Assembly (NCBI GenBank): GCA_000004695.1
Contig: CM000151.3
Location: 192,001 to 256,000, forward strand
DNA length: 64,000 bases
Direction: 5' to 3'
DNA from: Dictyostelium discoideum
Lineage: Eukaryota
Shown here: piece by piece, positions 1-64,000 of the stretch
Layout of the letters: every line of letters starts with the position of its first letter
How positions within the stretch are numbered: the stretch's first letter is position 1
Position numbers and translations under genes: made by a program
Notes under the pieces: generated by a model
Told to the model about the DNA's origin: nothing
Database searches by the model: none
Seen by the model: the letters and a program-made list of their open reading frames with translations, nothing else

Positions 1-509
1 AAATTCAAAATATCTTTATTAAAAAAAAAAAATATATATATTAAATATTAATTAGTAAAAATAATATAAAAAAAAAAATAAAAAAAATAAAAAAAATAGA
101 AACCAATGATTAAAAACCAATTGGTTTATTTAAATAACTATAAATTCTATTATTCTATACTATAATTTTGTTAATTTTTAAAAATTTTATTTGTTTTGTT
201 TAAAAAAAAAAAAATTGTTTCTATCTAAAAATAAAAAAATAAAAAAAAAAAAACCGAAAGGTTTAAATGATTTTTTTTATATTTTAATAACTTTTGTATT
301 TTAAGGGTCTAATTTATCTTATCAAAATCCAAATAAAAAATAATAAAAAATAAGTTGAAAAAAAAAAAATAATAGTGTGTGAAAAAAAGCCCTTTTTTTA
401 AAATTTTTTTTTTTTCCAAAAACAAAAATAAGACATATTAAAATAAACTAATTTTTTTTTTTATTTTGTTTTTTTTACTATAATGTAAAGGATATTTTAT
501 TTTTTAATA

Positions 510-719
510 TCAACAGTAATTTGCAAATAGTGAAACAAACATCGAATTAAAACTTTCTGGCATTTCTTTCCAATCTCTTTTTGCATTCATGAATGCATTG
601 TAAACAGCAGAACAATCTTGGATATCAATTTTGCAAACCCCGCCATTGGCTTCATTAATTTCACCCAACACAAAAGAAAGAGTAATAATAAGTAAAATAA
701 AAATAATAATTTTATTCAT
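510..719 (-). CDS. Small secreted Cys-containing peptide, 69 aa, hypothetical
   Basis: There is a real ATG at 717-719 on the minus strand. The N-terminal stretch MNKIIIFILLIITLSFVLG is hydrophobic and signal-peptide-like, and the mature part has 4 Cys. I recognise no homolog. Confidence 0.3.
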   Translation of the reverse strand: MNKIIIFILLIITLSFVLGEINEANGGVCKIDIQDCSAVYNAFMNAKRDWKEMPESFNSMFVSLFANYC

Positions 720-1219
720 TTCTTTATTTTTAATTTGAGTTTTTTTTTTTTTTTTTTAAAAAAAATATATTTTTTTTTTGTTTTTTTAAATGATTTTTAA
801 AAATAAAATAATTTATTTAACCTTTTATATTACTTTTTTGAAAAAAAAAAAAAAAAAATAAATAATTATGTTACCATAACAAAGATTTACTATTTTAAAT
901 TTATAATTAAAATATTATAAAATATTAGAAATTTAAAATAGTAAATATTTGTTAGATTTTTATTTGCCATCTTTTAAATCTTTTGTTTTTAAATCTTTTT
1001 TTTTTTTTTTTATAGCCAACAAATAAAATCATGACATTACATGAAATTGTTTTTTTTTTTTTTTCTTTATAGTCAACAAATTCTTAAACAAAAAAAAAAC
1101 ATGTGAGAATCTTTTTGTTTTTTTCATTATCACAATTATTAATATAAAGGTGCAACAAATATTCTTAAAAAAAAAAAAAAAAATTTAATTCGATAAATTC
1201 TCTTATAAATAAATTTTAT

Positions 1220-4196
<2,977 letters not shown>

Positions 4197-4707
4197 TTTC
4201 TTTTTTTTTTTTTTTATTCAATAAATAAAAAACTATCTTTTTAGAATTAAACCTTAAAAAAAAAAAAAAAAGAAAAATAGAAAATTAAATAATAAAAAAA
4301 AAATAAAAATAGAAAATGGAAAAATAAAATAAAAATAAAAAAATAAAAAATATATAAAAATATAAAAATATAAAAATAAAAAAATAAAAAATAGTGATGG
4401 ATTTTTTAAGTTGGGAAAAAAAAAAAAAAAAAGTAAATTATTGAGAGGTTTTTTTTTATTTTTAAAAAAACAGGTTAAAAAATCCGAGTAAAATATCTCA
4501 TTTTTTTGAATTTTCACACAAAAAAAAAAAGATCTTTGCAGAATGGAATCACTTTTTTTTTTTTTTTTACCAAAATTTCAGAATTGTTATTTTTTTTTAT
4601 TTTTATTTTTTTATTTTTATATTTTTAAATTTTTAAATTTTCATTTTATATTTTTATTTTTAATTTTATTTTAGTATTATATTTTAAAATATTAATAACT
4701 TTTAAAA
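4197..4707. promoter_or_regulatory. Shared bidirectional promoter region between the two divergent ABCA genes
   Basis: The two start codons lie 511 bp apart on opposite strands. The spacer is A/T-rich, with an oligo(A) run at 4509-4520 and oligo(T) runs at 4553-4570. Confidence 0.4.
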
Positions 4708-5668
4708 TGAAATATAATGCAAACACCTCTAACCAATTTAGGGCTATGGTAAATTTTTTTTTTTTTTTTTATTTTTTTTTTATTTTTTTTTTTTTTTAAA
4801 ACTAACTTATTTATTATTATTATTTATTTATTTATTTAATAGTTTTTTAAAAATGCAACATTTTTAAAAAGACAAAAATGTTCTTTAGGTGTTCAAATTG
4901 CTATTCCAATGGCATTAGTAATTGTTTTAGTTATTCTTAAACTTTGGATTGAAAGTCAAATTGAAAACAATAGTGGTCCAGTAGGTGATAGTAGTGGTGA
5001 TGATATTATGGGTTCATATATTAGTTATAAATTTGATTATATGCAAGGTTGGTTTTATACTATAAATCCAAATAATATAACTAATATTGGTTATAAAGAT
5101 GGTTATGGAAATGGAACAGGTTTGTTGGGAGGTATTAATCAATATGAAATATATTGGAATGGTAGTGATCTTTGGGTACCATATACAGTTGCAGTAGAAT
5201 CAGGTCAAAAAATGAATGATATGGTTTTAGCTCAAAAACAACAACTTGGTCAAAGTTCAATGGGTCCACTTACATTCCCAATTGCAGGTATTCAATTCAA
5301 CGAATTCAACCCACAAAATAATTTAATTGATCTTACAATAACATGTGAACAACAAATTAGATATGCCTATAACAATTTTGAAAATAATTTAATTTATGTT
5401 TTATCTCAAATTCAAACATCATTCATTAATTACCTTTTAAATGGAAATGGAGTTGTAGTTAAAACTCAAATTAGCACGTTACCATATATTTATAAAAGTC
5501 AACAATTTGATATTGCTTCACTTTTAGGTGGTTCATTCTTTCCATTTGCTCTATCTTTTGTTTTACCATTATTTATGTATTCAATTGTTTATGAAAAACA
5601 AGAAAAATTAAGAGATTTATCATTAATGGTAATTTATTTATTTATTTAAAAAAGATAAATATACATAA

Positions 5669-5710
<42 letters not shown>

Positions 5711-7668
5711 ATTTAGATGGGATTAAAAATGAGAAATTATTGGATTATGACATTTATTTTTAACTTTTTAACATATGTTGTAATTGTATCTGTTATAAGT
5801 TTAATTTGTTCAGCTGCAAAAGTATCATTATTTGTTAAAGGATCACCATTCGCTTTATTTTTATTATTATTTTTGTGGGGTTTATCAATGGTTTCATTTG
5901 CATTCTTTTTATCAACATTTTTTAAAAGAACTCGTGCCGCTTCAATTTTTGGTTACTTTTTTGTAATGGTTATGGTTAATTTAAATTCAACTTTATCACT
6001 CTTTAATACTTCAGTACCTGTATTTGTATGTATTAATTATAAATAATAATAATAATATTTAAAATTAAAATTAAAATTTTATAATAACATTTTTTTTATT
6101 TTATTATTTTTTTATAAAATAGTATTATTGGGTACCAATTTTAGCATTTAGTAGAGGTATTTCAACTTTATGTGGTTTATGTGGTAATGGATTATGTCCA
6201 CCATTATCACAATATACATGGGATTTTGAACTATCAAGAATTCTTTTTTGGTTATTCATTGATACAATTGTATATTTAACTTTAGCAGTTTATTTAGATA
6301 AAGTTTTACCTCGTGAATTTGGTGTACCAAGTCATCCATTATTTTTTATTAAAGATTTAAAGGAATTATTCTCAAAAAAAGGAAAGTATAGAAAATTACG
6401 TGATGGTGATGGAATTAATGAAAAAACAAAATTAATTAATGAATATACTATTGATGGTATTAATAATGATGATGATGATGATGGATTAATGGATGAAGAT
6501 GTAAAGAAAGAAAGGGATATGATTGTAAAAGGTGAATATAATCCAGAGGAAATGACATTAATAGTTCAAGGTTTAAGAAAACAATTTCCAGGTAGACCAA
6601 AACCAGCGTTAAGTAATCTTTATTTATCCGTTAAAAAAGGTGAAGTACTTGGTTACTTGGGTCCAAACGGTGCTGGTAAAACAACATCAATTAGTATTCT
6701 CACTGGTCTTTATACACCAACATCTGGTACTGCCCATATTGCAGGTTTAGATATTCGTTATGATATGGATAAAATTCATCAAGTAATTGGTGTAGTAATG
6801 CAATTCGATGTCTTATGGGAAGATCTCACCTGTGAAGAAACCATTCTTTATTATACTCGTCTAAAAGGTACACCAAAATCAATCGAATTTGAATCTACTC
6901 ATAATATTTTAAAAGAAGTTAATTTATTAGATGTTAAAGATAGATTTGTAAAAGAATTAAGTGGTGGTATGAAAAGAAGATTATCATTCGCTATCGCTAT
7001 GACTGGTGAATCTTCAATTATTTTCCTTGATGGTATGTATAATAAATTAATTAATTAATTTCAAAAATATATAAAAATAAACAATTACTAATACTAATAA
7101 AAATTTAATTAGAACCAACCACTGGACTATCAATTGAAACTAGAAAAGATTTATGGGGTACAATTAATGAATTAAAAAAGAATAGATCAATTATCCTTAC
7201 TACTCATTCTATGCAAGAGGTATTTATTTATATAACACACATATTAATTTTATTTAATCATAACATATAATTAATCTTATTTTTTTTTATTTATTTAAAT
7301 AGGCTGATATTTTAAGTGACCGTATTGCAATAGTTTCACAAGGTAAATTACAATGTATTGGTACTCAAACTCATTTAAAACAAAAGTTTGGTGATGGGTA
7401 TAGTGTTAGAATTGATATTCAAGAGGATTATCAAAATACTCATAATCCAACAGATTTAATTAAAAGTTTTTCGCCAAGCGCAACACTCTCTGAAACATTT
7501 AATGGAAGTTATGTTTATCGTTTACCAAAGGATTCAATCATTTCAGATCTTTACGAATATTTAGTTTTAAATAAAGAACAATATCATTTACAGGAATGGA
7601 GTTTAAGTCAAACAAGTTTAGAAGATGTTTTCCTTAAAATTTCTGCGAATGATGATACTGTAAATTAA
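4708..7668 (+). CDS. ABC transporter, ABCA subfamily, half-size (TMD-NBD); exons about 4708-4749, 4843-5633, 5717-6034, 6122-7041, 7113-7220, 7303-7668
   Basis: Exon 1 encodes MKYNANTSNQFRAM and ends at a gtaaat donor. Exon 2 encodes FFKNATFLKRQK plus TM1 and the extracellular domain, and the two exons join in phase. The LSLM|MGLKMRNYW junction is typical of ABCA proteins. The NBD carries Walker A GPNGAGKTTS, the signature LSGGMKRRLSFAIA, and Walker B FLDG|EPTTGL split by an intron. The C-terminus reads SLEDVFLKISANDDTVN, with the stop codon at 7666-7668. Confidence 0.85.
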
Positions 7669-7740
7669 AAAAAAAAATATTTAGAAAAAAAAAAATAAAA
7701 AAATAAAAAATAAAATAATGCATTATTATTTATTTAAAAT

Positions 7741-7759
7741 TTATAAAAATAATAAATAA

Positions 7760-7806
<47 letters not shown>
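7741..7806. repeat. (AAAT)n / (TAAA)n microsatellite
   Basis: About 16 tandem units, seen directly. Confidence 0.8.
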
Positions 7807-8126
7807 ATACATTTTGTTTAGTTTTTATTTTATTTTATTTTATTTGTAATTAAATTAAAAAGTAGTATCATCGTCATCATTATTATTATTATTATTATTA
7901 ACAATAACTTCTGATGGAGTATCTTCTATTTCTTGAATAATTGGATCAGGGTTTAATGATTGATCATTATTTTGTATTTCTGTTGTGGCTTCGTTATTAT
8001 CAGTTAAAATATCAGTGGTGGTTTCGTTATCATCTTTTAAAATATTGGTGATTTCATTTTCCTGCTTTTCTACGACTACTGGATCTGGTTGTACGATTTT
8101 ATCCTCATTCTCTAAAGATTGATCTT

Positions 8127-10858
<2,732 letters not shown>

Positions 10859-10937
10859 TATAATAAAACTTTATGGTGAAGTTTTTGAAGTTTTGACATT
10901 ATAAAAAAAAAAAATTATTAAAATTTGGACTTTCTTG

Positions 10938-10974
<37 letters not shown>

Positions 10975-11607
10975 CATTTTTTTTTATTTTTTTTTAGGTA
11001 GCACAAATTGATATAAAATATTAAAAAAATGATTGAAATCATTCTGTTTTTTTTTTTTTTTTTAATTTTCAAAATCTAAAATCTTATATTATTGGATTTT
11101 TTGTGATTTAAATTAGTTGGAAACCTATGGGTTTAATATAATATATATTCATATCTTTTTTTTTTTTTTTTTTTTTTTTGTATTAACCCACAAAAAAAAA
11201 AAATACAATTAAATGGTAGTGGAACACCCAAAAAAAAGTTAAAGATAAAGATAAAAATTTTGATCAGAAAAAAGTCTTTTTTTTTTTGCGAATTCCCTCA
11301 TTAAAATTAAAAAAAAAAAAAGAAAAATAAAAAAGAAAAAAAGAAAAATTATTCAGAAATTGTTATTTAATTTTTAAACAATAAAATAACTGTTTAAAAT
11401 TAGTTTTTTTATTGTTTTGGTTAAATAAATTGTTTTTTTAATGAAAAAAATTCAATAGTTGTAGGTTTTTGTTGCAGGGCAAAAAGAAAAAAATTAACAG
11501 CTAGAATATCAGATGATTTAGAAAATAGGATATTGGAGGTCAAATGTTCAAAGTCATAAGTTCAACAATTTGGTAAATCAAATTACAATATATTCTATCC
11601 AACATTG

Positions 11608-11650
<43 letters not shown>

Positions 11651-11788
11651 AAAACTTTTGTTGCAATTTATTTAAGAATAATAATTAAAAATAATTAAAT
11701 AAAAAATAAACTATTATACAATATATTCTTTAATTATAATTAATATCAAAATTAATACCACTCTTAATTTTTTTTTTTTAATCATTAT

Positions 11789-12700
11789 TTATTTTTTTCT
11801 CTTTATTACTGTTGTGAAATATGGATTATTAAAATTATTTATTTCTTGGATATGTTCATCATAATTATTTCTATCTCTTTTTTTAATTTTAATTTTAATT
11901 TTATTTTCTTTTAAATTCATATTATTTAATTTTTGTTGTTGTTGTTGTGTTGAAATATTATTTATTAAATTTTTAAATTCTTTTTCAAATTCACCTAATA
12001 AACTGAATGCATCAAATTCAAATATTAATGAGTATAATTGTAATTTAAAAATATTATTAAATATTAAATTAAATATGAATTTTAATTCGTTCGAATATTT
12101 GAAATTAATTTTATATTGTCTAATTGATGTTAATGGTGATGAAAATATATTAACAAATAAATATTGATTAATTGAAATATGTTCTTTATGTAATTCAACA
12201 CTACCCTTAATTTTTTTTGTTGAGTAAACAATAAAATCACTCTCACCATATAAATATAAATATTTAATTGATTTATTATTTAATAAATTTGAAAATGTAT
12301 TAATATTTAATAAACCCATACAATCAAATTTAATTCTTTCAATTGATGTATTTAATTCTGAAAATAATGGTTTGAAACAGTTTGAATATGATTCTATAAT
12401 TTCTTTTAATTTATTTGCAAAAATTAAAAGATCATCATCATCTTTAAAATAATCATAATAACGAGCATATGTTCCAAAATCAAATGGATAATGTTTAAAA
12501 TTTACTGATGATATTTTTAAATTCTTTAAAGATTTAATTGTAATCAATGAATTGATCATTTCATTTAATTCTGATTTCATATTTTTTGAAAAACCCACAT
12601 TTGCAAATTCTCTATAGAATCCATGAAATCCCATTTCTTCAGATATGTTTGATACTATTAAAAGTGAATTAATTGGTATTGTAATTGAATGTAGATTTTT
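11789..12700 (-). CDS. Unassigned family-1 paralog, copy 1, 5'-truncated (C-terminal roughly 300 aa intact; 281-aa ORF from a real ATG at 12634)
   Basis: MGFHGFYREF...KIKIKKRDRNNYDEHIQEINNFNNPYFTTVIKRKK is about 65% identical to copy 4. The upstream in-frame segment DFKNLHSITIPINSLLIVSNISEE follows directly after a stop, so the N-terminal half is missing. Confidence 0.55.
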   Translation of the reverse strand, partial: KNLHSITIPINSLLIVSNISEEMGFHGFYREFANVGFSKNMKSELNEMINSLITIKSLKNLKISSVNFKHYPFDFGTYARYYDYFKDDDDLLIFANKLKEIIESYSNCFKPLFSELNTSIERIKFDCMGLLNINTFSNLLNNKSIKYLYLYGESDFIVYSTKKIKGSVELHKEHISINQYLFVNIFSSPLTSIRQYKINFKYSNELKFIFNLIFNNIFKLQLYSLIFEFDAFSLLGEFEKEFKNLINNISTQQQQQKLNNMNLKENKIKIKIKKRDRNNYDEHIQEINNFNNPYFTTVIKRKK

Positions 12701-13109
12701 AAAATCTTAAAAATAAATAAAAAAAGTAAAAGGCCAGATATCTTAAAAATGATTAAAATGATTAAAAATTTTAAATAAATAATAAAAAATAAAAAACTTA
12801 ATATAATTAAAAACTTAAAAATTAATAAAAAAAAGTAAAATGATCAAAATCTTTAAAATTATAAAAAATATTAAAAATATAAAAATAAATAATAAAAATA
12901 AAATAATTAAAATAAAAATAATGACCCAAATGATTAAATTAGTTTTTTTGTCATTTTTTTAAAAATAAAAAAACTAAAACAAAAATTTCTTTTTTTTATT
13001 TTTTTCTTTTTTTTATTTTTTATAATTTTTTTTTTGGTCTGAAGAGCAAATAAAACGAATAAAAAAATTAATTTCTCTTTTTTATTTTTTTTTAGTGTTG
13101 GTGTGGATT

Positions 13110-13660
13110 ATTAATATTAATTAATTCTTGAAAATATCCATCATAATTTGTTTTAATTTTAATTTTAATTTTAATTTTAATTTTAATTTTAATTTTAATT
13201 TCTTTTAAATTTATGTTATTTGATTGTTGTTGATGTATTGAAATATTATTAATTAAATATTTAAATTCTTTTACAAATTCACTGATTAATTCGTATGCAT
13301 TGAATTCAAATATTAATGAATTTAATTGTAATTTAAAAAATTTTATTTAATATTTAATTAAATATGAATTTGAATTGTTTTGATTCTACAAAATTAATTT
13401 TATAATGTCTAATTGATGATAATGGTGATGAAAATATATTTTCAAATAAATATTGATTAATTGAAATAGGCTCTTGATGTAATCCCATATTATTTCCAAT
13501 TTTTATTGATGAGTAAACAATGAAATCACTTTGATATAAATATAAATATTTAATTGATTTATTATTTAATAAATTTGAAAATGTATTAATATATAATAAA
13601 CCCATACAATCAAACTCAATTCTTTCAATTGATGTATTTAAGTTTGTAGAAAAATTATTT
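13110..13660 (-). pseudogene. Family-1 paralog, copy 2, fragmented remnant
   Basis: An 83-aa ORF (MGLLYINTFSNLLNNKSIKYLYLY...SIRHYKINF) is homologous to the middle of copies 1 and 4. Flanking homologous segments lie in other frames. The (ttttaa)n run at 13140-13200 corresponds to the KIKIKIK region of the family. Confidence 0.5.
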
Positions 13661-13821
13661 TTCTAAAATATAATTTCAAACAACAACAATGAAAATTAAT
13701 TTTTTTTTTTTTAAAATTTTAAATATAAAGTTTAATTAAAAAAATTTTCTATTATAATAACAATAATAAAATATAAAAAATATATTAAGACATAAAGCCT
13801 ATTTTCTTTTCTTTCTTTGTC

Positions 13822-13880
<59 letters not shown>

Positions 13881-14159
13881 TTAATCCTTAAAAACTAAAA
13901 TTGATTTATTATCATTTTATATTATTGTAAAAATAAATGAATCCATGGAAGCAAAGTGAAAAATTTGAAATTCAAGATATGTTCCTTAAAAACAAAATCA
14001 AAAGGAATTGATAATATAGCTAATGAATTGCTACCAAAATTAATTAGATCTAATTAAATTAGTATAATTTAATTAATTTTATACTAATTAAAATACACTG
14101 TATATTTAATTTTATACAGTGTGTTTTAGTGTAAAAATTCACTCCACCCTTATACCATA

Positions 14160-14760
14160 TAAAAAAAATATATATATTATTGAACTTAATTCTGAAAATA
14201 ATGTTTTAAAACAGTTTGGAAAGTATTCGGTAATTTCATTTAATTTGTTTGCAAAAATTACAAGATTATCATCATCTTAAAAATAATCATAATAACGAGC
14301 ATATGTTCCATACTCGAATGGATAATGTTTAAAATTTACTGATGATATTTTTAAATTCTTTAAAGATTTAGTTGTAATGAATAAATTGATCATTTCATTT
14401 AATTCTGATTTCATATTTTTTGAAAAACCTGAATCTGCAAATCTTCTATAGAATCCGATTTCTTCAGATATGTTTGATAATATTAAAAGTGAATTAATTG
14501 GTATTGTAACTGAATGTAAATTTTCAGATTAACTTTGACTATATGAAGTGGTTCAACAAACTCTTCATTACCATGAGTTTGACTTAAAACTTTAATCGAT
14601 TCAACTTGTTGACCTGAATTATGTGGATCATATAATGATGAATAATTGACATGTAATTGAGAGATCTCACCATCATCATCTTCATTAGACCCATCATAAT
14701 TTAAATTTTTACCTTTTAAAATTTGAATATCTTTACTGTTTCTCTATCTTCAAATAATGT
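14160..14760 (-). pseudogene. Family-1 paralog, copy 3, decayed, with in-frame stops
   Basis: The minus-strand translation gives ...RETVKIFKF*KGKNLNYDGSNEDDDGEISQLHVNYSSLYDPHNSGQQVESIKVLSQTHGNEEFVEPLHIVKVN... and ...DDDNLVIFANKLNEITEYFPNCFKTLFSEL, interrupted by stops and frame changes. Confidence 0.5.
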
Positions 14761-15143
14761 ACCTCCAATAAAACCAGAAATTATTTTTTTTTTTTTTTTA
14801 TCAAAACTCTTCAAATAAAAAAAAAATGTATATAAAAAATATAACTAATAATTTACATTTATTTTTAGGATCAAATATAATTTAGTTTCTATTTTATTTT
14901 GTTTTATTTTTTTTTATTTTTTATATTTTATTTCTTTTTTTTTATTTTTTTAGTTTATATTAAATTTAAAAACCAAAATATATTTTTATTTTAAATTTAA
15001 TATTCTTATCTAAAAAAAATAAAAAAAAAAAAACAATAAAATAAAATAGAAACTAAAATATATTTGATCCTAAATCTAAAATAATAAAATTTTATTAATT
15101 AAATTTTATTATTTGTTTTTTTTTTAATTCAATAAACCGATAT

Positions 15144-15179
<36 letters not shown>

Positions 15180-15385
15180 CATATTAATCAACAAATATTG
15201 AAAAATAGTATTGAGTTTTTTCAATTAAATTGTAGAATTTATTATGTGTGACTAAAATTAGGGTTGAAAATTATCTGCCCTATATTAATGTGTTAAAAAA
15301 AATTTCTATTTATATCTTTTTTTTTTTTTTTTATTTTTATTTTTTTTTTTTTTTTTTCACTATTTATTTTTTTCTCTAATAATTA

Positions 15386-17360
15386 TTATTTTTCTATTTT
15401 CTTTATTATTGTTGTGAAATGTGGATTATTAATATTGTTTAATTCTTGAATATTTTCATCATAATTAATTTTATTTTCAGTTTGTTTAATTTTAATTTTA
15501 ATTTTAATTTCTTTTAAATTTAAGTCATTTGATTTTTGTTGTAGTAGTTGTTGTATTGAAATATTATTTATTAAATTTTTAAATTCTTTAGCAAATTCAC
15601 CAATTAATTCATTTTTATTGAATTCAAATATTAATGAATATAATTGTAATTTAAAAATATTATTAAATATTAAATTAAATATTAATTTTAATTCATTAGA
15701 TCCTTTGAATTTTATTTTATAATGTCTAATTGATGTTAATGGTGATGTAAATATATATTCAAATAAATATTGATTAATTGTAATAGGTTCTTGATTTAAT
15801 CCCATACTACGACTAACTAGTTTTGGACAGTAAACAATGAAATCACTATCACCATGTAAATATAAATATTTAATTGATTTATTATTTAATAAATTTGAAA
15901 ATGTATTGATATTTAATAAATCCATACAATCAAATTCAATTCTTTCAATTGATGTATTTAATTCTGAAAATAATGGTTTGAATGAATTTGATAAGTATTC
16001 TATAATTTCTATTACTCTTTTAGCAAAAATTACTATATCATTAAAAGAATATTGCCTATATGCAAAAAAACCCATATAATCTAATGGATAGTGTTCATAA
16101 GTTACTGATGATATTTTTAAATTCTTTAAAGATTTACTTGTAATGAATGAATTGGTCATTTGAAATACTTCTGATTTTGTGTTTCTCAAAAAACCTGAAT
16201 AGGAATTTACATTATAGAATCCTTTAAATCCCATTTCTTCAGATATGTTTGATAATATTAAAAGTGAGTTAATTGTTACCGTAATTGAATGTAAATTTTC
16301 AAATTGATAGACTTTAATTAAATGGAGTGGTTCAACAAAATCTTCCTCATTAATTTCATAAGTTTTACTTTGTACTTTAATAGATTCAACTTGTTGGCCT
16401 GAATTATTTGGATCAAATAATGCTGAATAATTAACACGTGATTGAGAGCAATCATCTTTGGACCCGTCAAAAAATATATTTTTACCTTTGAAAATTTTGA
16501 ATATCTTTACTGTTCCTTTATCATAATACTCCCAATATAACCATCAATTGATAAATTATTAAAATATAATTCAGTACATCTCTTATCAGTACCATCATCC
16601 TCATCATCATCTTCCTGTTCAGAATCTGGACTATAACCTTCAGGCAACCAAAAGTCATAATTTAATTCTAGTATTTTAAATAAATTTGATATGATTTCCC
16701 AATTTTCATTTGATATATATTCATGTATTGTAAATAAAATACTATCATCTGAAAACCCTTCAATATTACCAATATTACCAGTTTCACCATTAACTACAAT
16801 TCTATAATAAAGTAATTGATTTTTTTCAAATTTGTTTTTAATTTCTTTAAAATCATCAACTGTAATATTATCTAAAAATAAATTGAATTTAAAATAATCA
16901 TTGATTATTGATTCTTTGATTTTTATAATTGAAAACTCTTTATTAAAACTAATTTTATTTTGTTTTTCATTTTTATTTTTAAAAACTATTTTATTTTTGT
17001 CATATTGATTTTGATTATTATAATTTTCAATAAATGATTTATTATTATTATCATTATTAATTTTTAACCAATGTTCAAATAATTTATTATTTATAATATT
17101 ATTTGATATTGTTAATGAAATAAAATTATACCACTTTTTTGAAACTAATATATAATTTAATATTTCATTTCTATTTAAATAAAATTTATTAATATTATAT
17201 TGATTAATAGGATTGTTATTATTATTATTGTTTTTATTATTATTATTATTTGTTTTATTTTTTTTGCTGGTTAATAAATAATTGATTATAGATCAAAATC
17301 AATAATATCTTGAAACATTTTATTATTATTATCTGTTTTAATTTTTTTATTTGTTGACAT
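15386..17360 (-). CDS. Family-1 paralog, copy 4, the longest copy; it carries at least two frame disruptions, so it may itself be a pseudogene
   Basis: A continuous ORF runs from about 16540 to 15386 (YYDKGTVKIFKIFKGKNIFFDGSKDD...MGFKGFYNVNSYSGF...KKIEK*). The N-terminal block SIINYLLTSKKNKTNNNNN...[66 protein letters not shown] lies in another frame, with a net +1 indel near 16530 relative to copy 3. An MSTNKKIKTDNNNKMFQDIIDFDL start exon at 17360 is again out of frame with the body near 17290. Confidence 0.5.
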
Positions 17361-17699
17361 TATTATTTGTTTAAATTATAAAGAGTGAGTCTGACCAATG
17401 AGTTTAAATCTTTTTTTTTTTTTTTATTCTTTTACCCCAAATTCTATTAAAAAAAAAAAAATTTATTTTGGCAAAAAAAAAAAAAAAAAAAAAAAAAAGT
17501 TGACAAAAAATGAAATTAGAATAAAAAACAAAATTAGCAGAAAAAAAAAAAATGTTTAAAAAACTTTTTTTTCTTTTTTTATTTCCAATCAACAAATATT
17601 GAAAAAATAGTACCCAATAGTAGCATTTATTTTCTGTGACTTACAAAAAAATGTGGGTTGAATGTCCCACATTTTTTTAAAAAAAGAAAAAATAAAAAG

Positions 17700-17815
17700 A
17701 AAATAAAAAGAAAAGAAAAGAAAAGAAAAGAAAAGAAAAGAAAAGAAAAGAAAAGAAAAGAAAAGAAAAGAAAAGAAAAGAAAAGAAAAGAAAAGAAAAC
17801 AAAAGAAAAGAAAAG
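17700..17815. repeat. (GAAAA)n microsatellite, about 22 units
   Basis: Seen directly; one unit near 17790 is changed to GAAAAC. Confidence 0.9.
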
Positions 17816-18374
17816 AAAAGAAAAAAAATAATAATAAAAAAACTTTGTAAGTCTGACTTAATGAGAATATTTTATTTTTTTTATTTTTTTTATTTTATCA
17901 AGACTCTTTTAATAAAAAAAAAAAATTTCTCTAATGACAAAAAAAAAAAGAAATAAATAAATAATTATATATATAACATTTATAAAGGGGGCATTGGTCA
18001 TTTTTTTTTTTTTTTATTTTTTTTTTTTTTATTTTTTTTCCATCCAAAAAAAAAAAAAAAAAAAATAAAAAAAAACAAATTTTCAAAAAAAGATTTTTTA
18101 AAATATTTCTGGATTTCAAATCTATTTTTTTTCTATTTTCACAATTATAAAAAAAAAAAAAAATCATTCCAATTACATTCTTAAAATTAATAATTTTATT
18201 AAAATATTTGTTTTTTTGATTTTTAAATATTTCTTGATTTCAAATCTATTTTTTTTCTATTTTAATAAGTATAAAAACTTTAAATTTTTTTTTTTTTTTA
18301 TTATCAAATAATTAAAAACTAAAACAAAAACCTTAAACTAATATTATATATAATATTTTAACATTAATTGAAAA

Positions 18375-18411
18375 ATGCCTCTCGCTTTAACCTCAAGGTA
18401 AATAATATTGA

Positions 18412-18442
<31 letters not shown>

Positions 18443-19283
18443 TATAATTAATTTATTTTTTATCTATAGAAAATCATTAAAAGATAATGAAGAATCTTTA
18501 AAAACCAATTTAGCATCAATTGAAAAATCATTAGGCGAAGCATTTTCAATTGAATTTGATTTTGAAGATATTATTACCAAATGTAATGATTCATGGGTAA
18601 CTAATAGTTGTGGAAGTATCTTTTATAAAGATGTTGTTGGTAATCTTGCTAAGAATATGGTAAAAGTTGGTGCAGACCCATTAATTAAAGAAGCATTTTT
18701 AGCAGCTGTCCCAAATAAGAAATTCGTTTTTATTTGTGCTGATGAAAAGTTGGAATCATATTGGAAATATCAATTTGTGAATGGTGATTGTCAAATTTTA
18801 TTCCGTCCAAAGATTTGCAACACCAATGATGTAAACACATTCAAATTGGAAACAATAATTCCAACCCAAGGTGTGTATACTTTAATGACCCGTTTGAATA
18901 TTAAAACAAATGAACAAAAAATGAAGGATAATTTATCCGCTGTTAAAAAAGCATTAAAATCATCATCGGATTGGTCAATTGATGAATCATCATTAGAAAC
19001 TGTTTATCCAAAAGTTGCCGACGACTTGAAGAATAGTTTTGGTCACATCTTTGCTGGTATTGTTGAAAAGGTAGCTGCTAATCTCGCAAAACGTTGTGCT
19101 GATGAAATGATTTTGGAAGCAGTCCAAGAAGCAACTACAAATCATACAATCGTTATTAAACATGATGCAAACTTGAATGGTTATTGGTCATGGTCATTTG
19201 AATCTGGTAATATCGTTATCACTTTCAAATCTGTAACTAATACTAACGATGTTCAAACATTTGATTTCATTAAATTATTATAA
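18375..19283 (+). CDS. Hypothetical protein of about 299 aa built from two internal repeats of about 120 aa; 2 exons (18375-18397, 18470-19283)
   Basis: Exon 1 encodes MPLALTSR and ends at ag|gtaaat. The acceptor is tatag at 18469. The two halves align with each other, for example ...FVNGDCQILFRPKICNTNDVNTFKLE versus ...FESGNIVITFKSVTNTNDVQTFDFIKL. The gene ends at TAA 19281-19283. Confidence 0.6.
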
Positions 19284-19412
19284 TCCAATAATTAATAAAT
19301 AAAAATAATAATCAATTAAATTAAATTAAATTTATAAATAAAAAAATAAAGTTATAAATAATATATTTATTTTATTTTTATTTTATTTTATTTTTTTTAT
19401 TTTATACTTTAA

Positions 19413-19670
19413 AATGATCATAAGTTATTTTTTCTCTTGTTTTAACTTTATATCTTTTAAAACAAGGTGTCATTTGTTTTCTCCATTTTAATTGATATAA
19501 TATTTTTAAATTTATTTCCCAATCTTCTGGTTGTTTAAACCAATAATCAACCCGGTCATCTTGTCTATTTGGAGATTGTTCTAAATAATATTTTTGAGAA
19601 TTTGGTGAATCTTTTGTTATATCAATATTACCAATTACTTGATATTGATTTTGTTGTTGATGATTATAGT

Positions 19671-19736
<66 letters not shown>

Positions 19737-19835
19737 CTTGTTTATAATAATTATCATTAAAACTATGAAAACTATTATCACCATTATTACTATTATTAAT
19801 TTTACAGATATTGTTACAAAATTCTGTTAAAACTG

Positions 19836-19914
<79 letters not shown>

Positions 19915-20054
19915 GTTATTATTTTTATTTTGATATATATGTTTTTATTATTTTTATTTTTATCTTTTTTTATTATGTTTATAGAATCAAGAAATTTATT
20001 TATTTTTGACCATGTATCGTTTTGATAATTATATTCCGGATATTTCATCTTCAT
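19413..20054 (-). CDS. Q/N-rich hypothetical protein with a conserved-looking C-terminal block; the reading frame through the (AAT)n tract is uncertain
   Basis: The minus-strand ORF reads ...NFCNNICKINNSNNGDNSFHSFNDNYYKQEQ(Q)22YYNHQQQNQYQVIGNIDITKDSPNSQKYYLEQSPNRQDDRVDYWFKQPEDWEINLKILYQLKWRKQMTPCFKRYKVKTREKITYDHFKV*. The N-terminal exon MKMKYPEYNYQNDTWSKINKFLDSINIIKKDKNK starts at 20054. Confidence 0.4.
19668..19733. repeat. (GTT)22 on the plus strand, equal to (CAA)n on the minus strand, encoding poly-Gln
   Basis: Seen directly. Confidence 0.85.
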
Positions 20055-21014
20055 TTTTTTTTTTTTTTTTTTTTAAACAAAAATTTATAAAATAAAAAAA
20101 ATAATTATTTATTGGGGGGTTTTTTTTTTTAAACAAATAAATAAATAAATAAGTAAATAAATAATTATTGCAACTATTATTATTATTATTATTTTTAAAA
20201 ATATTAATATTTTTAATAATGAAACATTAAAATATTATTAATATTTTTTTTTTAAAAGAAAAAAAAAAAAAAATAATAAAATAAAATAAGAAAAAAAAAA
20301 AAAAAATGTTTATTTATAAATAAAAAAAAGAAAAAAGAAAAAAAGAAAAAAAATTAAAATAAATAATATTTTTAATGTGTTAATTTTATTGATAATAATA
20401 ATAATAATTATTATTATTATTTATTTGAAATTAATTTGAACAAACAACAAGAACCACAATGGATAATTAAATAGTTGAATGATTTTGGTAATATAAAAAA
20501 AAAATAAAACAAGTTAAAAAATAATAATAATAAAATTAAATTAAATTATAAAATTAATAATATATTAATTAAAATGGTATTAAAAAAGAAAAAAGAAAAA
20601 AGAAAAAAATCAATATACGTGTACTTAAAAAAAAATAAAAAAAAAAAAAAAAATAAAAAAAAAAAAAAAACACTAACCAACTCTATTATAATAACCCCAC
20701 ACTTTTATTTAAAATAAAAAATAATAATAATAATAATAAAAATAATAATAAATATCATTTAACCTACAATGGTTAATTTTTATAAAAATAATAATAAAAC
20801 AATTATACTATATGGTATGATCTAAAAAGAATAAAGAGAGAGAAAGAAAATTGTGTCAGAGAGTGGGGTAAAATAAAAAAAAAAAAAAAAAAAAAAAAAA
20901 CAAAACAAATACAAAAGGAAAAGGAAAAAAATCATTTTATTATTATGATAATAATCAAAATTTAAATTTAGAAATATGATAAAACATATTTATCCTAATA
21001 CATTAACACACACC

Positions 21015-21047
<33 letters not shown>

Positions 21048-21176
21048 ACCCTTGATTATTTCCCAGTATGATATAATTGATTTTTAATTTTTTTTTTATT
21101 CACCTTTTTTATTTTTATTTTTTTTTTTTTTTTTATTCATTTTTTTAATTTCCCAAAATTTTGGATTTTTAATTTT

Positions 21177-21220
<44 letters not shown>

Positions 21221-21282
21221 CGGTTATTAAAAATCATATATTACCACACACACAAGCCCCCCTACTACCACACTCATATATA

Positions 21283-21312
<30 letters not shown>

Positions 21313-21313
<1 letters not shown>

Positions 21314-21408
21314 TGAAAATTGACTACAGATGCAGTAACCCAATTAAAACCACCAAACCCATTGATTATTCTGTATATAAAAATAAAAAGTTATCATCAA
21401 TAAACGTG

Positions 21409-21448
<40 letters not shown>

Positions 21449-21582
21449 TAAATACAAATACAAATACAAGTGTAAATAATAATATAAAAATACAAAGAAT
21501 AAATAGATCAGATGAACAATTTAGACAAATTTGTAAGTTTCATATTAATAATTATGGTGTTGAAATCAATGGTGATAAATAA
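21313..21582 (+). CDS. Small N-rich ORF, 89 aa, doubtful
   Basis: The ORF opens at ATG 21313-21315 and sits downstream of a C-rich promoter-like island at 21241-21275. I see no homology. Confidence 0.2.
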
Positions 21583-21821
21583 TAAAAATGACTATAAATG
21601 AATGAGCCAGCCTTTTAATTCAAGGTCTGATAATCGTTAATACATCATAAAAACAAACAATAAAATAAAATAAAAAAAAAATAAAAAAAAAACAATTTAA
21701 TATTTTTTATTATTATTATAATAATCATCAAAAAAAAAAAAAATTAAAAAAAGATATTAACATTTTAAAAAAAAAAAAAATTAAATTAAAAACATAATGA
21801 AAAAAATATGGAATAATAGTC

Positions 21822-22686
21822 ATGAAAATTGGTGTTGTTTCACAGGGATCAGGTTCATCTTATGTAGAAATGGAAAATACAAAAGTTTTATGTACAATGT
21901 AAATATCCATCAAATCATCAATCAATTATCATAATTATAAATAATTTTCAAGATTTATTAATTTTTATCATTTTTATCATTTTTTGAAAAAAACAAAAAA
22001 CACTAAAAATTCTCTTTTCTACAATTATTATAATCGATCATTATTCAAAAAAAAAAAAAAAAAAAAATTTATTATAATAATAAAATTAATTATTTAATTA
22101 ATTATTTAGACATGGACCACGTGCAACACAAAAGACAGAATTATTTGAAACAGCTAAATTAAATTGTGAATTAAAGTATACAACATTTTCAAGTACAACG
22201 GAAAAGATTGATTATGTGGAGAATAGTAAAGAAAAAGATTTAAGTTTATTGATAAGTCAATCGATAATCGGGTCTATCAGGTTGGAGAAATATCCAAAGA
22301 CCGCTATCGACATTTACATATTGGTATTGAATGATGATGGTAACGTGTTGGTGGCATCTATCACTGCTGCAACTATGGCATTGGCAGACGCAGGTGTGGA
22401 AATGTTTGATATGGTTTCATCATGTTCGGTATCCTGTACAAAAGATAACAGAACATTAATTGATCCTACCACTCTCGAAGAAACCATACCAAGCTCATCA
22501 ACTGTTTTAGTCGCAAAAATGCCATCACTAAATGAAATCACTCAAATCATTCAAACTGGTGAATTACAATATACAAATGTTTTAGAATGTGTTGATCTTT
22601 GTATTGATGGTTGTGATAAAATTTATTCAATTATGAAACAAAATTTAATAGATTCATTATTACAAAAACAACAACAACAAAAATAA
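21822..22686 (+). CDS. Exosome complex component RRP46/EXOSC5-like (RNase PH fold); 2 exons (21822-21898, 22110-22686)
   Basis: Exon 1 reads MKIGVVSQGSGSSYVEMENTKVLCT and ends at a gtaaat donor. Exon 2 continues IHGPRATQKTELFE. LVLNDDGNVLVASITAATMALADAGVEMFDMVSSCSVSCTKDNRTLIDPTTLEE aligns with [56 protein letters not shown] of human EXOSC5. Confidence 0.75.
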
Positions 22687-22984
22687 ATTAATAAAAAAAA
22701 TTTAAATTCAAATTTTAATTTTTAGCCGTTGTTTTTTTTTTTTTTTTATTTTTTTTTTGTTTTATTTTTTATTTTATTTTTTTTGGACAATTAGTTCGAA
22801 CATTTTTTTTTTTTTTTTTTTATTACCTTCATCGCTGTTATATATAAAAAAAAAAAAAAAAAAAATTTACAAATAACCACCCCCACCAACTTCCACCCCA
22901 CTACCACCACCACCAGCACTCAATAATAATAATTTTTTAAATATAATTAAATAAATAAATAAATAAAAAAAAAAAAAAAAAGAA

Positions 22985-24187
22985 ATGTATACTCCACAAT
23001 TTAAATCAACAGGTTTGAAGGATGTTTTATCATTTTATTCAACACCTTTGGTTCAAGCAGCAACAGCTAATATGAATAATTCATCATCGTCAACATTGGT
23101 AACATCACAACCACCAATACCAACAATTACAACAACAACTACAACAACAAATAATATAAATAATATTGAAAATATTACACCAAAAAAGAATATGAAAGAG
23201 AATCATTTTAGTAATGGTCCATTAACAGATGTTAAAAATATTCAACAACAACAACAACAATCATCATCATCTGAAAATTCAAGTGATAATGATGATGATG
23301 AAAAGAATTTAAAAGTTTTACATGGTTCAAGTCCAACTAGTAGTCCAGTATGTTTATTATATATATACTTTTTTTATTATTATTATTATTATTATTCCAA
23401 ATAAATTTACTTACACTTTTTTTTTAATATTTAATTCTAAATTTAGAATTTTAAAAGTCCAAAGAATAAAACATTAAAAATTAAACGTGTAAAGAGTATT
23501 GTAAATCATTTACCAGCAATTAAATCAATGGATGATGTTGTGAAATTACAAGAAGAAATTACTGAAAATAGAGATAAAATTTCAAATTTACAACAACAAT
23601 TATCAACTGTTCAAAAAGGTACCTTTTTTAATAAATTAATAAATTATTTATAAATGTTTTTTCCAATGATAATAATTAATTTACTAATATTTTTTCCAAT
23701 AATAATAATAATAATAATAATAATAGAAAAAACAACAATTGAAGAAGAGAAAATTAATTTAATTAAACAATTAAAAGAATTAGAAGATAAACAAAAATCA
23801 ACAGAGGATAAAGAAAAAGAAACTAAACAATTATTAATTGAATCAGAGAATAAATTAAATTTAACAATTGAATCGTTACATCAAGAATTTGATTCAAAGA
23901 TATCAACCATTACAAATGAACATACAATTAATGAAAATAAAAATCATCAAGAAATCTTTTCATTAAAAGATCAACTCTCAATTTTACAATCAAAAAATCA
24001 ACAATCATTACAACAATTAGAGAAAATTCAAAAAGAAAATCAAGAGAAATCAATCTCTATTCAAAATGATAAATTATTAATTGAAAAATTAGAATCTGAT
24101 TTAAAAAATTCAAATCAAAATAATTTAGAAATTAATTCAACACTTGATTCAACTCAAGATACTTTAAAAAGTGTTTCAAAAGAGTAA
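22985..24187 (+). CDS. Coiled-coil protein, hypothetical; 3 exons (22985-23347, 23447-23618, 23727-24187)
   Basis: A real ATG opens the gene. The donors are cca|gtatgt and aaag|gtacc, the acceptors tttag and aatag, and the phases are consistent. The N-terminal half is low-complexity, Thr/Gln-rich and acidic. The C-terminal half has heptad-like features (LKELEDKQKSTEDKEKETKQLLIESENKLNLTIESLHQEF...). Confidence 0.65.
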
Positions 24188-24324
24188 TAATAATAATAAT
24201 AATTATAAAAATATATACATATTTATATATAAATATAATTAATTTATATTAATTTTTTTTTTATTATTATAATATATATAGTTTATTCTTTTCAACTTGT
24301 TTATCAATTAAATTAAATTTATTA

Positions 24325-24567
24325 ATGATTAGTAAACCATGTAATTTATCAACACAAGATCTTTGGGAACAAGCAGAAGCATCACAAATTAGTTCATCAA
24401 ATTATGCAAAATGGATATCTTTAAAATTAAATGAATATCATAATGATTTACCACCTTCTTCACCAATGAAATCAATTTATACAAATAAAACTACAACTAC
24501 TACTACAACTACAACTACTTCAAATAATTTATCAAAATCTCCAAAAAGAAATGGAAAAAAGAAATAA
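24325..24567 (+). CDS. Small ORF, 80 aa, doubtful; possibly an independent gene or a 3' exon
   Basis: ORF only (MISKPCNLSTQDLWEQAEASQISSSNYAKWISLKLNEYHNDLPPSSPMKS...). I see no homology. Confidence 0.2.
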   Translation: MISKPCNLSTQDLWEQAEASQISSSNYAKWISLKLNEYHNDLPPSSPMKSIYTNKTTTTTTTTTTSNNLSKSPKRNGKKK

Positions 24568-24592
24568 ATAATTAAATAATTTAAAATTTCCA

Positions 24593-24628
<36 letters not shown>

Positions 24629-24837
24629 AGTAATAACAACATATAAATATATATATACAAATCTTTTTTCAATCAAAAAAAAAAAAAATAATAAAAAATA
24701 ATTAGTGATACTATTAGTATATTATCATTAAATATTTAAAAAATAAAAAATATTTTTAATTAAAAATTACTTTGGGTTATTCTTTTTTTTCTTTTTTTTT
24801 TTTTTTTTTTTAAAATTTAAAAAATTATTTTAACTTT

Positions 24838-26448
24838 TTATTTAACTTTATTAGTTCTTTTTGTAACAGTTGATTTTTTAGTAGTTTCATTATCTTCATC
24901 AGATTCATCAGATTCTTCAGATTCAATAGTTGGTTTATCTTGAATTGAAACAGATTCTTTAGTGACTGAAGTATTGGTGGTGGTAGTTGAGGTTGAATTA
25001 TTATCATCATCAGATTTAACTTTTTTTGATGATGGTTTCTTTGAACGAGTGAAACAAAATACAATTGGTAAAAGTAAAGAAGAGAAACCAACTAAATAAA
25101 GTAATGGATTTTGATTTGCTTCAGATTGGAAGAGAGTTAAATAGAATTTAATAGTTTCAAAGATATCACCTTGAGATGGGTCGAGTTTTTTGGCATCTTC
25201 AGCGTTTTTGGCTGCTTGTCTTTCCTTTTGAATTGTATGTTTCTCTTTCCAATTCTCTTGTAATAATTGTTGAGCTTCTTCTTGAGAATGAGTGATAATG
25301 AAATTATCAAAGAGAATATCACGAGTATTTGACAAAACTTCAATACCGACTGCAATGATTGGCTCTACGATATATGGATTCTCAACGTTGAAATAGGATG
25401 GATTTGCAATTTGTCTTGGTTTCCATTCACCCTTGTACAATGGGTTTGCTACCATTGGTGCGGACCATTTACCCTTGTATAATGGGTTGGCGATGGTTGG
25501 GATGACCCACTCACCGCATTGGCCAGAGGCGCATTTTGGATTCTCAATTGATGGTGCTTCCCACTCGCCATCGTCTTCCTCATTCCATTCTGGTGGCTGT
25601 GTTTCTGATGGGTCGGAGATTAAGAATGGCTCGTTGTCTAACCAATCGGATGGTTTGACAGCTTGTGGATCGTTGATACGTAATGGTTGGTCTTCGTCCC
25701 AGTCGTCTGGTTTGGTGGCGCCTGGTTCGGGGATTTCAGCATCGTCGACCCAGTCGGATGGCTTGGAGTCGGTTGGGTCGTCAATCTCCTTTGGTGGGTT
25801 GAAGGCTGGTGTGAACGAGTCGTGGAATGAGCCGTCCAAGACTGACTCGTCGTCGACCTTGATGGTGAAGGTGTTGTCTGGTCTGATGATCAAGGTGTAG
25901 ATATGCGACACTCTGTCTTTTCTAACCGATGGTTTTGCAGTGATCAATTTCTCTTCGTGTACATTTGTGATTGGGTTACGATGACGAACGATGAAATGAA
26001 TTCTGTCATTGCTTCCGCAAACGTCGGCGCCAAACATGATGCTGTATGGGGTGTTTGAGTCGACAGTTTCCACATTGAAATCTTCACGATCTGTGTACAA
26101 TTTAATGTAACCACCTGAACATGTTACACCCTCTTGGAATTGTAACTCATATTGAACTATTAATTCTTTATTGGTGTTATCAATTGCGTGACTTAATTGA
26201 TAGGTGATTGCATATCTTTTACCTGCTTGGGTTAATACTAAACCATTATCATTCTCATCGATTGGATCATTGGCTGCTTTAAATCCAATAACTCCACTAT
26301 ATTCTTGATTACTTGATTTAATCCATTTTGATGAACTTTTACCTAAATCTTGAAAATCTTCAAAAAATAATGTATCTTTACTTGGATTAAATGAAACACA
26401 AACTCCAATTATAATTGATAAAATTAATAATAAAATTAATTTATTCAT
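24838..26448 (-). CDS. cnxA: Calnexin, 536 aa, single exon
   Basis: The protein has a signal peptide, a lectin domain, and a P-domain with the repeated motifs KPSDWVDDAEIPEPGATKPDDWDEDQP, KPSDWLDNEPFLISDP and PPEWNEEDDGEWEAPSIENPKCASGQCGEWVIPTIANPLYKGKWSAPMVANPLYKGEW. It then has a TM helix LLYLVGFSSLLLPIVFCF and an acidic cytoplasmic tail, the hallmark calnexin/calreticulin architecture. The coding region is noticeably GC-richer than its neighbours. Confidence 0.95.
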   Translation of the reverse strand: MNKLILLLILSIIIGVCVSFNPSKDTLFFEDFQDLGKSSSKWIKSSNQEYSGVIGFKAANDPIDENDNGLVLTQAGKRYAITYQLSHAIDNTNKELIVQYELQFQEGVTCSGGYIKLYTDREDFNVETVDSNTPYSIMFGADVCGSNDRIHFIVRHRNPITNVHEEKLITAKPSVRKDRVSHIYTLIIRPDNTFTIKVDDESVLDGSFHDSFTPAFNPPKEIDDPTDSKPSDWVDDAEIPEPGATKPDDWDEDQPLRINDPQAVKPSDWLDNEPFLISDPSETQPPEWNEEDDGEWEAPSIENPKCASGQCGEWVIPTIANPLYKGKWSAPMVANPLYKGEWKPRQIANPSYFNVENPYIVEPIIAVGIEVLSNTRDILFDNFIITHSQEEAQQLLQENWKEKHTIQKERQAAKNAEDAKKLDPSQGDIFETIKFYLTLFQSEANQNPLLYLVGFSSLLLPIVFCFTRSKKPSSKKVKSDDDNNSTSTTTTNTSVTKESVSIQDKPTIESEESDESDEDNETTKKSTVTKRTNKVK

Positions 26449-26491
26449 TTTAAATATATATATATAAAAAAAAAAATTTTTTTATGAATTC

Positions 26492-26531
<40 letters not shown>

Positions 26532-26642
26532 TAATTTAGATTTTCATAAAAAAAAAAAAAAAAAATTTTAAAAAAATAAAAAAAAAAAATAAAAACAAAA
26601 AAAAATAAAATTTTAGGAAAGCGTTATCATTTAATGTGGTTA

Positions 26643-26680
<38 letters not shown>

Positions 26681-27293
26681 TTGTTTGAGTCAATTGATGT
26701 TTTTTTTTTTTTCTTAAAAACATTTGGATTCATTCTTGATTACATTTAAAAAAATCTAAATTTAGAAATAAAATTTTTAAAAAAATAATATTTAAAAATA
26801 TTAATAACAATAAAAATAATTTTATTTTATTTTGTTTTTTTTAAATAATTTTAAGTTTTAATTTATACTTAATATTTTATTATAATTAAATAAAATATTA
26901 ATATGTCATTGGTTTCAACGTGTTTTGGTTGCATCCGCACCTTTTTTTCTTTTTTTTTTTAATTTTTATTTTAATTTTTTAATTTTTTTTTTTTTTTTTT
27001 TTTTAATTTTTTTTTTTTAATTTTTTTTTTTTTTCTGTTCATAAAATTAAATTTAATTTTTCCAATGTTGTTGAAAAAAAAATAAAAAAAAAAAAAAATA
27101 AAACAAATAAAACAAATAAAACAAATAAAACAACAAAAAAAATTCAAACAAATATTTTACATTTATATATTATAATATATATATATATATTTGTAGATTA
27201 AAAAAAATTAAAATAAAAAATAAAGAAATAAAAATAAAATAATTTCATTATTAAATAAGGAAAGAGTGAGAGGAGATAGGTAGATGATCGAAA

Positions 27294-30200
27294 ATGGAGA
27301 AGAATAAATCAGCTCTATTATCATTTCTAGAGATGGATCTTAGAAATATCTCATCAGAAGCAAGAAATAAATTATTAAATATTAAAGAAGCAAGTGAAAG
27401 AGGTATTTTATATATTAAATATCTTCAAGAACAATCAGCAACTCCTGAAATATTATTACAAAGTAATTTTTTACCACCATTATTATTATTAGTATTAGTA
27501 TTGTTTTTAAATCATGTTAACTAATATTTCCAAAAAATATAAAAAAAATAAAAATTAAAAAAAAAACTTGTTAATTACAGATTTAAAATCAAAATCTGAT
27601 GAAATCTTAAAACCATTTTTAATGGCATTAGAATCAAAGAATCAAAAAATGATTTCATTAGCAATTGGTTCAGTTTTAAAATTAATTTCACATAGTGCAA
27701 TCTCAAATGTATGTAGTTTTATATATATATATATATATATACATATAATGTATATGCATATGTATTTATAAATATTATTAACATATATATATATATTTTT
27801 AAATTTTATATATATAGAGTTCAATACCTTCAATTTTAAGTAAAATGCAATTATTAATTGATGTTGGATCAGATGAATCAATTCAATTAAAAGTTTTACA
27901 AGGATTATTAGTATTGATAACTACAGTACCAGATATTCATGATGAAGAGTTATCACAATTATTGGTATTATGTTTTAGATTACATGGTAGTAAGAATACA
28001 TCAATTCAAAGTACATCATCTGCAACATTACCACAAATCATTAGAATCATTTTCGATAGAGTTTCTGTTGAAATGAATACTGCAAATAAGGAAATACTAT
28101 CATCACCTGTAACTACAAAATTAATAAATTCAAAATCTTCTGATAATATAACTTTAAGTAATAATAATAATCAAGATGATTCATCATCTTCATCTTTATC
28201 AACTACTTCAGATTCAACTACAACTACAAAAAATGATGATAATACAGGTACTACTACACCAACAACAACAACAACAGAAAATACAGATACTAAAACTACA
28301 ACAACAGTAACAGAAACTACAGATACTAAAACAACAACAGCAACAGATAATCAATCACCACAATTAAAATCATCACCATCAAATACAAATGTAGTTCAAC
28401 AACATCAACAACATAATAAAAATAAATCATGGTCAAATTTAAAACCATCAGCAAAAGATGCATATTTATTATTACAAGATTTATGTTATATTACAGGTAG
28501 TGATTCACCAGAATGGTTACCACATACGACAACCATTTCAAGAGCATCAGGTTTAGATTTCATTGAAATGATACTTTCAGTTCATTATGATATTTTTTTT
28601 AAGGTGAATAATAATCAATCAATCAATCAATCATTTATTTAAAATTAAAATTATTTATTATTAACACTTTTTTTTTTTTTTTATTTTATTATTTTTTTTT
28701 AGTTAGAAGAATTTAAAAATTTATTAAAAGATAAAATTTGTCCATTATTAATTAAAAATTTTAAATTTAAGATGGATTTTTATCATACAGTTAGATTGAT
28801 TAGAGTGATAACACAATTTATTAGTAAATTTAGTTCAATAATGGTTACAGAATCAGATGTATTATTGACAAAAACTATAAAGATGATGGATTTAGATCAA
28901 CCAATTTGGACACAAATTTTAGCATTGGAATCATTTAGAGTCTATTCAGAGGATCCAAATCTATTAAGATTATTCTTTAAAAACTATGATAAAGATAACA
29001 ACTCTGCAAAGATATTTGAAACAATGACGATTGCAATTGGAAAATATGTTCAAAATTTGTATGGATTGGATAGTAGTCATTTTGTGTTGGTTCAAACCTC
29101 AAAGAATCGTCTATTGGATTTATTATGGCAATCAGAGGTACCACTGATTAAAGAGAGTTATATAATCTCGGTTTGCACAGAATGTATCAATGGTATTGTT
29201 AATGCAGTCTCAAAAATCAATAATCCCGATAATAGTGCACAACAATATTCAGACTCTTTGGAGATATTCACTCAAATGGCAAATTCATGTTGGGTATCAA
29301 TACTTGGTGGTATCTCAATGTTATTAGGTAAAACCAATGACGAAGCTTTAATTCAAATGGTTTTAAAATCATTACAATCATTTACAAATACATGTGGTGA
29401 TTTACATTTATCTGCACCAAGAGATGCTTTATTAACTTGTCTTTGTAAAACTACAACTTTACCATCATTTGAATTATTAAATTCAAATTTAAATTTAAAT
29501 GCGACAACAACAACAACGACAACAACAAATACGAATACTATAAATAATATAAATAATATAAATAATATAAATAATACGAATAATACGAATAATTCGAATA
29601 ATATAAATAATACAAATATAAATACGAATAATATAAATAATAGCGAACAACAACAACAACAACAACAACAACAAATACAATCACCAATATCATCGACATC
29701 AACATCATCAAATATAATATCATCACAACAATCAACACCATCAAATTCATTAACACCACAACAATTGTCACAAAATAATAAAGACGGTCAAATTTCAATA
29801 AATACTATGGAAGAGAAATTATCAAATTTTTATCCAACCACTAAAAATATATTATCAGTGAAAATTTTATTTAATATAGCTCATTGTATGGGTTCATTAT
29901 TGGATGAATCTTGGATACTGGTTTTAGAAACATTAGAAACTTGGAATAGATTTTTAGAGAGTTTTTTAAAGAAAAAAGAGAATTCAAATAATACACAAAC
30001 AACAACAGGTACAGGTAATACAATAAATGGTAATAATAATAATAATAGTGGTGGTAATAAAAGTGGTGATAATATAATATTACCAAATCCATCAAGTTTA
30101 TCAATTGCAAATAATAATAATATTAATAATAATAATGAAAATACATCATCACCAAAAGAAACATCATCACCACGTACAATTGGATCAAGTGAAGTACCAA

Positions 30201-30666
30201 TTTTAATGAATTCAATGGATAATTTATTTAAATCAAGTTCACAATTAGATTTAAGATCTTGTCAATACCTTTTAGAAGCATTAGGTAAATTATGTACACA
30301 ATCATTTAATTTGAAATCATTTAATTCAACACCTAATATGTTTGGTATTTCAAAGTTACGTGAAACTGCATTAGCAAATCTCTATAGAATCGATACAATA
30401 TGGCCATTAATTTCAGATCATATCATTGATGCTGGTAATCATAGAAATCCATTATTTAGAAAATATTCTGTTGAATTTTTAAATTCAATCATTAAATCAA
30501 CAATTTCATTACAACAATCACAACAATTATTACAATTACAAAAAGAAAAATTATTATCACAACAACAACAACAACAACAAGAAAAAGAAAAAGAAAAAGA
30601 TAATTCATCATTAAATAGTGAAAGTAATGAAGATCAATCATCTGATCTAACAAATTCACCAGTTTC

Positions 30667-30709
<43 letters not shown>

Positions 30710-33244
30710 TCAACAATTAATATTTTAAATTCAAATTTATCATCAATTAATTCACAATTTATTGAAAATTATGAATTTGAAAAAGAATTATTAGAATTAG
30801 ATAAGAATCAAATTCAATTAGAATTTTTTACAACATTAGAAGAATTATCATTTTCAACATCAAATGATACAAAAGAGAAAGTTTTAGAATCTATTAATAG
30901 TATTTTATCAACTTCTGGTCAATCTTTAACAACTTCATGGCCAATTATTTTAAGTATTTTGTTAAGAATGTCAAAATGTAATGAAAAGAGATTCATTTCA
31001 TTATCATTTTCAAGTTTAGAATTAATTTGTAATGAATTTTTATCAAATTTAACACCTGAATGTTTAGCATTAACCATTGAATTGATTGAAAGTTTTGTTT
31101 CACAAAAAGCTGATATCAATATAAGTTTAACTGGTTCATCGGGTTTATTGACAGATTTAACTTATTTCTTGGCAAATGAAAATTCAATTAAAACAAGTAA
31201 ATATCAAGTTTCAGATGGTAAAGCAATTGACCCAGTTAAAGAATCACATAGTCAATGTAGGTTCACTAAAACTTTGAATTCACGTATACGTCCATCCATT
31301 TCAGAGTCAAGTCCATTCTTTAAGGAGAAAAATAAATCATTGATTGATAGAATGTGGTTATGTTCTTTCAATTCTATGAAAACCTTATGTATTGATGTTA
31401 GACCTGCAATTAGAAATGGTGTAGTGGTTTCATTATTTCAAATTTTAACAACTTATTTCCATTTGTTTGAAAAGGAGTTATTGGATGTCATATTGTGGTC
31501 AATTCTATTCCCATTGATTCAAGAGATTAAATCATTCTCTGAAAAGGCTGATCAAGAAAGAATAGATTCTGATCTAGGTGGTGGTGTCATGTTGTTGGTA
31601 CATCATAGTAGAAACACTGCTCAAAAACAATGGGATGAAACTCAAGTACTCTCAATTGGTGGTATGGTTAGAATTTTTAAAACATTTTTTGATCAACTTT
31701 TCACTTTACCAACTTTTGATGCAGCTTGGTCAACTTTATTAAATCATCTTCAAACCGAATCTAAATCATCATCAAAGGAGGTTTCATTGACTTCACTCTC
31801 GTTCATTCATGAGATTGTAAATACTCCATCCATTATTGACCCATCACATCCACAATTGGCCGAGTCGATTTGGGAATGTTTATTACATTTGTCTCCAAAG
31901 TTATTTGATCCACAAAATTCTGTACCAAAATCATTGTCTGTCTATATCAAGGTTTTCACAGATTTGTTCAATAAAACTCGTCCTCAATTGAATCATGCAC
32001 AAATGAATCGTGCTTTGGAGATCATTTTCCCAATGGGTTTATTCATTGGTGATTCTTCAACCGTTTTATCAAATCCACAAACTCATGCCATTCAATTGAT
32101 TAAATCATTACCACCAATCACTGTGGATATTTTCCCATCGGTGATTTCAATACTTTTGAAATATATCTCGATTGGTATCAATATGGTTTCACCACCATTC
32201 ACACCAACTTCAGCAACTTGTGATTTCATATTCCCACCACAAACTCCAATTACAAAGGATTTAGTCTACTATTCAACCATCACTGAACAATCAATCGATT
32301 TAATCTATGAACTATTTTCACATTCTTCAACAACTGATGAAATGAGATCATTGGTATTCGAAGATATCATAAAGGTATTGGGTGCTTCAATGTTAACCAA
32401 ATATCAAAAATATCATTCAACCATTTGGAAACTTTCTGTATCAAATTTAATTAAACTATTACCATCTGGTCTATTGGCAATTAATATCGATTCAAATCAT
32501 TTAAATGATATTAAAAGAAATATCATTTGGACAGAGTTAATCGATTCAATTCAAACTTTTATACTTCATGAAAGACCAAATCATCAAATTTCACCAGAGA
32601 AAAGATTAGAAGAGGATCAATATGATATTGATCTTATCAATGCAATTTCAAAGGAAATGGTTGGTTTCTCTGGTATTAAAGTTGAACGTGTTTCAATCAT
32701 TCGTGATAGATTAGTTGAAATTTTACAAGAAGGTTCGGTTTTATCTGCTCATGGTCGTGAAAAAGTTGCTCAATCTTGTTATAGAAATATGTTTTCAATT
32801 TGTTCAACTACAAATAATAATAATAATAATAATAATAAAAACGATAATAATAATAATAACAATACCGATGATAATGATGGTAATCAAGCTTCAGAATCAA
32901 TTGAAATTGCTAAAGTAGTATTACCAGTGGTTTTAAAACGTTGTAAAGATGTTTTAACAAGATTTGTAATTGATGAAAGACAATCTGGTAATTATCCATT
33001 ACCAAGATATCGATTATCTGAAATCTCTTTTATCTTGAAAGAAATTTATGAATTACAATTACAATCAGGTGTTTATCAACCATTAAATAATAGTACAACT
33101 ATAATTAAACCCGAATGTAAAAGACCTCATCTATTAGAATTATATACTATACTTTGTGATTGTATTTGTACTTCTGAAAAAGAAATTAAAGAATTATTAA
33201 AAAATATATTTTTAATTATCTCGAAAGAATTTTTAAATTTATAA
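27294..33244 (+). CDS. mon2: MON2 homolog (Arf-GEF-like Golgi/endosome scaffold), about 1.85k aa; 4 exons (27294-27473, 27579-27708, 27819-28604, 28701-33244)
   Basis: The N-terminus MEKNKSALLSFLEMDLRNISSEARNKLLNIKEASERGILYIKYL aligns with human MON2 [69 protein letters not shown] aligns with [34 protein letters not shown]. The donors are gtaatt, gtatgt and gtgaat, each followed by an AT-rich intron. The last exon is 4.5 kb with poly-N, poly-Q and poly-T inserts. Confidence 0.9.
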
Positions 33245-33407
33245 AATTTAAAATAAATAAATAAATAAATAAAAAAATTATAATTATAAAAAAAAAAAAA
33301 AAATTAAAATTAAAATAAATCTTTAATCTTTTTTTTTTTTTAATCAATTTTAATATTATAATGATTAAATTGAAAAAAAAAAAAAAAAGAAAAAAGATTT
33401 TTTTAAT

Positions 33408-33744
33408 TTAATTTATTTTTTTATTACTAATTAGTAATAAAATTAAAAAGTAATTACAAAAACAAAAAATAAAATGATGAATAAAGAAGATATTGAGTTT
33501 AAATGAAGAATTACAGTATAATTCTCTCAAAAATGCATTCTGTCCACAATCGTCACTTTCTTTAGTAAAGATTCTATCTGATAGAGAACAAATTGTTTTT
33601 TTACAATGTTTTGAAACACAGGATTTTGTATAATAATTACTACCATCCAAAGAGCACTTATTATCGAATGCACACTTTTCCACACCGTCTGAATAAATAG
33701 ATTTGTATATTTCTGGCATGTTCAATACAAATACCATCAGAGCA

Positions 33745-33782
<38 letters not shown>

Positions 33783-34078
33783 AATAATATTATAATATTT
33801 GTTAATTTATTAATTTTATTATTACTACTAACATATAAATCTTTATTGTAATCACACATATCTTTAGAGCAGTCAGCACCTAATCCAGCGAGTTGTTTTT
33901 TAAAACAAACAATTGACCAAAGCACTGGCTTGAATAGGTGCACGATTCACCCTCAAATTTTATTTTTTTACATATATCATCTATACAATATTCATCATAA
34001 TTGCAATTGGAATTCAATCCATTACAATTTTCAGAAGATTTAAATTTACATTTGTTATTTACATAAAAATATCTTTAA
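33408..34078 (-). CDS. Cys-rich small secreted protein, multi-exon, structure unresolved
   Basis: Several minus-strand ORF segments are rich in Cys (NKCKFKSSENCNGLNSNCNYDEYCIDDICKK; ADCSKDMCDYNKDLYV; KCAFDNKCSLDGSNYYTKSCVSKHCKKTICSLSDRIFTKESDDCGQNAFLRELYCNSS). They lie in different frames and are separated by short AT-rich and oligo-T intron-like spacers. Confidence 0.35.
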
Positions 34079-34561
34079 AATTCAAAAAAAAAAAAAAAGA
34101 AAAAAAAAAAAAAAGAAAAATTAATGGGTTTGGGAGTTGAATAGAAAATAAAAAATATAATTAAAAAAAAAAAAAGAGGCCAGCACTGCATAAAATTACT
34201 TAAATTTTGTATCCTGCCAACTTTTAGGGTTTATTTGAAAAAGATCTTACATTTATTTTTTTAAAATAATTTAAACTTTTTTTCAAAACAATCATTTTTT
34301 TTGTAGCTAAATAATTTTTTTACCCACTACAAAAAAAATTTTAAAAATAGAAATAATAAATATAAATAATTTTTTTATTTATAAATTTTATATCTAGATG
34401 TTGAACAACACTTATTTAATTTAATTATTTTTTTTTTATTTTAGGAAATTTAATTAAAAAAATGAAAATTTCATTTGTGTTTTTTTATTTTTTTTTTTTT
34501 TTTTTTTTGTTTTTTTTTTTTTTAATTTGGTTTGATATTATTTTCATATGTAAAAATAAAA

Positions 34562-34895
34562 ATGTTAAGATCAATAATTAAAACAAAAAACATAGTTCAA
34601 AAATCATCAATAATAAATCAATTATTTAAATATAAAAATAATTCTATAGGAACAATAAAAGATAATAGTAATAATAATAATAATTATTTTAAAAGAAACT
34701 TTACATCATATGATGAATTAGGTAGAAATTTTTTAAAGAATTATAGAAATGTTAAAGATGAATTTTCATCTTCAAAACTATATGAAAAAATTAATGATGA
34801 AAATAAAGAATTATTAAAAAAAATTGATTCTAAAAATTCCTTATATCTTTCAAAATTAATTACAACAGGTATGTATGTGTATATTTATTTTTTAG

Positions 34896-34930
<35 letters not shown>

Positions 34931-35913
34931 AAATTTTATTTATTTATAAATAAAAAATAATAATAATAATAGTTGAATCATCAAGAGAAGATCATCAAGA
35001 ACAAAGTAGAATGATTATATCATATTTATCAAGTTTAGCAAAAGAAAAAGGTACACAATATAATTCATTTCGTATTGGTATTAGTGGACCACCAGGAGCA
35101 GGTAAATCAACATTCATTGAAGCATTTGGAAAATATTTAACATCATTAGGACATAGGGTTGCAGTATTGGCAATTGACCCATCGTCAGTAAGATCTGGTG
35201 GTTCAATTTTAGGTGATAAAACTAGAATGACAGAATTGGCAGTAGACGAGAATGCCTATGTCAGACCATCAGCAACTAGAGGCTCATTGGGTGGCATAAC
35301 TAAAGGAACTTCCGACACTATCATTCTATGCGAATCTGCAGGATACGATATAGTTATAGTTGAAACCGTTGGTGTTGGTCAATCTGAGGTGTCAATAGAC
35401 GATATGGTAGATTGTTTCGTTCTGTTAGTGCCACCTGCAAATGGCGACGAACTTCAAGGTTTAAAAAAAGGTATTGTAGAATCTGCCGATATCGTAGTGG
35501 TTAATAAAGCCGATGGCGAATTATTACCAAAAGCAAGATTCACCGTCTCAGAGTACACTTCGGCTTTCAAGCTCCAAAGACCAAAAAATCAGCATTGGAT
35601 CTCCAAAGTTGTGTCATGTTCTTCCATTTCAAAGGAACATATCGATAAAGTTTGGAATACAATGTGTGAATTTAAAAAAGTTATGATGAATTGTGGTGAC
35701 TTAAAAACTAAAAGATCACTTCAAAAAGAAACTTTTATGAAGAAATTATTAGAAGAAGAATTATTAACTTTACTCCATCACAATGAAGATGTTCAAAAAG
35801 TTTTACCTTACTTTGAACAACAAGTGAAAGATGGTATTCTTTCACCAACTTTAGCATCAAATGAAATAATTAAAACATTTTTAATTTCTGAAAAAAATAA
35901 ACCAATTAAATAA
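34562..35913 (+). CDS. Methylmalonic aciduria type A protein homolog (MeaB/ArgK G3E-family GTPase), mitochondrial; 2 exons (34562-34868, 34973-35913)
   Basis: Exon 1 is a presequence-like N-terminus (MLRSIIKTKNIVQKSS...). After a gtatgt donor, exon 2 carries the P-loop GISGPPGAGKST, then the switch regions DPSS...GGSILGDKTRM, VETVGVGQSE and the NKADG motif, all typical of MeaB/MMAA. Confidence 0.9.
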
Positions 35914-35991
35914 TAATAATAACAAATAACAAATAAAAGTTTTTTTTTTTTAAACTTTTTTTTTTTAAACTTTTTATTTTATTTTATTTTT

Positions 35992-36659
35992 TTAAAATCT
36001 TGTAACAATCATTTTTTCACCAGTTGAAGTTGTAATTGGTCTTGAATAAGTTAAAATGAATTGTTCTAAAGAATTACCAGGTGGAATTGTTGATTTAATG
36101 AATGGTTCAATATCATCAATTGACCAACGAGTTGAAATTTGAAATAATTCTTTGAATCTTGCTTTTGGAATTGTTGGTAATATTGATTCATTTATAAATT
36201 TAACGGATTTCTCTTTTGGATTGGTTGATGATGATGGTATTAAAATTGCAATTCCTTTTAACATTGAAAAGTTTGGTTGAATTTCAATTGGTAATGTGTC
36301 TTTCCAATTATCCATAAAATCTTCAAATTTCATATTACTTTTATTTGATAATGTTAATAATTGTTTTGCTCTAAAAATACAAACTTTATTAAAATCTAAT
36401 GAACAAATATTTTCATCATTATTATCATCACCACCACCACCTTTTATTTCTTCACCACCACCACCACTATTTGTTGGTGATTTCTGTTTACTATATAATT
36501 GTAAACAATGCTTAATTATAAATTCAGGTGCTCTTATATTCTCTATACATTTATCAATTGGTATATTATCTAATTTCCATGCACCGATTGTTGCTTCTGA
36601 TAATATTAATTCTAAAATTTTAAATTCATAATTTTCTGAAAGTACAATATACCTATCTG

Positions 36660-36693
<34 letters not shown>

Positions 36694-37289
36694 TTCTTCT
36701 TTATCATGATTGTTTTTTTATATTAAAACTTACTTTTATAAATTAAAGTATTTAATTTTAATAAATATTGTTGAATTTCTTTCTCACTTGATTGAATTCT
36801 ATCAATTATTTCATCAAAAGAGAAACCTAATAAATTTTCATCATCTTCAAAATCTAATGAATTATCAATTGCTTTAGAGTATAATAAATCTTTTAAAACA
36901 TTTAATTTTGGTTGTATCTCTGTTAATTCTAAATGATATTGTAATGCTACTTTAATTTTATTAGTGTCTTTTGATACTAATAACATTGAATTTGATGTAT
37001 GTCCTGCTCTAATTGTAAATGTTTTATCATCTGTACATAATACTGCTTCATCTGTTAATGAACCTTTTATAACTAATCTTTTTATTTAGAAATAAAAAAT
37101 AATTATAATAAATATTATCATAATATTAATACCAGTGATTCAGTTTATGTATAGATATCTATACATACTTTTTATTATTTTTAATTTGATCTAAAATTTC
37201 TTGATTTGCTTCTAAAAATCTATAGTCAGTATCTGGATAATCTGATGAAAATGTGATTACTTTGGTATCATCATCATCATTTGGTGTCA
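35992..37289 (-). CDS. Sister chromatid cohesion protein DCC1/DSCC1 homolog; 3 exons (37289-37167, about 37082-36731, about 36657-35992)
   Basis: SLVIKGSLTDEAVLCTDDKTFTIRAGHTSNSMLLV aligns with human DSCC1 SLVIRGDKDEQAVLCSKDKTYDLKIADTSNMLLFI. EDFMDNWKDTLPIEIQPNFSMLKGIAILI aligns with AEFQEVWQQSVPEGMVTSLDQLKGLALV. KELFQISTRWSIDDIEPFIKS aligns with NSLFSLREKWTEEDIAPYIQD. Confidence 0.85.
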
Positions 37290-37504
37290 TTTTTTTTATT
37301 TATTTTAATTGGTATTTGTTTATTATTAAAGTTGGGAAATAAAAAAAAAAAAAAAAAATAAAATAAAAAAAAAATGAAAAAAGTTTTTTTTTTTATTGGC
37401 GCCAAAATAAATAGAATAATAAAAAAGAATCAAAAGATATTTACTAATTTTATTTTAATACTATTTACAAATTTTATTTTTATATGCTTTTTTTTTTTTT
37501 TTTT

Positions 37505-37548
37505 TTAGTGCTCAACTGTTATATTGCCACCATTATTATTATTATTCA

Positions 37549-37605
<57 letters not shown>

Positions 37606-38059
37606 TATTATTATTCATGTTATTATTATGATTCATATTATTATTATGATTCATATTATTATGATTCATATTATTATTATTATTATGATTCAAATTATTA
37701 TTATTCATATTATTACTATTCATACTATTTCCACTATTATTGTTATTACTATTACTATGATGATGACTACCATCAGGTCTATCTTTTTTTGATTTTTTCT
37801 TTTCACCACTTGTAGAACTGCTACTTGAACCATCTCTATGTTTTCTCTTTTTCTTATCTCTATGTTTTTTATCTCTCTTTTTATCTTTATCAGGTCTTTG
37901 ATAACCACCATCTAATAAAGTGAAAGCTGATCTCAATTGACTATCATCCAATGATAATAAAATTAATTCTTGTTGATTTTCATCAAAAAAGTTACCTTCA
38001 ACTAATCTTGTTAAACCTCCTGGTGGTTTAGGTGGTTCTGGTTGTTGAGGTTGTTGAGG

Positions 38060-38097
<38 letters not shown>

Positions 38098-38482
38098 GCT
38101 GTGGTGGTACACCCATATTAACATCTTGTTGACCACTTGCATTTGTATTATTACTATTATTATTATTATTACTATTATTATTATTATTACTACTACTACT
38201 ACTACTATGCTTTGATTTCTCTCTTTTAATATAATTATCACCTGGTAAATTCTTTACATAAGATTTATAAGTTGAAGATAAATGTTTTGAATTAAATTCA
38301 TTTAATGTTTTATAAAGATTAAAATGTTCTAATAAATTTGTTTCTCCTGTTATATTTTCTGATGATTCTATTTTATTTAAAATAACAAAAATTAATATTA
38401 GAAATTGAAAAAAAGTGAACAAAAAATATACATATATATATTTACTTTCTATAGGGTTTATAAGATAAAGTGAAGAAGACAT
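37505..38482 (-). CDS. med19: Mediator complex subunit 19 (Med19/Rox3) homolog; 2 exons (38482-38441, about 38369-37505)
   Basis: [51 protein letters not shown] aligns with human MED19 FYLMRELPGSTELTGSTNLITHYNLEQAYNKFCGKKVKEKLSNFLPDLPG. A Lys/Arg/His-rich tail [20 protein letters not shown] follows, as in MED19. The poly-Q, poly-N and (NNM)n C-terminal tail is low-complexity. Confidence 0.85.
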
Positions 38483-38688
38483 TTTTATTAAAATTCAAAA
38501 AAACATATAAAAGTTTTATTTATGTGTATTAAAAAAAAAAATGAAAAATTAAAAAAATTTTTTTTTTTTTTTTTTTTTTATTTTTCTTTTTTTTCTTTTT
38601 TTTTTTTTTCTTTTTTTCATATTTTTTAATTAATTTTCAAAATAAAATAAAAAAATATCTAAGAATATCAATTTTTTTAATTTTTTTT

Positions 38689-40323
38689 ATGGATTTATTA
38701 TTTTTTAAAGTATGGAGAAATAAATATTTAAATAACTATATTTATAAAATTGTTGAAGAATTTGAATATTATAAACAAAGAAAACCAATTAAAAATAGTA
38801 AAATTTTAAGAAAATTGAAAAATGGTCAATATCTTACAAATATAATTTTAAATAGTAAATCAGTATTTATTGATGGTTATGAATTACCTGAAACCATATC
38901 AATATTAGAATTGGGTGGTAAAATGGTGTCACCCTTAAAAGAGAATAACATAACTCCATACATCAGCAAACTAATAATCAGTAGTGTTTCAATTAATTAT
39001 AGTATTCCATCGTCAATTTTACCAACTCATTCAATTACACATTTAAAATTTTGTAATCAGTGTGAAATTAATATTGAATTTCAAATTGGGACATTACCAC
39101 CGTCATTGAGAACACTCTATTTAGGAAACTACAAACATCCTTTAAAAGAAGGCATTCTACCCACTGGTTTACTAAAATTAACAATACACTCATACGAATA
39201 CCCAATTAAAAAAAATGATATCCCAAACACTGTAAAAGTACTAACCTATGGTAAAAAATTCATAGGTTGTAAACCTGCAAATAGCGATACCAACACTAAT
39301 AGCAATATTAATACCAATACTAATAAAATTAATAAATTGTTAAATATTGTTATACCAAATTCAGTTGAAGAATTATCAATTTTATTTGATATTGGTTATA
39401 TACCGATTTTAGCAGACTCTATTAGAAAATTAACTATTGGGAGATTAAATTTTAATTTAGAATTTACAGATAAATTAAATAAGAGAACATTCCCATACAA
39501 TTATTGTTTTTTACCAGAGAATATAACTGATTTAACATTTTTACAAATTATACCATTATACAATACATATGGTGGTAAATGGATTATTAATGATGATATA
39601 TTACCAAAATCATTAATATCTTTAAAATTTGGATTTTTATGTTCAATTGAATTTTTAAATAATTCATTATCATCTTTAAAAAATTTAAAAGAATTAGAAT
39701 TATTAAATAGTTATTTTTTACCAAAACCAACGTCAACAAAATCAAAATCATCTACAACGATGATGACACAATTATTTAAATTTGAAATACCAAAATCAAT
39801 AGAGAAATTAAAATTATCAAGAGATTTTTCAATTTTAAATTCAATAGTTAATAAAGAATTGTTGTTACCATTATTATCAGATTTATCAATTGGGTTATAT
39901 GATGATAATGATGATGATAAGTTTAATTATTTAGGATCATTACCTGAAACAATTAAAATATTAGAAATTCAAATTAGTAATTTAGGAATTGAGAGATCAT
40001 TTTCATCAATTACATCATTAAAGATATCTGGTATTAATTTTCAAAATATTAATATTGTACCTTTTAAAGCACCATTATTGAAATCATTAGAATTTGATGA
40101 TAATTTTAATAATAAAATTTGTATTGATTTTATACCGAAATCTGTAACAACTTTAATATTTGGTAATCGTTTTAATAGACCATTATCATCATTAAATCTA
40201 CCACAATCTTTAACAAAATTAACATTAGGTTGTAGATTTCCAAAAGAAAATATTAATCAACTTTATAATCAATTACCAAATTTAAAATTAATAAATTTTA
40301 AAAAAAAATTCGAACTTCTTTAA
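38689..40323 (+). CDS. FNIP repeat-containing protein, 544 aa, single exon
   Basis: The protein shows repeated FNIP-type units of about 22 aa, such as LIFGNRFNRPLSSLNLPQSLTKLTLGCRF, LKFGFLCSIEFLNNSLSSLKNL and LYLGNYKHPLKEGILPTGLLKLTI. This is the Dictyostelium-type FNIP repeat. Confidence 0.85.
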   Translation: MDLLFFKVWRNKYLNNYIYKIVEEFEYYKQRKPIKNSKILRKLKNGQYLTNIILNSKSVFIDGYELPETISILELGGKMVSPLKENNITPYISKLIISSVSINYSIPSSILPTHSITHLKFCNQCEINIEFQIGTLPPSLRTLYLGNYKHPLKEGILPTGLLKLTIHSYEYPIKKNDIPNTVKVLTYGKKFIGCKPANSDTNTNSNINTNTNKINKLLNIVIPNSVEELSILFDIGYIPILADSIRKLTIGRLNFNLEFTDKLNKRTFPYNYCFLPENITDLTFLQIIPLYNTYGGKWIINDDILPKSLISLKFGFLCSIEFLNNSLSSLKNLKELELLNSYFLPKPTSTKSKSSTTMMTQLFKFEIPKSIEKLKLSRDFSILNSIVNKELLLPLLSDLSIGLYDDNDDDKFNYLGSLPETIKILEIQISNLGIERSFSSITSLKISGINFQNINIVPFKAPLLKSLEFDDNFNNKICIDFIPKSVTTLIFGNRFNRPLSSLNLPQSLTKLTLGCRFPKENINQLYNQLPNLKLINFKKKFELL

Positions 40324-40356
40324 ATAAAATTTATTATTATATATTATATTATTATT

Positions 40357-42234
<1,878 letters not shown>

Positions 42235-42320
42235 TGTTGGTTATTATTACACTATTTTTTTCGAAAATAGGTTTTTTTATTTTTTTTTTTATTTTACATA
42301 AAATAAATTTAAAATAAAAT

Positions 42321-42351
<31 letters not shown>

Positions 42352-42745
42352 GATTTTTTTTATCGACCAAAAACTCCAATTTAAGATTTTTCCATCACTT
42401 TTTTTATTTTCAAATAAAAAAAAAAAAAAAAATAAAAATAAAAATAAAAATAAAAATAAAAATAAAAATAAAAAATAAATAAAAAAACAAATAAAAGTGT
42501 ATAATTTATTTTTTATAATTTATTTTTTTTTTTTATTAATACCATCTTTTGTTGTATTAATATTCAATAATTTAAATAAATAACAAATAAAAAAAAAAAA
42601 AAAAAAAACTTTTTTTTCGAATTTTTATTTTTATTTTATTTTTTTTTTTTTTTTTGTCGGTCGGTTTTTTTGAAATTTTGATCTTTTTTTTTTTTTTTTT
42701 TTTAATTTTTATTTTTGTAACAAGTCATTGTATAATATAAATAAA

Positions 42746-44537
42746 ATGACAAAGAAAACAACTACTTCCACAACTCTAACTAAAAAAAGACCATTAAATG
42801 AAGTAACAACCAAGAAATCAACCACAAACTTAACTAAAAAGAAACCATTAAAACAAGTTACAACTAAAAAACCAATAGAAGTTGAAAAACCAGCATGGAA
42901 TGATGAAGAAGATGAAGATGAAGATGAAAATGAAAATTCAGATGAAAAAATAAATAATACAATTGAAGAAGAAGAAGAAAAAGAAGAAAAAGTAGAAGAA
43001 AATGAAGAAGAAAAAATTAAAGAAAATGAAGAAGAAAAAGGAGATAATAATGAAGAAGAAGAGGATGAAAAAATTGTTAAAAAAACAAAAGTTTCAAATG
43101 AAAGTGCTTGGGCAGATGAAGAAGATGTTGGTAAATTTAAAAATAGATCTTTATTAAGTGTGTATGTATAAATTAATTTCTATTTCTATTAATTTAAATA
43201 AATATATATATATATATATATAAATAATATATTTATATTTTAACTTTTTTATTTTTTTTATTTTTTTTATTTTTTTTTTTAAAAAAAAAATAGAACACCA
43301 GAATGGGCAAAAATTAAAGAAAAAGGTGAAGATGATAAAGAAGAAGAAAATGTTTTTAATAGTAATAAGAATTTAGTTAATAATAATGAATTTAGAATTT
43401 TACAAGATAGAACTAGAAGTTCATTAACATCAAAAGTTACTGGTGTAGCATATGGTTCAAATGGTAATGTATTTATGGCAGATTCAAAAGGTATATTTAA
43501 AGTTTTTTCACGTGAAATCGAAGCTTCAAAAATATATGATAAACAATTATACGAGAGTAAATTTGTTGATTTCTCAATTACAAACCTTTACTATATTGAA
43601 AAATCAAATGAAGTAATTATAACCGGTCTTGATAAAGAGTATTATTTTACTTTTGATGTTAAATCTGAAAAAATTACAAAACGTCCATTAAGAGGTAAGT
43701 TTTTAAATAGATAAAATAAATAGATAAAATAAATAAAAAAAATAAATTATATTAATATTTTTTTATGGGGTTTTTTTTTAAAAAAAAAAAGTTGGTAAAA
43801 ATTATTTAAAAAAATCAGCAATTTCAGAAGAATACTTTTCAATTTCAGATTCTACAGGTAGAATTATGATGATATCGACAGCAAGTAAGACCATAGTTAA
43901 TGAGGTTAGAATGCCATCAGCAGAGATAACAACAATGAAATTCTCATCGAATGGAAAGATATTGTTGATTTCATCAGAGGGCTACATTTTTTGTTACAAT
44001 GTTGATAGTATGTCAATGATTCATAAATTTAAGGATTATGGTAACTTTGGATTGAATTCGATTACCACCATTACATGTTCACCAAATGGTAATTATTTAG
44101 TGACAGGTTCTCAATCTGGTATTATCAATAGTTATCGTTTCTCTGATTGTATGGAACAAACCACACCAAAACCATTGAAAATCATTGACTCGATCGTTTA
44201 TCCAATCACTGGTTTAGAGTTTAGTCCAAACAGTTTAATGCTTTTGGCAAGTAGTGAATTTGATAAATTATCTTCAAAATTAATTTTATATCCATCTCAT
44301 CAAACTTTTAAAAATTTTAAACTATCATGTAAAGTTGAATCATTTTGTTTCTCTCAAAATTCTCAAAGACTTTTAATTGGTGAAGAAGATGGTAGTTTAA
44401 CATTATTAAGATTTAAACCTATAATTATTAATAATAATAAAAATTTTAAAAATAATAATAAGAATAATAAAAAATATAATAATAATAAAAATAATAAAAA
44501 TAATAATAAAAATAAAAATAATAAAAATAAAAAATAA
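42746..44537 (+). CDS. utp18: U3 snoRNP / SSU processome protein UTP18 homolog (WD40); 3 exons (42746-43153, 43292-43703, 43791-44537)
   Basis: The N-terminal region is acidic, with KK and E/D runs and a WADEEDV motif. The C-terminal WD region HKFKDYGNFGLNSITTITCSPNGNYLVTGSQSGIINSYRFSDCMEQTTPKPLKIIDSIVYPITGLEFSPNSLMLLASSEFDKLSSKLILYPSHQTFKNF aligns with human UTP18 NRFVDEGSLYGLSIATSRNGQYVACGSNCGVVNIYNQDSCLQETNPKPIKAIMNLVTGVTSLTFNPTTEILAIASEKMKEAVRLVHLPSCTVFSNF. The donors are gtgtatgt and gtaagt. Confidence 0.85.
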
Positions 44538-44639
44538 AATTAAAATTATAATAAAATCAATTAAAAAAGTGAATATAAAAAAAAAAAAAAAAAAAATAAT
44601 AATAAAAAAAGTTTAAAAAAAAAAAAAAAAGGTTTTGAG

Positions 44640-44760
44640 TGTGTGTGTTAATGTTGTGTGTAAAAATTATTAAAATAGGTGTGGGTATGTTTGTATATAT
44701 GAGTTTGGTATGGCGTTGGTGTGAATGAGTGGGTATGTATAAAATTATAAAGTTATTTTT
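44640..44760. promoter_or_regulatory. GT-rich island (C/A-rich on the minus strand), G-box/CAE-like
   Basis: The sequence ggttttgagtgtgtgtgttaatgttgtgtg...ggtgtgggtatgtttg...ggcgttggtgtgaatgagtgggtatg sits within roughly 85% AT DNA. Confidence 0.25.
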
Positions 44761-45014
44761 GTTTATATCGTATAACAATATAATTCTAAAAATATATCAT
44801 CAGAAATGTTTTTTTTTTTTTTCAAACCTTTTTTTATCTTTTTTTTTTTTTTTTTTTTTTGTTTATTTCAAATTAATAAATATGATCATCATAAAGTAAC
44901 CCCTAATTAATCTTTTTTTTTTAATTATAATTATTGTTATTTTTTTTTTATTTTTTTTTTTTATGAAAATCATCATCATCATCATTGGAACTAAGATTGA
45001 TTTAATTATTTTTT

Positions 45015-45063
<49 letters not shown>

Positions 45064-45566
45064 ATTTAATTGTGATCTACATATTTATTAGTATCGTTTT
45101 TTACCAATATTTTTTTTTAAAATTTTCTAATCATCAAGCACCACGTTAACAAACTATTAAAATCACAACATACAAACATACAAACATACAAACATACACT
45201 AAACATCTAATCCATAATTATCATAAAAAAGCTAAATATGGAAGTTTTTTTATTTTTATTATTTTTTTTTTTTCAAATAAATGGAAAATAATTTACCTAT
45301 TTTTACAATATCATTTTTAATCAATGTTCCATTATTTTTTAAAAATAAATGAAAATTCAAATAGTATAATTAAAGGATAAAAATAATTTTAATAATAATG
45401 ATAAAAGTAAAAAAGAAATTAGAATAATTAAAAAAAAAACATTGAATTTTTCAAAATAGAAACAAAAAAAATTAATTATTAAAAACTTCACTGTGAGGTG
45501 ATTATCATGTTTTCTACTTTATTATATTTATATAAATTAAATCATAAAATAAATAATTTGGGTATA

Positions 45567-45601
<35 letters not shown>

Positions 45602-45782
45602 ATATTGATTCCTTCAGATTATTTTACCCCTTTCAACACACAAAAAATATAAATTATTTGAAAAAAAAAAAAAAATAAAAAAAATAATAATAATAATTAT
45701 AATATTAACATATCAAGATTTTAATTAAAAAAAAATTTCCAAAAAAATAAAAAAAACAACGGAAAATCTCTCCATAAACACA

Positions 45783-45817
<35 letters not shown>

Positions 45818-46738
45818 CTCATCGTTAAACAAGATCAAAAATATTGTTAAATATGTACAATTTAAAAACAATAGTAAGTAACTGAAAGGAATTTTTTTTT
45901 TTTTATTGTTATTGTTTTTTTTTAAATATAAATATGGAATATTATACCCCCCACTCACCAATAAACAAATAAAAAAAATTATTATTATTTTAAAATTATA
46001 CAAATATACACATGTGGGGTAAAATAACAATTCAAAAAAAACACACACAAACAAACCATTTTTTCATTTTTTATTATTATTTTTTTTTTTTATTTTTTTA
46101 ATTTATTTTTTTATTTTTTATTTTTTTTATTTCTTTTTTTAAATTTATTTATTTTTGAAACTCAATACGATACTATTTGATTTCACATAATAAAATTTTA
46201 TTTATTCAATTAATTTTTTTAAAATAAATAGTTTTTTTTTTTTTGGTTATTTTGGTTTTTTTTTGGTTTTTTTTTTCCAATTTCAAGATTAATAAATTAA
46301 ATTATTTAATTTAGAAAATACTACTTTGATATTTTACAATACTATTAAAATTAATTTTAATTTAGTAATTTTAAAATATTAAATTAATATTTTTAAAAAA
46401 AAAAAAAAATAATCCCTAAAAAATTCATTATTTATATATTTATTTATTTATTTATTTTTCATTTTATTTATTTCCAATTACTTTTTATAAAAAATTTTAA
46501 ATACAATAAAATTAATAAGAACAAACAAAAACAGGAAAAAGTAATAATAAAATTATTTTTACATATAAAATAATAAATTATGTAGGTATATATATTTATA
46601 TAATTTAAATACTATTAAAAAATTTTTATTGTAAAAATTTTAAATTATATCTTATTTAATGGTCAATAATATGTTTCAATACTAGTTAATTAATTTTTTA
46701 TAAAAATTTGGAATTAAAAAAAAAAAAAAAAAATTTTA

Positions 46739-46785
<47 letters not shown>

Positions 46786-47131
46786 TTGTTTTTGATATTA
46801 ATCAAATTAAATTTATTCATATTATCGAAATCCTATTTTTAATAAAAATAAAAAAAATCAATAGTAGATTGTTTTTAAAATTTACAAATTAAAATTGATG
46901 CAATTATAATAATAATTATAACAATAATAGTTTATATTCCAAACATTTATTTTATTTTTATTATTTTATTTTTTTAAAATTTTTAAATTTTTATTTATTT
47001 AAAAGAAAAAATAAAAATACTGTTTTTTCTTTGTTTGTGTTCTTATTCATATGTATTATCATTATTTTATTTTATTTTTTTTTTTTTTATTTTTTTACTA
47101 AAGATATTGTTATAAAAATCAATCTTAAAAT

Positions 47132-47171
<40 letters not shown>

Positions 47172-47219
47172 GAAACCAAATCAAACAATATTTTCTCTCC
47201 CTATCTTTATTCCAAACCC

Positions 47220-47340
47220 AACATCATCAATTTATGACACACACTCACATATATACACTCTATATAACCCCTCACTCACACACAAAATTTTACACACACA
47301 CATACACACACACCCTCTCTAAGTGAGAGAGAATATACTT
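47220..47340. promoter_or_regulatory. CA-rich island (CAE-like)
   Basis: The sequence gacacacactcacatatatacactctatataacccctcactcacacacaaaattttacacacacacatacacacacaccctctctaagtgagagagaa, seen directly. Confidence 0.25.
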
Positions 47341-47834
47341 ATTTATACATATTCAAAACACAAAAACACATTTACTACCTATATATATCCAATTTAATTT
47401 ATATTAGCACATTTAAAAATATATTTAAAACATATTAATTAATAATAATTTAAAATTATTTATTTATTTTTTTATTTTTATGGAATTAAATAAAAAAATA
47501 ATAATAATTTTAATCATTAAATATTTAAATTAATTATTAAATTTCCAAACTAATCATTAATTGATTAAGCTATCATCAGTTAAATAAAAAAAATAATATT
47601 AATAATAAAAATAATAATAATAAAATTAATTTTTTTTTTTTATATAAAATTATAAATAAAATAAAATTATAATAAAATAATTTAAACTATTAATTTAAAG
47701 AAATTGTTTTTTTTTTTTTTTACATTTACAATTTATCTTTAACCTTATAAAAAAAAAACTTTTAAACTAATTATTATTGGTTTTTATTAATAGCTCAACA
47801 GGGTAAAAATTGTATTTCATTTTTTTACTATTTT

Positions 47835-47868
<34 letters not shown>

Positions 47869-48315
47869 GTTTGAACTTAAAGTTCATTGTTTGATATACA
47901 TATATATCATAGAGTTTTTTTTTTTTTTTTTTTTTTTTTGTGTAATTTTTGGTATTAGTATTTTCATTTGTTTTATATTATTTTTTTGAAAAAAATAAAA
48001 TAAAAAAAAAAATTGATCACAATAAAAAATTATAATTTTTTATTTAAAAAAAACATTATAATTTTATTTATTTATTAATTTTTTTCTATTGATTTTTTTT
48101 TTTTTTTTATTAAAACTTTTTTATTTATTTATTATTTATTTTTTATTTCAAGTTTGTTGTTTTATTTTTATTTTATTTTTTTAATTTATAAAGTATAAAA
48201 TATTAACCCTTAAAATAAATTGAAATAACAATAATAAAAAAAAAAAAAAAAAAAAAAAAAAACTTGATTTTTAGTTTAAAGAATTTCACACATAATCAAC
48301 AACTCTAGATTTGAA

Positions 48316-48373
<58 letters not shown>

Positions 48374-49164
48374 AAATAAATATTTAATAATCTCCAAAAA
48401 TACATCCTCACCCAAATTCCCATCATTTATTTAAAAAAAAAAAGATTAACGCATCCATTCAAAAAAAAATAATTAAATATTTGCCCACTACTTCGTTTTG
48501 ATTCTATTTTTAAAAAAATAACAGAAAAAAAAAAAAAAACACCACCACAACACAAACGAGCTCGTGAAAAAACACTCATACTCACACAAATTTTATAAAA
48601 CACAAAAAAAAAAAAAAAAATTAAATTTAAAATAATTAAAAAAATAAATAACAAAAATAACAAAAATAACAATAATTTTCTTCATTTTAAAATAATAATT
48701 ATATTCAATAACAAAAAAAAAATTATAATATAATATAAACATATTGACATTTTTTGATTAAAATCAAATTTGCTTATTCATTTTTAATTATTTTTTAAAT
48801 CAAAAAAAAAATCAAAAAAAAAAAAATTCAAAAAAAAAAAAAAAAATTAAATTAAAAAAAAAAAAAATATAAAAAAAAAAAAAAAAAAGAATTTTTTTTT
48901 TTAAAATTTTATTTTATTTTACATTTATCGCAAGGTGTGCTAATTTTTTTTTTACACTTTAAAATTATTTTATTTTTTTTTTTTTTTAAAAAAAAATAAA
49001 CATAAATCAAATATAAAAAAACTATCAACAAATATCAAATAAAACAAAAGTCAAGACATACAATTTGTGTATGAAAAAATAAAAAAATAAAAAATAGAAA
49101 ATAAAAAAATAAACTATTCAATTAGAAATATATATATATATAAAAACATTTAAAAAATAATAAA

Positions 49165-51803
49165 ATGATATCAATGGACTCAACCCCAACATTGAATTTT
49201 GAAACATCAGGTAAATATTATTATTTATTATTATTATTTATTATTTATTATTTATTATTTATTATTTATTATTTAAAATAGTAATAACAAAACAATAATA
49301 ATAGTGATAATAAAAAAAAAAAAAATAAAAAAAAATAAAAAAAAATAAAAAAAAAATAATCTTTCGTTTCGTTTTTTTTTTTTTTTTTTTTTTTTTTTTG
49401 GTTGATTAAGTGAAAAAATAACAATAATAAAAAAATAAAAAAAATAAAAAATAAATAAATTAAATTATAAATTAAATTATTAATTAAAAAAATTTTTTTT
49501 TTTTTTTTTTTATTATATTAAAAAAAATAATAATAATAATAAAAAAAAAAGATAATCTGGATGGATTACCGGATGGATCAAATGCATTTAAAATAAATAT
49601 AGATGATTTGGAATTTGGACAAGAAATTGGTAAAGGTGCATATGGTAAAATTTTTAAAGGTGAATATTTTGGAACACCAGTTGCAATTAAAGAGATATCA
49701 TTACAACCAAACGATGTGAAATATAAAGATTTAACCAAATTTATACAGAGAGAAGTAGCAATGTTAAGATTTAGTCATCCAAATTTAGTTCAATTCATTG
49801 GAGTATCGGAAAGAGGATCCAGTCTATACATTGTTACAGAGTTTGTACAGGGTGGTGATTTAGCTTATTATTTATTTAGAAATAAATTTGATGACACTCC
49901 AGAACAGTATATACACAGAAAAGTGAATGTCGGAAGTAGCTCAACACCCGACCTATCGGACCCGACCGTTCACAACGGCGAGAAGTTGGTGCAGTTGGCA
50001 TGGCCGTTGCGTATAAAGATAGCCTATGACGTTGCCTGCGCAATGGCGTATCTCCACTCGAGGAATGTGATACACCGTGATTTGAAATCCACAAATTTAT
50101 TAGTTGGCGACAATTGGAGAATCAAAGTTTGTGATATGGGATTCGCCAGAACTGCACAGGTCGGCGGAGGGTCAAGAGCAAAGCGAACAATGACCATCTG
50201 CGGAACCACAAATTGCATGGCGCCAGAGGTCGTGCTCGGCCAAGATTATAATGAGGCGTGCGATGTCTTCTCCTATGGTATTGTGCTATCGGAGATTATC
50301 ACTCGTATGGATACAACAAATAATCTTAGACCTTCGTCTTTAAAGTACGGTTTGGATGTCGATGTCTTATTACCATTGGTTCCAAAAGATTGTCCACCAC
50401 CATTTTTAAAATTGGTTCTAGATTGCACTGAATATGATCCAGACAATAGACCTACCTTTAAAGAAATCACAGAACGTTTAAAAAGTTTAACTAAAAAATT
50501 ATCAACACCTCACATTTTACCACCTTTAAGAGTTTTAGCACAATCACCATTAACATCACCAATTCAATCACCAATTTCAACTAAAAATCAATTTAATCCA
50601 AATTTATTTAAATCAATTGTACATAATAATCATAATCATAGTAGTAGTAGTAATAATAGTAGCGGATATAATAATAATAGTAATCATAATATAAATATAA
50701 CAGTAAATAGCATAAATATAAATAGTAGTAATATAAATAATAATAATAATAATAATAATATAAATAATAATAATAATAATAATAATAATATTAGTTTTTC
50801 AGGAAGACAAGAAGAGTTAATGTCACCAATATCAATGGGAGATGAAAGTGATTTAGATTCCGATGATGAGGATGATTCTTATACTTCTTCAGCTTCTTCA
50901 AGTAGATGTAATTCAAGAAACGGTAAAATTATAAATGGAGGAAAACAAATGGGTTATATAATAAAACATCATTATAGTAGTGATTTGGAATCATCGCCTA
51001 ATGGTAATAATATTAATAACAACAACAATAACAATAATAACAACAACAACAACAACAACAATAATAATAATAATAATAATAATAGCGGCAATAATGGAAT
51101 TTGTATAAATAGTTTAAGTTTAGGAGTATCGTCATCACCAATTCAAATTGGATTATCATCAAAATCACCAACACCACCATCAATGTCACCACCAACTTCT
51201 GTAAAATCTTATCATCCAAATAATAATAATAATAATATCAATATCAACAACACCAACACCAACATCAACAATAATAAAATTTCATCATCACCACCAGTTA
51301 AAAATTCACCAAAATCAAATAGATTTTCAAATGGATCATTAAAACAACAATTTCAACAATATCAACAACAACAACAACAATTATTTTTAAATATTAATGA
51401 AGATGATAAAGAATTGGAGGAATTATCAAAATCAATTGATGATACTTTTAGATTACATTTTTCACCTTTAAATATTTCACCAACTCAAAATAATAATAAC
51501 AATAATAACAATAGCAATAATAACAATGGTAATGTTAATCATAATCATCATCATTTAAATCAACATAGTCATATTAATGGTCATTTAATATCACCAACAA
51601 TTATATCTTCATCATCAACAACTTCTTCATCAACTTCAACACCTTCTTTAGTTAGTTTAACTTCATCTAGGGATCACCATCATCATCACATATCTGTAAC
51701 CTCTTCTCCAACTAATATCAAACCATTATCTTCTTCAATTGCCTCAAATTCTTCAGTCTTCACTCCGTTAGGTAGTGGATTAACAAGAACTGTACAAAGT
51801 TAA
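49165..51803 (+). CDS. Protein kinase, TKL-like (tyrosine-kinase-like Ser/Thr family), with a long N/S/H-rich C-terminal tail; 2 exons (49165-49210, 49550-51803)
   Basis: Exon 1 reads MISMDSTPTLNFETS and ends at g|gtaaat. Exon 2 begins after aaaag and joins in phase. Kinase motifs include GKGAYGKIF, VAIKE, HRDLKSTNLLV, DMGFAR and CGTTNCMAPEV. The tail has poly-N, poly-H and S/T runs. The gene ends at TAA 51801-51803. Confidence 0.85.
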
Positions 51804-51818
51804 CTTCATGAAAAATAA

Positions 51819-51855
<37 letters not shown>

Positions 51856-52298
51856 CTATTTAAAAAAATTAATAATAAAAAAAAATAAAATAAAATAAAA
51901 AAAAAAAAAATAATAATAAAAAAATAAAATACAATGAAATAAAAACAAATATTTATTTATTTCAACATATAATATTTATTTATTTATTTTTACATTTTCT
52001 TTTTTTTTTTTTTTTACTTTATTTTTTTTTTTTTTTGTAATTATGATACCATTTCTTTAAAATTAAAAAATTATATCCCATTTACAATATTTTTAGAATA
52101 TTAAAAGACACACAAAATGACGATCATCACAAAATATTTTTTTTTTTTTTTTATTCCAAAACATAATTTTAAATTTCTTGTTTAATAAAGAAAAATTAGA
52201 ATTTATTATTATAATATTTTATATAATTATTTTATGGGGAAGAAAGAAATAAAAATTCGAAATCTTAATAGTATCTTCAGAAAATTATAAAAATTCAA

Positions 52299-52384
52299 TG
52301 AACCGATCACAATGATCATGAATTGATTTTTTTATTTTTTTTTATTTTTTTTATTTTTTTTTTTTTGAAAAAGCTAAAAATATC
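52299..52384. promoter_or_regulatory. Conserved upstream cassette of paralog A: GAACCGATCACAATGATCA ... GAAAAAGCTAAAAATATC(T)n
   Basis: The two blocks lie about 215 and 130 bp upstream of ATG 52515. The same blocks sit at the same spacing upstream of paralogs B and C. Confidence 0.5.
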
Positions 52385-52470
52385 TTTTTTTTTTTTTTTT
52401 TAAGTAAATAATAAATTTATTTATTTTTTTTATTATGATGGTCAAAAAAAAAAAAAAAAAACAATTGACA

Positions 52471-52505
<35 letters not shown>

Positions 52506-52514
52506 ATAATAAAA

Positions 52515-55500
52515 ATGAAAATAAAATTTATAAATTATTTATTATTATTTTTTATTATTTTTTTAAATTATAATGGATTTGTAAAATCAGATTGTTATCA
52601 AGAACTCGATTTGGTTTTATCTAATTCTTGTAGAAATGGCCCATCAAAATTAGTTATTCATGAAAGTATTTATTCTTTTGAAAGTATTGAATTGACTCCA
52701 TTTGTTCAACCAAAATTACTAAATTATTATTCTTGGGATTTACAAGATGGAATTAATTATTTCATAAGTTACAGATACAAGAATTGTAGTAATATAATTT
52801 CTAAACCATTTGCTTCAAAAGGAATGTATTATAAACTTTTAGCGGAACCATTATGTTTAAATACATATATTCCAGTTAGAGTTTATAATTGGGGTGCAGG
52901 TGGTATAGAATATAATTTTTATAGTGTTCCATCAACGATTTGGGTTAATTCACAAAATGGTTTATGTAGTTTCCAATCACCAATTTCTCCACAAAGTTAC
53001 ACAAAAGGTGTATTAAATGATGGTGCACTCAAATTCGTTGGACCAACATGTGGTTTTAAAAATGGTACGATTACAATTGATTTAACCAAAGGTTATTCAA
53101 ATTATCATTTATTCCTTCAATCAGATTACCTTTTTGATAATGAAATTCAACCATCTTCAGAAGGTTTTTACAATGGATTGGAATCTGAAAATTACTCCCT
53201 TTTCGTTGATTCTGAACAGTGTGCTACTGAAAGAATTGAAATTTACATGAAGGATGTTTTCGCTCCATTGGAAATTGATTTTGAGAATGTTCCAGACTTA
53301 TTCCATAATTCAACAATTTCACTATCATTATCAAGTGGTAATAATGGAATTTTAAATAACACAAATATAAATGCTTTTGTAATACAATCAGAACGTTTAC
53401 TTACAGATTGGAACCATGTCCAAACCCAAATTACTTCAAATACTTATTATGGGTACGCTTATAATAAAGACTTTTCAACGGAAGCAGGTCAGACAAAATG
53501 TGTATATTCTGAAACACTTTTATTTGATAATTATTCCCCAAATTTCAATTTCACAATTTCAAAAAGTGAAAGTTGTTTAGAAAATGTTTCAATTACATTC
53601 TATCCATTACCAAATCAAAATATTAAAGTTTATGATTATAGCTCAGAGTCTGGTATTCCATTCTCAATGAAGGATAACGTTTTATCAGTTGAAAATAATT
53701 TAAATTTATGGATTTTTGATACCAATCAAAATTATGGTATTGTTCATTCAACTGTTTTTGATATACCATCTTATAAAATTATTGAAACTTCAAATGGAAT
53801 TGGATGTTGGAAAACTTATAATATTACAATTGTAAATTATGAAAATTATAAAAATCTAAGAATTCATTTTTATAATGAAAATAGTGAATTTAATTTTTAT
53901 CCAGTAGAAGGTGTATTTATAAATGTACCTGCATTGTATTACTATGTTACTTATAATGCTGGTGATTGTGAAACTGAATCATACTTTGTAATTGATAAAC
54001 TTGATAGAAATACTCCAATGGATAATGTAGTTTTGGAATTCAACACATTGGAAATTGGTAATTGTACACATGAAACTTCATTCATGGTGACTGTGAAATC
54101 AGTATTCGGTAGCTATTCAAAAACTATGCAAACATTCTATGATAAAGAATTTACTATATTCCTTCCAAATTGTTCATGTCAGATTAATGGCATTTACGTA
54201 GCACCCCGCTTAATTGATGGTGATTCACTTATTTATGAATTATTAACAGATCCAAATTGTAATTCTACTGATACTTTAATTAGATTTACTTCTCCTTCCC
54301 AAGATTATTCAATATCATCTGTATATCAAAATGGTGTTCAATTGCAATATTATAACAATTTAAATGGTTATTATATTAGTTCAGGTGAAAATAATATTAC
54401 AGTTAATTATGAAGGTGATCAATATTGTTATAGAACTGAAACAATAACTATTCAATCAGTTTATGAAGTACCATTGGTCCAAATTACACCAGTTTCAGAT
54501 TGTAGAAATCCAAATGGAAAAATTGAAATTTCAAATTTCCAAATTTTCTATAACTTAGAGCTTGTATTTAATTCAAATAGTAAACCAATTAATCAAGGCT
54601 TTATTGAGAATCTTGCATCCGGTACATATACAATTAATTATTACAGCAATCAAACATGTATAAATTCTATCACTGTTTATGTACCATCTTCAGAAAATGT
54701 AGCAGAAATTACAACATCAGTAATTAGCAATCCAACTTGTGATAATGGTCCTTTCTCTGATGGTATGATCAGAGTAGCTCTTAAATATGAAGGTAATCAA
54801 ATTAATAATTTCACAATCCAAAATCAAGATGCAGAATTTACCTACCTTAATGATGGTGTTTACCCAATAGCAGGTGTTGGTGTAAATAGTTTAACAATTT
54901 CATATCTTTCTTGTATATGGAAAAGAGATATTACAACAGTACTCAATAAGCCAAGCTTTACTCTGGAAAAAGTTTTTAATGATACTTGTGATCTACAAAG
55001 TGTTTATAAATTAGTATCAAGTAATCCAAATATTGAAATCGATTATATTGATTCATCAAATGGCTTTTCTTACCTAAATAACTATTATCTAGTATTTCAA
55101 AATAGTGGCGATTTTGGTTATTATGTGGCTTGGAATTCACGTTGCTATGAATATTACACTCAACAAATTATAATGGATAATTATGATAGGGATAGTAATG
55201 TTAAATATATAGATTATGAAATTGTAAAACCAGATAATTGTAATTCATTAAAAATCGATTTAATCATTACAAATATGAACAAATTCATTAGTTTAACCAT
55301 TGAAAATAAACTTCCAACACCAATTAATTCGACCCATTCAATTTTCAAAAATTTACCACCATCAAAAAGTTATGACATTTTATACACATTATTAAATGGT
55401 TGTGTCGCGTATCAAACTGTTGGTATAGATGAATTCAAATCTGGTTTTACTAAAGAAACAATAGATATCATTAAAACAAGTGATATTTGTTACTCTGGTA

Positions 55501-56096
55501 AAGCTTCAATACAATTATCAAATTTGGATTTTGATAATTATTATTATTATATTAAAAATTCAAATAGTTTAATGGGAGTTACTGATTCATACGATTCAAT
55601 TCAACCACAGCAAAGTGGTAATATTAATGGTACAATTTTACTTTCAAATTATAATCCTGGTAGTTATAAAATTTATCGTGGTTGTAAATCAATGGCAAAC
55701 TGTTATTTAGAAACAAATGTTGTTATTGAAAGTGAAGATCCAATAATTGAATCAATTTCAGTTACTGATTCATATGATAAATTAAATAATGGCACTGTTG
55801 AAATTAAATTGAATTATAATTCACCATATCCAATTAATTTTAAAATCATTGGTACTCAATTATCAAATCAAAATGGTAAATTTGGAAATTTAACACCAAA
55901 AACATACGAAGTTCAAGTTACATTAACTGATAGAATGTGTCCAGTCACTTTATCAAAATCATTTACAATTAATTTAAAAACATCACCACCAACACCATCA
56001 CCACAAGATCCATCTGATGAACTTTCAACATCCTCATTTGTTCAAGTAAATCTTTTATTCTTATCAATCTTAATTTTCACTATTTTTATTTTTTAA
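52515..56096 (+). CDS. Large secreted surface protein of about 1193 aa, Cys-patterned, N-glycosylation-rich, putatively GPI-anchored; family unassigned; paralog A
   Basis: The gene is a single exon. A signal peptide MKIKFINYLLLFFIIFLNYNGFVKS opens it. More than 60 NxS/T sequons are present. A Cys-NG-x-I module recurs, for example GPTCGFKNGTITIDLT, VSDCRNPNGKIEISNF, SNPTCDNGPFSDGMIRV and SDICYSGKASIQLSNL. The C-terminus SPPTPSPQDPSDELSTSS plus the hydrophobic tail FVQVNLLFLSILIFTIFIF looks like a GPI-attachment signal. Confidence 0.8.
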   Translation: MKIKFINYLLLFFIIFLNYNGFVKSDCYQELDLVLSNSCRNGPSKLVIHESIYSFESIELTPFVQPKLLNYYSWDLQDGINYFISYRYKNCSNIISKPFASKGMYYKLLAEPLCLNTYIPVRVYNWGAGGIEYNFYSVPSTIWVNSQNGLCSFQSPISPQSYTKGVLNDGALKFVGPTCGFKNGTITIDLTKGYSNYHLFLQSDYLFDNEIQPSSEGFYNGLESENYSLFVDSEQCATERIEIYMKDVFAPLEIDFENVPDLFHNSTISLSLSSGNNGILNNTNINAFVIQSERLLTDWNHVQTQITSNTYYGYAYNKDFSTEAGQTKCVYSETLLFDNYSPNFNFTISKSESCLENVSITFYPLPNQNIKVYDYSSESGIPFSMKDNVLSVENNLNLWIFDTNQNYGIVHSTVFDIPSYKIIETSNGIGCWKTYNITIVNYENYKNLRIHFYNENSEFNFYPVEGVFINVPALYYYVTYNAGDCETESYFVIDKLDRNTPMDNVVLEFNTLEIGNCTHETSFMVTVKSVFGSYSKTMQTFYDKEFTIFLPNCSCQINGIYVAPRLIDGDSLIYELLTDPNCNSTDTLIRFTSPSQDYSISSVYQNGVQLQYYNNLNGYYISSGENNITVNYEGDQYCYRTETITIQSVYEVPLVQITPVSDCRNPNGKIEISNFQIFYNLELVFNSNSKPINQGFIENLASGTYTINYYSNQTCINSITVYVPSSENVAEITTSVISNPTCDNGPFSDGMIRVALKYEGNQINNFTIQNQDAEFTYLNDGVYPIAGVGVNSLTISYLSCIWKRDITTVLNKPSFTLEKVFNDTCDLQSVYKLVSSNPNIEIDYIDSSNGFSYLNNYYLVFQNSGDFGYYVAWNSRCYEYYTQQIIMDNYDRDSNVKYIDYEIVKPDNCNSLKIDLIITNMNKFISLTIENKLPTPINSTHSIFKNLPPSKSYDILYTLLNGCVAYQTVGIDEFKSGFTKETIDIIKTSDICYSGKASIQLSNLDFDNYYYYIKNSNSLMGVTDSYDSIQPQQSGNINGTILLSNYNPGSYKIYRGCKSMANCYLETNVVIESEDPIIESISVTDSYDKLNNGTVEIKLNYNSPYPINFKIIGTQLSNQNGKFGNLTPKTYEVQVTLTDRMCPVTLSKSFTINLKTSPPTPSPQDPSDELSTSSFVQVNLLFLSILIFTIFIF

Positions 56097-56199
56097 ACTT
56101 AGAAAAAATATAAAATACAAATAAAAAATAATGATTCAAGTGTTTGCAAGGAGTTTTCTTATTTTTTTTCTTTGTAGTTTATTCTGTGATTATGTATGG

Positions 56200-56233
<34 letters not shown>

Positions 56234-56362
56234 AGGATGATTTCCTTTTTTTTTTTTTTTTTTTTTGTAAATTGGTATTTTATTTATAAAATAGAATTTT
56301 TTATTATGATAATCAATTAAATTATTTTATGGGCAAGAAAAACAAATTAAAAAAAATTCACT

Positions 56363-56425
56363 GAACCGATCACAATGATCACAACCGTTTTTTTTTTTTT
56401 TTTTTTTCGAAAAGCTAAAAATATC
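56363..56425. promoter_or_regulatory. Conserved upstream cassette of paralog B
   Basis: CTGAACCGATCACAATGATCA ... CGAAAAGCTAAAAATATC(T)n, with the same spacing as in paralog A. Confidence 0.5.
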
Positions 56426-56589
56426 TTTTTTTTTTTTAATTTAATTTAATTTTATTTTATTTTATTTTATTTTATTTTTTTTTTTTTTTCAAACCAATCA
56501 AAAAAAAAAAAAAAAAAAAAAAAAACCTTAAAATAATTTTTTTTTTTTTTTTATAAAAAATTTTTAATAATAATATTAATAATAAAAAG

Positions 56590-59500
56590 GAAAATAAAAT
56601 TTATAAATTATTAATTATTATTTTTTATTATTTTTTTAAATAAAAATAATTTTGTAAAATCAGATTGTGATCAAGAACTCGATTTGGTATTATATAATTC
56701 TTGTGGAAATAGCCCATCAAAATTAGTTATTCATGAAAATATTTATTCTTTTGAAAGTATTGAATTGACTCCATTTGTTCAACCAAAATTACTAAATTAT
56801 TATTCTTGGGATTTACAAGATGGAATTAATTATTTCATAAGTTACAGATACAAGAATTGTAGTAATATAATTTCTAAACCATTTGCTTCAAAAGGAATGT
56901 ATTATAAACTTTTAGCGGAACCATTATGTTTAAATACATATACTCCAATTATAGTTTATAATTGGGCTGCAGATGCTTCACCCTATAGTTTTTATAGTGT
57001 TCCATCAACAATTTGGGTTTATTCACAAAATGGTAATTGTAATTTCCAATCACCAATTTCTCCACAAAGCTACACAAAAGGTGTATTAAATGATGGTGCA
57101 CTCAAATTCGTTGGACCAACATGTGGTTTTAAAAATGGTACGATTACAATTGATTTAACCAAAGGTTATTCAAATTATCATTTATTCCTTCAATCAGATT
57201 ACCTTTTTGATAATGAAATTCAACCATCTTCAGAAGGTTTTTACAATGGATTGGAATCTGAAAATTACTTCCTTTTCGTTGATTCTGAACAGTGTGCTAC
57301 TGAAAGAATTAAAATTTACTTGAAAGATGTTTTCGCTCCATTGGAAATTGATTTTGAGAATGTTCCAGATTTATTCCATAATTCAACAATTTCATTATCA
57401 TTATCAAGTGGTAATAATGGAATTTTAAATAACACAAATTCAAATGCATTTGTTGGAAATACACAGCGTTTACTTGCAGATTGGAACCATGCACAAACCC
57501 CAATTATATCAAGAACTGTTTATGGGTATACTTATAATAAAGACTTTTCAACAGAGGTTGGCCAGTTACAATGTAATTTTTTCGAAACACTTTCATTTGA
57601 TAATTATTCCCCAAATTTCAATTTCACAATTTCAAAAAGTGAAAGTTGTTTAGAAAATGTTTCAATTACATTCTATCCATTACCAAATCAAAATATTAAA
57701 GTTTATGATTATAGCTCAGAGTCTGGTATTCCATTCTCAATGAAGGATAACGTTTTATCAGTTAATAATAATTTAAATTTATGGATTTTTGATACCAATC
57801 AAGGGTATGGTATTGTTCATTCAACTGTTTTTGATATACCATCTTACAAAATTATCGAAACTTCAAATGGAATTGGATGTTGGAAAACTTATAATATTAC
57901 TATTGTAAATTATGAAAATTATAAAAATCTAAGAATTCATTCATATAATGAAAATAGTGAATTTAATTTTTATCCAGTAGAAGGTGTATTTATAAATGTA
58001 CCTGCATTGTATTACTATGTTACTTATAATGCTGGTGATTGTGAAACTGAATCATTCTTTGTAATCGATAAACTTGATATAAATACTCCAATGGATGGTG
58101 TGACTGTTGAATACACTACATTGAAAGTTGGTAATTGTACACATGAAACTTCATTCATGGTGACTGTGAAATCAGTATTCGGTAGCTATTCAAAAACTAT
58201 GCAAACATTCTATGATAAAGAATTTACTATATTCCTTCCAAATTGTTCATGTCAGATTAATGGCATTTACGAAGCACCCGGCTTAATTGATGGTGATTCA
58301 CTTATTTATGAACTTTTAACAGATCCAAATTGTAATTCCACTGGCACTTTAATTAGATTTACTTCTCCTTCCCAAGATTATTCAATATCATCTGTATATC
58401 AAAATGGTGTTCAATTGCAATATTATAACAATTTAAATGGTTATTATATTAGTTCAGGTGAAAATAATATTACAGTTAATTATGAAGGTGATCAATATTG
58501 TTATAGAACTGAAACAATAACTATTCAATCAGTTTATGAAGTACCATTGGTCCAAATTACACCAGTTTCAGATTGTAGAAATCCAAATGGAAAAATTGAA
58601 ATTTCAAATTTCCAAATTTTCTATAACTTAGAGCTTGTATTTAATTCAAATAGTAAACCAATTAATCAAGGCTTTATTGAGAATCTTGCATCCGGTACAT
58701 ATACAATTAATTATTACAGCAATCAAACATGTATAAATTCTATCACTGTTTATGTACCATCTTCAGAAAATGTAGCAGAAATTACAACATCAGTAATTAG
58801 CAATCCAACTTGTGATAATGGTCCTTTCTCTGATGGTATGATCAGAGTAGCTCTTAAATATGAAGGTAATCAAATTAATAATTTCACAATCCAAAATCAA
58901 GATGCAGAATTTACCTACCTTAATGATGGTGTTTACCCAATAGCAGGTGTTGGTGTAAATAGTTTAACAATTTCATATCTTTCTTGTATATGGAAAAGAG
59001 ATATTACAACAGTACTCAATAAGCCAAGCTTTACTCTTGAAAAAGTTTTTAATGATACTTGTTCACTACCAAATGTTTATAAATTAGTATCAAGTAATCC
59101 AAATATTGAAATCGATTATATTGATTCACCAAATAACTTTTTTTATCAAAATAACTATTATCTAGTATTTCAAAATGTTGGTAATTCTAGTTATCAAGTG
59201 GGCTGGAATTCACGTTGTGAAGAACATTACTATCAACAAATAATAATGGATAATTATGATAAAAATAGTAATGTTAAATATATAGATTATGAAATTGTAA
59301 AATCAGATAATTGTAACTCATTAAAAATTGATTTAATCATTACAAATATGAACAAATTCGTTAGTTTAAATATTGAAAATAAACTTCCAACACCAATTAA
59401 TTCGACCCATTCAATTTTCAAAAATTTACCACCATCAAAAAGTTATGACATTTTATACACATTACTAAATGGTTGTGCAGGGTATCAAACTGTAGGTGAA

Positions 59501-60181
59501 GATGAACTCAAATCTGGTTTTACTAAAGAAACAATGGATATCATAAAAATAAATGATCTTTGTTACTCTGGTAAAGCTTCAATACAATTATCAAATTTGG
59601 ATTTTGATAATTATTATTATTATATTAAAAATTCAAATAGTTTAATGGGAGTTTCTGATTCATTTGACCCAATTCAACCACAACAAATTAGTAGTAATGG
59701 TACTATTTTACTTTCAAATTATAATCCTGGTAGTTATAAAATTTATCGTGGTTGTAAGTCAATGGCAAACTGTTATTTAGAAACAAATGTTGTTATTGAA
59801 AGTGAAGATCCAATAATTGAATCAATTTCAGTTACTGATTCATATGATAAATTAAATAATGGTACTGTTGAAATTAAATTAAATTATAATTCATCAAATC
59901 CAATTAATTTTAAAATCATTGGTACTCAATTATCAAATCAAAATGGTAAATTTGGAAATTTAACACCAAAAACATACGAAGTTCAAGTTACATTAACTGA
60001 TAGAATGTGTCCAATCACTCTATCAAAATCATTTACAATTAATTTAAAAACATCACCAACACCATCACCAACCCCATCACCACAAGATCCATCTGATGAA
60101 CTTTCAACATCATCATTTGTTCAAGTTAATCTATTATTCTTATCAATCTTAATTTTCACTATTTTTATTTTTTTAATTTAA
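56590..60181 (+). CDS. Paralog B of the surface-protein family; a 1165-aa body ORF about 93-95% identical to A, but the start codon is lost and the signal peptide has a stop, so it may be a very recent pseudogene
   Basis: At the position homologous to ATG of A, B reads AGG (aaaaaggaaaataaaattt versus aaaaatgaaaataaaattt). Codon 9, TTA in A, is TAA in B (aattattaattatta). Downstream of that the frame is open to 60181, with the same C-terminal GPI-like tail. Confidence 0.6.
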
Positions 60182-60336
60182 AATAATTAAAAATTCCAAA
60201 GTTTTTTCAATATTTATATATATACTTTTCCCTTTAATGTTTATTTTTAAAAAATTGTTTTAGTGGAGGAAATGGGAAAGGATTTTAAAAAAGTATATTT
60301 TTTTTTATAATTGACTGGAAGATGATAAAGTCTTTT

Positions 60337-60372
<36 letters not shown>

Positions 60373-60590
60373 TAATTGTTCGTTTTATTTGTTTATATAT
60401 TTACATGTTTATTTATTAATTTTTTTTTTTTTTGTGTAAATTACAAAGTATCCCAAGAAATCAAAGTAAAAAAATCAAATCATTGAAACCCTATTCGTTA
60501 TGAAATGATTGCAATCTCCTTTTTTTTTTAAAATAAAAAAAAAAATTAAAAAAATTAAAAAAAATTCAAATAACCAATCTGATTGATTTC

Positions 60591-60648
60591 TTTACCGATC
60601 CCCCAAAAAATTAATTTTTTTTTTAATTTTTCAAAAACTAAAAATATC
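60591..60648. promoter_or_regulatory. Conserved upstream cassette of paralog C
   Basis: TTACCGATCCCCCAAAAAA ... CAAAAACTAAAAATATC(T)n lies about 115-170 bp upstream of ATG 60762. Confidence 0.45.
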
Positions 60649-60761
60649 TTTTTTTTTTATTTTTAATTTTTTTTTTTTTTTTTTATTTTAACCTTTTTTT
60701 TTTTTTTTTTTTTTTTTATTTTAACAAAAAAAAATAATATTAAATCTAAAACAATAAGGAA

Positions 60762-63700
60762 ATGAAATTTATAAAATATTTATTAATTTTATTTTTAATA
60801 TTAAAAATTAATTATTTTGTAGAATCAGGAGTAGATTGTCAAAAAAATACAGAGTATTTCGTTGAAAATTCATGTGGCAAAAATCCATCAAAATTAAACA
60901 TCAACACTGATATTTACTATTTTGAAAGTATTGGAATAACACCATATTCCCCACCTGTTTATAATGAATCTACAACTAATTACTTTTGGTATTTGAAGGA
61001 TGGTATTGAATATACATTTAGTTATAGATACAAAGGTTGTCAAAATATTAAATCACATTCAATTGTTTCACAAGGAATGTATTACCAACTTTTATCACAA
61101 CCATTGTGTCCAAATACCTATTTCAATTATACAATTTATAATTCAGGAGAGTTTGGTGGAAATACAAATTATTACTCTACCCCACAAAATATTATAAGTT
61201 CAAATTATAATGGTAGTTGTACTATTAATATTTTAATTACACCACTTAGTAATTCCAAAGGTGCATTCCAAAGCAGTGCTGCTAAATACACCTATCCAAC
61301 TTGTGGTTTTAATAATGGTACGATTTCAGTTGATTTAACAAAAGGTTATTCAAATTGTCACTTATTCAGCCAATTTGACACGAGTTTTCTATATGAAATT
61401 GAACCATCATCGCCATGTTTTTACAGTGGGTTGGAGTCAAATTATTATTACCTTTTCGTTGATTCTAAAGAATGTGCTACTGAAAGATTATCAATTCAAT
61501 TATTCAATGTTTTCACTCCATTGGAAATTACTTTTGAAAATGTTCCAGATTATAATCAAAATTCAATAGTATCATTATCATTATCAAGTGGTGACAATGG
61601 AATTTTAAATAAAACTAATTCATTTGCAACTGTGGGTGGCACTGGACCTGATCCATTAAGTACTTGGAGCCATAAAGAAACTAAAATTACTTCAACCACA
61701 CAATTTGGTTACTTTTATAATAAAGACTTTTCAACAGATCCATTAAAAGTTATATGTTCTTTTAATGATGGTTTTGAACCGCAAAAATTTAATCCAAATT
61801 TTAATTTCACAGTTACAAAAAGTGATACTTGTTTAGAAAATGTAACTATTACATTTTATCCATTACCAAGTCAAACATTTGTTGTTCATGATTATATTTT
61901 AGGAAATATATTACCATTGACAAATAATGTTCTATCGGTTCAATATAATAAATTTTTACATATTTCAGAGATTTCAAGTAATTCAGAAAGATATTATTCA
62001 ACAGCTTTTTATGCTCCTATTTATAGAGTTGTTGAAACTTCAAATGGAATTGGTTGTTGGAAAACCTATAATATTACAATTGGTGAATATCAAATTTATT
62101 CAAATCTTACAATGAAAGTATATGATGGAGATGAATATGAATATATTTTTTATCCAATTGAAGGAGTTTTCGTTAATGTACCTGCAAATTATTTTTATAT
62201 CCATTATAAAGTTAAAGATTGTGAAGTTGAATCAATAATTATGATTGATAAATATGAAGAAATTACTCCAATGGATGATGTAAAAATGGATATCAGTATA
62301 TATGAACTTGGTAATTGTACACATGAAACTTCAATTTTAGTAAATATCGATACAGTTTTTGGTAACTTTTCTAAAGTTTATTCATCATTTTCAAATGGTT
62401 ATTTCTCTTTTTACCTTCCAAATTGTTCCTGTAATATTGGTTTCTACTATTCTATTCCACCATTAATCGATAGTGAAACATTTTCTTATGGTTTTATCAG
62501 TGATCTAGATTGTAATTCCACTGGTACTGTTATTCAATTATTAGGTTCAAATGGTAATACTATTCAAGAAGTTTATTCAAATGGTATTAAATTAATAGTA
62601 AATAATGACGTTGATACTGATTTTGCATATAATATTGGGCCTGGTGAAAATAATGTTACAATTAAATATTCAAATACAAAAGGAACTTGTTACAAATCTC
62701 AAATGATTAACATACAATCACCTTATGAAGTACCATTAGTTGAAGTCACACCAGTTATAGATTGTGATAGTTCTGATGGTAAAATTTCAATTTCAAATTA
62801 TATGAACTTCTATTCATTGGATATTATTATTGATTCATCCACTATACCAATTAATTCAGGTTTAGTTAGTAATCTTCCAACTGGTACTTACACAATTGTT
62901 TATGGAAACAGTGGATCTTGTGCAAATTCTATCGATGTTTATGTACCATCTTCAGAACAGTATGTAGAAATTACAACATCTGTAATTTCCCATCCAACTT
63001 GTGGTGAACAATCATTGAATGGTGATGGTAAAGTCAATGTAACTTTAAAGGTTTTAGGAATTAAAAAAAATACATTCTATATTCAAAATCAAAATCAAAT
63101 ATCATCTCTAACATTCTCAGATGGTGGTGTTTATATTGCTGCTGCTCCAGGTTTAAATACTTTATCAATATCCTATGGTGGTTGTATTTGGAATAGAGAT
63201 GTTAATACAACAATTTCCAAACCAACATTCTCATTTGAAAAGATTTACAATGACACTTGTTTATCATCAGTATATTATAAATTAATAAATAATAATACAA
63301 ATATAGCAATTAATTCCATCACTTCACCTTATACCTTATATAGTTACCAAAATGAATACTACACTCAAATGGCCACAAATTTAATCTATCCATACACTGT
63401 CACATGGAATACCTATTGCACAGAAACATTTTACCAAGAATTTACTTTTGACACTCCTTTTAATTATTATTCAAATTATATCCAATATGAAATTGTAAAA
63501 GCTGATAATTGTAATTCATTCAAAATTGATATCATCATTAAAAATATGAATACTTTTCAAAAGGTAACCCTTTCAAGTAAATATCCAACACCAATTAATT
63601 CGACTCATGCAATTTTTAAAAATTTACCACCATCTATTTCTTATGATATTTCATTCACATTATTTGATGGTTGCTCTGGTACTGAAATGGTTGGTTATCA

Positions 63701-64000
63701 ACAACTTTCAAATGGTAATACTAAAGAGACAATCGATATCATCAAGGTGAACGACATTTGTAACTCTGGTAAAGGTTCTATCCAATTATCAAATATGGAT
63801 ACCTCCAATCATTATTACTATGTTAAAACATTTTCAGATTATTACGTTTACACAAGTTACCCAATTCAACCAACTACTAATGATAATGGTACAATTATTA
63901 GTCTACTTTCAAATTTACCAGTTGGTAGTTACAATATAACTAGAAATTGTAAATCAATAACAAACTGTTATATAGAAACAAAGGTTGTTATTGAAAATAA
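60762..64000 (+). CDS. Paralog C of the surface-protein family, divergent (about 50% aa identity to A); partial, running off the window end
   Basis: Translation from ATG 60762 stays open to 64000. It begins MKFIKYLLILFLILKINYFVESGVDCQKNTEYFVENSCGKNPSKLNINTDIYYFESIGITPY... and shows the same module order as A, for example PTCGFNNGTISVDLTKGYSNCHLF, SNGIGCWKTYNITI, ELGNCTHETS, LPNCSCNIG, VIDCDSSDGKISISNY and SHPTCGEQSLNGDGKVNV. Confidence 0.75.
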   Translation, partial: MKFIKYLLILFLILKINYFVESGVDCQKNTEYFVENSCGKNPSKLNINTDIYYFESIGITPYSPPVYNESTTNYFWYLKDGIEYTFSYRYKGCQNIKSHSIVSQGMYYQLLSQPLCPNTYFNYTIYNSGEFGGNTNYYSTPQNIISSNYNGSCTINILITPLSNSKGAFQSSAAKYTYPTCGFNNGTISVDLTKGYSNCHLFSQFDTSFLYEIEPSSPCFYSGLESNYYYLFVDSKECATERLSIQLFNVFTPLEITFENVPDYNQNSIVSLSLSSGDNGILNKTNSFATVGGTGPDPLSTWSHKETKITSTTQFGYFYNKDFSTDPLKVICSFNDGFEPQKFNPNFNFTVTKSDTCLENVTITFYPLPSQTFVVHDYILGNILPLTNNVLSVQYNKFLHISEISSNSERYYSTAFYAPIYRVVETSNGIGCWKTYNITIGEYQIYSNLTMKVYDGDEYEYIFYPIEGVFVNVPANYFYIHYKVKDCEVESIIMIDKYEEITPMDDVKMDISIYELGNCTHETSILVNIDTVFGNFSKVYSSFSNGYFSFYLPNCSCNIGFYYSIPPLIDSETFSYGFISDLDCNSTGTVIQLLGSNGNTIQEVYSNGIKLIVNNDVDTDFAYNIGPGENNVTIKYSNTKGTCYKSQMINIQSPYEVPLVEVTPVIDCDSSDGKISISNYMNFYSLDIIIDSSTIPINSGLVSNLPTGTYTIVYGNSGSCANSIDVYVPSSEQYVEITTSVISHPTCGEQSLNGDGKVNVTLKVLGIKKNTFYIQNQNQISSLTFSDGGVYIAAAPGLNTLSISYGGCIWNRDVNTTISKPTFSFEKIYNDTCLSSVYYKLINNNTNIAINSITSPYTLYSYQNEYYTQMATNLIYPYTVTWNTYCTETFYQEFTFDTPFNYYSNYIQYEIVKADNCNSFKIDIIIKNMNTFQKVTLSSKYPTPINSTHAIFKNLPPSISYDISFTLFDGCSGTEMVGYQQLSNGNTKETIDIIKVNDICNSGKGSIQLSNMDTSNHYYYVKTFSDYYVYTSYPIQPTTNDNGTIISLLSNLPVGSYNITRNCKSITNCYIETKVVIEN

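Follow-up and report, generated by a model that had tools for sequence, protein, structure and literature searches.

A head-to-tail array of three frameshifted or truncated units of a candidate F-box/LRR gene family on Dictyostelium discoideum chromosome 2

The stretch of DNA analysed here (the window, 64 kb of Dictyostelium discoideum AX4 chromosome 2) holds a cluster of related sequences whose reading frames are broken to different degrees, and the question it raises is how many genes the cluster represents, to which family they belong and whether any of them still functions. A tblastn search of the window with the frame-repaired copy 4 (659 aa) as query confined family sequence to 11789-17360, all on the minus strand, in four pieces: copy 4 at 17360-15389 (aa 1-659, spread over three frames), copy 3 at 14734-14175 (aa 287-473), copy 2 at 13647-13101 (aa 467-649) and copy 1 at 12703-11807 (aa 355-653). 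By blastn the copies share 76-89% nucleotide identity in alignments of 350-960 nt, the lowest E value being 0, a similarity far in excess of chance even at 17% GC. The first-pass annotation had described a head-to-tail array in differing states of decay, and this description holds, as the copies lie on the same strand with truncations, frameshifts, stops and homologous flanks; the sequence blocks it quoted as shared are indeed conserved motifs of the family. Its count of four units does not hold: the array consists of three head-to-tail units on the minus strand, copies 3 and 2 being two halves of a single unit that a 544-bp insertion has separated. The features of the array are as follows.

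17565-17612, minus strand: motif in the upstream (promoter) region of unit 1, recurring at 15160-15210
15386-17360, minus strand: unit 1 (copy 4), a full-length family gene of 659 codons once its frame is repaired, annotated as DDB_G0271392
17113-17315, minus strand: F-box-like region of unit 1, with helix 1 (FQDIIDF..SIINYLL) from 17315, then an N-rich loop, then helices 2-3
15160-15210, minus strand: second occurrence of the upstream motif, read as a leftover of the 5' flank of unit 2
14858-15080, no strand: 223-bp palindrome with 65-nt arms, 88% complementary, and a 93-nt spacer
14186-14782, minus strand: 5' half of unit 2 (copy 3), family aa ~287-473, truncated at its 5' end
13642-14185, no strand: 544-bp insertion that divides unit 2, with TTAA at both sides
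12978-13641, minus strand: 3' half of unit 2 (copy 2), family aa ~467-649 plus ~100 nt of homologous 3' flank (copy 2 itself 13078-13641)
11789-12703, minus strand: unit 3 (copy 1), family aa ~355-653, with no promoter, F-box or N-terminal half

Homology between the units extends into their 3' flanks (12978-13078 with 15295-15390), and the recurrence of the upstream motif ahead of the truncated unit 2 suggests that the duplication unit took in the 5' flank as well. The stretch at 17361-17584, upstream of unit 1, shares homology with the region preceding P0004 (L001:298-495), an intact 670-aa gene that strain ACTFIW carries at the syntenic position of copy 1. The locus thus combines the features of unprocessed tandem pseudogenes, namely homology to paralogs, lesions or truncation, retained flank homology and head-to-tail order.

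Although the family had been called unassigned, it is predicted to fold as an LRR solenoid, and a published list of candidate F-box/LRR proteins that interact with Skp1 already includes seven AX4 paralogs (PMC9485057 Fig. S3). Six of them (DDB_G0271408, DDB_G0271202, DDB_G0271228, DDB_G0271418, DDB_G0271434 and DDB_G0347826) were recovered by Skp1 co-IP/MS from vegetative and/or slug cells (classes v, s and u), and the seventh, DDB_G0271404, appears as a predicted F-box protein (class p); in all seven the F-box is parsed as it is here, and most are marked 'LRR+' (PMC9485057 Fig. S3). A search of the main text of that paper found no mention of the paralog gene IDs or of a tandem family. Repaired unit 1 shares 60-67% amino-acid identity with these seven paralogs.

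Pfam F-box and F-box-like matches recur at the same N-terminal place, below the curated cut-offs throughout: E = 0.14 for unit 1, 4 + 2 of 50 members with a best E of 0.025, 17.5 bits against a cut-off of 24.3 for a consensus without the Asn-rich loop, and 19.3 bits for a D. purpureum relative. Aligned by hhalign with eight F-boxes, the de-looped family alignment gave a probability of 50.6% (P = 1.6e-4), and a family profile search of PDB sequences returned no match. Conservation along the protein peaks in the putative F-box region, which carries an Asn-rich loop of 20-35 residues between helices 1 and 2 and lies in an N-terminal region predicted with low confidence (AF2, pLDDT below 50). Beyond ~90 poorly modelled residues follows the predicted LRR solenoid, which counts as the C-terminal protein-interaction domain and which in structure comes closest to LRRs of the NLRP and ribonuclease-inhibitor types, not to FBXL proteins. 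In the ORFs of the window no Pfam LRR family was matched at E <= 1, nor does one figure in the list of families for the 50 members, and the sole LRR trace in sequence is a faint LRR_At5g56370 match (E = 0.094) in a distant member; it is the predicted fold, rather than sequence, that assigns this domain to the LRR class. We regard the family as candidate substrate receptors of the SCF (Skp1-cullin-F-box) ubiquitin ligase, in which an N-terminal F-box and a C-terminal LRR would serve in targeting.

An intact ORF that includes the F-box is absent from all three copies in the window. Unit 1, noted at first pass as the longest copy and as disrupted in at least two places, is full length with exactly two frame breaks: compared with five intact paralogs it has lost 10 nt between 17294 and 17293, within F-box helix 1 and upstream of helices 2-3 (NEILNYILVSKKWYNFISL) at 17113-17169, and a net frame change occurs at about 16529 in a length-variable linker. 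Unit 2 lacks its N-terminal 286 codons and bears several frameshifts and stops across both halves, in agreement with the multiple stops reported for copy 3; they include a 1-nt deletion near 14725, a 4-nt deletion near 14536 and a TAA stop at 14277-14279 in copy 3, and a stop at 13354 and a 4-nt deletion near 13111 in copy 2. Unit 3 lacks its N-terminal 354 codons. Taken together, unit 1 is a full-length gene struck by the helix 1 deletion and by a second frameshift in the linker; unit 2 has lost ~860 bp at its 5' end, has been split by the insertion and has gathered its stops and frameshifts; and unit 3 has lost its promoter, its F-box and its first ~355 codons, the rest still being open. Because without an F-box none of the three could dock to Skp1, they are most likely pseudogenes. 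We consider the mini-array to be, most probably, a three-unit head-to-tail satellite of an intronless family of candidate F-box/LRR genes specific to group-4 Dictyostelium, with all three units disabled in the AX4/AX2 laboratory lineage, an ordinary outcome of birth-and-death evolution among genes that change fast.

The open frames that survive in the array bear on whether any remnant is still in use. As first noted, copy 1 lacks its N-terminal half and keeps an intact 281-aa ORF (11789-12634), which lies in an open frame of 305 codons. If half of the 67 differences between unit 3 and its intact counterpart P0004 are taken as neutral (33 substitutions), simulation puts the chance of this frame staying open at ~0.04; all four indels between the two are multiples of three, and their dN/dS of 0.58 is lower than that of most paralog pairs. 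Long neutral decay of the frame is accordingly unlikely, which leaves a recent truncation or continuing constraint on the remnant. Unit 1, for its part, carries just two lesions and retains 381 open codons downstream of the second, including a 282-aa ORF (15386-16234), an observation that runs against its reading as a pseudogene. Either 3' remnant (the 281-aa ORF in unit 3 or the 282/381-codon frame in unit 1), or both, might then be expressed as F-box-less LRR proteins with functions of their own, for example as decoys that bind substrates without SCF delivery, and the annotation of assembly GCA_054883475.1 does call the unit 3 ORF as a gene. We judge this unlikely, as unit 3 has lost the family promoter, the 374 bp that separate it from unit 2 showing no homology to family 5' flanks; the ORFs start at an internal Met that is merely conserved across the family (SEEMGF); and recent truncation explains the open frame equally well.

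The public AX4 annotation treats DDB_G0271392 instead as a gene of 580 aa, whose frame changes are accommodated by two introns.

17145-17644, minus strand: 'intron' 1 of the model, 500 nt, used from an upstream ATG (17672-17670) and skipping the family start codon (17360-17358) and F-box helices 1-2
16486-16529, minus strand: 'intron' 2 of the model, 44 nt, coinciding with the second frame break and dropping the conserved coding block ..GTVKIFKIFK.. (also given as ETVKIFKIFK)

That unit 1 is a functional gene spliced in this way is quite improbable. Both proposed introns have GT..AG boundaries and a similar model of 584 aa exists in an AX2-like assembly, but both segments are conserved coding DNA in five of five intact paralogs examined, which at the DNA level are single ORFs of 641-671 codons and are themselves intronless. 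The second 'intron' is just 44 nt long, and removal of the first would yield a product without the most conserved module of the family. The 10-nt deletion and the linker indel account for the frame changes, as the first-pass annotation had held in calling the disruption of copy 4 mutational and not a splice, and DDB_G0271392 is absent from the Skp1 interactor figure that lists seven of its paralogs (PMC9485057 Fig. S3). The annotated introns are the outcome of gene prediction, not transcript evidence, and the 580-aa model is almost certainly an artefact of prediction forced past two frameshifts. An annotation correction follows: DDB_G0271392 is almost certainly a pseudogene, and the two remnants next to it either lack an annotation or figure as a short gene.

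The count of three units turns on copies 3 and 2. The end of copy 3 (14186) and the start of copy 2 (13641) align to a single place in the other units (12352/12355 in copy 1, 15958/15961 in copy 4) with TTAA on both sides, and we therefore read them as one unit interrupted by the insertion, which includes a run of ~60 A (minus strand, ~13830-13890). Copy 2 is thus partial, as had been noted, but is not a fragment of separate origin. Its similarity to copy 1 does differ from that of copy 3 (83% versus 89%), and the two have different best-matching units in a sister lineage, as might be expected of four independent partial duplicates; such an origin is nevertheless very improbable, given that the ends abut at the identical homologous nucleotide, that the two pieces share a strand and follow each other in proper 5'-to-3' order, that the syntenic array of the sister lineage has three units, and that gene conversion inside arrays is expected to produce mosaic similarity. 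The 223-bp palindrome adjoins the 5' truncation point of this unit.

An error in the reference sequence, to which so A+T-rich and homopolymer-laden a region is prone, is scarcely credible as the source of the unit 1 frame breaks and is effectively refuted, because an independent Nanopore+Illumina assembly (GCA_054883475.1, locus L002), colinear over 6.1 kb and differing from the window in intergenic homopolymer tracts only, carries the identical lesions with 0 differences inside the copy 4 coding region, and a 10-nt deletion is atypical of homopolymer error.

Intact members, which the first-pass annotation proposed to look for elsewhere in the genome, are indeed present; the main cluster, with five or more members arranged head to tail, lies on the same contig at a distance of ~70 kb. 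At the locus itself, likewise flanked by the RNase PH and ABCA genes, the sister lineage ACTFIY has three full-length head-to-tail units, two intact (710 and 658 aa) and one frameshifted, and in strain ACTFIW, the source of P0004, the unit at the position of copy 4 is broken at sites other than those of copy 4; orthology between window units and sister-lineage units is mosaic, not one-to-one. By count AX4 has 13 annotated family members, and the locus-tag prefix of one wild isolate accounts for ~40 of 86 matches. An exhaustive profile search of 1.84 billion representatives returned 58 matches, all ten of those looked up being from group 4, and by this measure the family appears restricted to group-4 Dictyostelium. 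Among intact paralogs, pairwise dN/dS (NG86) is 0.66-1.13, a rough estimate in a genome of 80% A+T.

A decaying tandem array in a fast-evolving F-box family is an expected phenomenon, and the family was already known as candidate F-box/LRR. Our findings nevertheless connect anonymous 'hypothetical proteins' with a predicted LRR fold and with a Skp1 interactome already in the literature, which gives them a testable biochemical role, and a locus at which different copies are intact or broken by lineage is a candidate for studying the rapid turnover of ubiquitin-ligase adaptors in social amoeba. The group-4-only range, the 13 versus ~40 members, the intronless head-to-tail arrays, the dN/dS values and the conserved F-box beside hypervariable LRR loops motivate a tentative and unlikely proposal, in which the whole family would form a hitherto undescribed repertoire of SCF substrate receptors, hypervariable between strains and deployed in conflict; its targets might, for instance, be proteins from bacterial pathogens, from endosymbionts or from rival strains. 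Under this proposal, the 281-aa ORF in unit 3 and similar remnants without an F-box could be kept as decoys, and the mini-array would offer a view of the lineage-specific turnover of the repertoire.

The closest known relatives of these units are the Skp1-interacting paralogs (Boland et al. 2022, J Biol Chem, PMC9485057), which belong to the same family, lie on the same chromosome arm, have the same LRR-like C-terminal domain and share with unit 1 the N-terminal motif QDIIDFEILKSIINYL - N-rich loop - NEILNYILVSKKWYNF; they are intact and six were detected as proteins in Skp1 co-IPs, whereas frameshifts or truncations have left the window units with no usable F-box. With F-box/LRR proteins of the FBXL type (Skp2, FBXL2, FBXL3 and FBXL17, and plant TIR1/COI1) no relationship is detectable at the sequence level by Pfam LRR or PDB profile search, and unlike them the Dictyostelium family has an F-box interrupted by the Asn-rich loop and poorly modelled residues (~90) ahead of the LRR. 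The tgr family of Dictyostelium offers a same-species precedent, being clustered and frequently duplicated with partial fragments and pseudogenes (PMC12745789), although tgr genes encode cell-surface Ig-fold adhesion and allorecognition proteins and the present family, which nothing ties to allorecognition, is predicted to be cytosolic F-box/LRR. The strain assemblies compared here appear to stem from the same project (PMC12745789). Although F-box families of nematodes (C. elegans wild isolates, PMC8120010) and plants (PMC3030570) use FBA, FTH or Kelch substrate-binding domains in place of the predicted LRR, they share with the family described here lineage-specific tandem expansions, many pseudogenes and fragments, copy-number differences between isolates and high dN/dS, for which our own values are crude pairwise estimates.

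A tblastn search of the whole window with the frame-repaired copy 4 protein returned matches confined to 11789-17360, on the minus strand throughout, and blastn self-comparison of the window gave clean diagonals, establishing that the repeats are genuine. The window has a G+C content of about 20%, and Asn runs are abundant in its ORFs. The array and its intervening features are as follows.

Homologous segments, pairwise matches and other features of the array (segments by tblastn with the repaired copy 4 protein; nucleotide identities by blastn self-comparison)
Copy 4, minus strand: amino acids 1-659, in three frames
Copy 3, minus strand: amino acids 287-473
Copy 2, minus strand: amino acids 467-649
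Copy 1, minus strand: amino acids 355-653
Copy 1 against copy 4: 83% over 957 nt
Copy 1 against copy 2: 83% over 577 nt
Copy 1 against copy 3: 89% over 348 nt
Copy 2 against copy 4: 81% over 678 nt, about 100 nt of 3' flank included
Copy 3 against copy 4: 76% over 622 nt
13642-14185: 544-bp insertion with TTAA on both sides; an A run of ~60 nt lies on its minus strand at ~13830-13890
14858-15080: 223-bp palindrome; its 65-nt arms (14858-14922 and 15016-15080) are 88% complementary and enclose a 93-nt spacer

The first-pass annotation had counted four copies, but the end of copy 3 (14186) and the start of copy 2 (13641) map to one homologous position, at 12352/12355 in copy 1 and 15958/15961 in copy 4. 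In the multiple alignment, copy 3 terminates ...TTTTCAGAATTAA and copy 2 opens ...CTTAAATACATC, with TTAA at either side. This common breakpoint and the flanking TTAA identify copies 3 and 2 as halves of one unit split by the 544-bp insertion, so that the array comprises three units: unit 1 (copy 4), unit 2 (copies 3 and 2) and unit 3 (copy 1). A 50-nt upstream motif is common to 17565-17612 and 15160-15210. The insertion may be a transposon fragment; an origin from a TRE-type or piggyBac-like element is unproven, as it lacks evident terminal inverted repeats and is not close to any tRNA gene. The palindrome lies in the spacer that separates unit 1 from the 5'-truncated unit 2, adjoining the truncation point of the latter, and a 374-bp spacer separates units 2 and 3, upstream of unit 3. 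Searches for a second copy of the insertion, the palindrome or this spacer in the window and in five other compared loci (L001, L003-L006) gave only low-complexity matches, and Rfam returned no RNA families across the whole window.

The longest copy, when frame-repaired, best matches the annotated gene DDB_G0271392 of D. discoideum AX4 (97% identity, with 89% of the query covered), whose model exons translate exactly from the window. The window is accordingly AX4 chromosome 2 or a sequence almost identical to it. This 580-aa model starts at an upstream ATG (17672-17670) and invokes introns at 17145-17644 (500 nt) and 16486-16529 (44 nt), which would make the apparent frame changes a matter of splicing. 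The first of these "introns", however, spans both the start codon proper to the family and its conserved N-terminal motif, the second deletes the conserved block ETVKIFKIFK, and each of the five intact paralog genes we examined is one unbroken ORF of 641-671 codons. That the disruption of copy 4 is mutational and not a splice, previously argued from comparison with copy 3, is thus placed on firmer ground, since the supposed introns are coding sequence in the five intact paralogs, and the model is best read as the product of a gene predictor forcing an ORF across two frameshifts. Programmed frameshifting is without support, and the intact paralogs read straight across both sites. The model's start codon falls within a small hairpin-like palindrome at 17651-17672, ATGTGGG-ACATTCAA-CCCACAT, with GTAAGT directly after it; the pair looks like a fortuitous start and splice donor chosen by the predictor. 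Just upstream of unit 1, an (AAAAG)n microsatellite of about 30 units (17681-17830) yields spurious KEKKR-repeat ORFs on both strands.

We called lesions by aligning the copies with the five intact family genes, all from other loci. Relative to these, unit 1 has lost 10 nt between 17294 and 17293 and carries a net frame change in a linker that, among the intact genes, comes in several lengths differing only by multiples of three. An independent assembly (GCA_054883475.1), which we regard, from its near-identity to the window, as the AX2-214 genome of PMC12745789, follows the window colinearly across 6.1 kb. The two differ only within intergenic A/T tracts, by 8 substitutions and 4 gaps; the coding sequence of unit 1 is unchanged, and the frame breaks are therefore genuine. 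With just two lesions, unit 1 looks recently decayed. Unit 2, most likely an old pseudogene, bears numerous lesions: a 1-nt deletion, a 4-nt deletion and a 1-nt insertion that creates a TAA, followed in its 3' half by a further TAA and a 4-nt deletion near the end. Unit 3 starts abruptly at ~12703 and is open from there to the stop codon; compared with P0004, an intact 670-aa family gene of the wild isolate ACTFIW, it has 67 substitutions in 909 nt, four indels that are all multiples of three, and a dN/dS of 0.58. In simulations on this unit, 33 neutral hits left an open frame in just ~4% of trials, and given this improbability, either the unit was truncated recently at its 5' end or what remains of it is still under constraint.

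Comparison of the same locus in other lineages supports the birth-and-death interpretation proposed earlier, as the copies that are intact or broken differ by lineage. Conserved genes bound the interval: RNase PH, calreticulin family and Mon2 genes at one end, a Dor1/COG8-like gene and ABCA transporters at the other. The cf. discoideum isolate ACTFIY has three full-length units arranged head-to-tail there; two are intact (710 and 658 aa), the third carries at least three frameshifts, and an inverted partial copy is also present. In the D. discoideum isolate ACTFIW, the intact P0004 occupies the exact position of the truncated unit 3, and the unit at the position of copy 4 is broken elsewhere than copy 4, giving models of 390 and 248 aa. 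From these syntenic arrays, a three-unit array appears to be ancestral, different units having decayed independently among lineages. The best unit-to-unit matches across lineages are mosaic, as expected from gene conversion or unequal crossing-over, and on this basis we rejected one-to-one orthology of the window's units with the three found in the sister lineage. Between window positions 3963-22687 and ACTFIW (L001/L005), the flanking genes are 94-97% identical and the family units just 81-89%; divergence or replacement is proceeding faster in the family region than around it. Adjoining the array on the plus strand, a 291-aa ORF (18408-19283) consists of two internally homologous halves, each ending ...TNDV.TF..., has no Pfam match, and is conserved at 94.5% nucleotide identity; other strains have it annotated as a gene of 278 aa.

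The family's main cluster lies on the same contig ~70 kb away, with at least five head-to-tail members spaced 2.3-3.3 kb apart. It also holds a stray C-terminal fragment (amino acids 523-657; L003:8626-9009) fused into a 771-aa gene model, and in another family array, in cf. discoideum, an inverted C-terminal half (L004:5745-6668) has been annotated as a gene of 279 aa. Judging from such partial copies in other arrays, fragmentation and mis-annotation seem general for the family. Some wild-isolate models of 1013-1071 aa are two neighbouring family genes fused, and an 896-aa model links the C-terminus of a family member with a protein bearing a PF04931 domain (P0002, P0003, P0085); these look like further annotation artefacts in new assemblies. 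By our count AX4 has 13 annotated members (ten from the protein search and three more from PMC9485057), and about 40 of the 86 protein-search matches carry the locus-tag prefix of the single wild isolate ACTFIW. Pairwise Nei-Gojobori dN/dS among the five intact genes is 0.66-1.13, a crude measure at such A+T richness; their ORFs are open over ~650 codons where, by a composition-based estimate, stops would otherwise be expected about every ten codons. Column entropy is minimal in the putative F-box helices and repeat cores and peaks in some ten loop patches across the LRR region, as would be expected where a conserved docking module is paired with a recognition surface that diversifies.

Homology searches place the family within a narrow taxonomic range. 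No Pfam domain exceeded threshold in the window ORFs or in 50 family members, and neither the full-length alignment nor the de-looped N-terminus gave a meaningful match when searched as a profile against PDB sequences, the matches to soybean agglutinin and LAGLIDADG being at chance level. When 1.84 billion representative proteins were searched exhaustively by profile, just 58 matched at E <= 0.001; all ten that we looked up belong to group-4 Dictyostelium (discoideum, cf. discoideum, citrinum, dimigraforme, firmibasis and purpureum) and are named "hypothetical" or "uncharacterized", except for one D. purpureum protein labelled SAP domain-containing in UniRef. AlphaFold2 modelled P0004 from a 50-sequence alignment (pTM 0.68) with a confident alternating strand/helix solenoid over residues ~163-670, and the N-terminal 125 residues in isolation (pLDDT 48.8) too poorly for a fold search. 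Sub-threshold F-box matches recur at the N-terminal NEILNYILVSKKWYNF, and the family alignment has a second conserved helix, DFEILKSIINYLL, with an Asn-rich loop of 20-35 residues between the two. With the loop cut from the consensus, Pfam F-box-like scored 17.5 bits (cut-off 24.3), and hhalign against eight F-boxes aligned helices 1-3 as expected (P = 1.6e-4, probability 51%). On sequence grounds, then, an F-box at the family N-terminus is suggestive, not proven. None of the three units can encode it intact, so all three are most likely dead as SCF adaptors.

The array is ordinary pseudogene turnover in a fast-evolving adaptor family, and the first-pass annotation was largely right about it apart from counting four units where we find three; the value of the locus lies in the annotation correction and in the pointer to a little-studied, strain-variable family. 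That family had been described as unassigned; it is instead a candidate F-box/LRR family, confined to Dictyostelium, with paralogs reported to associate with Skp1 (Boland et al., 2022; PMC9485057, Fig. S3). A search of main texts for six family gene IDs found no paper, the IDs occurring only in that supplementary figure, and in the main text of PMC9485057 we found no discussion of the paralogs as a tandem family. The figure, an alignment of predicted F-boxes of Skp1 interactors, omits DDB_G0271392 and includes seven AX4 paralogs: DDB_G0271408, DDB_G0271404, DDB_G0347826, DDB_G0271202, DDB_G0271228, DDB_G0271418 and DDB_G0271434. Six of the seven were recovered by Skp1 co-immunoprecipitation from vegetative and/or slug cells, some with enhancement by the Skp1 prolyl hydroxylase PhyA, and five are marked with an "LRR+" substrate-receptor domain. 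Its parse of a split F-box, with the loop between helices 1 and 2, is identical to ours, and the family is one of catalogued yet unnamed candidate FBXL-like SCF substrate receptors.

Follow-up and report, generated by a model that had tools for sequence, protein, structure and literature searches.

A local, lineage-specific burst of silent A/T-to-G/C changes in a Dictyostelium discoideum kinase exon, possibly the footprint of GC-biased gene conversion

One exon of a predicted LISK-family protein kinase gene of Dictyostelium discoideum contains a G+C-rich island of ~460 bp, which is best explained as ordinary coding sequence that was inherited vertically and whose silent G+C rose from ~30% to 50–75%. 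The best account of this rise is a local and ongoing burst of at least 30 A/T-to-G/C (W>S) changes since the split of the D. discoideum clade from D. citrinum. The changes are directional, local, lineage-specific and silent; they are accompanied by a deficit of the reverse (S>W) changes, and the same pattern recurs in three nearby genes. As for the cause, we give roughly even chances to a hotspot, narrow and confined to this lineage, at which fixation is biased toward G/C, most likely through GC-biased gene conversion (gBGC), with no function for the kinase.

The kinase gene is located on the forward strand of the window, which is the whole 64-kb stretch of DNA that was analysed. The layout of the gene and the position of the island are as follows:

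49165..49210, forward strand: kinase exon 1, MISMDSTPTLNFETS plus the first base of an Asp codon
49211..49551, forward strand: sole intron of the kinase gene, with GT...AG borders; the reading frame is restored across it
49552..51803, forward strand: kinase exon 2, encoding the kinase domain and then a low-complexity Asn/Ser-rich tail
49905..50366, forward strand: GC3 island, codons 134–287 of the predicted LISK-family kinase, the maximal-scoring segment of third positions

Exon 1 begins with ATG and is followed by a GT donor at 49211, and the spliced protein is colinear with its orthologues. The intron is extremely AT-rich (G+C ~4–14%) and sits ~350 bp upstream of the island. The kinase domain matches the Pfam entries PK_Tyr_Ser-Thr (7.6e-53) and Pkinase, and the T. 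lacteum and C. fasciculata orthologues, which are 70% identical, carry the NCBI name 'LISK family protein kinase'; judged by these matches, the product is a predicted member of the LISK (LIMK/TESK-like) family. In C. fasciculata and A. subglobosum, the orthologues are interrupted by introns at aa 56, 116 and 238, adjoining or within the island, and the D. discoideum gene retains the 5′-most intron only.

The island extends from the subdomain V insert to subdomain IX and a little past it. GC3 is 0.52 over its 154 codons, compared to 0.129 over the other 612 codons of the gene, and the observed maximal-segment score was attained in none of 2000 shuffles. Segment 49905–50320, which the initial annotation had singled out as G+C-rich, indeed contains 48.1% G+C, compared to 21.7% for the entire window. 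Its figure of ~55% over 120 nt was reproduced by our recount, in which the highest values are 55.8% (49931–50050) and 55% (50151–50270). The start at 49905 was recovered exactly, the computed end lies ~45 bp beyond the end given before, and the translation quoted for the segment is correct.

In 30-codon windows, GC3 climbs from 0.03–0.20 to 0.40–0.73 between 49914 and 50318, whereas GC1 and GC2 stay about level. Because GC1 and GC2 are flat, the anomaly is located at synonymous sites; amino-acid content is thereby ruled out as the cause, and the island does need an evolutionary explanation, as had been supposed. The 5′ edge is fairly sharp, with 20-codon GC3 going from 0.10 to 0.75 within ~30 codons. 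Ranked by their 40-codon GC3 maximum, the open frames of 120 codons or more in the window are led by cnxA (0.80) and the kinase (0.73), and all others reach at most 0.50. The N-lobe of the same kinase domain is equally conserved, yet its GC3 is no higher than 0.3; conservation by itself is therefore insufficient to explain the island.

Codon usage in the island follows the same picture. CCG, GGC, GCG, TCG, GAC and CTC are all enriched, as first noticed; GGC occurs four times in the island and once in the remainder of the gene, GCG three times and CTC twice in the island and neither elsewhere in the gene. The accompanying statement that these codons are otherwise almost absent from the window was too strong, since cnxA uses GAC, GGC and TCG. 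The derived changes end in C as well as in G (CCA>CCG, GCA>GCG, TCA>TCG, GGT>GGC, CAA>CAG and AGA>AGG), with GAG and GTG as further derived codons. The third-position composition (N3) is near-uniform, like that of a genome of moderate G+C, and C3 (0.28) is close to G3 (0.26). Derived codons such as GCG, CCG, TCG, GGC, CAG and AGG are presumably not translationally optimal in highly expressed D. discoideum genes; with these taken as non-optimal, the island changes are indifferent to codon optimality. Codon bias due to translational selection was rejected on the same presumed set of optimal codons: only 154 of the 766 codons are involved, the gains include non-optimal G-ending codons and GGC, and the N-lobe is AT-rich.

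The kinase orthologues of the group-4 species were located through the downstream neighbour DDB_G0271238, the first protein search having returned none. In D. discoideum ACTFIR and D. cf. discoideum ACTFIY, the kinase is contained in a fused gene model of 1979–1995 aa. A comparison of orthologues, which the initial annotation had proposed as a check, places the island in the D. discoideum clade: it is found colinear and in frame in the independent assemblies of ACTFIR and ACTFIY, and a weaker island is present in those of D. citrinum and D. firmibasis. The T. lacteum and C. fasciculata orthologues have no corresponding island. In 20-codon windows over the segment, GC3 is 0.5–0.8 in AX4 and ACTFIR, 0.35–0.7 in D. 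cf. discoideum, 0.3–0.5 in D. citrinum and 0.15–0.6 in D. firmibasis. The kinase domain is 96.7–98.8% identical among the group-4 species, and I155V is the only amino-acid change in the segment on the D. discoideum branch. Third-position divergence between AX4 and D. citrinum is 0.45 in the island and 0.23 in the flanks; between D. citrinum and D. firmibasis, the values are 0.35 and 0.21.

The direction of the substitutions was then read by parsimony over five taxa, with the state shared by D. citrinum and D. firmibasis taken as ancestral; the flank samples are small. In the D. discoideum clade, the third positions of aa 137–271 underwent 30 W>S and 2 S>W changes, compared to 8 and 12 in the flanks (Fisher p = 4e-5). 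Nineteen W>S and both S>W changes fall on the clade stem. The later branches carry 11 W>S changes (6 common to AX4 and ACTFIR, 4 specific to ACTFIR and 1 on the ACTFIY branch) and no S>W change. Between the two D. discoideum haplotypes over the island, there are four third-position changes on the ACTFIR branch, all of them W>S, and none on the AX4 branch.

Relative to the sites available, 30 of the 60 ancestral W sites in the island had turned to S, compared to 8 of the 119 flanking ones (p = 9e-11), whereas S>W losses affected 2 of the 28 ancestral S sites in the island and 12 of 27 in the flanks (p = 0.002, small sample). Raised gains together with lowered losses are the pattern predicted by fixation bias. 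The W>S spectrum consists mainly of transitions (30 of 33 in the island), and the flanks show the same share (8 of 9); the rate was thus raised and the kind of change was unaltered. An old GC-rich segment in decay was considered and rejected. Patterns requiring a single loss predict ~1 G/C site found in the clade only, where 19–30 are seen, and the same test on cnxA predicts ~6 such sites, where 50 were found.

Three other genes of the window carry islands of this type:

25444..26103, reverse strand: second, stronger GC3 island, in cnxA (calnexin, DDB_G0271144), codons 116–335; GC3 0.83–0.90 at its peak
22216..22512, forward strand: weaker island in the RNase PH (exosome subunit) gene, ORF codons 39–137; clustered W>S changes
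35176..35634, forward strand: weaker island in a MeaB-type GTPase gene, ORF codons 75–227; clustered W>S changes

On the AX4 branch, the cnxA island gained 42 W>S and 4 S>W changes, compared to 8 and 7 in its flanks. In the RNase PH ORF, W>S outnumber S>W changes 20 to 1, and in the MeaB ORF 28 to 6, in both cases clustered in the island codons. GC3 of the RNase PH island is 0.52 in AX4, 0.24–0.28 in D. citrinum and 0.12–0.20 in D. dimigraforme. Different from the islands, the control genes are near 1:1 for W>S to S>W (21:23, and 14:9 pooled), and the W>S excess of the pooled islands over the controls is highly significant (p = 6e-12). A likeness to cnxA had been named as a sign that the kinase anomaly is an artefact. 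The likeness is literally there, but the kinase island is no artefact, because cnxA carries a second island from the same directional process.

The four islands fall within 30 kb, all inside long exons over conserved protein cores, and contain coding sequence only; at codon positions 1–2, a shift toward W>S is at most suggestive, the ratio to S>W being 7:2 within or beside them versus 48:56 elsewhere (p = 0.09). As all four are exonic, an exon-only or silent-site-only process fits their location as well.

Hotspots of gBGC, also described as 'biased clustered substitutions', are known in mammals, birds and yeast; the pseudoautosomal part of mouse Fxy is said to have gained very high GC3 and to be the classic case. 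The kinase island resembles such hotspots in several respects: it is a sub-kb to kb cluster of W>S changes with an S>W deficit, it is lineage-specific, it leaves the protein unchanged, it forms a sharp GC3 peak in one gene, and it is indifferent to codon optimality. This comparison draws on general background and on reviews to which PMC5635611 and PMC4683709 refer.

We infer gene conversion at a recombination hotspot as the source of the fixation bias. A narrow site of homologous recombination inside the kinase exon would have been used recurrently, mismatches in the heteroduplex at this site would have been repaired toward G:C, and such biased repair would act like weak directional selection for G or C at every freely varying site. 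The island would then be a footprint of DNA repair, with no role for the kinase or its mRNA, and it is probably functionally meaningless for the kinase itself. The 'gene conversion' of the initial annotation may well play a part, but probably in another way than the replacement from a donor that was proposed there.

Published observations bear on gBGC in both directions. Meiotic crossovers are frequent in D. discoideum (PMC6369745), exon G+C is elevated around lost introns in Dictyostelium, for which the authors give gene conversion as the cause (PMC4683709), and chromosome size is negatively correlated with G+C (r = -0.94; PMC5635611). Against this, genome-wide tests show no sign of gBGC in D. 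discoideum: the LD-based recombination rate is unlinked to G+C in 5-kb windows, exon GC3 is not predicted by intron G+C, and AT>GC and GC>AT SNPs in introns have an identical frequency spectrum (PMC8321536). Also different from the known hotspots, D. discoideum is without Spo11 and its mapped crossovers tend toward sequence of low G+C (PMC6369745); the islands are known from coding sequence alone, and the recombination hotspot is here deduced from them.

Extended beyond the kinase, the reading of the sub-kb GC3 islands as accumulated footprints of narrow, long-lived, lineage-variable and Spo11-independent hotspots of meiotic recombination or heteroduplex repair in D. discoideum exons is more doubtful, and we offer it tentatively. 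If it is true, gBGC would be active at a scale invisible to the published 5-kb and intron-based tests, and mapping the islands across the genome would give the first record of past hotspots in a eukaryote with Spo11-free recombination. Social amoebae lack Spo11 yet show recombination as frequent as in yeast, by an initiation step still to be explained (PMC6369745); if the islands mark recurrent heteroduplex sites, they provide concrete, testable coordinates for its initiation. The islands also matter for work in which D. discoideum is treated as an effectively gBGC-free eukaryote for calibrating codon-usage selection (PMC8321536). Local W>S bursts that take GC3 from ~0.15 to 0.5–0.9 over a few hundred bp in several genes would confound such calibration, as well as dS-based tests on the affected genes.

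The bias may instead come from selection on silent sites, by which higher local G+C or C-ending codons would be favoured in the exon core; we consider this unlikely. Such selection could serve to keep translation of the catalytic core accurate, to stabilise the mRNA, or to avoid cryptic AT-rich signals that cause, for instance, premature polyadenylation or spurious transcription. The exonic position of all four islands over conserved protein cores is as expected under it, and so are the published reports of no gBGC in this genome (PMC8321536). On the coding strand of the islands, T>C (NNT>NNC) changes are about twice as frequent as A>G (72:39), compared to 13:14 in the controls (p = 0.13), which could hint at a preference for C-ending codons. 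The cnxA island points the same way, with CCA in 25 of its 26 Pro codons and C3 (0.40) far above G3 (0.15), as in highly expressed genes. In one D. citrinum gene, the orthologue of 28703–33241, a W>S excess runs through the whole gene and is limited to third positions (64:11, versus 18:17 at positions 1–2; p = 3e-4), which also favours silent-site selection; a relocated hotspot was considered for this gene and dropped, the excess being diffuse and confined to third positions.

The kinase island itself, however, gained the non-optimal codons GCG, CCG, TCG, GGC, GAG, GTG and AGG, and its C3 is no different in scale from its G3. The equally conserved N-lobe remains AT-rich, and in D. citrinum, D. 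firmibasis and T. lacteum a nearly identical protein is encoded by a gene whose island is much weaker or absent. Preferred D. discoideum codons are, moreover, not GC-rich (PMC8321536). Such selection also has to be compared with a bias of known type in this species. The expression-linked codon bias that Sharp and Devine reportedly described for D. discoideum in 1989 (cited in PMC8321536) shares with the islands more C-ending codons, especially in cnxA; different from it, the islands are local within a gene, include G-ending and non-optimal codons, and differ between orthologues of sister species.

Mutation alone, in the form of a local hotspot whose spectrum is biased toward W>S and with no fixation bias, is quite unlikely in our judgement; it could arise for example from error-prone repair synthesis or from transcription-associated damage that gives A:T>G:C transitions. 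Third-position divergence in the island, about twice that of the flanks in both species pairs given above, and the prevalence of transitions among the W>S changes are consistent with it. However, mutational input alone does not predict the depletion of S>W changes (2 of 28 versus 12 of 27), and the W>S changes of the flanks have the same balance of transitions and transversions (8:1). Both observations are compatible with the GC-biased fixation that we prefer, under which gains rise and losses fall together.

One-off replacement of the segment by a GC-richer paralogue or a foreign orthologue, whether through horizontal transfer, introgression or gene conversion, is largely refuted and very improbable. 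It would account for the fairly sharp 5′ edge and for the near-uniform N3, and the island shares with horizontally acquired segments a sharp compositional contrast with the host genome. The W>S changes, however, are spread over at least four successive branches, namely the stem (19) and three later ones (6, 4 and 1), which speaks against acquisition at one time. With I155V as the sole amino-acid change on the D. discoideum branch, any donor would need to be a near-identical group-4 orthologue, and there is no GC-rich one among those sampled. The initial suggestion of a GC-richer paralogue or foreign donor thus found no support, since the changes are silent and stepwise over the branches and the nearest D. 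discoideum paralogue returned by protein search is 37% identical.

Other candidate sources gave the same answer. Compared to the GC-rich orthologues of Acytostelium, the fraction of identical codons is 0.33–0.35 in the island, no more than the 0.37–0.41 of the N-terminal flank, and the blastn identity of 71–73% equals the level imposed by the shared protein. Neither at the codon nor at the nucleotide level does the island show affinity to T. lacteum or C. fasciculata, and a search of 185,579 prokaryotic genomes for an exact copy of a 33-mer from it gave none, which is a low-power test. Horizontal transfer and ectopic conversion were rejected, as every dictyostelid examined has the segment as a colinear orthologue and no donor-like sequence was found among those compared. 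Also unlike horizontally acquired segments, the kinase domain is 97–99% identical in the sister species and silent G+C was gained stepwise; three other nearby genes show the same pattern.

Two further kinds of explanation are hardly credible: an artefact of chimeric assembly or contamination, and an antisense gene or conserved RNA structure within the coding sequence. The only points in their favour are the compositional contrast and three antisense ORFs. The chimerism once suspected is excluded by four other independent assemblies that carry the island in frame and colinear. The structured RNA proposed alongside it is unsupported: a search of Rfam with the island gave no match at E<=1, no tRNA was found, the island fold has a z-score of -1.3 (13 of 100 shuffles fold equally well or better), and covariation in the five-species consensus fold is not favourable (term +0.48), with compensatory changes at 8 of 130 pairs and breaks at many. 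The three antisense ORFs are present as described, but chance accounts for their lengths, since 45% of synonymous resamplings give a longest antisense open stretch that equals or exceeds the real one, and they were rejected as genes.

The setting of the GC-biased islands is reminiscent of the system studied by Ma et al. 2015 (PMC4683709), in which D. discoideum and D. purpureum lost introns and gene–cDNA conversion was invoked. Both concern the same genus and a local, exon-limited rise in G+C, and the kinase gene lacks the three introns of its C. fasciculata and A. subglobosum orthologues. Different from that system, the W>S burst of the kinase is later than the absence of the introns and is found in the D. 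discoideum clade only, and T. lacteum has neither the introns nor the island. Intron loss as a direct trigger was rejected on this timing, the introns being missing in all sampled group-4 species as well as in T. lacteum. The lost-intron study describes a statistical trend in G+C, whereas the changes in the kinase and its neighbours are polarised bursts of substitution.

The window has a G+C content of 21.7%. The kinase gene within it consists of one very short and one long exon, and is directly followed by the ORF of DDB_G0271238; the features concerned are listed below.

22216–22512, plus strand: GC3 island of the RNase PH gene
24838–26448, minus strand: calnexin ORF, identical to D. discoideum AX4 DDB_G0271144
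25444–26103, minus strand: cnxA island
35176–35634, plus strand: GC3 island of the MeaB GTPase gene
49165–49210: kinase exon 1, 46 nt
49211–49551: kinase intron, extremely AT-rich
49552–51803: kinase exon 2, long
49905–50366: kinase GC3 island, codons 134–287
52515–56096, plus strand: DDB_G0271238, first of three tandem paralogous genes (∼1200 aa each)
56615–60178, plus strand: second gene of the array
60750–63995, plus strand: third gene of the array

In the kinase product, a low-complexity tail rich in Asn and Ser follows the protein kinase domain. Its orthologues in Acytostelium, Tieghemostelium and Cavenderia are 70–81% identical; those of the latter two are labelled 'LISK family protein kinase' at NCBI. 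The 'HRKVNxGSS...' insert, which opens the island, is found in all of these orthologues; therefore, the protein is colinear among them and of vertical descent.

As the initial annotation had noticed, part of the kinase domain is G+C-rich. The G+C content of interval 49905–50320 is 48.1%, reaching 55–56% in the peak 120-nt stretches; GC3 (third-codon-position G+C) climbs from 0.03–0.20 to 0.40–0.73, with GC1 and GC2 roughly level. We set the bounds by a maximal-scoring-segment test on third positions, with significance from 2000 shuffles. The segment spans codons 134–287 (49905–50366), so the island extends ∼45 bp farther downstream than first described. Its GC3 is 0.52, compared to 0.129 across the remaining 612 codons, and none of the 2000 shuffles came near. 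Third positions in the island are almost uniform (A 0.24, C 0.28, G 0.26, T 0.21), versus A 0.45, C 0.08, G 0.10 and T 0.37 in the kinase-domain flanks. The three antisense ORFs reported here do exist, but their lengths are only those expected from composition. Nor does the island stand alone: when all open frames of 120 codons or more in the window are ranked by their 40-codon GC3 maximum, the kinase (0.73) comes second to cnxA (0.80), and all others are ≤0.50.

For the comparison across species, group-4 orthologues were located via the downstream neighbour DDB_G0271238, using assemblies from one recent study (bioRxiv 10.1101/2025.08.01.668227) and the D. firmibasis genome project. The compared loci are those of another D. 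discoideum strain, ACTFIR (L008), and of D. cf. discoideum ACTFIY (L010), D. citrinum (L009) and D. firmibasis (L011); in all four taxa the kinase domain is 96.7–98.8% identical to that of AX4, in one ungapped frame. The island is shared in graded form: GC3 is 0.5–0.8 in ACTFIR and 0.35–0.7 in ACTFIY, and it is weaker in D. citrinum (0.3–0.5) and D. firmibasis (0.15–0.6). No matching island was seen in the AT-rich orthologue of T. lacteum or in that of C. fasciculata. The presence and grading of the island in these relatives exclude the suggested assembly chimera; the island is real, not an artefact. The N-lobe is equally conserved, yet its GC3 is ≤0.3 in all five taxa; therefore, protein conservation does not account for the island.

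To polarise silent changes in the kinase, a third-position state shared by D. citrinum and D. firmibasis was taken as ancestral. For genes at 19–37 kb of the window, the AX4 branch was polarised with D. citrinum (L005) and D. dimigraforme (L012).

Polarised A/T-to-G/C (W>S) and G/C-to-A/T (S>W) changes
Kinase island, stem of D. discoideum clade: W>S 19, S>W 2
Kinase island, later branches (W>S: AX4+ACTFIR 6, ACTFIR 4, ACTFIY 1): W>S 11, S>W 0
Kinase flanks, all branches: W>S 8, S>W 12
cnxA island, AX4 branch: W>S 42, S>W 4
cnxA flanks, AX4 branch: W>S 8, S>W 7
RNase PH gene, AX4 branch: W>S 20, S>W 1; clustering in ORF codons 39–137
MeaB gene, AX4 branch: W>S 28, S>W 6; clustering in ORF codons 75–227
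Control, 1513-codon gene 28703–33241, AX4 branch: W>S 21, S>W 23
Control, five small genes pooled, AX4 branch: W>S 14, S>W 9

Within the kinase, the island and flanks differ in direction of change (p = 4e-5). W>S gains occurred at 30/60 ancestral A/T sites in the island versus 8/119 in the flanks; S>W losses occurred at 2/28 and 12/27 ancestral G/C sites, respectively (p = 0.002). Decay of an old GC-rich segment in the other species was rejected, as this model, judged by the single-loss patterns, predicts about one site that is G/C only in the D. discoideum clade, and 19–30 were observed. All changes in the island are silent, with the sole exception of I155V. Its W>S changes comprise 18 T>C, 12 A>G and 3 transversions, and the transition/transversion ratio among W>S changes is the same in the flanks. 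The derived codons include CCG, GCG, TCG, GGC, CAG, AGG and GTG, none of which is known to be preferred in highly expressed D. discoideum genes. The preferred codons of this species are not GC-rich (PMC8321536).

Four GC3 islands are present within ∼30 kb, and cnxA, the RNase PH gene and the MeaB gene show the same bias (pooled islands versus controls, p = 6e-12). Thus the kinase island exemplifies a directional process that acts locally and has recurred in the D. discoideum lineage. GC3 in these three genes follows the order AX4 > D. citrinum > D. dimigraforme. The cnxA island is larger and stronger than the kinase island, and its GC3 profile is bell-shaped with a mid-gene peak of 0.83–0.90; its codon pattern is unlike that of the kinase island (C3 0.40, G3 0.15, Pro almost always CCA). 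The RNase PH and MeaB rises are weaker, with a maximum of ∼0.5.

Locally, W>S fixation is raised and S>W lowered, irrespective of codon optimality and with differences among sister lineages, a pattern characteristic of GC-biased gene conversion (gBGC) at a hotspot. For the kinase island, we favour gBGC at a narrow hotspot of recombination over the other mechanisms, with about even confidence. However, tests across the D. discoideum genome detected no gBGC (PMC8321536) and mapped crossovers tend towards low-G+C DNA (PMC6369745). Each of the four islands is internal to an exon, and none is non-coding. At replacement positions, the W>S:S>W ratio of 7:2 in or next to islands versus 48:56 elsewhere is suggestive only (p = 0.09). 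On the coding strand, T>C and A>G among island W>S changes are 72:39 (∼2:1), compared to 13:14 in controls, a difference that is not significant (p = 0.13); the T>C excess could be due to mild preference for C-ending codons or strand asymmetry. Owing to these observations, selection on silent sites, although unlikely, and a mutational hotspot, slightly less likely again, stay alternatives to gBGC.

Single-event conversion from a GC-rich donor, as in the proposed GC-richer paralogue or foreign source, is effectively excluded: codons identical with the GC-rich Acytostelium orthologues are not more frequent in the island (0.33–0.35) than in the N-terminal flank (0.37–0.41), the closest D. discoideum paralogue returned by protein search is 37% identical, and an island 33-mer has no exact prokaryotic match, in a test of low power. 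Even less credible, and likewise effectively excluded, is an artefact or the suggested structured RNA element. The island has no Rfam match, is not more stably folded than shuffled sequence (z = −1.3) and shows no favourable covariation in a five-species consensus fold.

The D. discoideum kinase retains only its 5′-most intron, and such a pattern is commonly attributed to intron loss through cDNA. The C. fasciculata orthologue is interrupted by introns at aa 116 and 238, that of A. subglobosum at aa 56 and aa 116 (∼3437–3495 and ∼3849–3919 in C. fasciculata locus L002; ∼3357–3435 and ∼3620–3661 in orthologue locus L003; ∼3261–3321 in orthologue locus L004); therefore, the island is located where introns were probably lost. 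In Dictyostelium, exon sequence near lost introns is GC-richer, which Ma et al. ascribed to gene conversion with cDNA (PMC4683709). However, the introns at aa 56, 116 and 238 are already missing from T. lacteum and every sampled group-4 species, whereas the kinase W>S burst came later and is confined to the D. discoideum clade. Intron loss was thus rejected as the cause, and can at most mark a region prone to conversion.

The kinase island is best classed as a hotspot of GC-biased substitution, a known kind of feature in an organism where it was unexpected; it is probably without bearing on kinase function. Neither sub-kb GC3 islands nor polarised W>S bursts were described for Dictyostelium in the literature searched. 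The interest lies in genome evolution: the island may be a case of local gBGC in a genome regarded as free of it, and it may provide a starting point for studying Spo11-independent recombination.

On the D. citrinum branch, third-position W>S:S>W in the orthologue of 28703–33241 (L005 3307–6774) is 64:11, diffuse and gene-wide, with parity (18:17) at positions 1–2; the AX4 gene is at equilibrium (21:23). W>S also exceeds S>W on this branch in cnxA (18:8), the RNase PH gene (6:1) and the MeaB gene (7:2). The D. citrinum lineage may have undergone a broad GC3 upshift, distinct in pattern from the local AX4 islands. Elsewhere in the kinase domain, C. fasciculata (L002, aa 276–330) and T. lacteum (L001, aa 226–275) have mild GC3 rises of their own, 0.45–0.55 and 0.30–0.40, respectively.

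The kinase has separate gene models in D. citrinum (751 aa) and D. firmibasis (737 aa). In ACTFIR (L008 2759–9785) and ACTFIY (L010 2549–9518) it lies within models of 1979–1995 aa, apparently fused with upstream sequence. The three tandem-array proteins (52515–63995) gave no match in a Pfam search; their N termini resemble signal peptides, their C termini are hydrophobic, and they are fast-evolving, with 58% identity to D. citrinum and 46–47% to D. firmibasis. The tandem arrangement of these genes recurs in the other species.

Follow-up and report, generated by a model that had tools for sequence, protein, structure and literature searches.

A shared upstream cassette, probably a compact promoter, in a tandem family of starvation-induced surface-protein genes of Dictyostelium discoideum

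Three paralogous genes, DDB_G0271238 (copy A), DDB_G0271236 (copy B) and DDB_G0271234, also named dduB (copy C), lie in tandem on the plus strand of chromosome 2 of D. discoideum AX4, separated by intergenic DNA of roughly 87% A+T. An earlier note on the 64,000-nucleotide stretch analysed here (the window; 12-30% G+C per 2 kb) pointed out short blocks shared by the DNA upstream of the three genes, and proposed that they form a common transcriptional control module, which could be under developmental or sexual-cycle regulation. The locus raises the question whether these blocks are parts of a promoter kept by selection or sequences left over from gene duplication. Every string quoted in that note was found at or beside the position given for it. 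As published tables place A at chr2:244515-248096 and dduB at 252762-256367, the window coordinate is the AX4 chromosome 2 coordinate minus 192,000. The features are listed in Table 1.

Table 1. Positions of the three paralogs and of their upstream features in the window.
Feature	Position	Strand	Remark
Copy A, distal conserved box ATTAGAATTTATTATTATAAT	52195..52215	+	B counterpart 56290-56310
Copy A, G-rich box ATTATTTTATGGGGAAGAAA, at about -280	52226..52245	+	B counterpart 56321-56340
Copy A, AAAAATTCGAAATCTTAATAGTATCTTC, in A only (versus B)	52251..52278	+	deleted in copy B
Copy A, AAAAATTCAATGAACCGATCACAATGATCA: palindrome TTCAATGAA, then block 1	52289..52318	+	palindrome 52294-52302
Copy A, block 1 string GAACCGATCACAATGATCA	52300-52318
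Copy A, interrupted sense-strand poly-T tract between blocks 1 and 2	52327..52366	+
Copy A, block 2 GAAAAAGCTAAAAATATC, TATA-like	52367..52384	+	conserved core AAAATATC
Copy A, AAGCTAAAAATATC within block 2	52371-52384
Copy A, T17 run 3' of block 2	52385..52401	+
Gene A, DDB_G0271238	52515..56096	+	1193 aa; ATG at 52515
Copy B, AAAAATTCACTGAACCGATCACAATGATCA: palindrome TTCACTGAA, then block 1	56352..56381	+	block 1 string 56363-56381
Copy B, block 2 CGAAAAGCTAAAAATATC and T12	56408..56437	+
Copy B, counterpart of AAGCTAAAAATATC	56412-56425
Gene B, DDB_G0271236	56588..60181 (about)	+
Copy C, AAAAATTCAAATAACCAATCTGATTGATTTCTTTACCGATCCCCC: positional homolog of the A/B upstream element, then ACCGATC	60560..60604	+	ACCGATC 60594-60600
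Copy C, block 2 AAACTAAAAATATC and T10	60635..60658	+	AAACTAAAAATATC 60635-60648
Gene C, DDB_G0271234 (dduB)	60762..64000	+	continues past the window end

Protein A is 100% identical to DDB_G0271238 of AX4; it carries a signal peptide, followed by beta-sandwich domains in a chain and by a hydrophobic tail at its C-terminus. An N-terminal signal-like hydrophobic stretch is present in all three proteins, and the hydrophobic C-terminal tail in A and B, the paralogs that end inside the window. Protein A generated zero matches in Pfam; its AlphaFold model (mean pLDDT 70) is all-beta, with many sandwich domains in a chain, and the PDB matches to the model were generic Ig-like arrays. Given the signal-like N-terminus, the hydrophobic tail and the Ig-like fold model, it is reasonable to call these genes surface-protein paralogs, as had been done before. 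The protein A search found family homologs only in group-4 Dictyostelium species. Proteins A and C are 52% identical, in agreement with the value of about 50% previously given for the coding sequence of C. In the AX4 reference, gene B has AGG at the start codon and TAA as codon 9, and is transcribed nonetheless. Rfam and ARAGORN searches over the window detected no Rfam family, and no tRNA in the spacers. In the literature search, DDB_G0271238 appeared in no paper's main text, and the search for dduB/dduA returned nothing relevant.

For comparison, orthologous clusters of two D. cf. discoideum genomes, a second D. discoideum assembly, D. citrinum, D. dimigraforme and D. firmibasis were used, together with loci from a more distant clade of paralogs. 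Tblastn served to place the family genes and their start codons (27 family genes in 300,873 bp), and the background for motif counts was these 300,873 bp of loci on both strands. The upstream regions are phylogenetically related, so that Fisher p-values overstate their independence. Silent-site divergence (dS) was 0.08 between A and B (about 8% at silent sites), 0.11-0.16 between AX4 and the second D. discoideum assembly, about 0.22 between AX4 and D. cf. discoideum, 0.52 between A and D. citrinum, and 0.63 between A and C. Blocks common to A and B alone are therefore expected from recent duplication, and sharing confined to these two copies or to the D. discoideum complex says little. The informative comparisons are those between A-type and C-type copies, and between D. 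discoideum and D. citrinum, D. dimigraforme or D. firmibasis.

The earlier note had described an identical pair of blocks upstream of all three genes. This is true of block 2, but not of block 1, which is shared as AACCGATC by A and B only and shrinks to 7 nt in C. Block 2 starts 127 bp (C), 144 bp (A) or 176 bp (B) before the start codon rather than about 130 bp in every copy, and the gap between the blocks is 30-52 bp rather than 50-60 bp. Within the window, CTAAAAATATC occurs three times, once upstream of each paralog, against 0.11 expected, and three was reached in none of 100 shuffles. In the 300,873 bp, which represent five genomes, all 11 matches to CTAAAAATATC were located at most 500 bp upstream of a family start codon, as were 15 of the 16 matches to the 13-mer AAATATCTTTTTT and 21 of the 28 matches to AAAATATCTT (both strands). 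AAAATATCTT lies upstream of family genes in both D. cf. discoideum genomes, D. citrinum, D. dimigraforme, D. firmibasis and the distant paralog clade, and it is kept in D. citrinum, D. dimigraforme and D. firmibasis at a silent-site divergence of 0.5-0.6. Nineteen of the 21 copies upstream of family genes are in sense orientation and the two antisense copies belong to distant D. dimigraforme paralogs; in two such paralogs (dimD1 and dimD3), AAATATCTTTTTT is reversed and adjoins GATC. D. dimigraforme also has a tandem repeat (82 bp, 2.6 copies) in which the element and GTGATCA are duplicated together.

An exact 21-mer, CTAAAAATATCT10, which includes two or more G/C, is common to copies A and C, whereas unrelated pairs of AT-rich segments share 7.8 nt on average and 0.4% of them reach 21 nt. 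When 350-bp family upstream regions were compared with 231 AT-rich background segments from the same loci, an unbiased k-mer ranking placed AAATATCTT first (in 18/25 upstream regions and in 10/231 of the background). In the main clade, AAATATCT followed by T5 was present in 12 of 19 upstream regions and in 1 of 243 background segments. The canonical TATAAAWW was rejected as a discriminator, as it is carried by 182 of 243 AT-rich background segments (75%) and by 14 of 19 main-clade regions. Orthologs show CAAAAATA, TCAAAATA and TTGAATAT at block 2; the part conserved across species is AAAATATCT, its invariant C included, and the variant AAAAATCT stands in for it in the promoters DdR_C and dim_1. 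Survival of a 10-mer in at least seven lineages at a dS of at least 0.5 is far beyond neutral expectation. TTAAAATATC with a T-run was also seen, in a promoter-like setting, upstream of one unrelated D. citrinum gene.

Alignment of 17 promoters revealed two anchors, AAAAATTCA(A/G)TGAAC and AAAATATCT with its T-run, which are found with unchanged order, strand and spacing before the family genes of five genomes. Silent sites have diverged half-way to saturation between these genes. In this alignment, block 1 as first quoted flanks the first anchor on its 3' side, and the AAATTC-N3-GAAC that is widely conserved had been left out. The first anchor holds a TTC-N3-GAA palindrome, of which the half-sites are kept and the centre reads AAT, ACT, AGT, AAA or GGT. 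The palindrome is present in 11 of the 17 aligned main-clade promoters, and the C-type copies read TTCAAATAA, with one half-site lost. AAATTC-N3-GAA was found in 8 of 19 main-clade upstream regions versus 1 of 243 AT-rich background segments, and AAAAATTCA, sixth in the k-mer ranking, was the best among the 9-mers lying clear of the block 2 core (14/25 versus 10/231). The composite AATTC-N3-[GT]AA..AA[AT]ATCT gave 17 matches on both strands of the 300,873 bp, 14 of them upstream of family genes; the other three are on the minus strand, away from any family promoter. These counts speak for the specificity of the composite.

The block 1 region of copy C needs separate description. As C reads TTACCGATC, just 7 nt are common with the AACCGATC of A and B, a string that in the window is confined to the upstream DNA of these two copies. 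By position and flanks, the C counterpart of AAAAATTCAATGAACCGATCAC in A is AAAAATTCAAATAACCAATCTG at 60560-60581; in the 17-promoter alignment, the C-type AAATTCAAATAACCAATCTG is the positional homolog of AAATTCAATGAACCGATCAC in A, and the positional homolog of block 1 in C is AAATTCAAATAACCAATC. The ACCGATC of C sits about 20 bp 3' of the positional homolog. ACCGATC occurs three times in the window, in each case upstream of one of the three paralogs, against 0.58 expected (2 of 100 shuffles reached three). Orthologs of C vary at this place, with ACCGATC, GCCGATC in one and GCCGGTT in another D. discoideum strain. Copies A and B have two GATC cores, 9 bp apart, and C has one; across the promoters these cores drift in position, and they are missing from DdR_C, cfY_A, dim_1 and fir_2/3. 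CGATC was present in 11 of 19 main-clade upstream regions versus 6 of 243 AT-rich background segments.

A/B-type promoters carry additional boxes further upstream. In the distal box, 15 of 21 columns, the TAGAAT core included, are invariant in all eight A/B-type promoters, that of D. citrinum among them. The block at about -280 that had been noted in A and B is present, and its sharing is trivially explained by recent duplication, though A/B-type orthologs and D. citrinum (TTTGGGGGAAC) retain its G-rich core, TGGGG. Blocks of the A/B-type alignment that are also visible in D. citrinum include TAGAATTTnTTATTATAAT and the G-rich TTATGGGG box. AAAAATTCGAAATCTTAATAGTATCTTC looks like a second, degenerate AAATTC...ATATCTT pair; related sequence was found in DdR_A, cfY_A, cfY_B and cfZ_A, and partially in cit_1, but neither AX4_B nor DdR_B has it. 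A second AAATTCGAAATCTT...ATATCTT pair is present in most A-type copies and visible in D. citrinum, but not in AX4_B or DdR_B.

In A, B, C and their orthologs, a T-rich tract is followed by the block 2 element, a run of T8-T17 and then purines (AAG/AAT). The general form of the element is (C/A)TAAAAATATC, interrupting sense-strand poly-T; in copy A it is flanked by the T-rich tract upstream and by the T17 run downstream (Table 1). The T-run that follows block 2 ends about 15-26 bp beyond the centre of the element; with 2 bp added, this distance is about 18-26 bp for the copies of the D. discoideum complex. Kimmel and Firtel reportedly described in 1983 that the Dictyostelium TATA box lies within sense-strand oligo-dT. 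According to Chang et al. (2012; PMC3371697), sense-strand poly-T ends about 2 bp before the start site, and Dictyostelium TATA boxes are embedded in poly-T and centred about 29 bp upstream of the start. Block 2 is likewise embedded in poly-T, followed by T8-T17 and purines, and biased to the sense strand; the tract at 52327-52366 fits the architecture of a poly-T interrupted by a TATA box (PMC3371697), and the spacing between the centre of block 2 and the T-run end would roughly suit a TATA box placed 25-30 bp before the start. It differs from this core promoter in reading (C/A)TAAAAATATC and not TATAAA(A/T)(A/T) (canonical TATAAATA), in its invariant C and in its two reversed copies. In copy A, block 2 reads TAAAAATA, with one mismatch to TATAAA(A/T)(A/T), so that the consensus is not matched. 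From the layout of T-rich tract, element and T-run, block 2 is read as a core promoter with a predicted start near 52402-52405, and appears more likely to be a core-promoter element than a regulatory switch. The non-canonical TATA, with an invariant C that is more specific than the usual TBP site, and the duplication of the element in the 82-bp repeat of D. dimigraforme count against a core promoter, and the reversed copies in two paralogs of that species count against a directional core element.

Expression of the three genes was taken from the raw RNA-seq counts of Rosengarten et al. (2015; PMC4403905). On filters, A rose from 1 and 6 reads at 0 h to 195 and 190 at 1 h, peaked at up to about 550 at 2-5 h and had at most 26 reads from 14 h; B rose from 32 and 27 (0 h) to 222 and 142 (1 h) and 384 and 617 (2 h); and C went from 6 and 4 (0 h) to 29 and 14 (1 h) and 20 and 213 (2 h), then to background (PMC4403905). 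In suspension, where cells received 30 nM cAMP pulses from 2 to 6 h and 300 uM cAMP from 6 h, A climbed from 6-10 reads (0 h) to 708-813 (1 h), dropped to 124-386 (2 h), recovered to 647-973 (5-6 h) and fell to 14-43 (8 h) and then to 1-9, and B and C followed the same two-humped shape with the same collapse at 8 h (PMC4403905). After 1 h without food all three genes have thus risen 10-100-fold; they stay on during cAMP pulses and go off in high cAMP. This is the co-expression that the earlier note had proposed to look for. The neighbouring genes differ from this pattern: counts of DDB_G0271240 (utp18, upstream of A) decrease when cells starve, and those of DDB_G0271232 (downstream of C) stay level apart from a late bump (PMC4403905). 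The co-induction is therefore promoter-specific and not regional. The distant paralog DDB_G0271482 had 0-4 reads at every time point (PMC4403905), and its upstream DNA, seen in the ortholog of the second D. discoideum assembly, is without the cassette and has ACCAC/CACAC-rich boxes instead. Published tables give values near zero for A and C in vegetative cells and in terminal cell types. Footprinting, motif specificity and co-expression together support the proposal of a common, developmentally regulated transcriptional control module.

The GATC cores and the cAMP response recall the targets of the GATA factor GtaC, the DNA-binding domain of which prefers GATC in protein-binding microarrays, with a GATA-like motif in ChIP (Santhanam et al. 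2015, PMC4506546). GATC cores are present in A, B and C. Block 2 contains AGATAT on its antisense strand, and GATC-N6/7-GATA is found in the reversed copies of D. dimigraforme. DDB_G0271238 is absent from the 561 direct GtaC targets (rank product below 0.005; PMC4506546); within the part of Supplementary Data 2 ('genes bound by GtaC') considered here, it stands in an unlabelled list after these 561, and B and C are not among the entries listed in that part. As in GtaC target promoters, GATC is clustered in block 1 and pulse-sustained expression is lost in continuous high cAMP; unlike in those promoters, induction at 1 h precedes cAMP pulsing and GATC positions are not strictly conserved. The pulse-sustained, high-cAMP-off profile fits a pulse-dependent factor, for which GtaC or another GATA-family protein is a candidate and not a conclusion. 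Since the induction at 1 h comes before pulsing, a starvation-response factor other than GtaC must act first.

Two other likenesses to known sites were considered. The palindrome of the first anchor has the form of a STAT-type GAS, TTC-N3-GAA, with TTCAATGAA, TTCACTGAA, TTCAGTGAA, TTCAAAGAA and TTCGGTGAA at one common position, from which the C-type copies deviate (TTCAAATAA); it would be STAT-like in form only. Characterised Dictyostelium STAT sites are TTGA-type, and literature searches for Dictyostelium STAT binding sites and cis-motif studies returned nothing usable. AAAATATCT is identical to the plant evening element, a site of CCA1-type Myb proteins, and AAAAATCT, the natural variant in two orthologs, to the CCA1-binding site; the likeness is one of strings. 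MybE, the one characterised Dictyostelium SHAQKY Myb, binds AAC(A/T)GTT (PMC2845816) and was rejected as a binder of block 2, that motif being in neither block.

Taken together, we consider it probable that the blocks are parts of one compact promoter, inherited family-wide and under selection, in which block 2 is the core, the DNA upstream of it the activator region, and which provides common expression. Such a promoter, about 170-290 bp long, would serve a tandem family of Ig-like surface-protein genes. Its geometry suggests that block 2, TATA-like and interrupting the sense-strand poly-T, would act as the core promoter, and that the T-run of 8-17 nt behind it would end just before the putative transcription start, which in copy A would fall at about 52402-52405 (AAGTAAAT) and give a 5' UTR of about 110 nt. 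The putative activator-binding part would be the 30-90 bp upstream, with AAATTC-N3-GAAC followed by the CGATC/GATC cores, and a GATA-type zinc-finger protein such as GtaC may be the most concrete candidate factor. Jointly, the elements would produce near-silence in growth, the 10-100-fold rise within 1 h of starvation, maintenance or a boost under nM cAMP pulses, and the switch-off by high continuous cAMP or after aggregation.

A transcription-factor site at block 2, possibly overlapping the core promoter, remains a serious rival. That block 2 is a sequence-specific, orientation-independent site, AAAATATCT (AGATATTTT on the other strand), and the starvation-response element proper is conceivable, if somewhat unlikely. 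A 9-10-mer exactly conserved, C included, at a dS of at least 0.5, reversed beside GATC in dimD1 and dimD3, duplicated with GTGATCA in the 82-bp repeat (2.6 copies) of D. dimigraforme and replaced by AAAAATCT in DdR_C and dim_1 would be in keeping with such a site, as would the GATA-like core on the AGATATTTT strand and the poor discrimination by TATAAAWW, with 75% of the AT-rich background carrying it; against this, the element always lies inside sense-strand poly-T with a T-run, the described core-promoter layout, 19 of the 21 family-upstream copies are sense, the MybE site gives no match, and TTAAAATATC with a T-run also precedes the unrelated D. citrinum gene. An extended proposal, that AAAATATCT and its T-run form, with AAATTC-N3-GAAC/CGATC, a dedicated, orientation-tolerant immediate-early starvation enhancer read by a specific factor, is unlikely; the factor could be a GATA-family protein, with GATC and GATA about one helical turn apart, or a Myb- or STAT-like protein. 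If this is true, the still poorly understood transcriptional trigger of the growth-to-development transition would gain a defined cis element.

It is very unlikely that transcription starts upstream of block 1 and that the blocks lie in a long 5' UTR, where they would affect the stability or translation of the mRNA. By the rule of PMC3371697, a start could also be marked by one of several poly-T tracts that lie further upstream, and conservation runs on 3' of block 2 into the presumed UTR, but the reverse-orientation copies speak against an RNA-level element, and so does the lack of any Rfam family or tRNA in the window. About equally improbable is that the shared blocks are functionless, either leftovers of duplication or products of gene conversion between neighbouring promoters. 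With a dS of 0.08 between A and B, the sharing of ATTATTTTATGGG(G/C)AAGAAA and AACCGATCACAATGATCA can be explained without selection; the dS between close relatives is only about 0.12-0.22, which makes evidence within the D. discoideum complex weak; and the ACCGATC held in common with C is a mere 7 nt and is not in all C orthologs. The anchors, however, persist at a dS of 0.5-0.6, in species with 46-58% protein identity where the surrounding DNA has turned over; their order, strand and distance to the ATG are kept; and the genes that have the cassette are co-induced while the paralog that lacks it is silent.

The compact promoter that we favour is previously undescribed but conventional, an ordinary kind of feature. 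Read counts of its genes climb from near zero into the hundreds within 1 h, earlier than most well-studied aggregation genes. The promoter is short, conserved in blocks across group-4 species, and present as three natural variants side by side, which makes it a convenient substrate for the factor or factors of the first starvation response and of the later high-cAMP shut-off. The locus also shows that phylogenetic footprinting works in intergenic DNA of such high A+T content, given several Dictyostelium genomes.

The promoter module, an AAATTC-N3-GAAC element with nearby GATC cores followed by block 2 (TATA-like, ATATCT-containing) and a T-run, occurs in multiplied form in D. dimigraforme, where its block 2 core is also found inverted. 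A tandem repeat 5′ of one D. dimigraforme paralog has an 82-bp unit in which GTGATCA and an A-run are combined with AAAAATATCTTC and a T-run; it is a natural multimerisation of the module. In two distant paralogs of the same species, the block 2 core adjoining GATC is reversed; these copies read GGGATCGAAAAAAGATATTTTT and GTGATCAAAAAAGATATTTTTT, and each carries two GAT(C/A) cores separated by approximately one helical turn. A variant of block 2, GGGTGTGGTGCTTAAAATATCTTTTTTTTTT, was also located upstream of an unrelated D. citrinum gene, the site of the sole AAATATCTTTTTT beyond family promoters in the 300 kb of loci compared, showing that other genes, too, can carry the TATA-like variant with its T-run, which is thus not entirely exclusive to the family. 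The coordinates of these and other features are listed below.

Features of the family loci (window, AX4 chromosome 2; L numbers, loci from related genomes)
Feature	Location	Strand	Description
A-run, copy A	window 52441-52461	sense	A18-A27 across the copies, C residues on flanks
A-run, copy B	window 56497-56526	sense	as for copy A
Tandem repeat	L004 14589-14800		2.6 copies, 86% matches
Reversed block 2	L009 about 9750-9780		
Reversed block 2	L009 about 19240-19270		
Block 2 variant	L003 19960-20010	minus	unrelated gene
C-terminal remnant	L003 9141-9494		D. citrinum
Start-less copy	L005 about 19263-20924		D. firmibasis
Copy B start region	window 56588-56614		AGG, TAA
Intact B orthologs	L006 5688; L001 10001		second D. 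discoideum assembly; D. cf. discoideum
Upstream regions, DDB_G0271482-type	L010, L007, L008 9550-10000; L009 14690-15135		boxes, no cassette

The long A-run of copies A and B follows block 2 and precedes the ATG, within what is presumed to be the 5′ UTR, and is also present in most of their A/B-type orthologs, where its position is conserved and its length is not. The AAATTC/ATATCT cassette was absent upstream of the DDB_G0271482-type paralogs, which carry boxes rich in ACCAC/CACAC/GGGTG. As DDB_G0271482 gave 0-4 reads at all stages of asexual development, it may be active under some other condition.

Copy B (DDB_G0271236) of the AX4 reference reads AGG at the start-codon position, and its codon 9 is an in-frame TAA; its orthologs in two other assemblies are intact. 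Even so, its transcription profile is the same as that of copy A. Either copy B is a pseudogene that is expressed, or the reference is in error. An older protein model, P0021, rescues the gene by starting from an ATG near 56133 and skipping the promoter cassette by means of an intron. Elsewhere, a C-terminal remnant immediately 5′ of the sole D. citrinum gene and a D. firmibasis copy without a start codon are decayed family members.

The family evolves rapidly, with dN/dS of 0.32-0.64 across all pairs compared (window 52515-64000; L001-L010). For AX4 against a second assembly that bears the D. discoideum label, dS was 0.11-0.16, which seemed high within one species. Homologs were found in group-4 Dictyostelium only. 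The proteins, for which there is no Pfam family, comprise a signal peptide, chained Ig-like beta-sandwiches and a hydrophobic tail at the C-terminal end. Fast-evolving and switched on at starvation onset, they could be recognition or adhesion molecules.

Follow-up and report, generated by a model that had tools for sequence, protein, structure and literature searches.

The tgrB1 and tgrC1 genes of Dictyostelium discoideum, whose transmembrane products carry IPT/TIG domains, show extreme allelic polymorphism. Concerted evolution of tandem paralogues, interrupted by segments that resist conversion, is general in surface-protein and multigene families. Among the other surface glycoproteins of this organism are contact site A (gp80, csA), whose 25-residue C-terminal signal has been demonstrated to direct phospholipid anchoring (PMC2119896), and the products of the gp138 multigene family (Fang et al. 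1993; Aiba et al. 1997; as cited in PMC2443395 and PMC2119896). In the bacterial adhesin GhpA, neighbouring Ig-like domains are joined by disulfides (bioRxiv 10.1101/2024.01.29.577165).

Here we analyse a gene cluster in a window of 64,000 nucleotides from chromosome 2 of D. discoideum AX4 (GCA_000004695.1, contig CM000151.3, positions 192,001 to 256,000). We consider it likely that the cluster is a tandem array of three surface-protein genes in which copies A and B form a mosaic of gene conversion and unconverted islands, with products that would act in adhesion or recognition. The literature searched contained no earlier description of this family or its islands, and ours would be the first structural and evolutionary account of these large surface proteins, a dictyostelid family so far unannotated, whose members lack a Pfam domain and are labelled in AX4 as "hypothetical" or "dduB".

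Genomic organization of the cluster

Three homologous units lie head to tail at the positions given in Table 1, as a preliminary description had proposed. Copies A and B share 94.5–95% of their DNA and 91–92% of their protein sequence, and the duplicated unit extends over 52347–56121 and 56388–60200 (93.2% identity by blastn). Copy C shares only ~68% of DNA and 50–54% of protein sequence with A and B; because it is so much less similar to them than they are to each other, the copies differ greatly in age. Copy A is listed in UniProt as an uncharacterised protein, and a literature and database search returned no characterised member of the family. The old gene model of copy B (P0019) begins at an ATG at 56132, inside spacer 1.

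Relatives of the family are present throughout Dictyostelia. The cluster comprises three copies in strain FIR, three plus fragments in FIY, two in FIZ, and one plus a decayed fragment in D. citrinum. The A-B-C order, with A-type and B-type islands, recurs in the independent FIR and FIY assemblies. In FIR, copy C is followed, 4.4 kb downstream, by a TgrO1-like gene.

Table 1. Features of the cluster, in window coordinates (aa numbering follows copy A)
Feature	Position	Strand	Remarks
Copy A (DDB_G0271238)	52515..56096	+	1193 codons, intact; 100% identical to P0001
Copy B	56588..60181	+	disabled in AX4; FIR and FIY have it intact, signal peptide included
Copy C (DDB_G0271234, "Protein dduB")	60762..64000	+	incomplete here, cut by the window end; first 1079 of 1201 codons
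Spacer 1	56097..56587	.	491 nt, A/T homopolymer-rich
Spacer 2	60182..60761	.	580 nt
5′ flank of A within duplicated unit	52347..52514	+	matches 56388-56587 upstream of B (blastn)
Signal peptide of A	52515..52586	+	aa 1-24, MKIKFINYLLLFFIIFLNYNGFVK; N-terminal hydrophobic segment
GPI-type C-terminal signal of A	56025..56093	+	small residues (STSS), then hydrophobic tail to the C-terminus
Island 1 of A	52866..52994	+	aa 118-160; B counterpart 56939-57067
Island 2 of A	53355..53549	+	aa 281-345, most of beta-sandwich domain 4; B counterpart 57428-57622
Island 3 of A	53997..54074	+	aa 495-520; B counterpart 58070-58147
Longest A/B identical tract	54273..54964	+	692 nt, exact match to 58346-59037
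Island 4 of A	54927..55214	+	aa 805-900, domain 11; B counterpart 59000-59287
Island 5 of A	55572..55634	+	aa 1020-1040, low-confidence loop; B counterpart ~59645-59707

Inspection of the 5′ end of copy B in AX4 revealed two lesions overlooked in the preliminary description, each known from one reference assembly only: an AGG at 56588-56590 replaces the ATG, and an in-frame TAA occupies codon 9 (56612-56614), within the signal peptide. Downstream of them, 1165 codons are still open. Two point mutations would thus have recently disabled the copy in AX4. That B is defective in this laboratory strain and intact in wild strains matters for knockouts of the cluster and their interpretation.

Protein architecture and resemblance to bacterial repeats

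The cluster proteins are acidic, measure ~130 kDa and contain 20 N-glycosylation sequons. An AF2 model is all-beta (mean pLDDT 71) and depicts a rod of ~14 Ig/FN3-like beta-sandwich domains followed by a short Pro/Ser/Thr stalk; with a full-length pTM of 0.31, it is reliable at the level of domain fold only. Conserved Cys residues flank each domain, close to where it begins and where it finishes. The Cys pattern noted in the preliminary description extends across the whole dictyostelid superfamily, with 13 Cys invariant among 29 members.

The only hydrophobic segments of A are aa 3-23 and 1174-1193. The signal peptide is conserved in every copy of the other strains, a PTPSP stalk precedes the GPI-type signal of A, and the tail ...DELSTSS-FVQVNLLFLSILIFTIFIF is kept by all three genes in every strain. 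These features are consistent with the GPI anchor predicted here, and with the surface glycoprotein that had been proposed from the letters of the sequence. We infer a putative function in cell-surface adhesion or recognition.

Searches with hidden Markov models of the repeated module, a step that the preliminary description had recommended, matched bacterial SprB-type repeats, so that several domains resemble these Bacteroidota repeats in sequence. The family profile matched SprB-repeat (PF13573) proteins, in up to 39 stretches. Its alignment to SprB-type repeats by hhalign spanned 324 columns at 87% probability (E = 3.7e-6) and brought the motifs C..NG.I and G.Y..C into register. Models of domains 9, 14 and 3 each matched between 10 and 224 bacterial repeats at 15–25 bits, and reversed-sequence controls did not exceed 4 bits. 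Domain 13 was marginal (3 repeats, top score 15.4 bits), domain 10 failed on the bacterial repeats (top score 7.3 bits), and the N-terminal domains (aa 26-170) had no bacterial match. Furthermore, GhpA was the best PDB match of the whole model in Foldseek (E = 6e-16).

A Pfam search of 17 family members assigned no domain to the A, B, C family. Even at E ≤ 10, these members matched neither the SprB model (PF13573) nor the IPT/TIG domains of Tgr proteins (PF01833, PF24612). A T9SS sorting domain (Por_Secre_tail or CHU_C) had no Pfam match either; the C-terminus consists of the stalk and a 20-residue hydrophobic tail.

Gene conversion and persistent islands

The divergence between A and B is far from uniform. 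Their 180 substitutions are strongly clustered (dispersion index 5.0 in 60-nt bins, 0.93 expected), which bears out the near-identity broken by divergent patches that the preliminary description had reported. Its three patches correspond to aa 118-160, 281-345 and 835-900, and further small ones lie at aa 1-40, 495-520, 961-1000 and 1020-1040. Island 2 is modelled with a pLDDT of 80–89. At the other extreme, the longest identical tract far exceeds the mean of 111 and maximum of 287 nt in 10,000 permutations (p < 1e-4), and on this comparison we read it as a recent gene-conversion tract.

Comparison with other strains supports the earlier suggestion of gene conversion through quartet sites, heterogeneity of dS and paralogues that are closer than orthologues. 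The DNA distance between A and B is 0.050 within AX4 and 0.070 within FIY, while AX4 and FIR orthologues differ by 0.075 (A) and 0.063 (B), and orthologue distances overall span 0.063–0.102. In the islands, the informative quartet sites for AX4/FIR comprise 59 that favour orthology, 4 that are concerted and 1 that is cross, and outside them the ratio is 17 : 56 : 1; for AX4/FIY the corresponding counts are 22 : 19 : 5 and 6 : 123 : 1. Outside the islands, then, the A and B copies within a genome form a closer pair than the orthologues do, which points to gene conversion.

Silent sites carry the same signature. In the islands, A/B dS is 0.21–0.24 in AX4 and FIR (AX4, 0.24) and 0.17 in FIY, about 2–5 times that of the rest (0.05–0.13; AX4, 0.05). 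Between A and C, dS is 0.4–1.5 in the gene body versus 0.1–0.2 in the last ~150 codons. At aa 587-665, part of the 692-nt tract, A of AX4 is nearer to B than to A of FIR, with 8 and 5 differences from FIR B versus 15 and 16 from FIR A.

The patches had been called hypervariable. This label does not hold, as the A-type and B-type sequences are conserved between strains; island 1, for instance, shows high A/B divergence in three strains and retains orthology. On the sequences compared, the patches are best described as old paralogue-specific islands. The C lineage would have separated from the A/B lineage long ago, and A and B would stem from a duplication that came afterwards, at roughly the time when the single-copy "cf. 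discoideum" FIZ lineage split off. Inter-paralogue conversion would then have homogenised the greater part of A and B repeatedly, independently in each lineage, and the last ~150 codons across all three genes. The islands, comprising domains 2, 4 and 11 and two loops, would have escaped overwriting in all three lineages that have both copies. Conversion with island escape would account for the mosaic of young converted and old unconverted tracts. Since divergence itself suppresses recombination, the islands may have persisted because conversion is mechanically hindered there, and not through selection for A/B differences.

Three other explanations of the mosaic carry little weight beside conversion with island escape. 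Were A and B equally old everywhere, with patches marking low protein constraint, no conversion would be needed. The islands are indeed richer in unconstrained sites (omega ≥ 1 classes of M2a: 42% of sites, versus 28% elsewhere), and they diverge more than any other windows from FIZ and D. citrinum as well; however, synonymous divergence is raised there too, the quartet counts flip from 59:4 to 17:56, the same-genome copies are the closer pair outside the islands, and a substitution-free tract of this length is incompatible with uniform age, all of which renders such a history highly improbable. Copy B might instead be a silent donor cassette for an expressed A, comparable to pseudogene-templated antigenic variation, given its long open frame without a start codon and the B-type sequence at aa 587-665 in A of AX4. 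In FIR and FIY, however, copy B has both start codon and signal peptide, and it is under purifying selection between strains (omega 0.23). A copy that is intact and constrained elsewhere implies that the AX4 lesions are recent and not a designed silent state, and we regard the cassette as very unlikely. To an artefact of the reference assembly we assign next to no probability: tandem repeats of 4 kb with so few differences are difficult to assemble, and chromosome 2 carries a known large duplication in AX3/AX4, but the recurrence of gene order and island types in two independent assemblies contradicts it.

Selection and polymorphism

Diversifying selection on the patches, as proposed in the preliminary description, finds no support in their dN/dS, which is about 1 or less. 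By the Nei-Gojobori method, island values are 0.7–1.1 for A versus B and 0.3–0.9 between orthologues; the maximum-likelihood M0 estimate is 0.30. Island aa 118-160 is the sole one with pN/pS above 1 (1.6–2.5, not significant), and A of AX4 differs from A of FIR there by 13 nonsynonymous and 0 synonymous changes (P ~0.05). B-type islands have pN/pS of 0.17–0.7 between strains, indicating purifying selection; the 21-codon B-type comparison of aa 495-520, with 0 synonymous and 2 nonsynonymous changes, leaves the ratio undefined.

Site models favoured M2a over M1a in the islands, with 2.7% of sites at omega 6.6 (LRT 11.1, p = 0.004). The converted remainder of the gene yielded a signal as strong or stronger (LRT 33.5, 0.6% of sites), a pattern expected of recombination artefacts, so that these site models are confounded by conversion.

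Between strains, AX4/FIR dS of A, B and C is 0.11–0.12, equal to the background set by the neighbouring calnexin gene (0.117) in a comparison of three or four assemblies, as distinct from a population sample. The comparison of natural isolates thus reveals no excess polymorphism of the allorecognition kind. Relative to calnexin only dN is raised, and the proteins evolve 3–8 times faster; pairwise omega is 0.22–0.36 by maximum likelihood and 0.33–0.64 by Nei-Gojobori, versus 0.07 for calnexin. Protein identity between AX4 and FIR is 85–93% for the cluster versus 97–99.5% for three other genes of the window. Orthologues of C have no hot spots at island positions.

These data bear on the proposal of a diversifying locus for recognition or allorecognition, with the patches as hypervariable specificity determinants under positive or balancing selection. 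Rapid protein evolution relative to calnexin, the lower identity than in other genes of the window, the 13:0 excess at aa 118-160, the preference for M2a in the islands and the TgrO1-like neighbour in FIR all speak for it. Against it stand an overall island omega of 1 or less, B-type islands under purifying selection, island sequences kept by copy type across strains, background silent divergence, a site-model signal no weaker in the converted remainder, C orthologues free of hot spots at island positions, and the failure to find IPT/TIG domains. We therefore judge a diversifying locus unlikely. On present evidence, and as far as these sequences go, no new allorecognition system is revealed and diversifying selection appears unsupported. 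The escape of the same islands in three lineages directs the search for functional differences to domains 2, 4 and 11 of A and B, whose paralogue-specific domains may confer different binding properties.

Comparison with known systems

The link between the family's domains and Bacteroidota proteins concerns SprB-type repeats in sequence and GhpA as the closest solved structure. Like the SprB/GhpA-type T9SS adhesins (GhpA structures 9flp, 9fly and 9flw), the cluster proteins are strings of Ig-like beta-sandwich repeats of ~75–85 residues with the pattern C-x-x-NG-x-I-x-I ... G-x-Y ... C. GhpA is glycosylated, as the cluster proteins are predicted to be. In contrast to these adhesins, the cluster is eukaryotic, its products combine a Sec-type signal peptide with a tail of GPI type in place of a T9SS C-terminal sorting domain, and the domains number ~14 versus 50 or more. 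The resemblance may stem from horizontal transfer, very old common ancestry or convergence. A more speculative scenario, to which we give little credence, traces the whole dictyostelid family, its transmembrane as well as its GPI-anchored forms, to a SprB/GhpA-type adhesin repeat array acquired from Bacteroidota, on which amoebae prey; the array would have been redeployed in eukaryotic cell-surface recognition, with selection shielding domains 2, 4 and 11 from homogenisation. If so, the two or three protected domains would differ between A and B in what they bind specifically, whether kin, mates or prey.

Size makes the gp138 family a candidate for comparison: its several genes, very much alike, encode a surface glycoprotein of ~138 kDa, and mature A is predicted at ~130 kDa before glycosylation. 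The 90%-identity clusters of A, C and DDB_G0271482 contain no gp138-named sequence. As the clusters lack such a member and UniProt names the proteins uncharacterised (A) and "dduB" (C), we rejected the identification of A, B and C as the cloned gp138 genes. Separately deposited GenBank entries do join 90%-identity clusters, for example calnexin AAK58500.

Contact site A and PsA share with the cluster proteins a signal peptide, an extracellular domain, a Pro/Thr/Ser-rich stalk and a C-terminal hydrophobic signal, and none of them has a cytoplasmic tail. The cluster proteins differ in being much larger, in their domain type and in an anchor that is predicted, and they have no sequence similarity to the other two. 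TgrB1 and TgrC1 resemble the cluster proteins in being fast-evolving D. discoideum surface glycoproteins that contain several Ig-like domains and are products of paralogous genes lying side by side. Unlike these transmembrane proteins, the cluster proteins are without IPT/TIG domains, and unlike tgrB1/C1, the cluster has background silent divergence and islands conserved by copy type.

With concertedly evolving families in general, the cluster shares a greater similarity among the paralogues of a genome than among orthologues, as well as long tracts of identity, a mosaic dS and islands in which paralogue identity is retained. Its A/B conversion mosaic is real and nothing unusual in kind, being fairly ordinary for clusters of surface-protein genes. 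It offers a clean, small case of concerted evolution in which the same islands evade conversion in three lineages.

Three tandem genes and their neighbours

The window, with a G+C content of 15-30%, carries three homologous units, A, B and C, arranged head-to-tail with spacers of 491 and 580 nt. Copy A matches DDB_G0271238 of Dictyostelium discoideum AX4 at 100% identity, which places the locus on chromosome 2, and copy C is DDB_G0271234. The unit duplicated between A and B spans approximately 170 nt 5′ of the start codon to approximately 25 nt 3′ of the stop codon. The preliminary description as a tandem triplication holds for the three head-to-tail units but not for a single triplication, since the C protein shares only 50-54% identity with A, which indicates two duplication events of very different ages.

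The spacers are little alike outside the 170-200 nt adjoining each start codon, and their segments 56190-56560 and 60340-60740 consist mostly of T and A homopolymer runs of 20-40 nt. The genes upstream of the cluster are all ordinary. In other assemblies, annotators apparently merged the adjacent kinase gene with copy A, giving products 1979 and 1995 residues long. A search for tRNA genes in the window found none. In strain FIR, a gene with Ig_TgrO1 / TIG matches lies about 4.4 kb 3′ of C (L001, the FIR locus, 18010-20633, − strand); its AX4 equivalent is past the window end.

Features of the tandem cluster and of the genes upstream of it
Feature	Position (nt)	Strand	Remarks
Calnexin gene	24838-26448	−	26 kb upstream
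Protein kinase gene (Pkinase / PK_Tyr_Ser-Thr)	49608-51803	+	directly 5′ of A; low-complexity repeat 50668-50794
Other genes upstream			abcA7 ABC transporter, Dor1-like protein, Mon2, MMAA homologue, FNIP-repeat protein, BPI-like protein, WD40 protein
Copy A	52515-56096		1193 codons
Copy B	56588-60181
Copy C	60762 to window end		1079 of 1201 codons inside window
A/B duplicated unit	52347-56121; 56388-60200		93.2% identity
Longest A/B-identical tract	54273-54964; 58346-59037		692 nt

The locus in other genomes and the loss of copy B in AX4

Orthologous loci found via protein look-ups were compared in FIR, FIY, FIZ and D. citrinum. D. discoideum strain FIR carries A, B and C, whereas D. cf. discoideum FIZ carries a single A/B-type copy and a single C. 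All three copies also occur in D. cf. discoideum FIY, where short, decayed family fragments follow 3′ of C on both strands (L002, the FIY locus, 19857-20353). D. citrinum has a single full copy, with a degenerate fragment 5′ of it (L004, the D. citrinum locus, 8544-9423). The decayed fragments in FIY and D. citrinum are signs of gene birth and death in this cluster. An artefact of the reference assembly is excluded, because independent assemblies carry the cluster.

The FIR and FIW assemblies are both labelled D. discoideum, and they differ from AX4 at a dS of ~0.117 for calnexin and by 2.7% mismatches over 7.6 kb (window 21854-29480 compared with L005). The divergence of AX4 from FIR and FIW is a deep split under one species name.

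Copy B is lost in AX4, where AGG replaces the ATG and a TAA stands at codon 9 within the signal peptide; the other 1165 codons are open. In the other genomes every copy, B of FIR and FIY among them, begins with an ATG, encodes a signal peptide and keeps an unbroken frame; the lesions are therefore recent and belong to the AX4 lineage. An old gene model of B (P0019, present in UniParc only) starts at an ATG at 56132 in the first spacer and invokes two introns, one via a poly-T exon. Its segment 56132-56270 bypasses the lesions and splices into the B frame. We rejected this upstream ATG as the true start of B in AX4 and regard it as a gene-finder work-around, given the normal ATG and signal peptide of B in the other strains.

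Gene conversion and paralogue-specific islands

The A/B alignment contains 180 substituted positions and, in addition, 18 gap columns, and the differences are clustered far beyond chance. Their dispersion index in 60-nt bins is 5.0 versus 0.93 expected, and the longest identical tract compares with a permuted mean of 111 nt and maximum of 287 nt (10,000 permutations). The three divergent patches noticed earlier were recovered at aa 118-160, 281-345 and 835-900, alongside smaller ones at aa 1-40, 495-520, 961-1000 and 1020-1040. Five islands are distinguished, at aa 118-160 (island 1), 281-345 (2), 495-520 (3), 805-900 (4) and 1020-1040 (5).

Copies within one genome proved closer to each other than to their orthologues. 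The A/B DNA distance in AX4 is 0.050, versus 0.075 between A of AX4 and A of FIR and 0.063 between the corresponding B copies; in FIY it is 0.070, versus 0.092-0.122 to any other strain's copy. Regions identical between A and B in AX4 lie 5-17 substitutions per 40-codon window from the FIR copies. Within the patches, by contrast, A and B diverge strongly in each of the three strains, and A of AX4 clusters with A of FIR and B with B.

Four-taxon sites revealed the same mosaic. For AX4 and FIR, informative sites supporting orthology (A with A, B with B), concerted (A with B of one genome) and cross groupings numbered 59:4:1 in the islands and 17:56:1 outside them; with FIY, the counts were 22:19:5 and 6:123:1, respectively. 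In AX4, A/B dS drops from 0.24 in the islands to 0.05 elsewhere, and in FIR from 0.21 to 0.13. Protein constraint cannot yield heterogeneity in dS, so A and B have mostly been homogenised by gene conversion while the islands keep an older divergence. Collectively, the dS mosaic, the four-taxon sites and the within-genome proximity of the copies support the gene conversion proposed in the preliminary description, which acted on most of A and B and in each lineage independently.

For AX4 versus the single-copy FIZ lineage, dS is 0.22-0.26, about equal to the island A/B dS (0.21-0.24), which dates the A/B duplication roughly to the FIZ split. A of AX4 carries B-type sequence at aa 587-665, so at least one conversion tract ran from B to A. 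Homogenisation also reached C at the 3′ end: A versus C dS is 0.4-1.5 over the gene body but 0.1-0.2 in the last ~150 codons (window 55650-56096 with the B and C 3′ ends; A versus C in L001), indicating that the last domain, stalk and GPI signal have been homogenised among all three genes.

The islands may persist because converted alleles are removed by selection, or because their own divergence blocks conversion. An impression by eye that the B-type islands are the derived state was set aside, as the distances to FIZ and D. citrinum show no asymmetry; the 33 fixed A/B differences that were polarised comprise 14 B-derived, 12 A-derived and 7 ambiguous ones. Nor are the islands family-wide hot spots, for the C orthologues show none there.

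Rates of evolution and tests of selection

Between AX4 and FIR, calnexin has a dS of 0.117, a dN of 0.008 and an omega of 0.07. A, B and C show a matching dS of 0.11-0.12 with a dN of 0.037-0.068. Nei-Gojobori puts family pairwise omega at 0.33-0.64 and maximum likelihood puts it at 0.22-0.36 (our own GY94/F3x4 implementation, which reproduced the calnexin value of 0.07); the two methods disagree for this AT-rich gene family, and both are given. The three proteins thus evolve 3-8 times faster than calnexin, without excess silent polymorphism. This agreement in dS with calnexin does not bear out the proposed likeness to allorecognition loci.

In the islands, omega is 0.72-1.08 for A versus B (Nei-Gojobori), and between orthologues it is 0.88 for the A-type and 0.31 for the B-type. 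Among single islands, only aa 118-160 exceeds 1 (pN/pS 1.6-2.5), where A of AX4 and A of FIR differ by 13 nonsynonymous and 0 synonymous changes (P ~0.05 before multiple-test correction). With island omega at about 1 or lower, which the preliminary description itself named as grounds for refutation, dN/dS lends no support to diversifying selection. The main way in which the islands differ is a larger share of unconstrained sites, 42% versus 28% elsewhere.

We also fitted M1a/M2a site models with our own GY94 implementation. On the orthology tree, the islands (M0 omega 0.30) yielded 2.7% of sites at omega 6.6 (LRT 11.1, p = 0.004), and the signal from the converted remainder was stronger, with 0.6% of sites at omega 21 (LRT 33.5). 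Site models give false signals when recombination breaks the assumed tree, and the appearance of a positive-selection class in both partitions makes these results unreliable under gene conversion; neither is relied on. A few candidate positively selected sites possibly remain.

The earlier interpretation was half right: gene conversion is supported, but a hypervariable, diversifying or allorecognition-like character is not borne out. The terms hypervariable and diversifying are partly contradicted; A-type and B-type sequences group by copy across AX4 and FIR.

Protein architecture

Protein A contains 28 Cys and 20 N-glycosylation sequons, and its hydrophobic segments are limited to two, at aa 3-23 and aa 1174-1193; its mature form comprises ~1147 residues (~130 kDa, pI 4.5). 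The C-terminus, ...KTSPPTPSPQDPSDELSTSS-FVQVNLLFLSILIFTIFIF, is kept in all copies, and its short Pro/Ser/Thr stalk, small residues that would suit an attachment site and terminal hydrophobic tail have the classical layout of a predicted GPI signal. Together with the signal peptide, this layout agrees with the initial view of a putative GPI-anchored surface glycoprotein. In Dictyostelium csA, a comparable 25-residue signal directs lipid anchoring (PMC2119896).

The AlphaFold model of A is all-beta, with ~14 beta-sandwich domains of 75-90 residues each. Mean pLDDT is 71, with most domain cores at 75-89, and pTM is only 0.31, as would be expected of a flexible rod. On this model, island 2 covers most of domain 4, island 4 corresponds to domain 11, and island 1 lies within the low-confidence domain 2, while the small islands fall on pLDDT dips at 498-501, 1018-1025 and 1032-1038. 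What has escaped conversion thus amounts to two or three entire domains together with loops. Domains 2, 4 and 11 presumably set A apart from B. Across 29 superfamily members, 13 Cys are invariant and 7 more nearly so, a pattern that would fit disulfides stapling the domains.

We infer a role for A, B and C in adhesion or recognition at the cell surface. A literature search returned no papers on DDB_G0271238, DDB_G0271234/dduB or SprB repeats in Dictyostelium. UniProt names C 'Protein dduB', which we take to mean 'dedifferentiation up-regulated'; the name is said to originate with Katoh et al. in 2004. The cluster genes are not listed in the eLife 2020 dedifferentiation supplements. The gp138 genes, a lead by size only, were also considered; no gp138-named entry occurs in the 90% clusters of A, C or DDB_G0271482, and A, B and C are therefore not the cloned gp138 genes.

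A superfamily with SprB-type repeats

An exhaustive profile search retrieved 303 relatives. Tieghemostelium lacteum, D. purpureum and Polysphondylium violaceum have full-length relatives of 1100-1400 residues, and in Synstelium polycarpum the family architecture lies inside far larger predicted proteins (3222 and 5003 residues). In many distant dictyostelid members of ~1250-1320 residues, the GPI-type hydrophobic end is replaced by a conserved tail, ...[VI]F[TQ]GG[KR]..[LI]D[DEK]F (proteins P0065, P0070, P0076, P0080, P0082, P0085 and P0118). This suggests that one branch of the superfamily is transmembrane and has a conserved motif on the cytoplasmic side. Another dictyostelid assembly, GCA_054859355.1, carries a tandem pair of transmembrane-type members with 36% identity (L007 1-2409 and 3001-6912). 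Tandem arrays recur within the superfamily.

Hundreds of profile matches were to giant Bacteroidota proteins, repeat by repeat; these proteins bear Pfam SprB repeats and T9SS sorting domains. Aligning the family with one such protein by hhalign gave 87% probability (E = 3.7e-6), with the C..NG.I.I and G.Y...C motifs in register. Single-module HMMs of domains 9, 14 and 3 scored 15-25 bits on many bacterial repeats and at most 4 bits on reversed sequences; domain 13 was marginal, and domain 10 gave no match to bacterial repeats. Two larger alignments from word-indexed homologue searches contributed just two proteins, both bacterial: one from Psychroserpens sp. with SprB repeats (PF13573) and one unnamed ENA entry that has the same domains. 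Neither alignment brought in a dictyostelid relative, whether named or unnamed.

Pfam models gave no significant match to A, to C or to any of the 17 family members; what they returned were weak hints of beta-sandwich families, SdrD_B and Big_3 among them. A profile search of PDB sequences gave no match. The best Foldseek match among PDB structures was GhpA, the 'grappling hook' protein of Aureispira (E = 6e-16, several fragments). GhpA is SprB-like and glycosylated, with a stem of 52 Ig-like repeats and disulfides that join adjacent domains (bioRxiv 10.1101/2024.01.29.577165).

The cluster is uncharacterised, but its kind is familiar: tandem genes for Ig-like-repeat surface glycoproteins in concerted evolution. 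It shares its repeat type with the SprB system, but its proteins are not members of that bacterial system; the 37-position Pfam SprB model does not match them, and they carry no T9SS domain. The one moderately interesting twist is the presence of SprB-type repeats and a GhpA-like fold in a eukaryote.

Follow-up and report, generated by a model that had tools for sequence, protein, structure and literature searches.

A predicted GPI-anchored surface protein of Dictyostelium discoideum is built from divergent homologues of the SprB-type repeat of Bacteroidota adhesins

SprB, the gliding adhesin of F. johnsoniae, is a cargo of the T9SS and is reportedly a surface adhesin. Giant proteins with SprB arrays are often named 'gliding motility-associated C-terminal domain' or 'T9SS type A or B sorting domain-containing' proteins, and the same kind of adhesins also contain HYR (hyalin repeat) and Ig_7 domains, which are Ig-like and about 80 aa long. 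In Dictyostelium, csA/gp80 and TgrB1/TgrC1 (IPT/TIG domains) are surface adhesion or recognition proteins, and colossin-type proteins carry the bacterial Cna_B domain, reportedly a candidate for horizontal transfer into this organism. A GPI-anchored eukaryotic protein built from SprB-type repeats, as proposed in a first-pass annotation of the DNA described here, would be unusual. GhpA of Aureispira is a prey-catching filament protein, and its cryo-EM structure shows disulfides that join neighbouring Ig-like domains, such as C2988-C3140, 152 aa apart (bioRxiv 10.1101/2024.01.29.577165). Our analysis suggests that the D. discoideum gene DDB_G0271238 encodes a probably GPI-anchored surface protein with 12 SprB-homologous domains and a role in adhesion, its repeat having been captured from Bacteroidota, and we consider this reading as a whole fairly likely.

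The gene is a single-exon ORF of 1193 aa plus stop at positions 52515-56096 (+ strand, as are all features given below) of the window, the whole stretch of 64,000 nucleotides that was analysed. Its product is 100% identical to XP_645713.1 / DDB_G0271238 of D. discoideum AX4 (Q55B99), labelled 'hypothetical protein' in the database, and the whole protein gave no match in Pfam, NCBIfam or the PDB sequences. The first 24 residues (MKIKFINYLLLFFIIFLNYNGFVKS; 52515-52586) read as a signal-peptide-like N-terminus, with aa 3-19 forming a low-confidence helix in the AF2 model. They are followed by an all-beta domain of about 145 aa (aa 25-169; 52587-53021), modelled with ~12 strands at pLDDT 70-82 and containing five invariant cysteines (27, 39, 91, 114 and 151). 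This domain is unlike the repeats, showed no Pfam match, no profile link to any module and no detectable relatives, and is a candidate for a distal 'head'. At the other end, a Pro/Ser/Thr-rich stalk (TSPPTPSPQDPSDELSTSS) leads into a terminal hydrophobic segment (FVQVNLLFLSILIFTIFIF; together 55980-56093) that ends the protein with 0 cytoplasmic residues beyond it; aa 1157-1180 are disordered and aa 1181-1192 helical in the AF2 model. This C-terminus appears to resemble a GPI-attachment signal, and the term 'ectodomain' used in the first-pass annotation fits both ends of the protein. As read from its sequence, which also contains 20 N-glycosylation sequons, DDB_G0271238 is probably a secreted, GPI-anchored and N-glycosylated cell-surface protein.

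In the first description of the ectodomain (52600-56000), illustrated by six peptides, one short module recurs about 15-20 times at irregular intervals. All six are present in the ORF, starting at residues 177, 661, 740, 990, 1085 and 1139 (nt 53043, 54495, 54732, 55482, 55767 and 55929). The strict motif C-x(1-4)-N-G-x-I-x-I occurs twice (0.004 expected; 2 was reached in 0 of 1000 shuffles), the core [NDS]-G-x-[ILV]-x-[ILV] five times (0.8 expected), and only a very loose pattern, a Cys with an alternating hydrophobic strand up to 10 residues on, is found 21 times (11.7 ± 2.3 expected; reached in 1 of 1000 shuffles), so that the description as 15-20 irregular copies of one short module is inaccurate. 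The repetition itself is real, but the examples mix two elements of one domain: PTCGFKNGTITI, SDCRNPNGKIEI, PTCDNG..SDGMIRV, DICYSGKASIQL and the Cys-less DSYDKLNNGTVEI belong to the first-Cys element, and DRMCPVTLSKSFTINL to the last-strand element after the second Cys. Together they form the opposite, cysteine-bearing ends of one ~80-aa domain (72-100 aa), which occurs in 12 regularly spaced head-to-tail copies (M1-M12) over residues 170-1155. hhalign linked the module families in register (M4-M7 95%, M7-M12 83%, M7-M11 75%, M1-M7 73%, M6-M8 65%). Leave-one-module-out HMMs detected eight copies (M1, M4, M6, M7, M8, M10, M11 and M12; medians of 8-30 bits, shuffle 95th percentile ~3-6 bits), with M5 and M9 borderline and M2 and M3 undetectable, leaving 4 of the 12 un- or marginally recognisable by sequence. 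All 12 are beta-sandwiches in AlphaFold models.

The best-preserved copy is M7 (aa 651-727; 54465-54695; C663 and C715), with 29.7 bits in the leave-one-out test and 29.5 bits with an HMM of bacterial repeats. M1 (aa 170-247; 53022-53255; C179 and C236) reached 17.9 and 26.7 bits, respectively, is 36.7% identical to a bacterial repeat over 79 aa, and scored 12.2 bits with the Pfam SprB model, compared with 18.6 bits for the D. firmibasis orthologue. M2 (aa 248-341; 53256-53537) and M3 (aa 342-420; 53538-53774) are degenerate, M2 keeping only the second Cys (C329) and M3 only the first (C354). Both are all-beta in the AF2 model; M2 is assigned as a module from its position and Cys pattern, and M3 gave a weak in-register HMM match (iE 0.09) and was not significant in the leave-one-out test. 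M4 (aa 421-497; 53775-54005; C431 and C485) scored 23.5 bits in that test, the divergent M5 (aa 498-569; 54006-54221; C517 and C553/C555), placed by its AF2 strands, a borderline median of 7.4 bits (95th percentile of the shuffles, 5.8), and M6 (aa 570-650; 54222-54464; C582 and C638) 15.7 bits, with 34% identity to a bacterial repeat over 77 aa. M8 (aa 728-812; 54696-54950; C742 and C800), which contains the quoted peptide PTCDNGPFSDGMIRV, scored 14.5 bits, and 8.8 bits in register with the bacterial HMM. M9 (aa 813-890; 54951-55184; C825 and C877) is divergent, with 11.3 bits in the leave-one-out test (shuffle maximum 9.7), and was matched in register by the core HMM at iE 5e-4 though absent from the training set. 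M10 (aa 891-975; 55185-55439; C909 and C963) scored 20.2 bits, and 12.5 bits with the bacterial HMM, and M11 (aa 976-1075; 55440-55739; C992 and C1057/C1063), which has an insertion, a family median of 12.8 bits. The last repeat, M12 (aa 1076-1155; 55740-55979), lacks the first Cys and keeps C1142; it gave the protein's highest bacterial HMM score (33.9 bits; leave-one-out 19.0 bits) and is 40% identical to a bacterial repeat over 62 aa.

A profile of the Dictyostelium modules (A2), searched against 1.84 billion (1.84e9) proteins, gave 7512 matches at E ≤ 1e-3, of which 654 had E ≤ 1e-30. The best matches (best 150 of 7512) are Bacteroidota proteins of 2-7.5 kaa with 20-60 matched repeats each, and these giants rank above the Dictyostelium family itself. 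All named matches belong to Bacteroidota (Saprospiraceae, Salegentibacter, Rufibacter, Solitalea, Zunongwangia, Flavivirga), T9SS sorting domains were found at 10 of 10 sampled C-termini, and SprB (PF13573) led the Pfam matches of 4 of 6 sampled bacterial proteins and of 5 of 7 best-matching bacterial repeat fragments. The alignments are in register over ~75 of 86 positions with bias near 0, aligning both cysteines, an NG-x-I-x-I strand and an NL-x-x-G-x-Y-x-I strand in the same order and spacing. In the reciprocal direction, a bacterial-repeat HMM, partly circular as its repeats had been gathered with the Dictyostelium profile, matched the Dictyostelium family at E 1e-12 to 1e-26, with best single-domain values of 1e-7 to 4e-10 in 13 of the 15 members matched and ~5e-4 in the other two, and matched 0 of 336 composition-matched decoys. 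Furthermore, hhalign of module against bacterial repeat gave probabilities of 97.5% and 97.3% (E 5e-12 and 2e-11; 72-75 columns), and identities to individual bacterial repeats were 34-40% over 62-79 aa. SprB was also the commonest Pfam family among the matches of 48 Dictyostelium modules; the Pfam model matched just 3 of these 48 at all and scored at best 18.6 bits, below its gathering cut-off of 28, so the repeat is a divergent relative that falls outside the curated family. The Dictyostelium modules lack the GG-x-x-PY-x-Y-x-W motif that marks the bacterial consensus. All these data show that the modules of DDB_G0271238 are divergent homologues of the SprB-type repeat of Bacteroidota adhesins, and the likeness to SprB noticed in the first-pass annotation is borne out by thousands of T9SS proteins found outside the social amoebae, by the reciprocal matches and by the profile-profile comparison, even with the Pfam model below threshold.

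The AF2 model of M7 alone is a confident (pLDDT 93.8) 7-strand Ig/FN3-like sandwich, and the best solved match of the whole-protein model was GhpA, a grappling-hook T9SS protein of Bacteroidota (Foldseek E 1.7e-17). Fold searches return a generic 'Ig/FN3-like sandwich' and fail to separate SprB from other families. The resemblance was to be taken as coincidental had there been no profile match and an unrelated fold; since both profile matches and a beta-sandwich were found, this is not the outcome.

The cysteines also suggested how the domains are joined. Across ~4000 consecutive bacterial repeat pairs the first Cys of one repeat, C1(n), covaries with the second Cys of the next, C2(n+1) (phi 0.68, p 1e-47), with no covariation between C1(n) and C2(n) (phi 0.02). 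The Cys pattern of DDB_G0271238 fits such pairing, as C1 is missing from M2 and C2 from M3, the last module has no C1 and the head has an odd number of cysteines; the predicted pairs are 121-154 aa apart. The joint loss of C825 and C963 in family member P0013 also fits it. In the same protein C555 is lost and its predicted partner C431 kept, which counts against the pairing, as does the odd number of invariant cysteines (27). The covariation probably indicates disulfides joining consecutive domains, as in GhpA. Each staple would connect the first Cys of domain n, in the strand 1-2 loop at the C-terminal pole, to the second Cys of domain n+1, directly before strand 7 at the N-terminal pole, and could yield a stiff rod of ~45-50 nm keeping the N-terminal head off the membrane.

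Three copies of the family lie in the window, and another, DDB_G0271482, elsewhere on the chromosome. The second tandem paralogue (56588-60181; tblastn, module HMM E 2e-100) is 91% identical to DDB_G0271238 in amino acids and 94.5% in nucleotides; AGG replaces its ATG and TAA stands at codon 9 (56612-56614), the remaining frame is open, and it is 98.9% identical to the older gene model UPI00004E5177. The third, DDB_G0271234 or 'Protein dduB' (Q55B97; 60762-64000; tblastn, module HMM E 3e-53), is ~50% identical to DDB_G0271238, extends past the window end and matches P0172 with 100% identity over 1079 aa. Strain GCA_054859385.1 has a tgr-like gene (Ig_TgrO1/TIG) at a distance of ~4.4 kb on the downstream side of dduB. 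Orthologues of DDB_G0271238 are known from four or five Dictyostelium species, and in two word-indexed searches of 5.8e9 proteins, with a single sequence and a 16-sequence profile as queries, full-length members turned up in no taxa other than D. discoideum, D. cf. discoideum, D. citrinum, D. dimigraforme and D. firmibasis. Two subfamilies, 34-37% identical, coexist in several of the species.

The homologues found outside Dictyostelium are exclusively bacterial, as would be expected if the ORF were bacterial contamination or an assembly artefact, but this has a negligible probability: its GC (~22-27%) is similar to that of neighbouring coding regions, it is flanked by poly(A)/poly(T) intergenic DNA of the Dictyostelium type, its composition is N/I/Y-rich, unlike the T/G/S/A-rich bacterial repeat proteins, and the targeting signals read off its sequence are eukaryotic. 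Moreover, an independent strain assembly is colinear at this locus and orthologues are present in the assemblies of five species, and such an artefact is effectively ruled out. It is also very improbable that the likeness to SprB arose by convergence or chance, with a generic disulfide-bonded beta-sandwich matched and summed repeat scores inflating the E-values. The best single-domain match spans positions 7-82 of the 86 in the profile and scores 36.6 bits, with an i-E of 3.6e-11 in a set of 148 sequences, which by simple arithmetic scales to an E of roughly 4e-4 for 1.84e9 proteins. The shared register with its two Cys and three motifs, the decoy result and the unusual inter-repeat Cys covariation rule common to both sides all argue for homology, as does the specificity for SprB-type T9SS proteins and not for PKD, cadherin, Big or FN3 arrays, which are far more abundant. 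This is despite modest single-domain scores (15-37 bits), huge E-values that arise because 20-60 non-independent repeat scores are added, a sub-threshold Pfam score and generic fold searches. Of the two origins offered by the first-pass annotation, an adhesin of bacterial ancestry or convergent evolution, convergence is now unlikely, and the ancestry may be bacterial or an older shared one. In this regard, homology without recent transfer, from an old Ig-like family vertically inherited in Amoebozoa or other eukaryotes or acquired much earlier, and seemingly restricted because of fast evolution and limited searches, is rather unlikely but deserves weight. Modules within one protein are just 15-28% identical, a sign of divergence that was either long or fast; both the base composition and the targeting signals are fully eukaryotic; and the two subfamilies already stand side by side in several species. 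The Pfam domain may also occur in other amoebozoan proteins, to judge from 'SprB' among the domain abbreviations of an amoebozoan GPCR paper, and the A2 evidence covers the best 150 of 7512 matches, so other eukaryotic carriers may exist. On the other hand, the full-length family was found only in five Dictyostelium taxa (5.8e9 proteins), eukaryote-like composition among the best 150 of 7512 matches is confined to the Dictyostelium family, the bacterial-repeat HMM gives several modules (M1, M12) better scores than the other Dictyostelium modules do, and the repeat spans several Bacteroidota lineages (Flavobacteriales genera, Rufibacter, Solitalea, Saprospiraceae).

Given the kinship with SprB-type repeats established by the profiles, it is probable that a building block of bacterial adhesins passed into the amoeba, and bacterial ancestry of the repeat is likely but unproven. 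In such an acquisition, an ancestor of the D. discoideum species group would have captured a stretch of a Bacteroidota adhesin gene, which could then have gained eukaryotic targeting signals and adapted its composition to the AT-rich genome, while the repeats diverged from one another and the gene was duplicated in tandem. The predicted role is cell-surface adhesion or recognition towards substrate, other cells or bacterial prey; we found no experimental or expression results on DDB_G0271238. It is possible, although we think it the weaker prospect, that the same architecture serves in extracellular matrix, slime sheath, spore coat, a soluble-signal receptor or a protective glycocalyx, since tandem Ig-like rods have many roles (the Foldseek list of the whole-protein model includes S-layer proteins, nucleoporin gp210 and receptor ectodomains), and the name dduB, which we take to stand for a gene up-regulated during dedifferentiation, would be a regulatory and not an adhesion label. 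The characterised bacterial proteins of this repeat, SprB and GhpA, are nevertheless surface adhesins or prey-catching filaments, and a membrane-tethered rod with a distinct distal head would be a standard adhesin layout.

Lastly, SprB arrays share with the Dictyostelium modules a tandem period of ~80 aa, a 7-strand sandwich, [ND]-G-x-I-x-[IV] after the first Cys, an L-x-x-G-x-Y-x-[IV]-x-[IV] strand ahead of the second Cys, which lies ~53 aa from the first, and the C1(n)-C2(n+1) rule. Unlike these arrays, the Dictyostelium protein is below the Pfam gathering score, lacks the GG..PY.Y.W motif, has a eukaryotic host and just 12 repeats that are far more divergent from one another, carries a signal peptide and GPI-like tail in place of the T9SS C-terminal sorting domain, and has a family-specific N-terminal head domain. 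GhpA (PDB 9flp, 9fly, 9g8b and others), the best structural match, is likewise a glycosylated rod of Ig-like repeats stiffened by neighbour-domain disulfides, with Cys partners ~150 aa apart and a distinct N-terminal binding head; it differs in having 52 repeats, in being heptameric and in its outer-membrane anchoring via the T9SS, and it gave no sequence match with the Dictyostelium profile and a weak one (E 3e-3) with the bacterial SprB-type profile. The latter profile matched residues 497-568 of RemZ from Flavobacterium (PDB 8gl8_D; E 4e-4), making it, by sequence, the closest chain of solved structure with this repeat; the Dictyostelium profile gave no direct match to it at E ≤ 10. NCBI labels two of the top-scoring bacterial proteins 'HYR domain-containing' (HYR, PF02494) and one match carries Ig_7 (PF19081, 'Ig-like domain CHU_C associated'), but neither family is among the 25 that the 48 Dictyostelium modules matched most frequently in Pfam. 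Within Dictyostelium, csA/gp80 and TgrB1/TgrC1 are also Ig-like surface proteins, some of them GPI-anchored, but these and the colossin proteins differ in repeat family, with no significant TIG or Ig_TgrO1 match in DDB_G0271238 (one module at E 0.16); through the colossin-type Cna_B proteins, the Dictyostelium genome already has a precedent for adhesin domains of bacterial type.

Our analysis supports as a whole the interpretation of the first-pass annotation, which had likened a recurring motif in this gene to bacterial SprB-type repeats, and corrects its description of the repeat. The gene (gene 1) is an uninterrupted ORF at 52515-56096 on the forward strand of the AT-rich window (GC content 15-30%) and codes for a protein of 1193 amino acids that is 100% identical to DDB_G0271238 (XP_645713.1, Q55B99) of D. 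discoideum AX4. It is located on AX4 chromosome 2, i.e. in no Bacteroidota genome, and the 8.48-Mb chromosome record gives its product no name other than hypothetical protein. The protein has a high content of N, S, I and Y and contains 28 Cys and 20 N-x-S/T sequons. As read from the sequence, it starts with a signal-peptide-like segment, and its C-terminus consists of a Pro/Ser/Thr stretch, a small-residue site and a final hydrophobic segment without cytoplasmic residues, a layout that points to a GPI attachment signal. Whole-protein scans against Pfam, NCBIfam and PDB sequences returned nothing significant; the T9SS sorting domains (TIGR04183, type A, and TIGR04131, type B) were absent, NCBIfam reporting 0 families. 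A weak DUF7947 match at residues 358-395 (E 0.1; E 0.0098 for isolated module M3) was taken as noise. A literature search on DDB_G0271238, its relative DDB_G0271482 and dduB found no paper. The product of the upstream ORF at 49608-51803 (+) has a protein-kinase-like domain and, after it, long low-complexity tracts, poly-Asn and Ser-rich, that are typical of Dictyostelium; this ORF is unrelated to the repeat finding.

The six peptides that had been quoted as examples of the motif are all present in DDB_G0271238, at residues 177, 661, 740, 990, 1085 and 1139. Recurrence was also confirmed by motif counts above those of shuffled sequences: C-x(1-4)-N-G-x-I-x-I as written was observed twice (0.004 expected), [NDS]-G-x-[ILV]-x-[ILV] five times (0.8 expected), and a Cys with a hydrophobic-alternating strand no more than 10 residues further on 21 times (11.7 ± 2.3 expected). 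The description as 15-20 copies at irregular spacing did not hold, however, since the repeating unit is a domain of about 80 aa in 12 copies, and the quoted peptides come from two distinct parts of it: the first-Cys strand, C..NG.I.I, and the final strand, which follows the second Cys (e.g. DRMCPVTLSKSFTINL). Because the cysteines are paired about 52-58 residues apart in a pattern that recurs every 72-100 residues, the protein was cut into an N-terminal region (aa 25-169) and 12 consecutive head-to-tail modules, M1-M12, of 72-100 aa each (aa 170-1155). Profile-profile comparisons using 16 homologues linked the module families in register (M4-M7 95%, M7-M12 83%, M7-M11 75%, M1-M7 73%, M6-M8 65%). 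Furthermore, a leave-one-module-out HMM scored M1, M4, M6, M7, M8, M10, M11 and M12 well above shuffled controls, with M5 and M9 borderline and M2 and M3 not detectable by sequence in this analysis. The modules are real repeats and not one short scattered motif.

A HMMER search with the Dictyostelium module profile A2 (48 sequences, 86 positions) against 1.84 billion representative proteins matched 7512 proteins at E ≤ 1e-3, of which 654 reached E ≤ 1e-30. The list was headed by proteins of 2,000-7,500 aa, each containing 20-60 matched stretches, which outranked the Dictyostelium family itself. Among the best 150 of the 7512, all named matches were from Bacteroidota, including Saprospiraceae proteins named "T9SS type A sorting domain-containing", Salegentibacter and Zunongwangia proteins named "HYR domain-containing", and others from Rufibacter, Solitalea and Flavivirga. 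T9SS sorting domains (TIGR04183 or TIGR04131) were found in all 10 sampled C-termini of bacterial matches. In addition, PF13573 (SprB repeat) was the top Pfam family in four of six sampled bacterial matches, one of which, P0061, had 16 stretches at E 1e-104, and in five of the seven individual bacterial repeats that best matched the Dictyostelium profile.

Long arrays can reach such E values by summing weak repeat scores, but several data indicate that the match is more than this. The best single domain scored 36.6 bits over profile positions 7-82, equivalent to about E 4e-4 for the whole library by our own rescaling arithmetic. In the reverse search, with an HMM of bacterial repeats that had been gathered with the Dictyostelium profile and is in this respect partly circular, 13 of the 15 family members matched had E values of 1e-11 to 5e-26 and the other two 4.5e-6 and 4.7e-4, with none of 336 shuffled or reversed decoys reported; M12 (33.9 bits), M7 (29.5) and M1 (26.7) were the strongest modules, and M10, M8 and M6 were weaker, yet in register. 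Comparison of Dictyostelium and bacterial repeats with hhalign gave 97.5% (E 5e-12, 72 columns), and 97.3% (E 2e-11, 75 columns) with 42 independently aligned bacterial repeats, while BLAST identities of M1, M6, M7 or M12 to individual bacterial repeats were 34-40% over 62-79 residues. The Dictyostelium-bacterial alignments were in register over about 70-75 residues with a bias near zero, and the first Cys, the [ND]-G-x-I-x-I strand, the F-x-N-L-x-x-G-x-Y-x-[IV] strand and the second Cys were aligned in equal order and spacing. The suspected SprB-type resemblance is therefore borne out by a reciprocal profile match over the whole domain, together with both hhalign results.

SprB was, of all Pfam families, the one matched by the largest number of isolated Dictyostelium modules, yet by only 3 of 48, and the gathering score of PF13573 (28 bits) was not reached by any of these, the best being M1 of D. 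firmibasis (18.6 bits, E 0.0014); M1 of DDB_G0271238 scored 12.2 bits, and the whole protein gave no PF13573 match at E ≤ 10. Isolated bona fide bacterial repeats also often scored below 28 bits (20.9-35.3). The bacterial SprB consensus features a GG-x-x-P-Y-x-[YF]-x-W/S-I-D-G-G motif in mid-repeat. This motif is missing from the Dictyostelium module consensus, as it is from some of the best-matching bacterial repeats, and the Dictyostelium module resembles this bacterial subtype without GG..PY.Y.W, such as Salegentibacter P0042. On these sequence comparisons we conclude that the module is a divergent homologue of the SprB-type repeat, although not a member by Pfam's own threshold.

Structure prediction had been proposed as a check on the resemblance. 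M7 modelled alone with the 48-sequence module alignment is predicted to be a clean 7-strand beta-sandwich (pLDDT 93.8), and in fold searches this model matched generic Ig/FN3 structures. For the full-length protein, AlphaFold2 (mean pLDDT 70 with a 16-sequence alignment) predicted an all-beta structure in which each of the 12 modules has about 7 strands and a distinct domain at the N-terminus about 12. The best Foldseek match of this model was GhpA (E 1.7e-17), above other long Ig/FN3 arrays. GhpA is a T9SS-secreted Bacteroidota protein with 52 Ig-like repeats that its authors liken to SprB (bioRxiv 10.1101/2024.01.29.577165). By sequence, the bacterial repeat profile matched GhpA weakly and, among solved chains, RemZ (8gl8_D) at residues 497-568 (E 4e-4), while the Dictyostelium module profile gave only two insignificant matches against PDB sequences. 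DDB_G0271238 is a secretory-type protein with one unique beta-domain and twelve SprB-type domains of predicted Ig-like fold.

The paired cysteines suggested a further feature of these arrays. In the bacterial SprB-type model (89 columns), Cys at columns 21 and 73 are 97-98% conserved, and both are present in nine of the 12 DDB_G0271238 modules, M2 and M12 being without the first (C1) and M3 without the second (C2). A disulfide within each domain was rejected on strand topology and on absent covariation. The models put C1 at the C-terminal pole of the sandwich, in the loop that joins strands 1 and 2, and C2 at the N-terminal pole, immediately ahead of strand 7, so that C1 and C2 of one domain should be too distant to bond, and C1 of module n should face C2 of module n+1 in the predicted arrangement. 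We analyzed successive repeats of 148 bacterial proteins, about 4,000 pairs in all: C1(n) and C2(n+1) were both present in 3975 pairs, only one of them in 11 and 12, and neither in 25 (from 12 proteins), a coupling with phi 0.68 and p 1e-47, whereas C1 and C2 of the same repeat were uncoupled in this sample (phi 0.02). The covariation implies a putative inter-domain disulfide stapling along SprB-type arrays. The Dictyostelium pattern fits this pairing in the gaps of M2, M3 and M12, in the odd Cys of the head (of the five invariant Cys in the N-terminal domain, one would remain to pair with C236) and in the joint loss of C825 and C963 in the family member P0013. Two exceptions to the rule were found: P0013 lacks C555 but retains C431, and in M11 the second position is occupied by two invariant Cys. 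Such a rule may explain the stiffening of long repeat arrays in both bacteria and amoebae.

Within the window, the module is carried by three tandem paralogues and, in a six-frame HMM scan, by no other ORF. Gene 2 (56588-60181, +) shows 94.5% DNA identity to gene 1; its start (56588-56614) reads AGG in place of the ATG of gene 1 and its codon 9 TAA in place of TTA, beyond which it is open for about 1165 codons. Possible readings are a very recent pseudogene or the use of an alternative start; the older gene model UPI00004E5177 included an exon spliced in from upstream. The two genes are 100% identical over about 600 nt (~54315-54914 and ~58390-58990; M6-M8) and only 83-85% identical in two 150-nt patches near 53415-53565 (M2) and 55065-55215 (M9), a mosaic that suggests gene conversion between tandem copies. 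Gene 3 (60762-64000, +, continuing past the window end) is DDB_G0271234, 'Protein dduB' in UniProt (Q55B97). In this name, 'ddu' may stand for 'dedifferentiation-up-regulated'. A fourth, more distant paralogue is DDB_G0271482. Word-indexed searches found no full-length relatives outside D. discoideum, D. cf. discoideum, D. citrinum, D. dimigraforme and D. firmibasis, in which they mostly occur as several linked copies; the single protein and the full-length alignment retrieved the identical 16 Dictyostelium proteins, and the module alignment had no match. This last result reflects a limit of sensitivity and not a lack of relatives, because the exhaustive HMM search gave thousands.

A second D. 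discoideum assembly, GCA_054859385.1, has a colinear locus (window 50999-63998, L001 47-13240) and differs from AX4 there by 4-11% of nucleotides throughout. Exceptional within-species polymorphism of the tgr type was considered and ruled out, since the divergence is seen over the whole region and also in the kinase gene that flanks it (93-96% identity at the 3' end), and this assembly is better seen as a notably divergent lineage. The tgr genes are a Dictyostelium kin-recognition family. An Ig_TgrO1/TIG gene lies about 4.4 kb downstream of the dduB orthologue in that assembly (L001 18010-20633, -) and in AX4 would fall just past the window end.

DDB_G0271238 is a eukaryotic, T9SS-signal-free protein of divergent SprB-type repeats with a GPI-like C-terminus. 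It would be GPI-anchored and, with its 20 sequons, heavily glycosylated, and could form a disulfide-stapled rod of roughly 45-50 nm presenting the N-terminal head, with an adhesion or recognition role by analogy to SprB and GhpA. Its repeats may have originated by transfer from Bacteroidota, which is favoured because the bacterial distribution is huge and the eukaryotic one very narrow, and because the modules resemble the bacterial consensus more than each other. A paper on amoebozoan GPCRs gives SprB as a domain abbreviation (PMC10445921), an entry suggesting that a Pfam SprB domain is present in one or more amoebozoan GPCRs. Transfer from bacteria to amoeba is plausible and unproven, because the taxonomic basis is the best 150 of the 7512 matches and because of this SprB entry in the abbreviations of the GPCR paper. 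The complete scenario is tentative and, to us, somewhat short of probable: a fragment of a T9SS gliding adhesin from Bacteroidota prey would have entered an ancestor of the D. discoideum species group and given rise to a small, tandemly duplicating family of GPI-anchored surface rods (DDB_G0271238, its neighbour gene 2, dduB and DDB_G0271482) still with the bacterial disulfide 'zipper' between domains, functioning in adhesion or recognition, possibly of bacteria. If the bacterial origin is true, the family would clearly exemplify the re-use by a phagotrophic amoeba of an adhesin module from bacteria of the kind on which it feeds. Our data identify the repeat domain of a formerly unannotated Dictyostelium family, including the named but uncharacterised dduB, and supply a structural model of it that can be tested; they also extend the SprB-type repeat, a Bacteroidota T9SS cargo module among the matches listed, to a eukaryote, in a new context of a predicted GPI anchor, an absent T9SS signal and a new head domain.

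In GhpA, cryo-EM has shown disulfides that join neighbouring Ig-like domains, e.g. C2988-C3140, 152 residues apart (bioRxiv 10.1101/2024.01.29.577165), and these match the C1(n)-C2(n+1) rule, which in DDB_G0271238 is a prediction, with Cys pairs 121-154 residues apart. The tandem period of about 80 aa seen in SprB-type arrays, 81 aa in the bacterial P0061, is also found in DDB_G0271238. By contrast, Bacteroidota T9SS cargo adhesins of the SprB, RemA and GhpA class end in a C-terminal sorting domain, in whose place DDB_G0271238 has a GPI-like signal.
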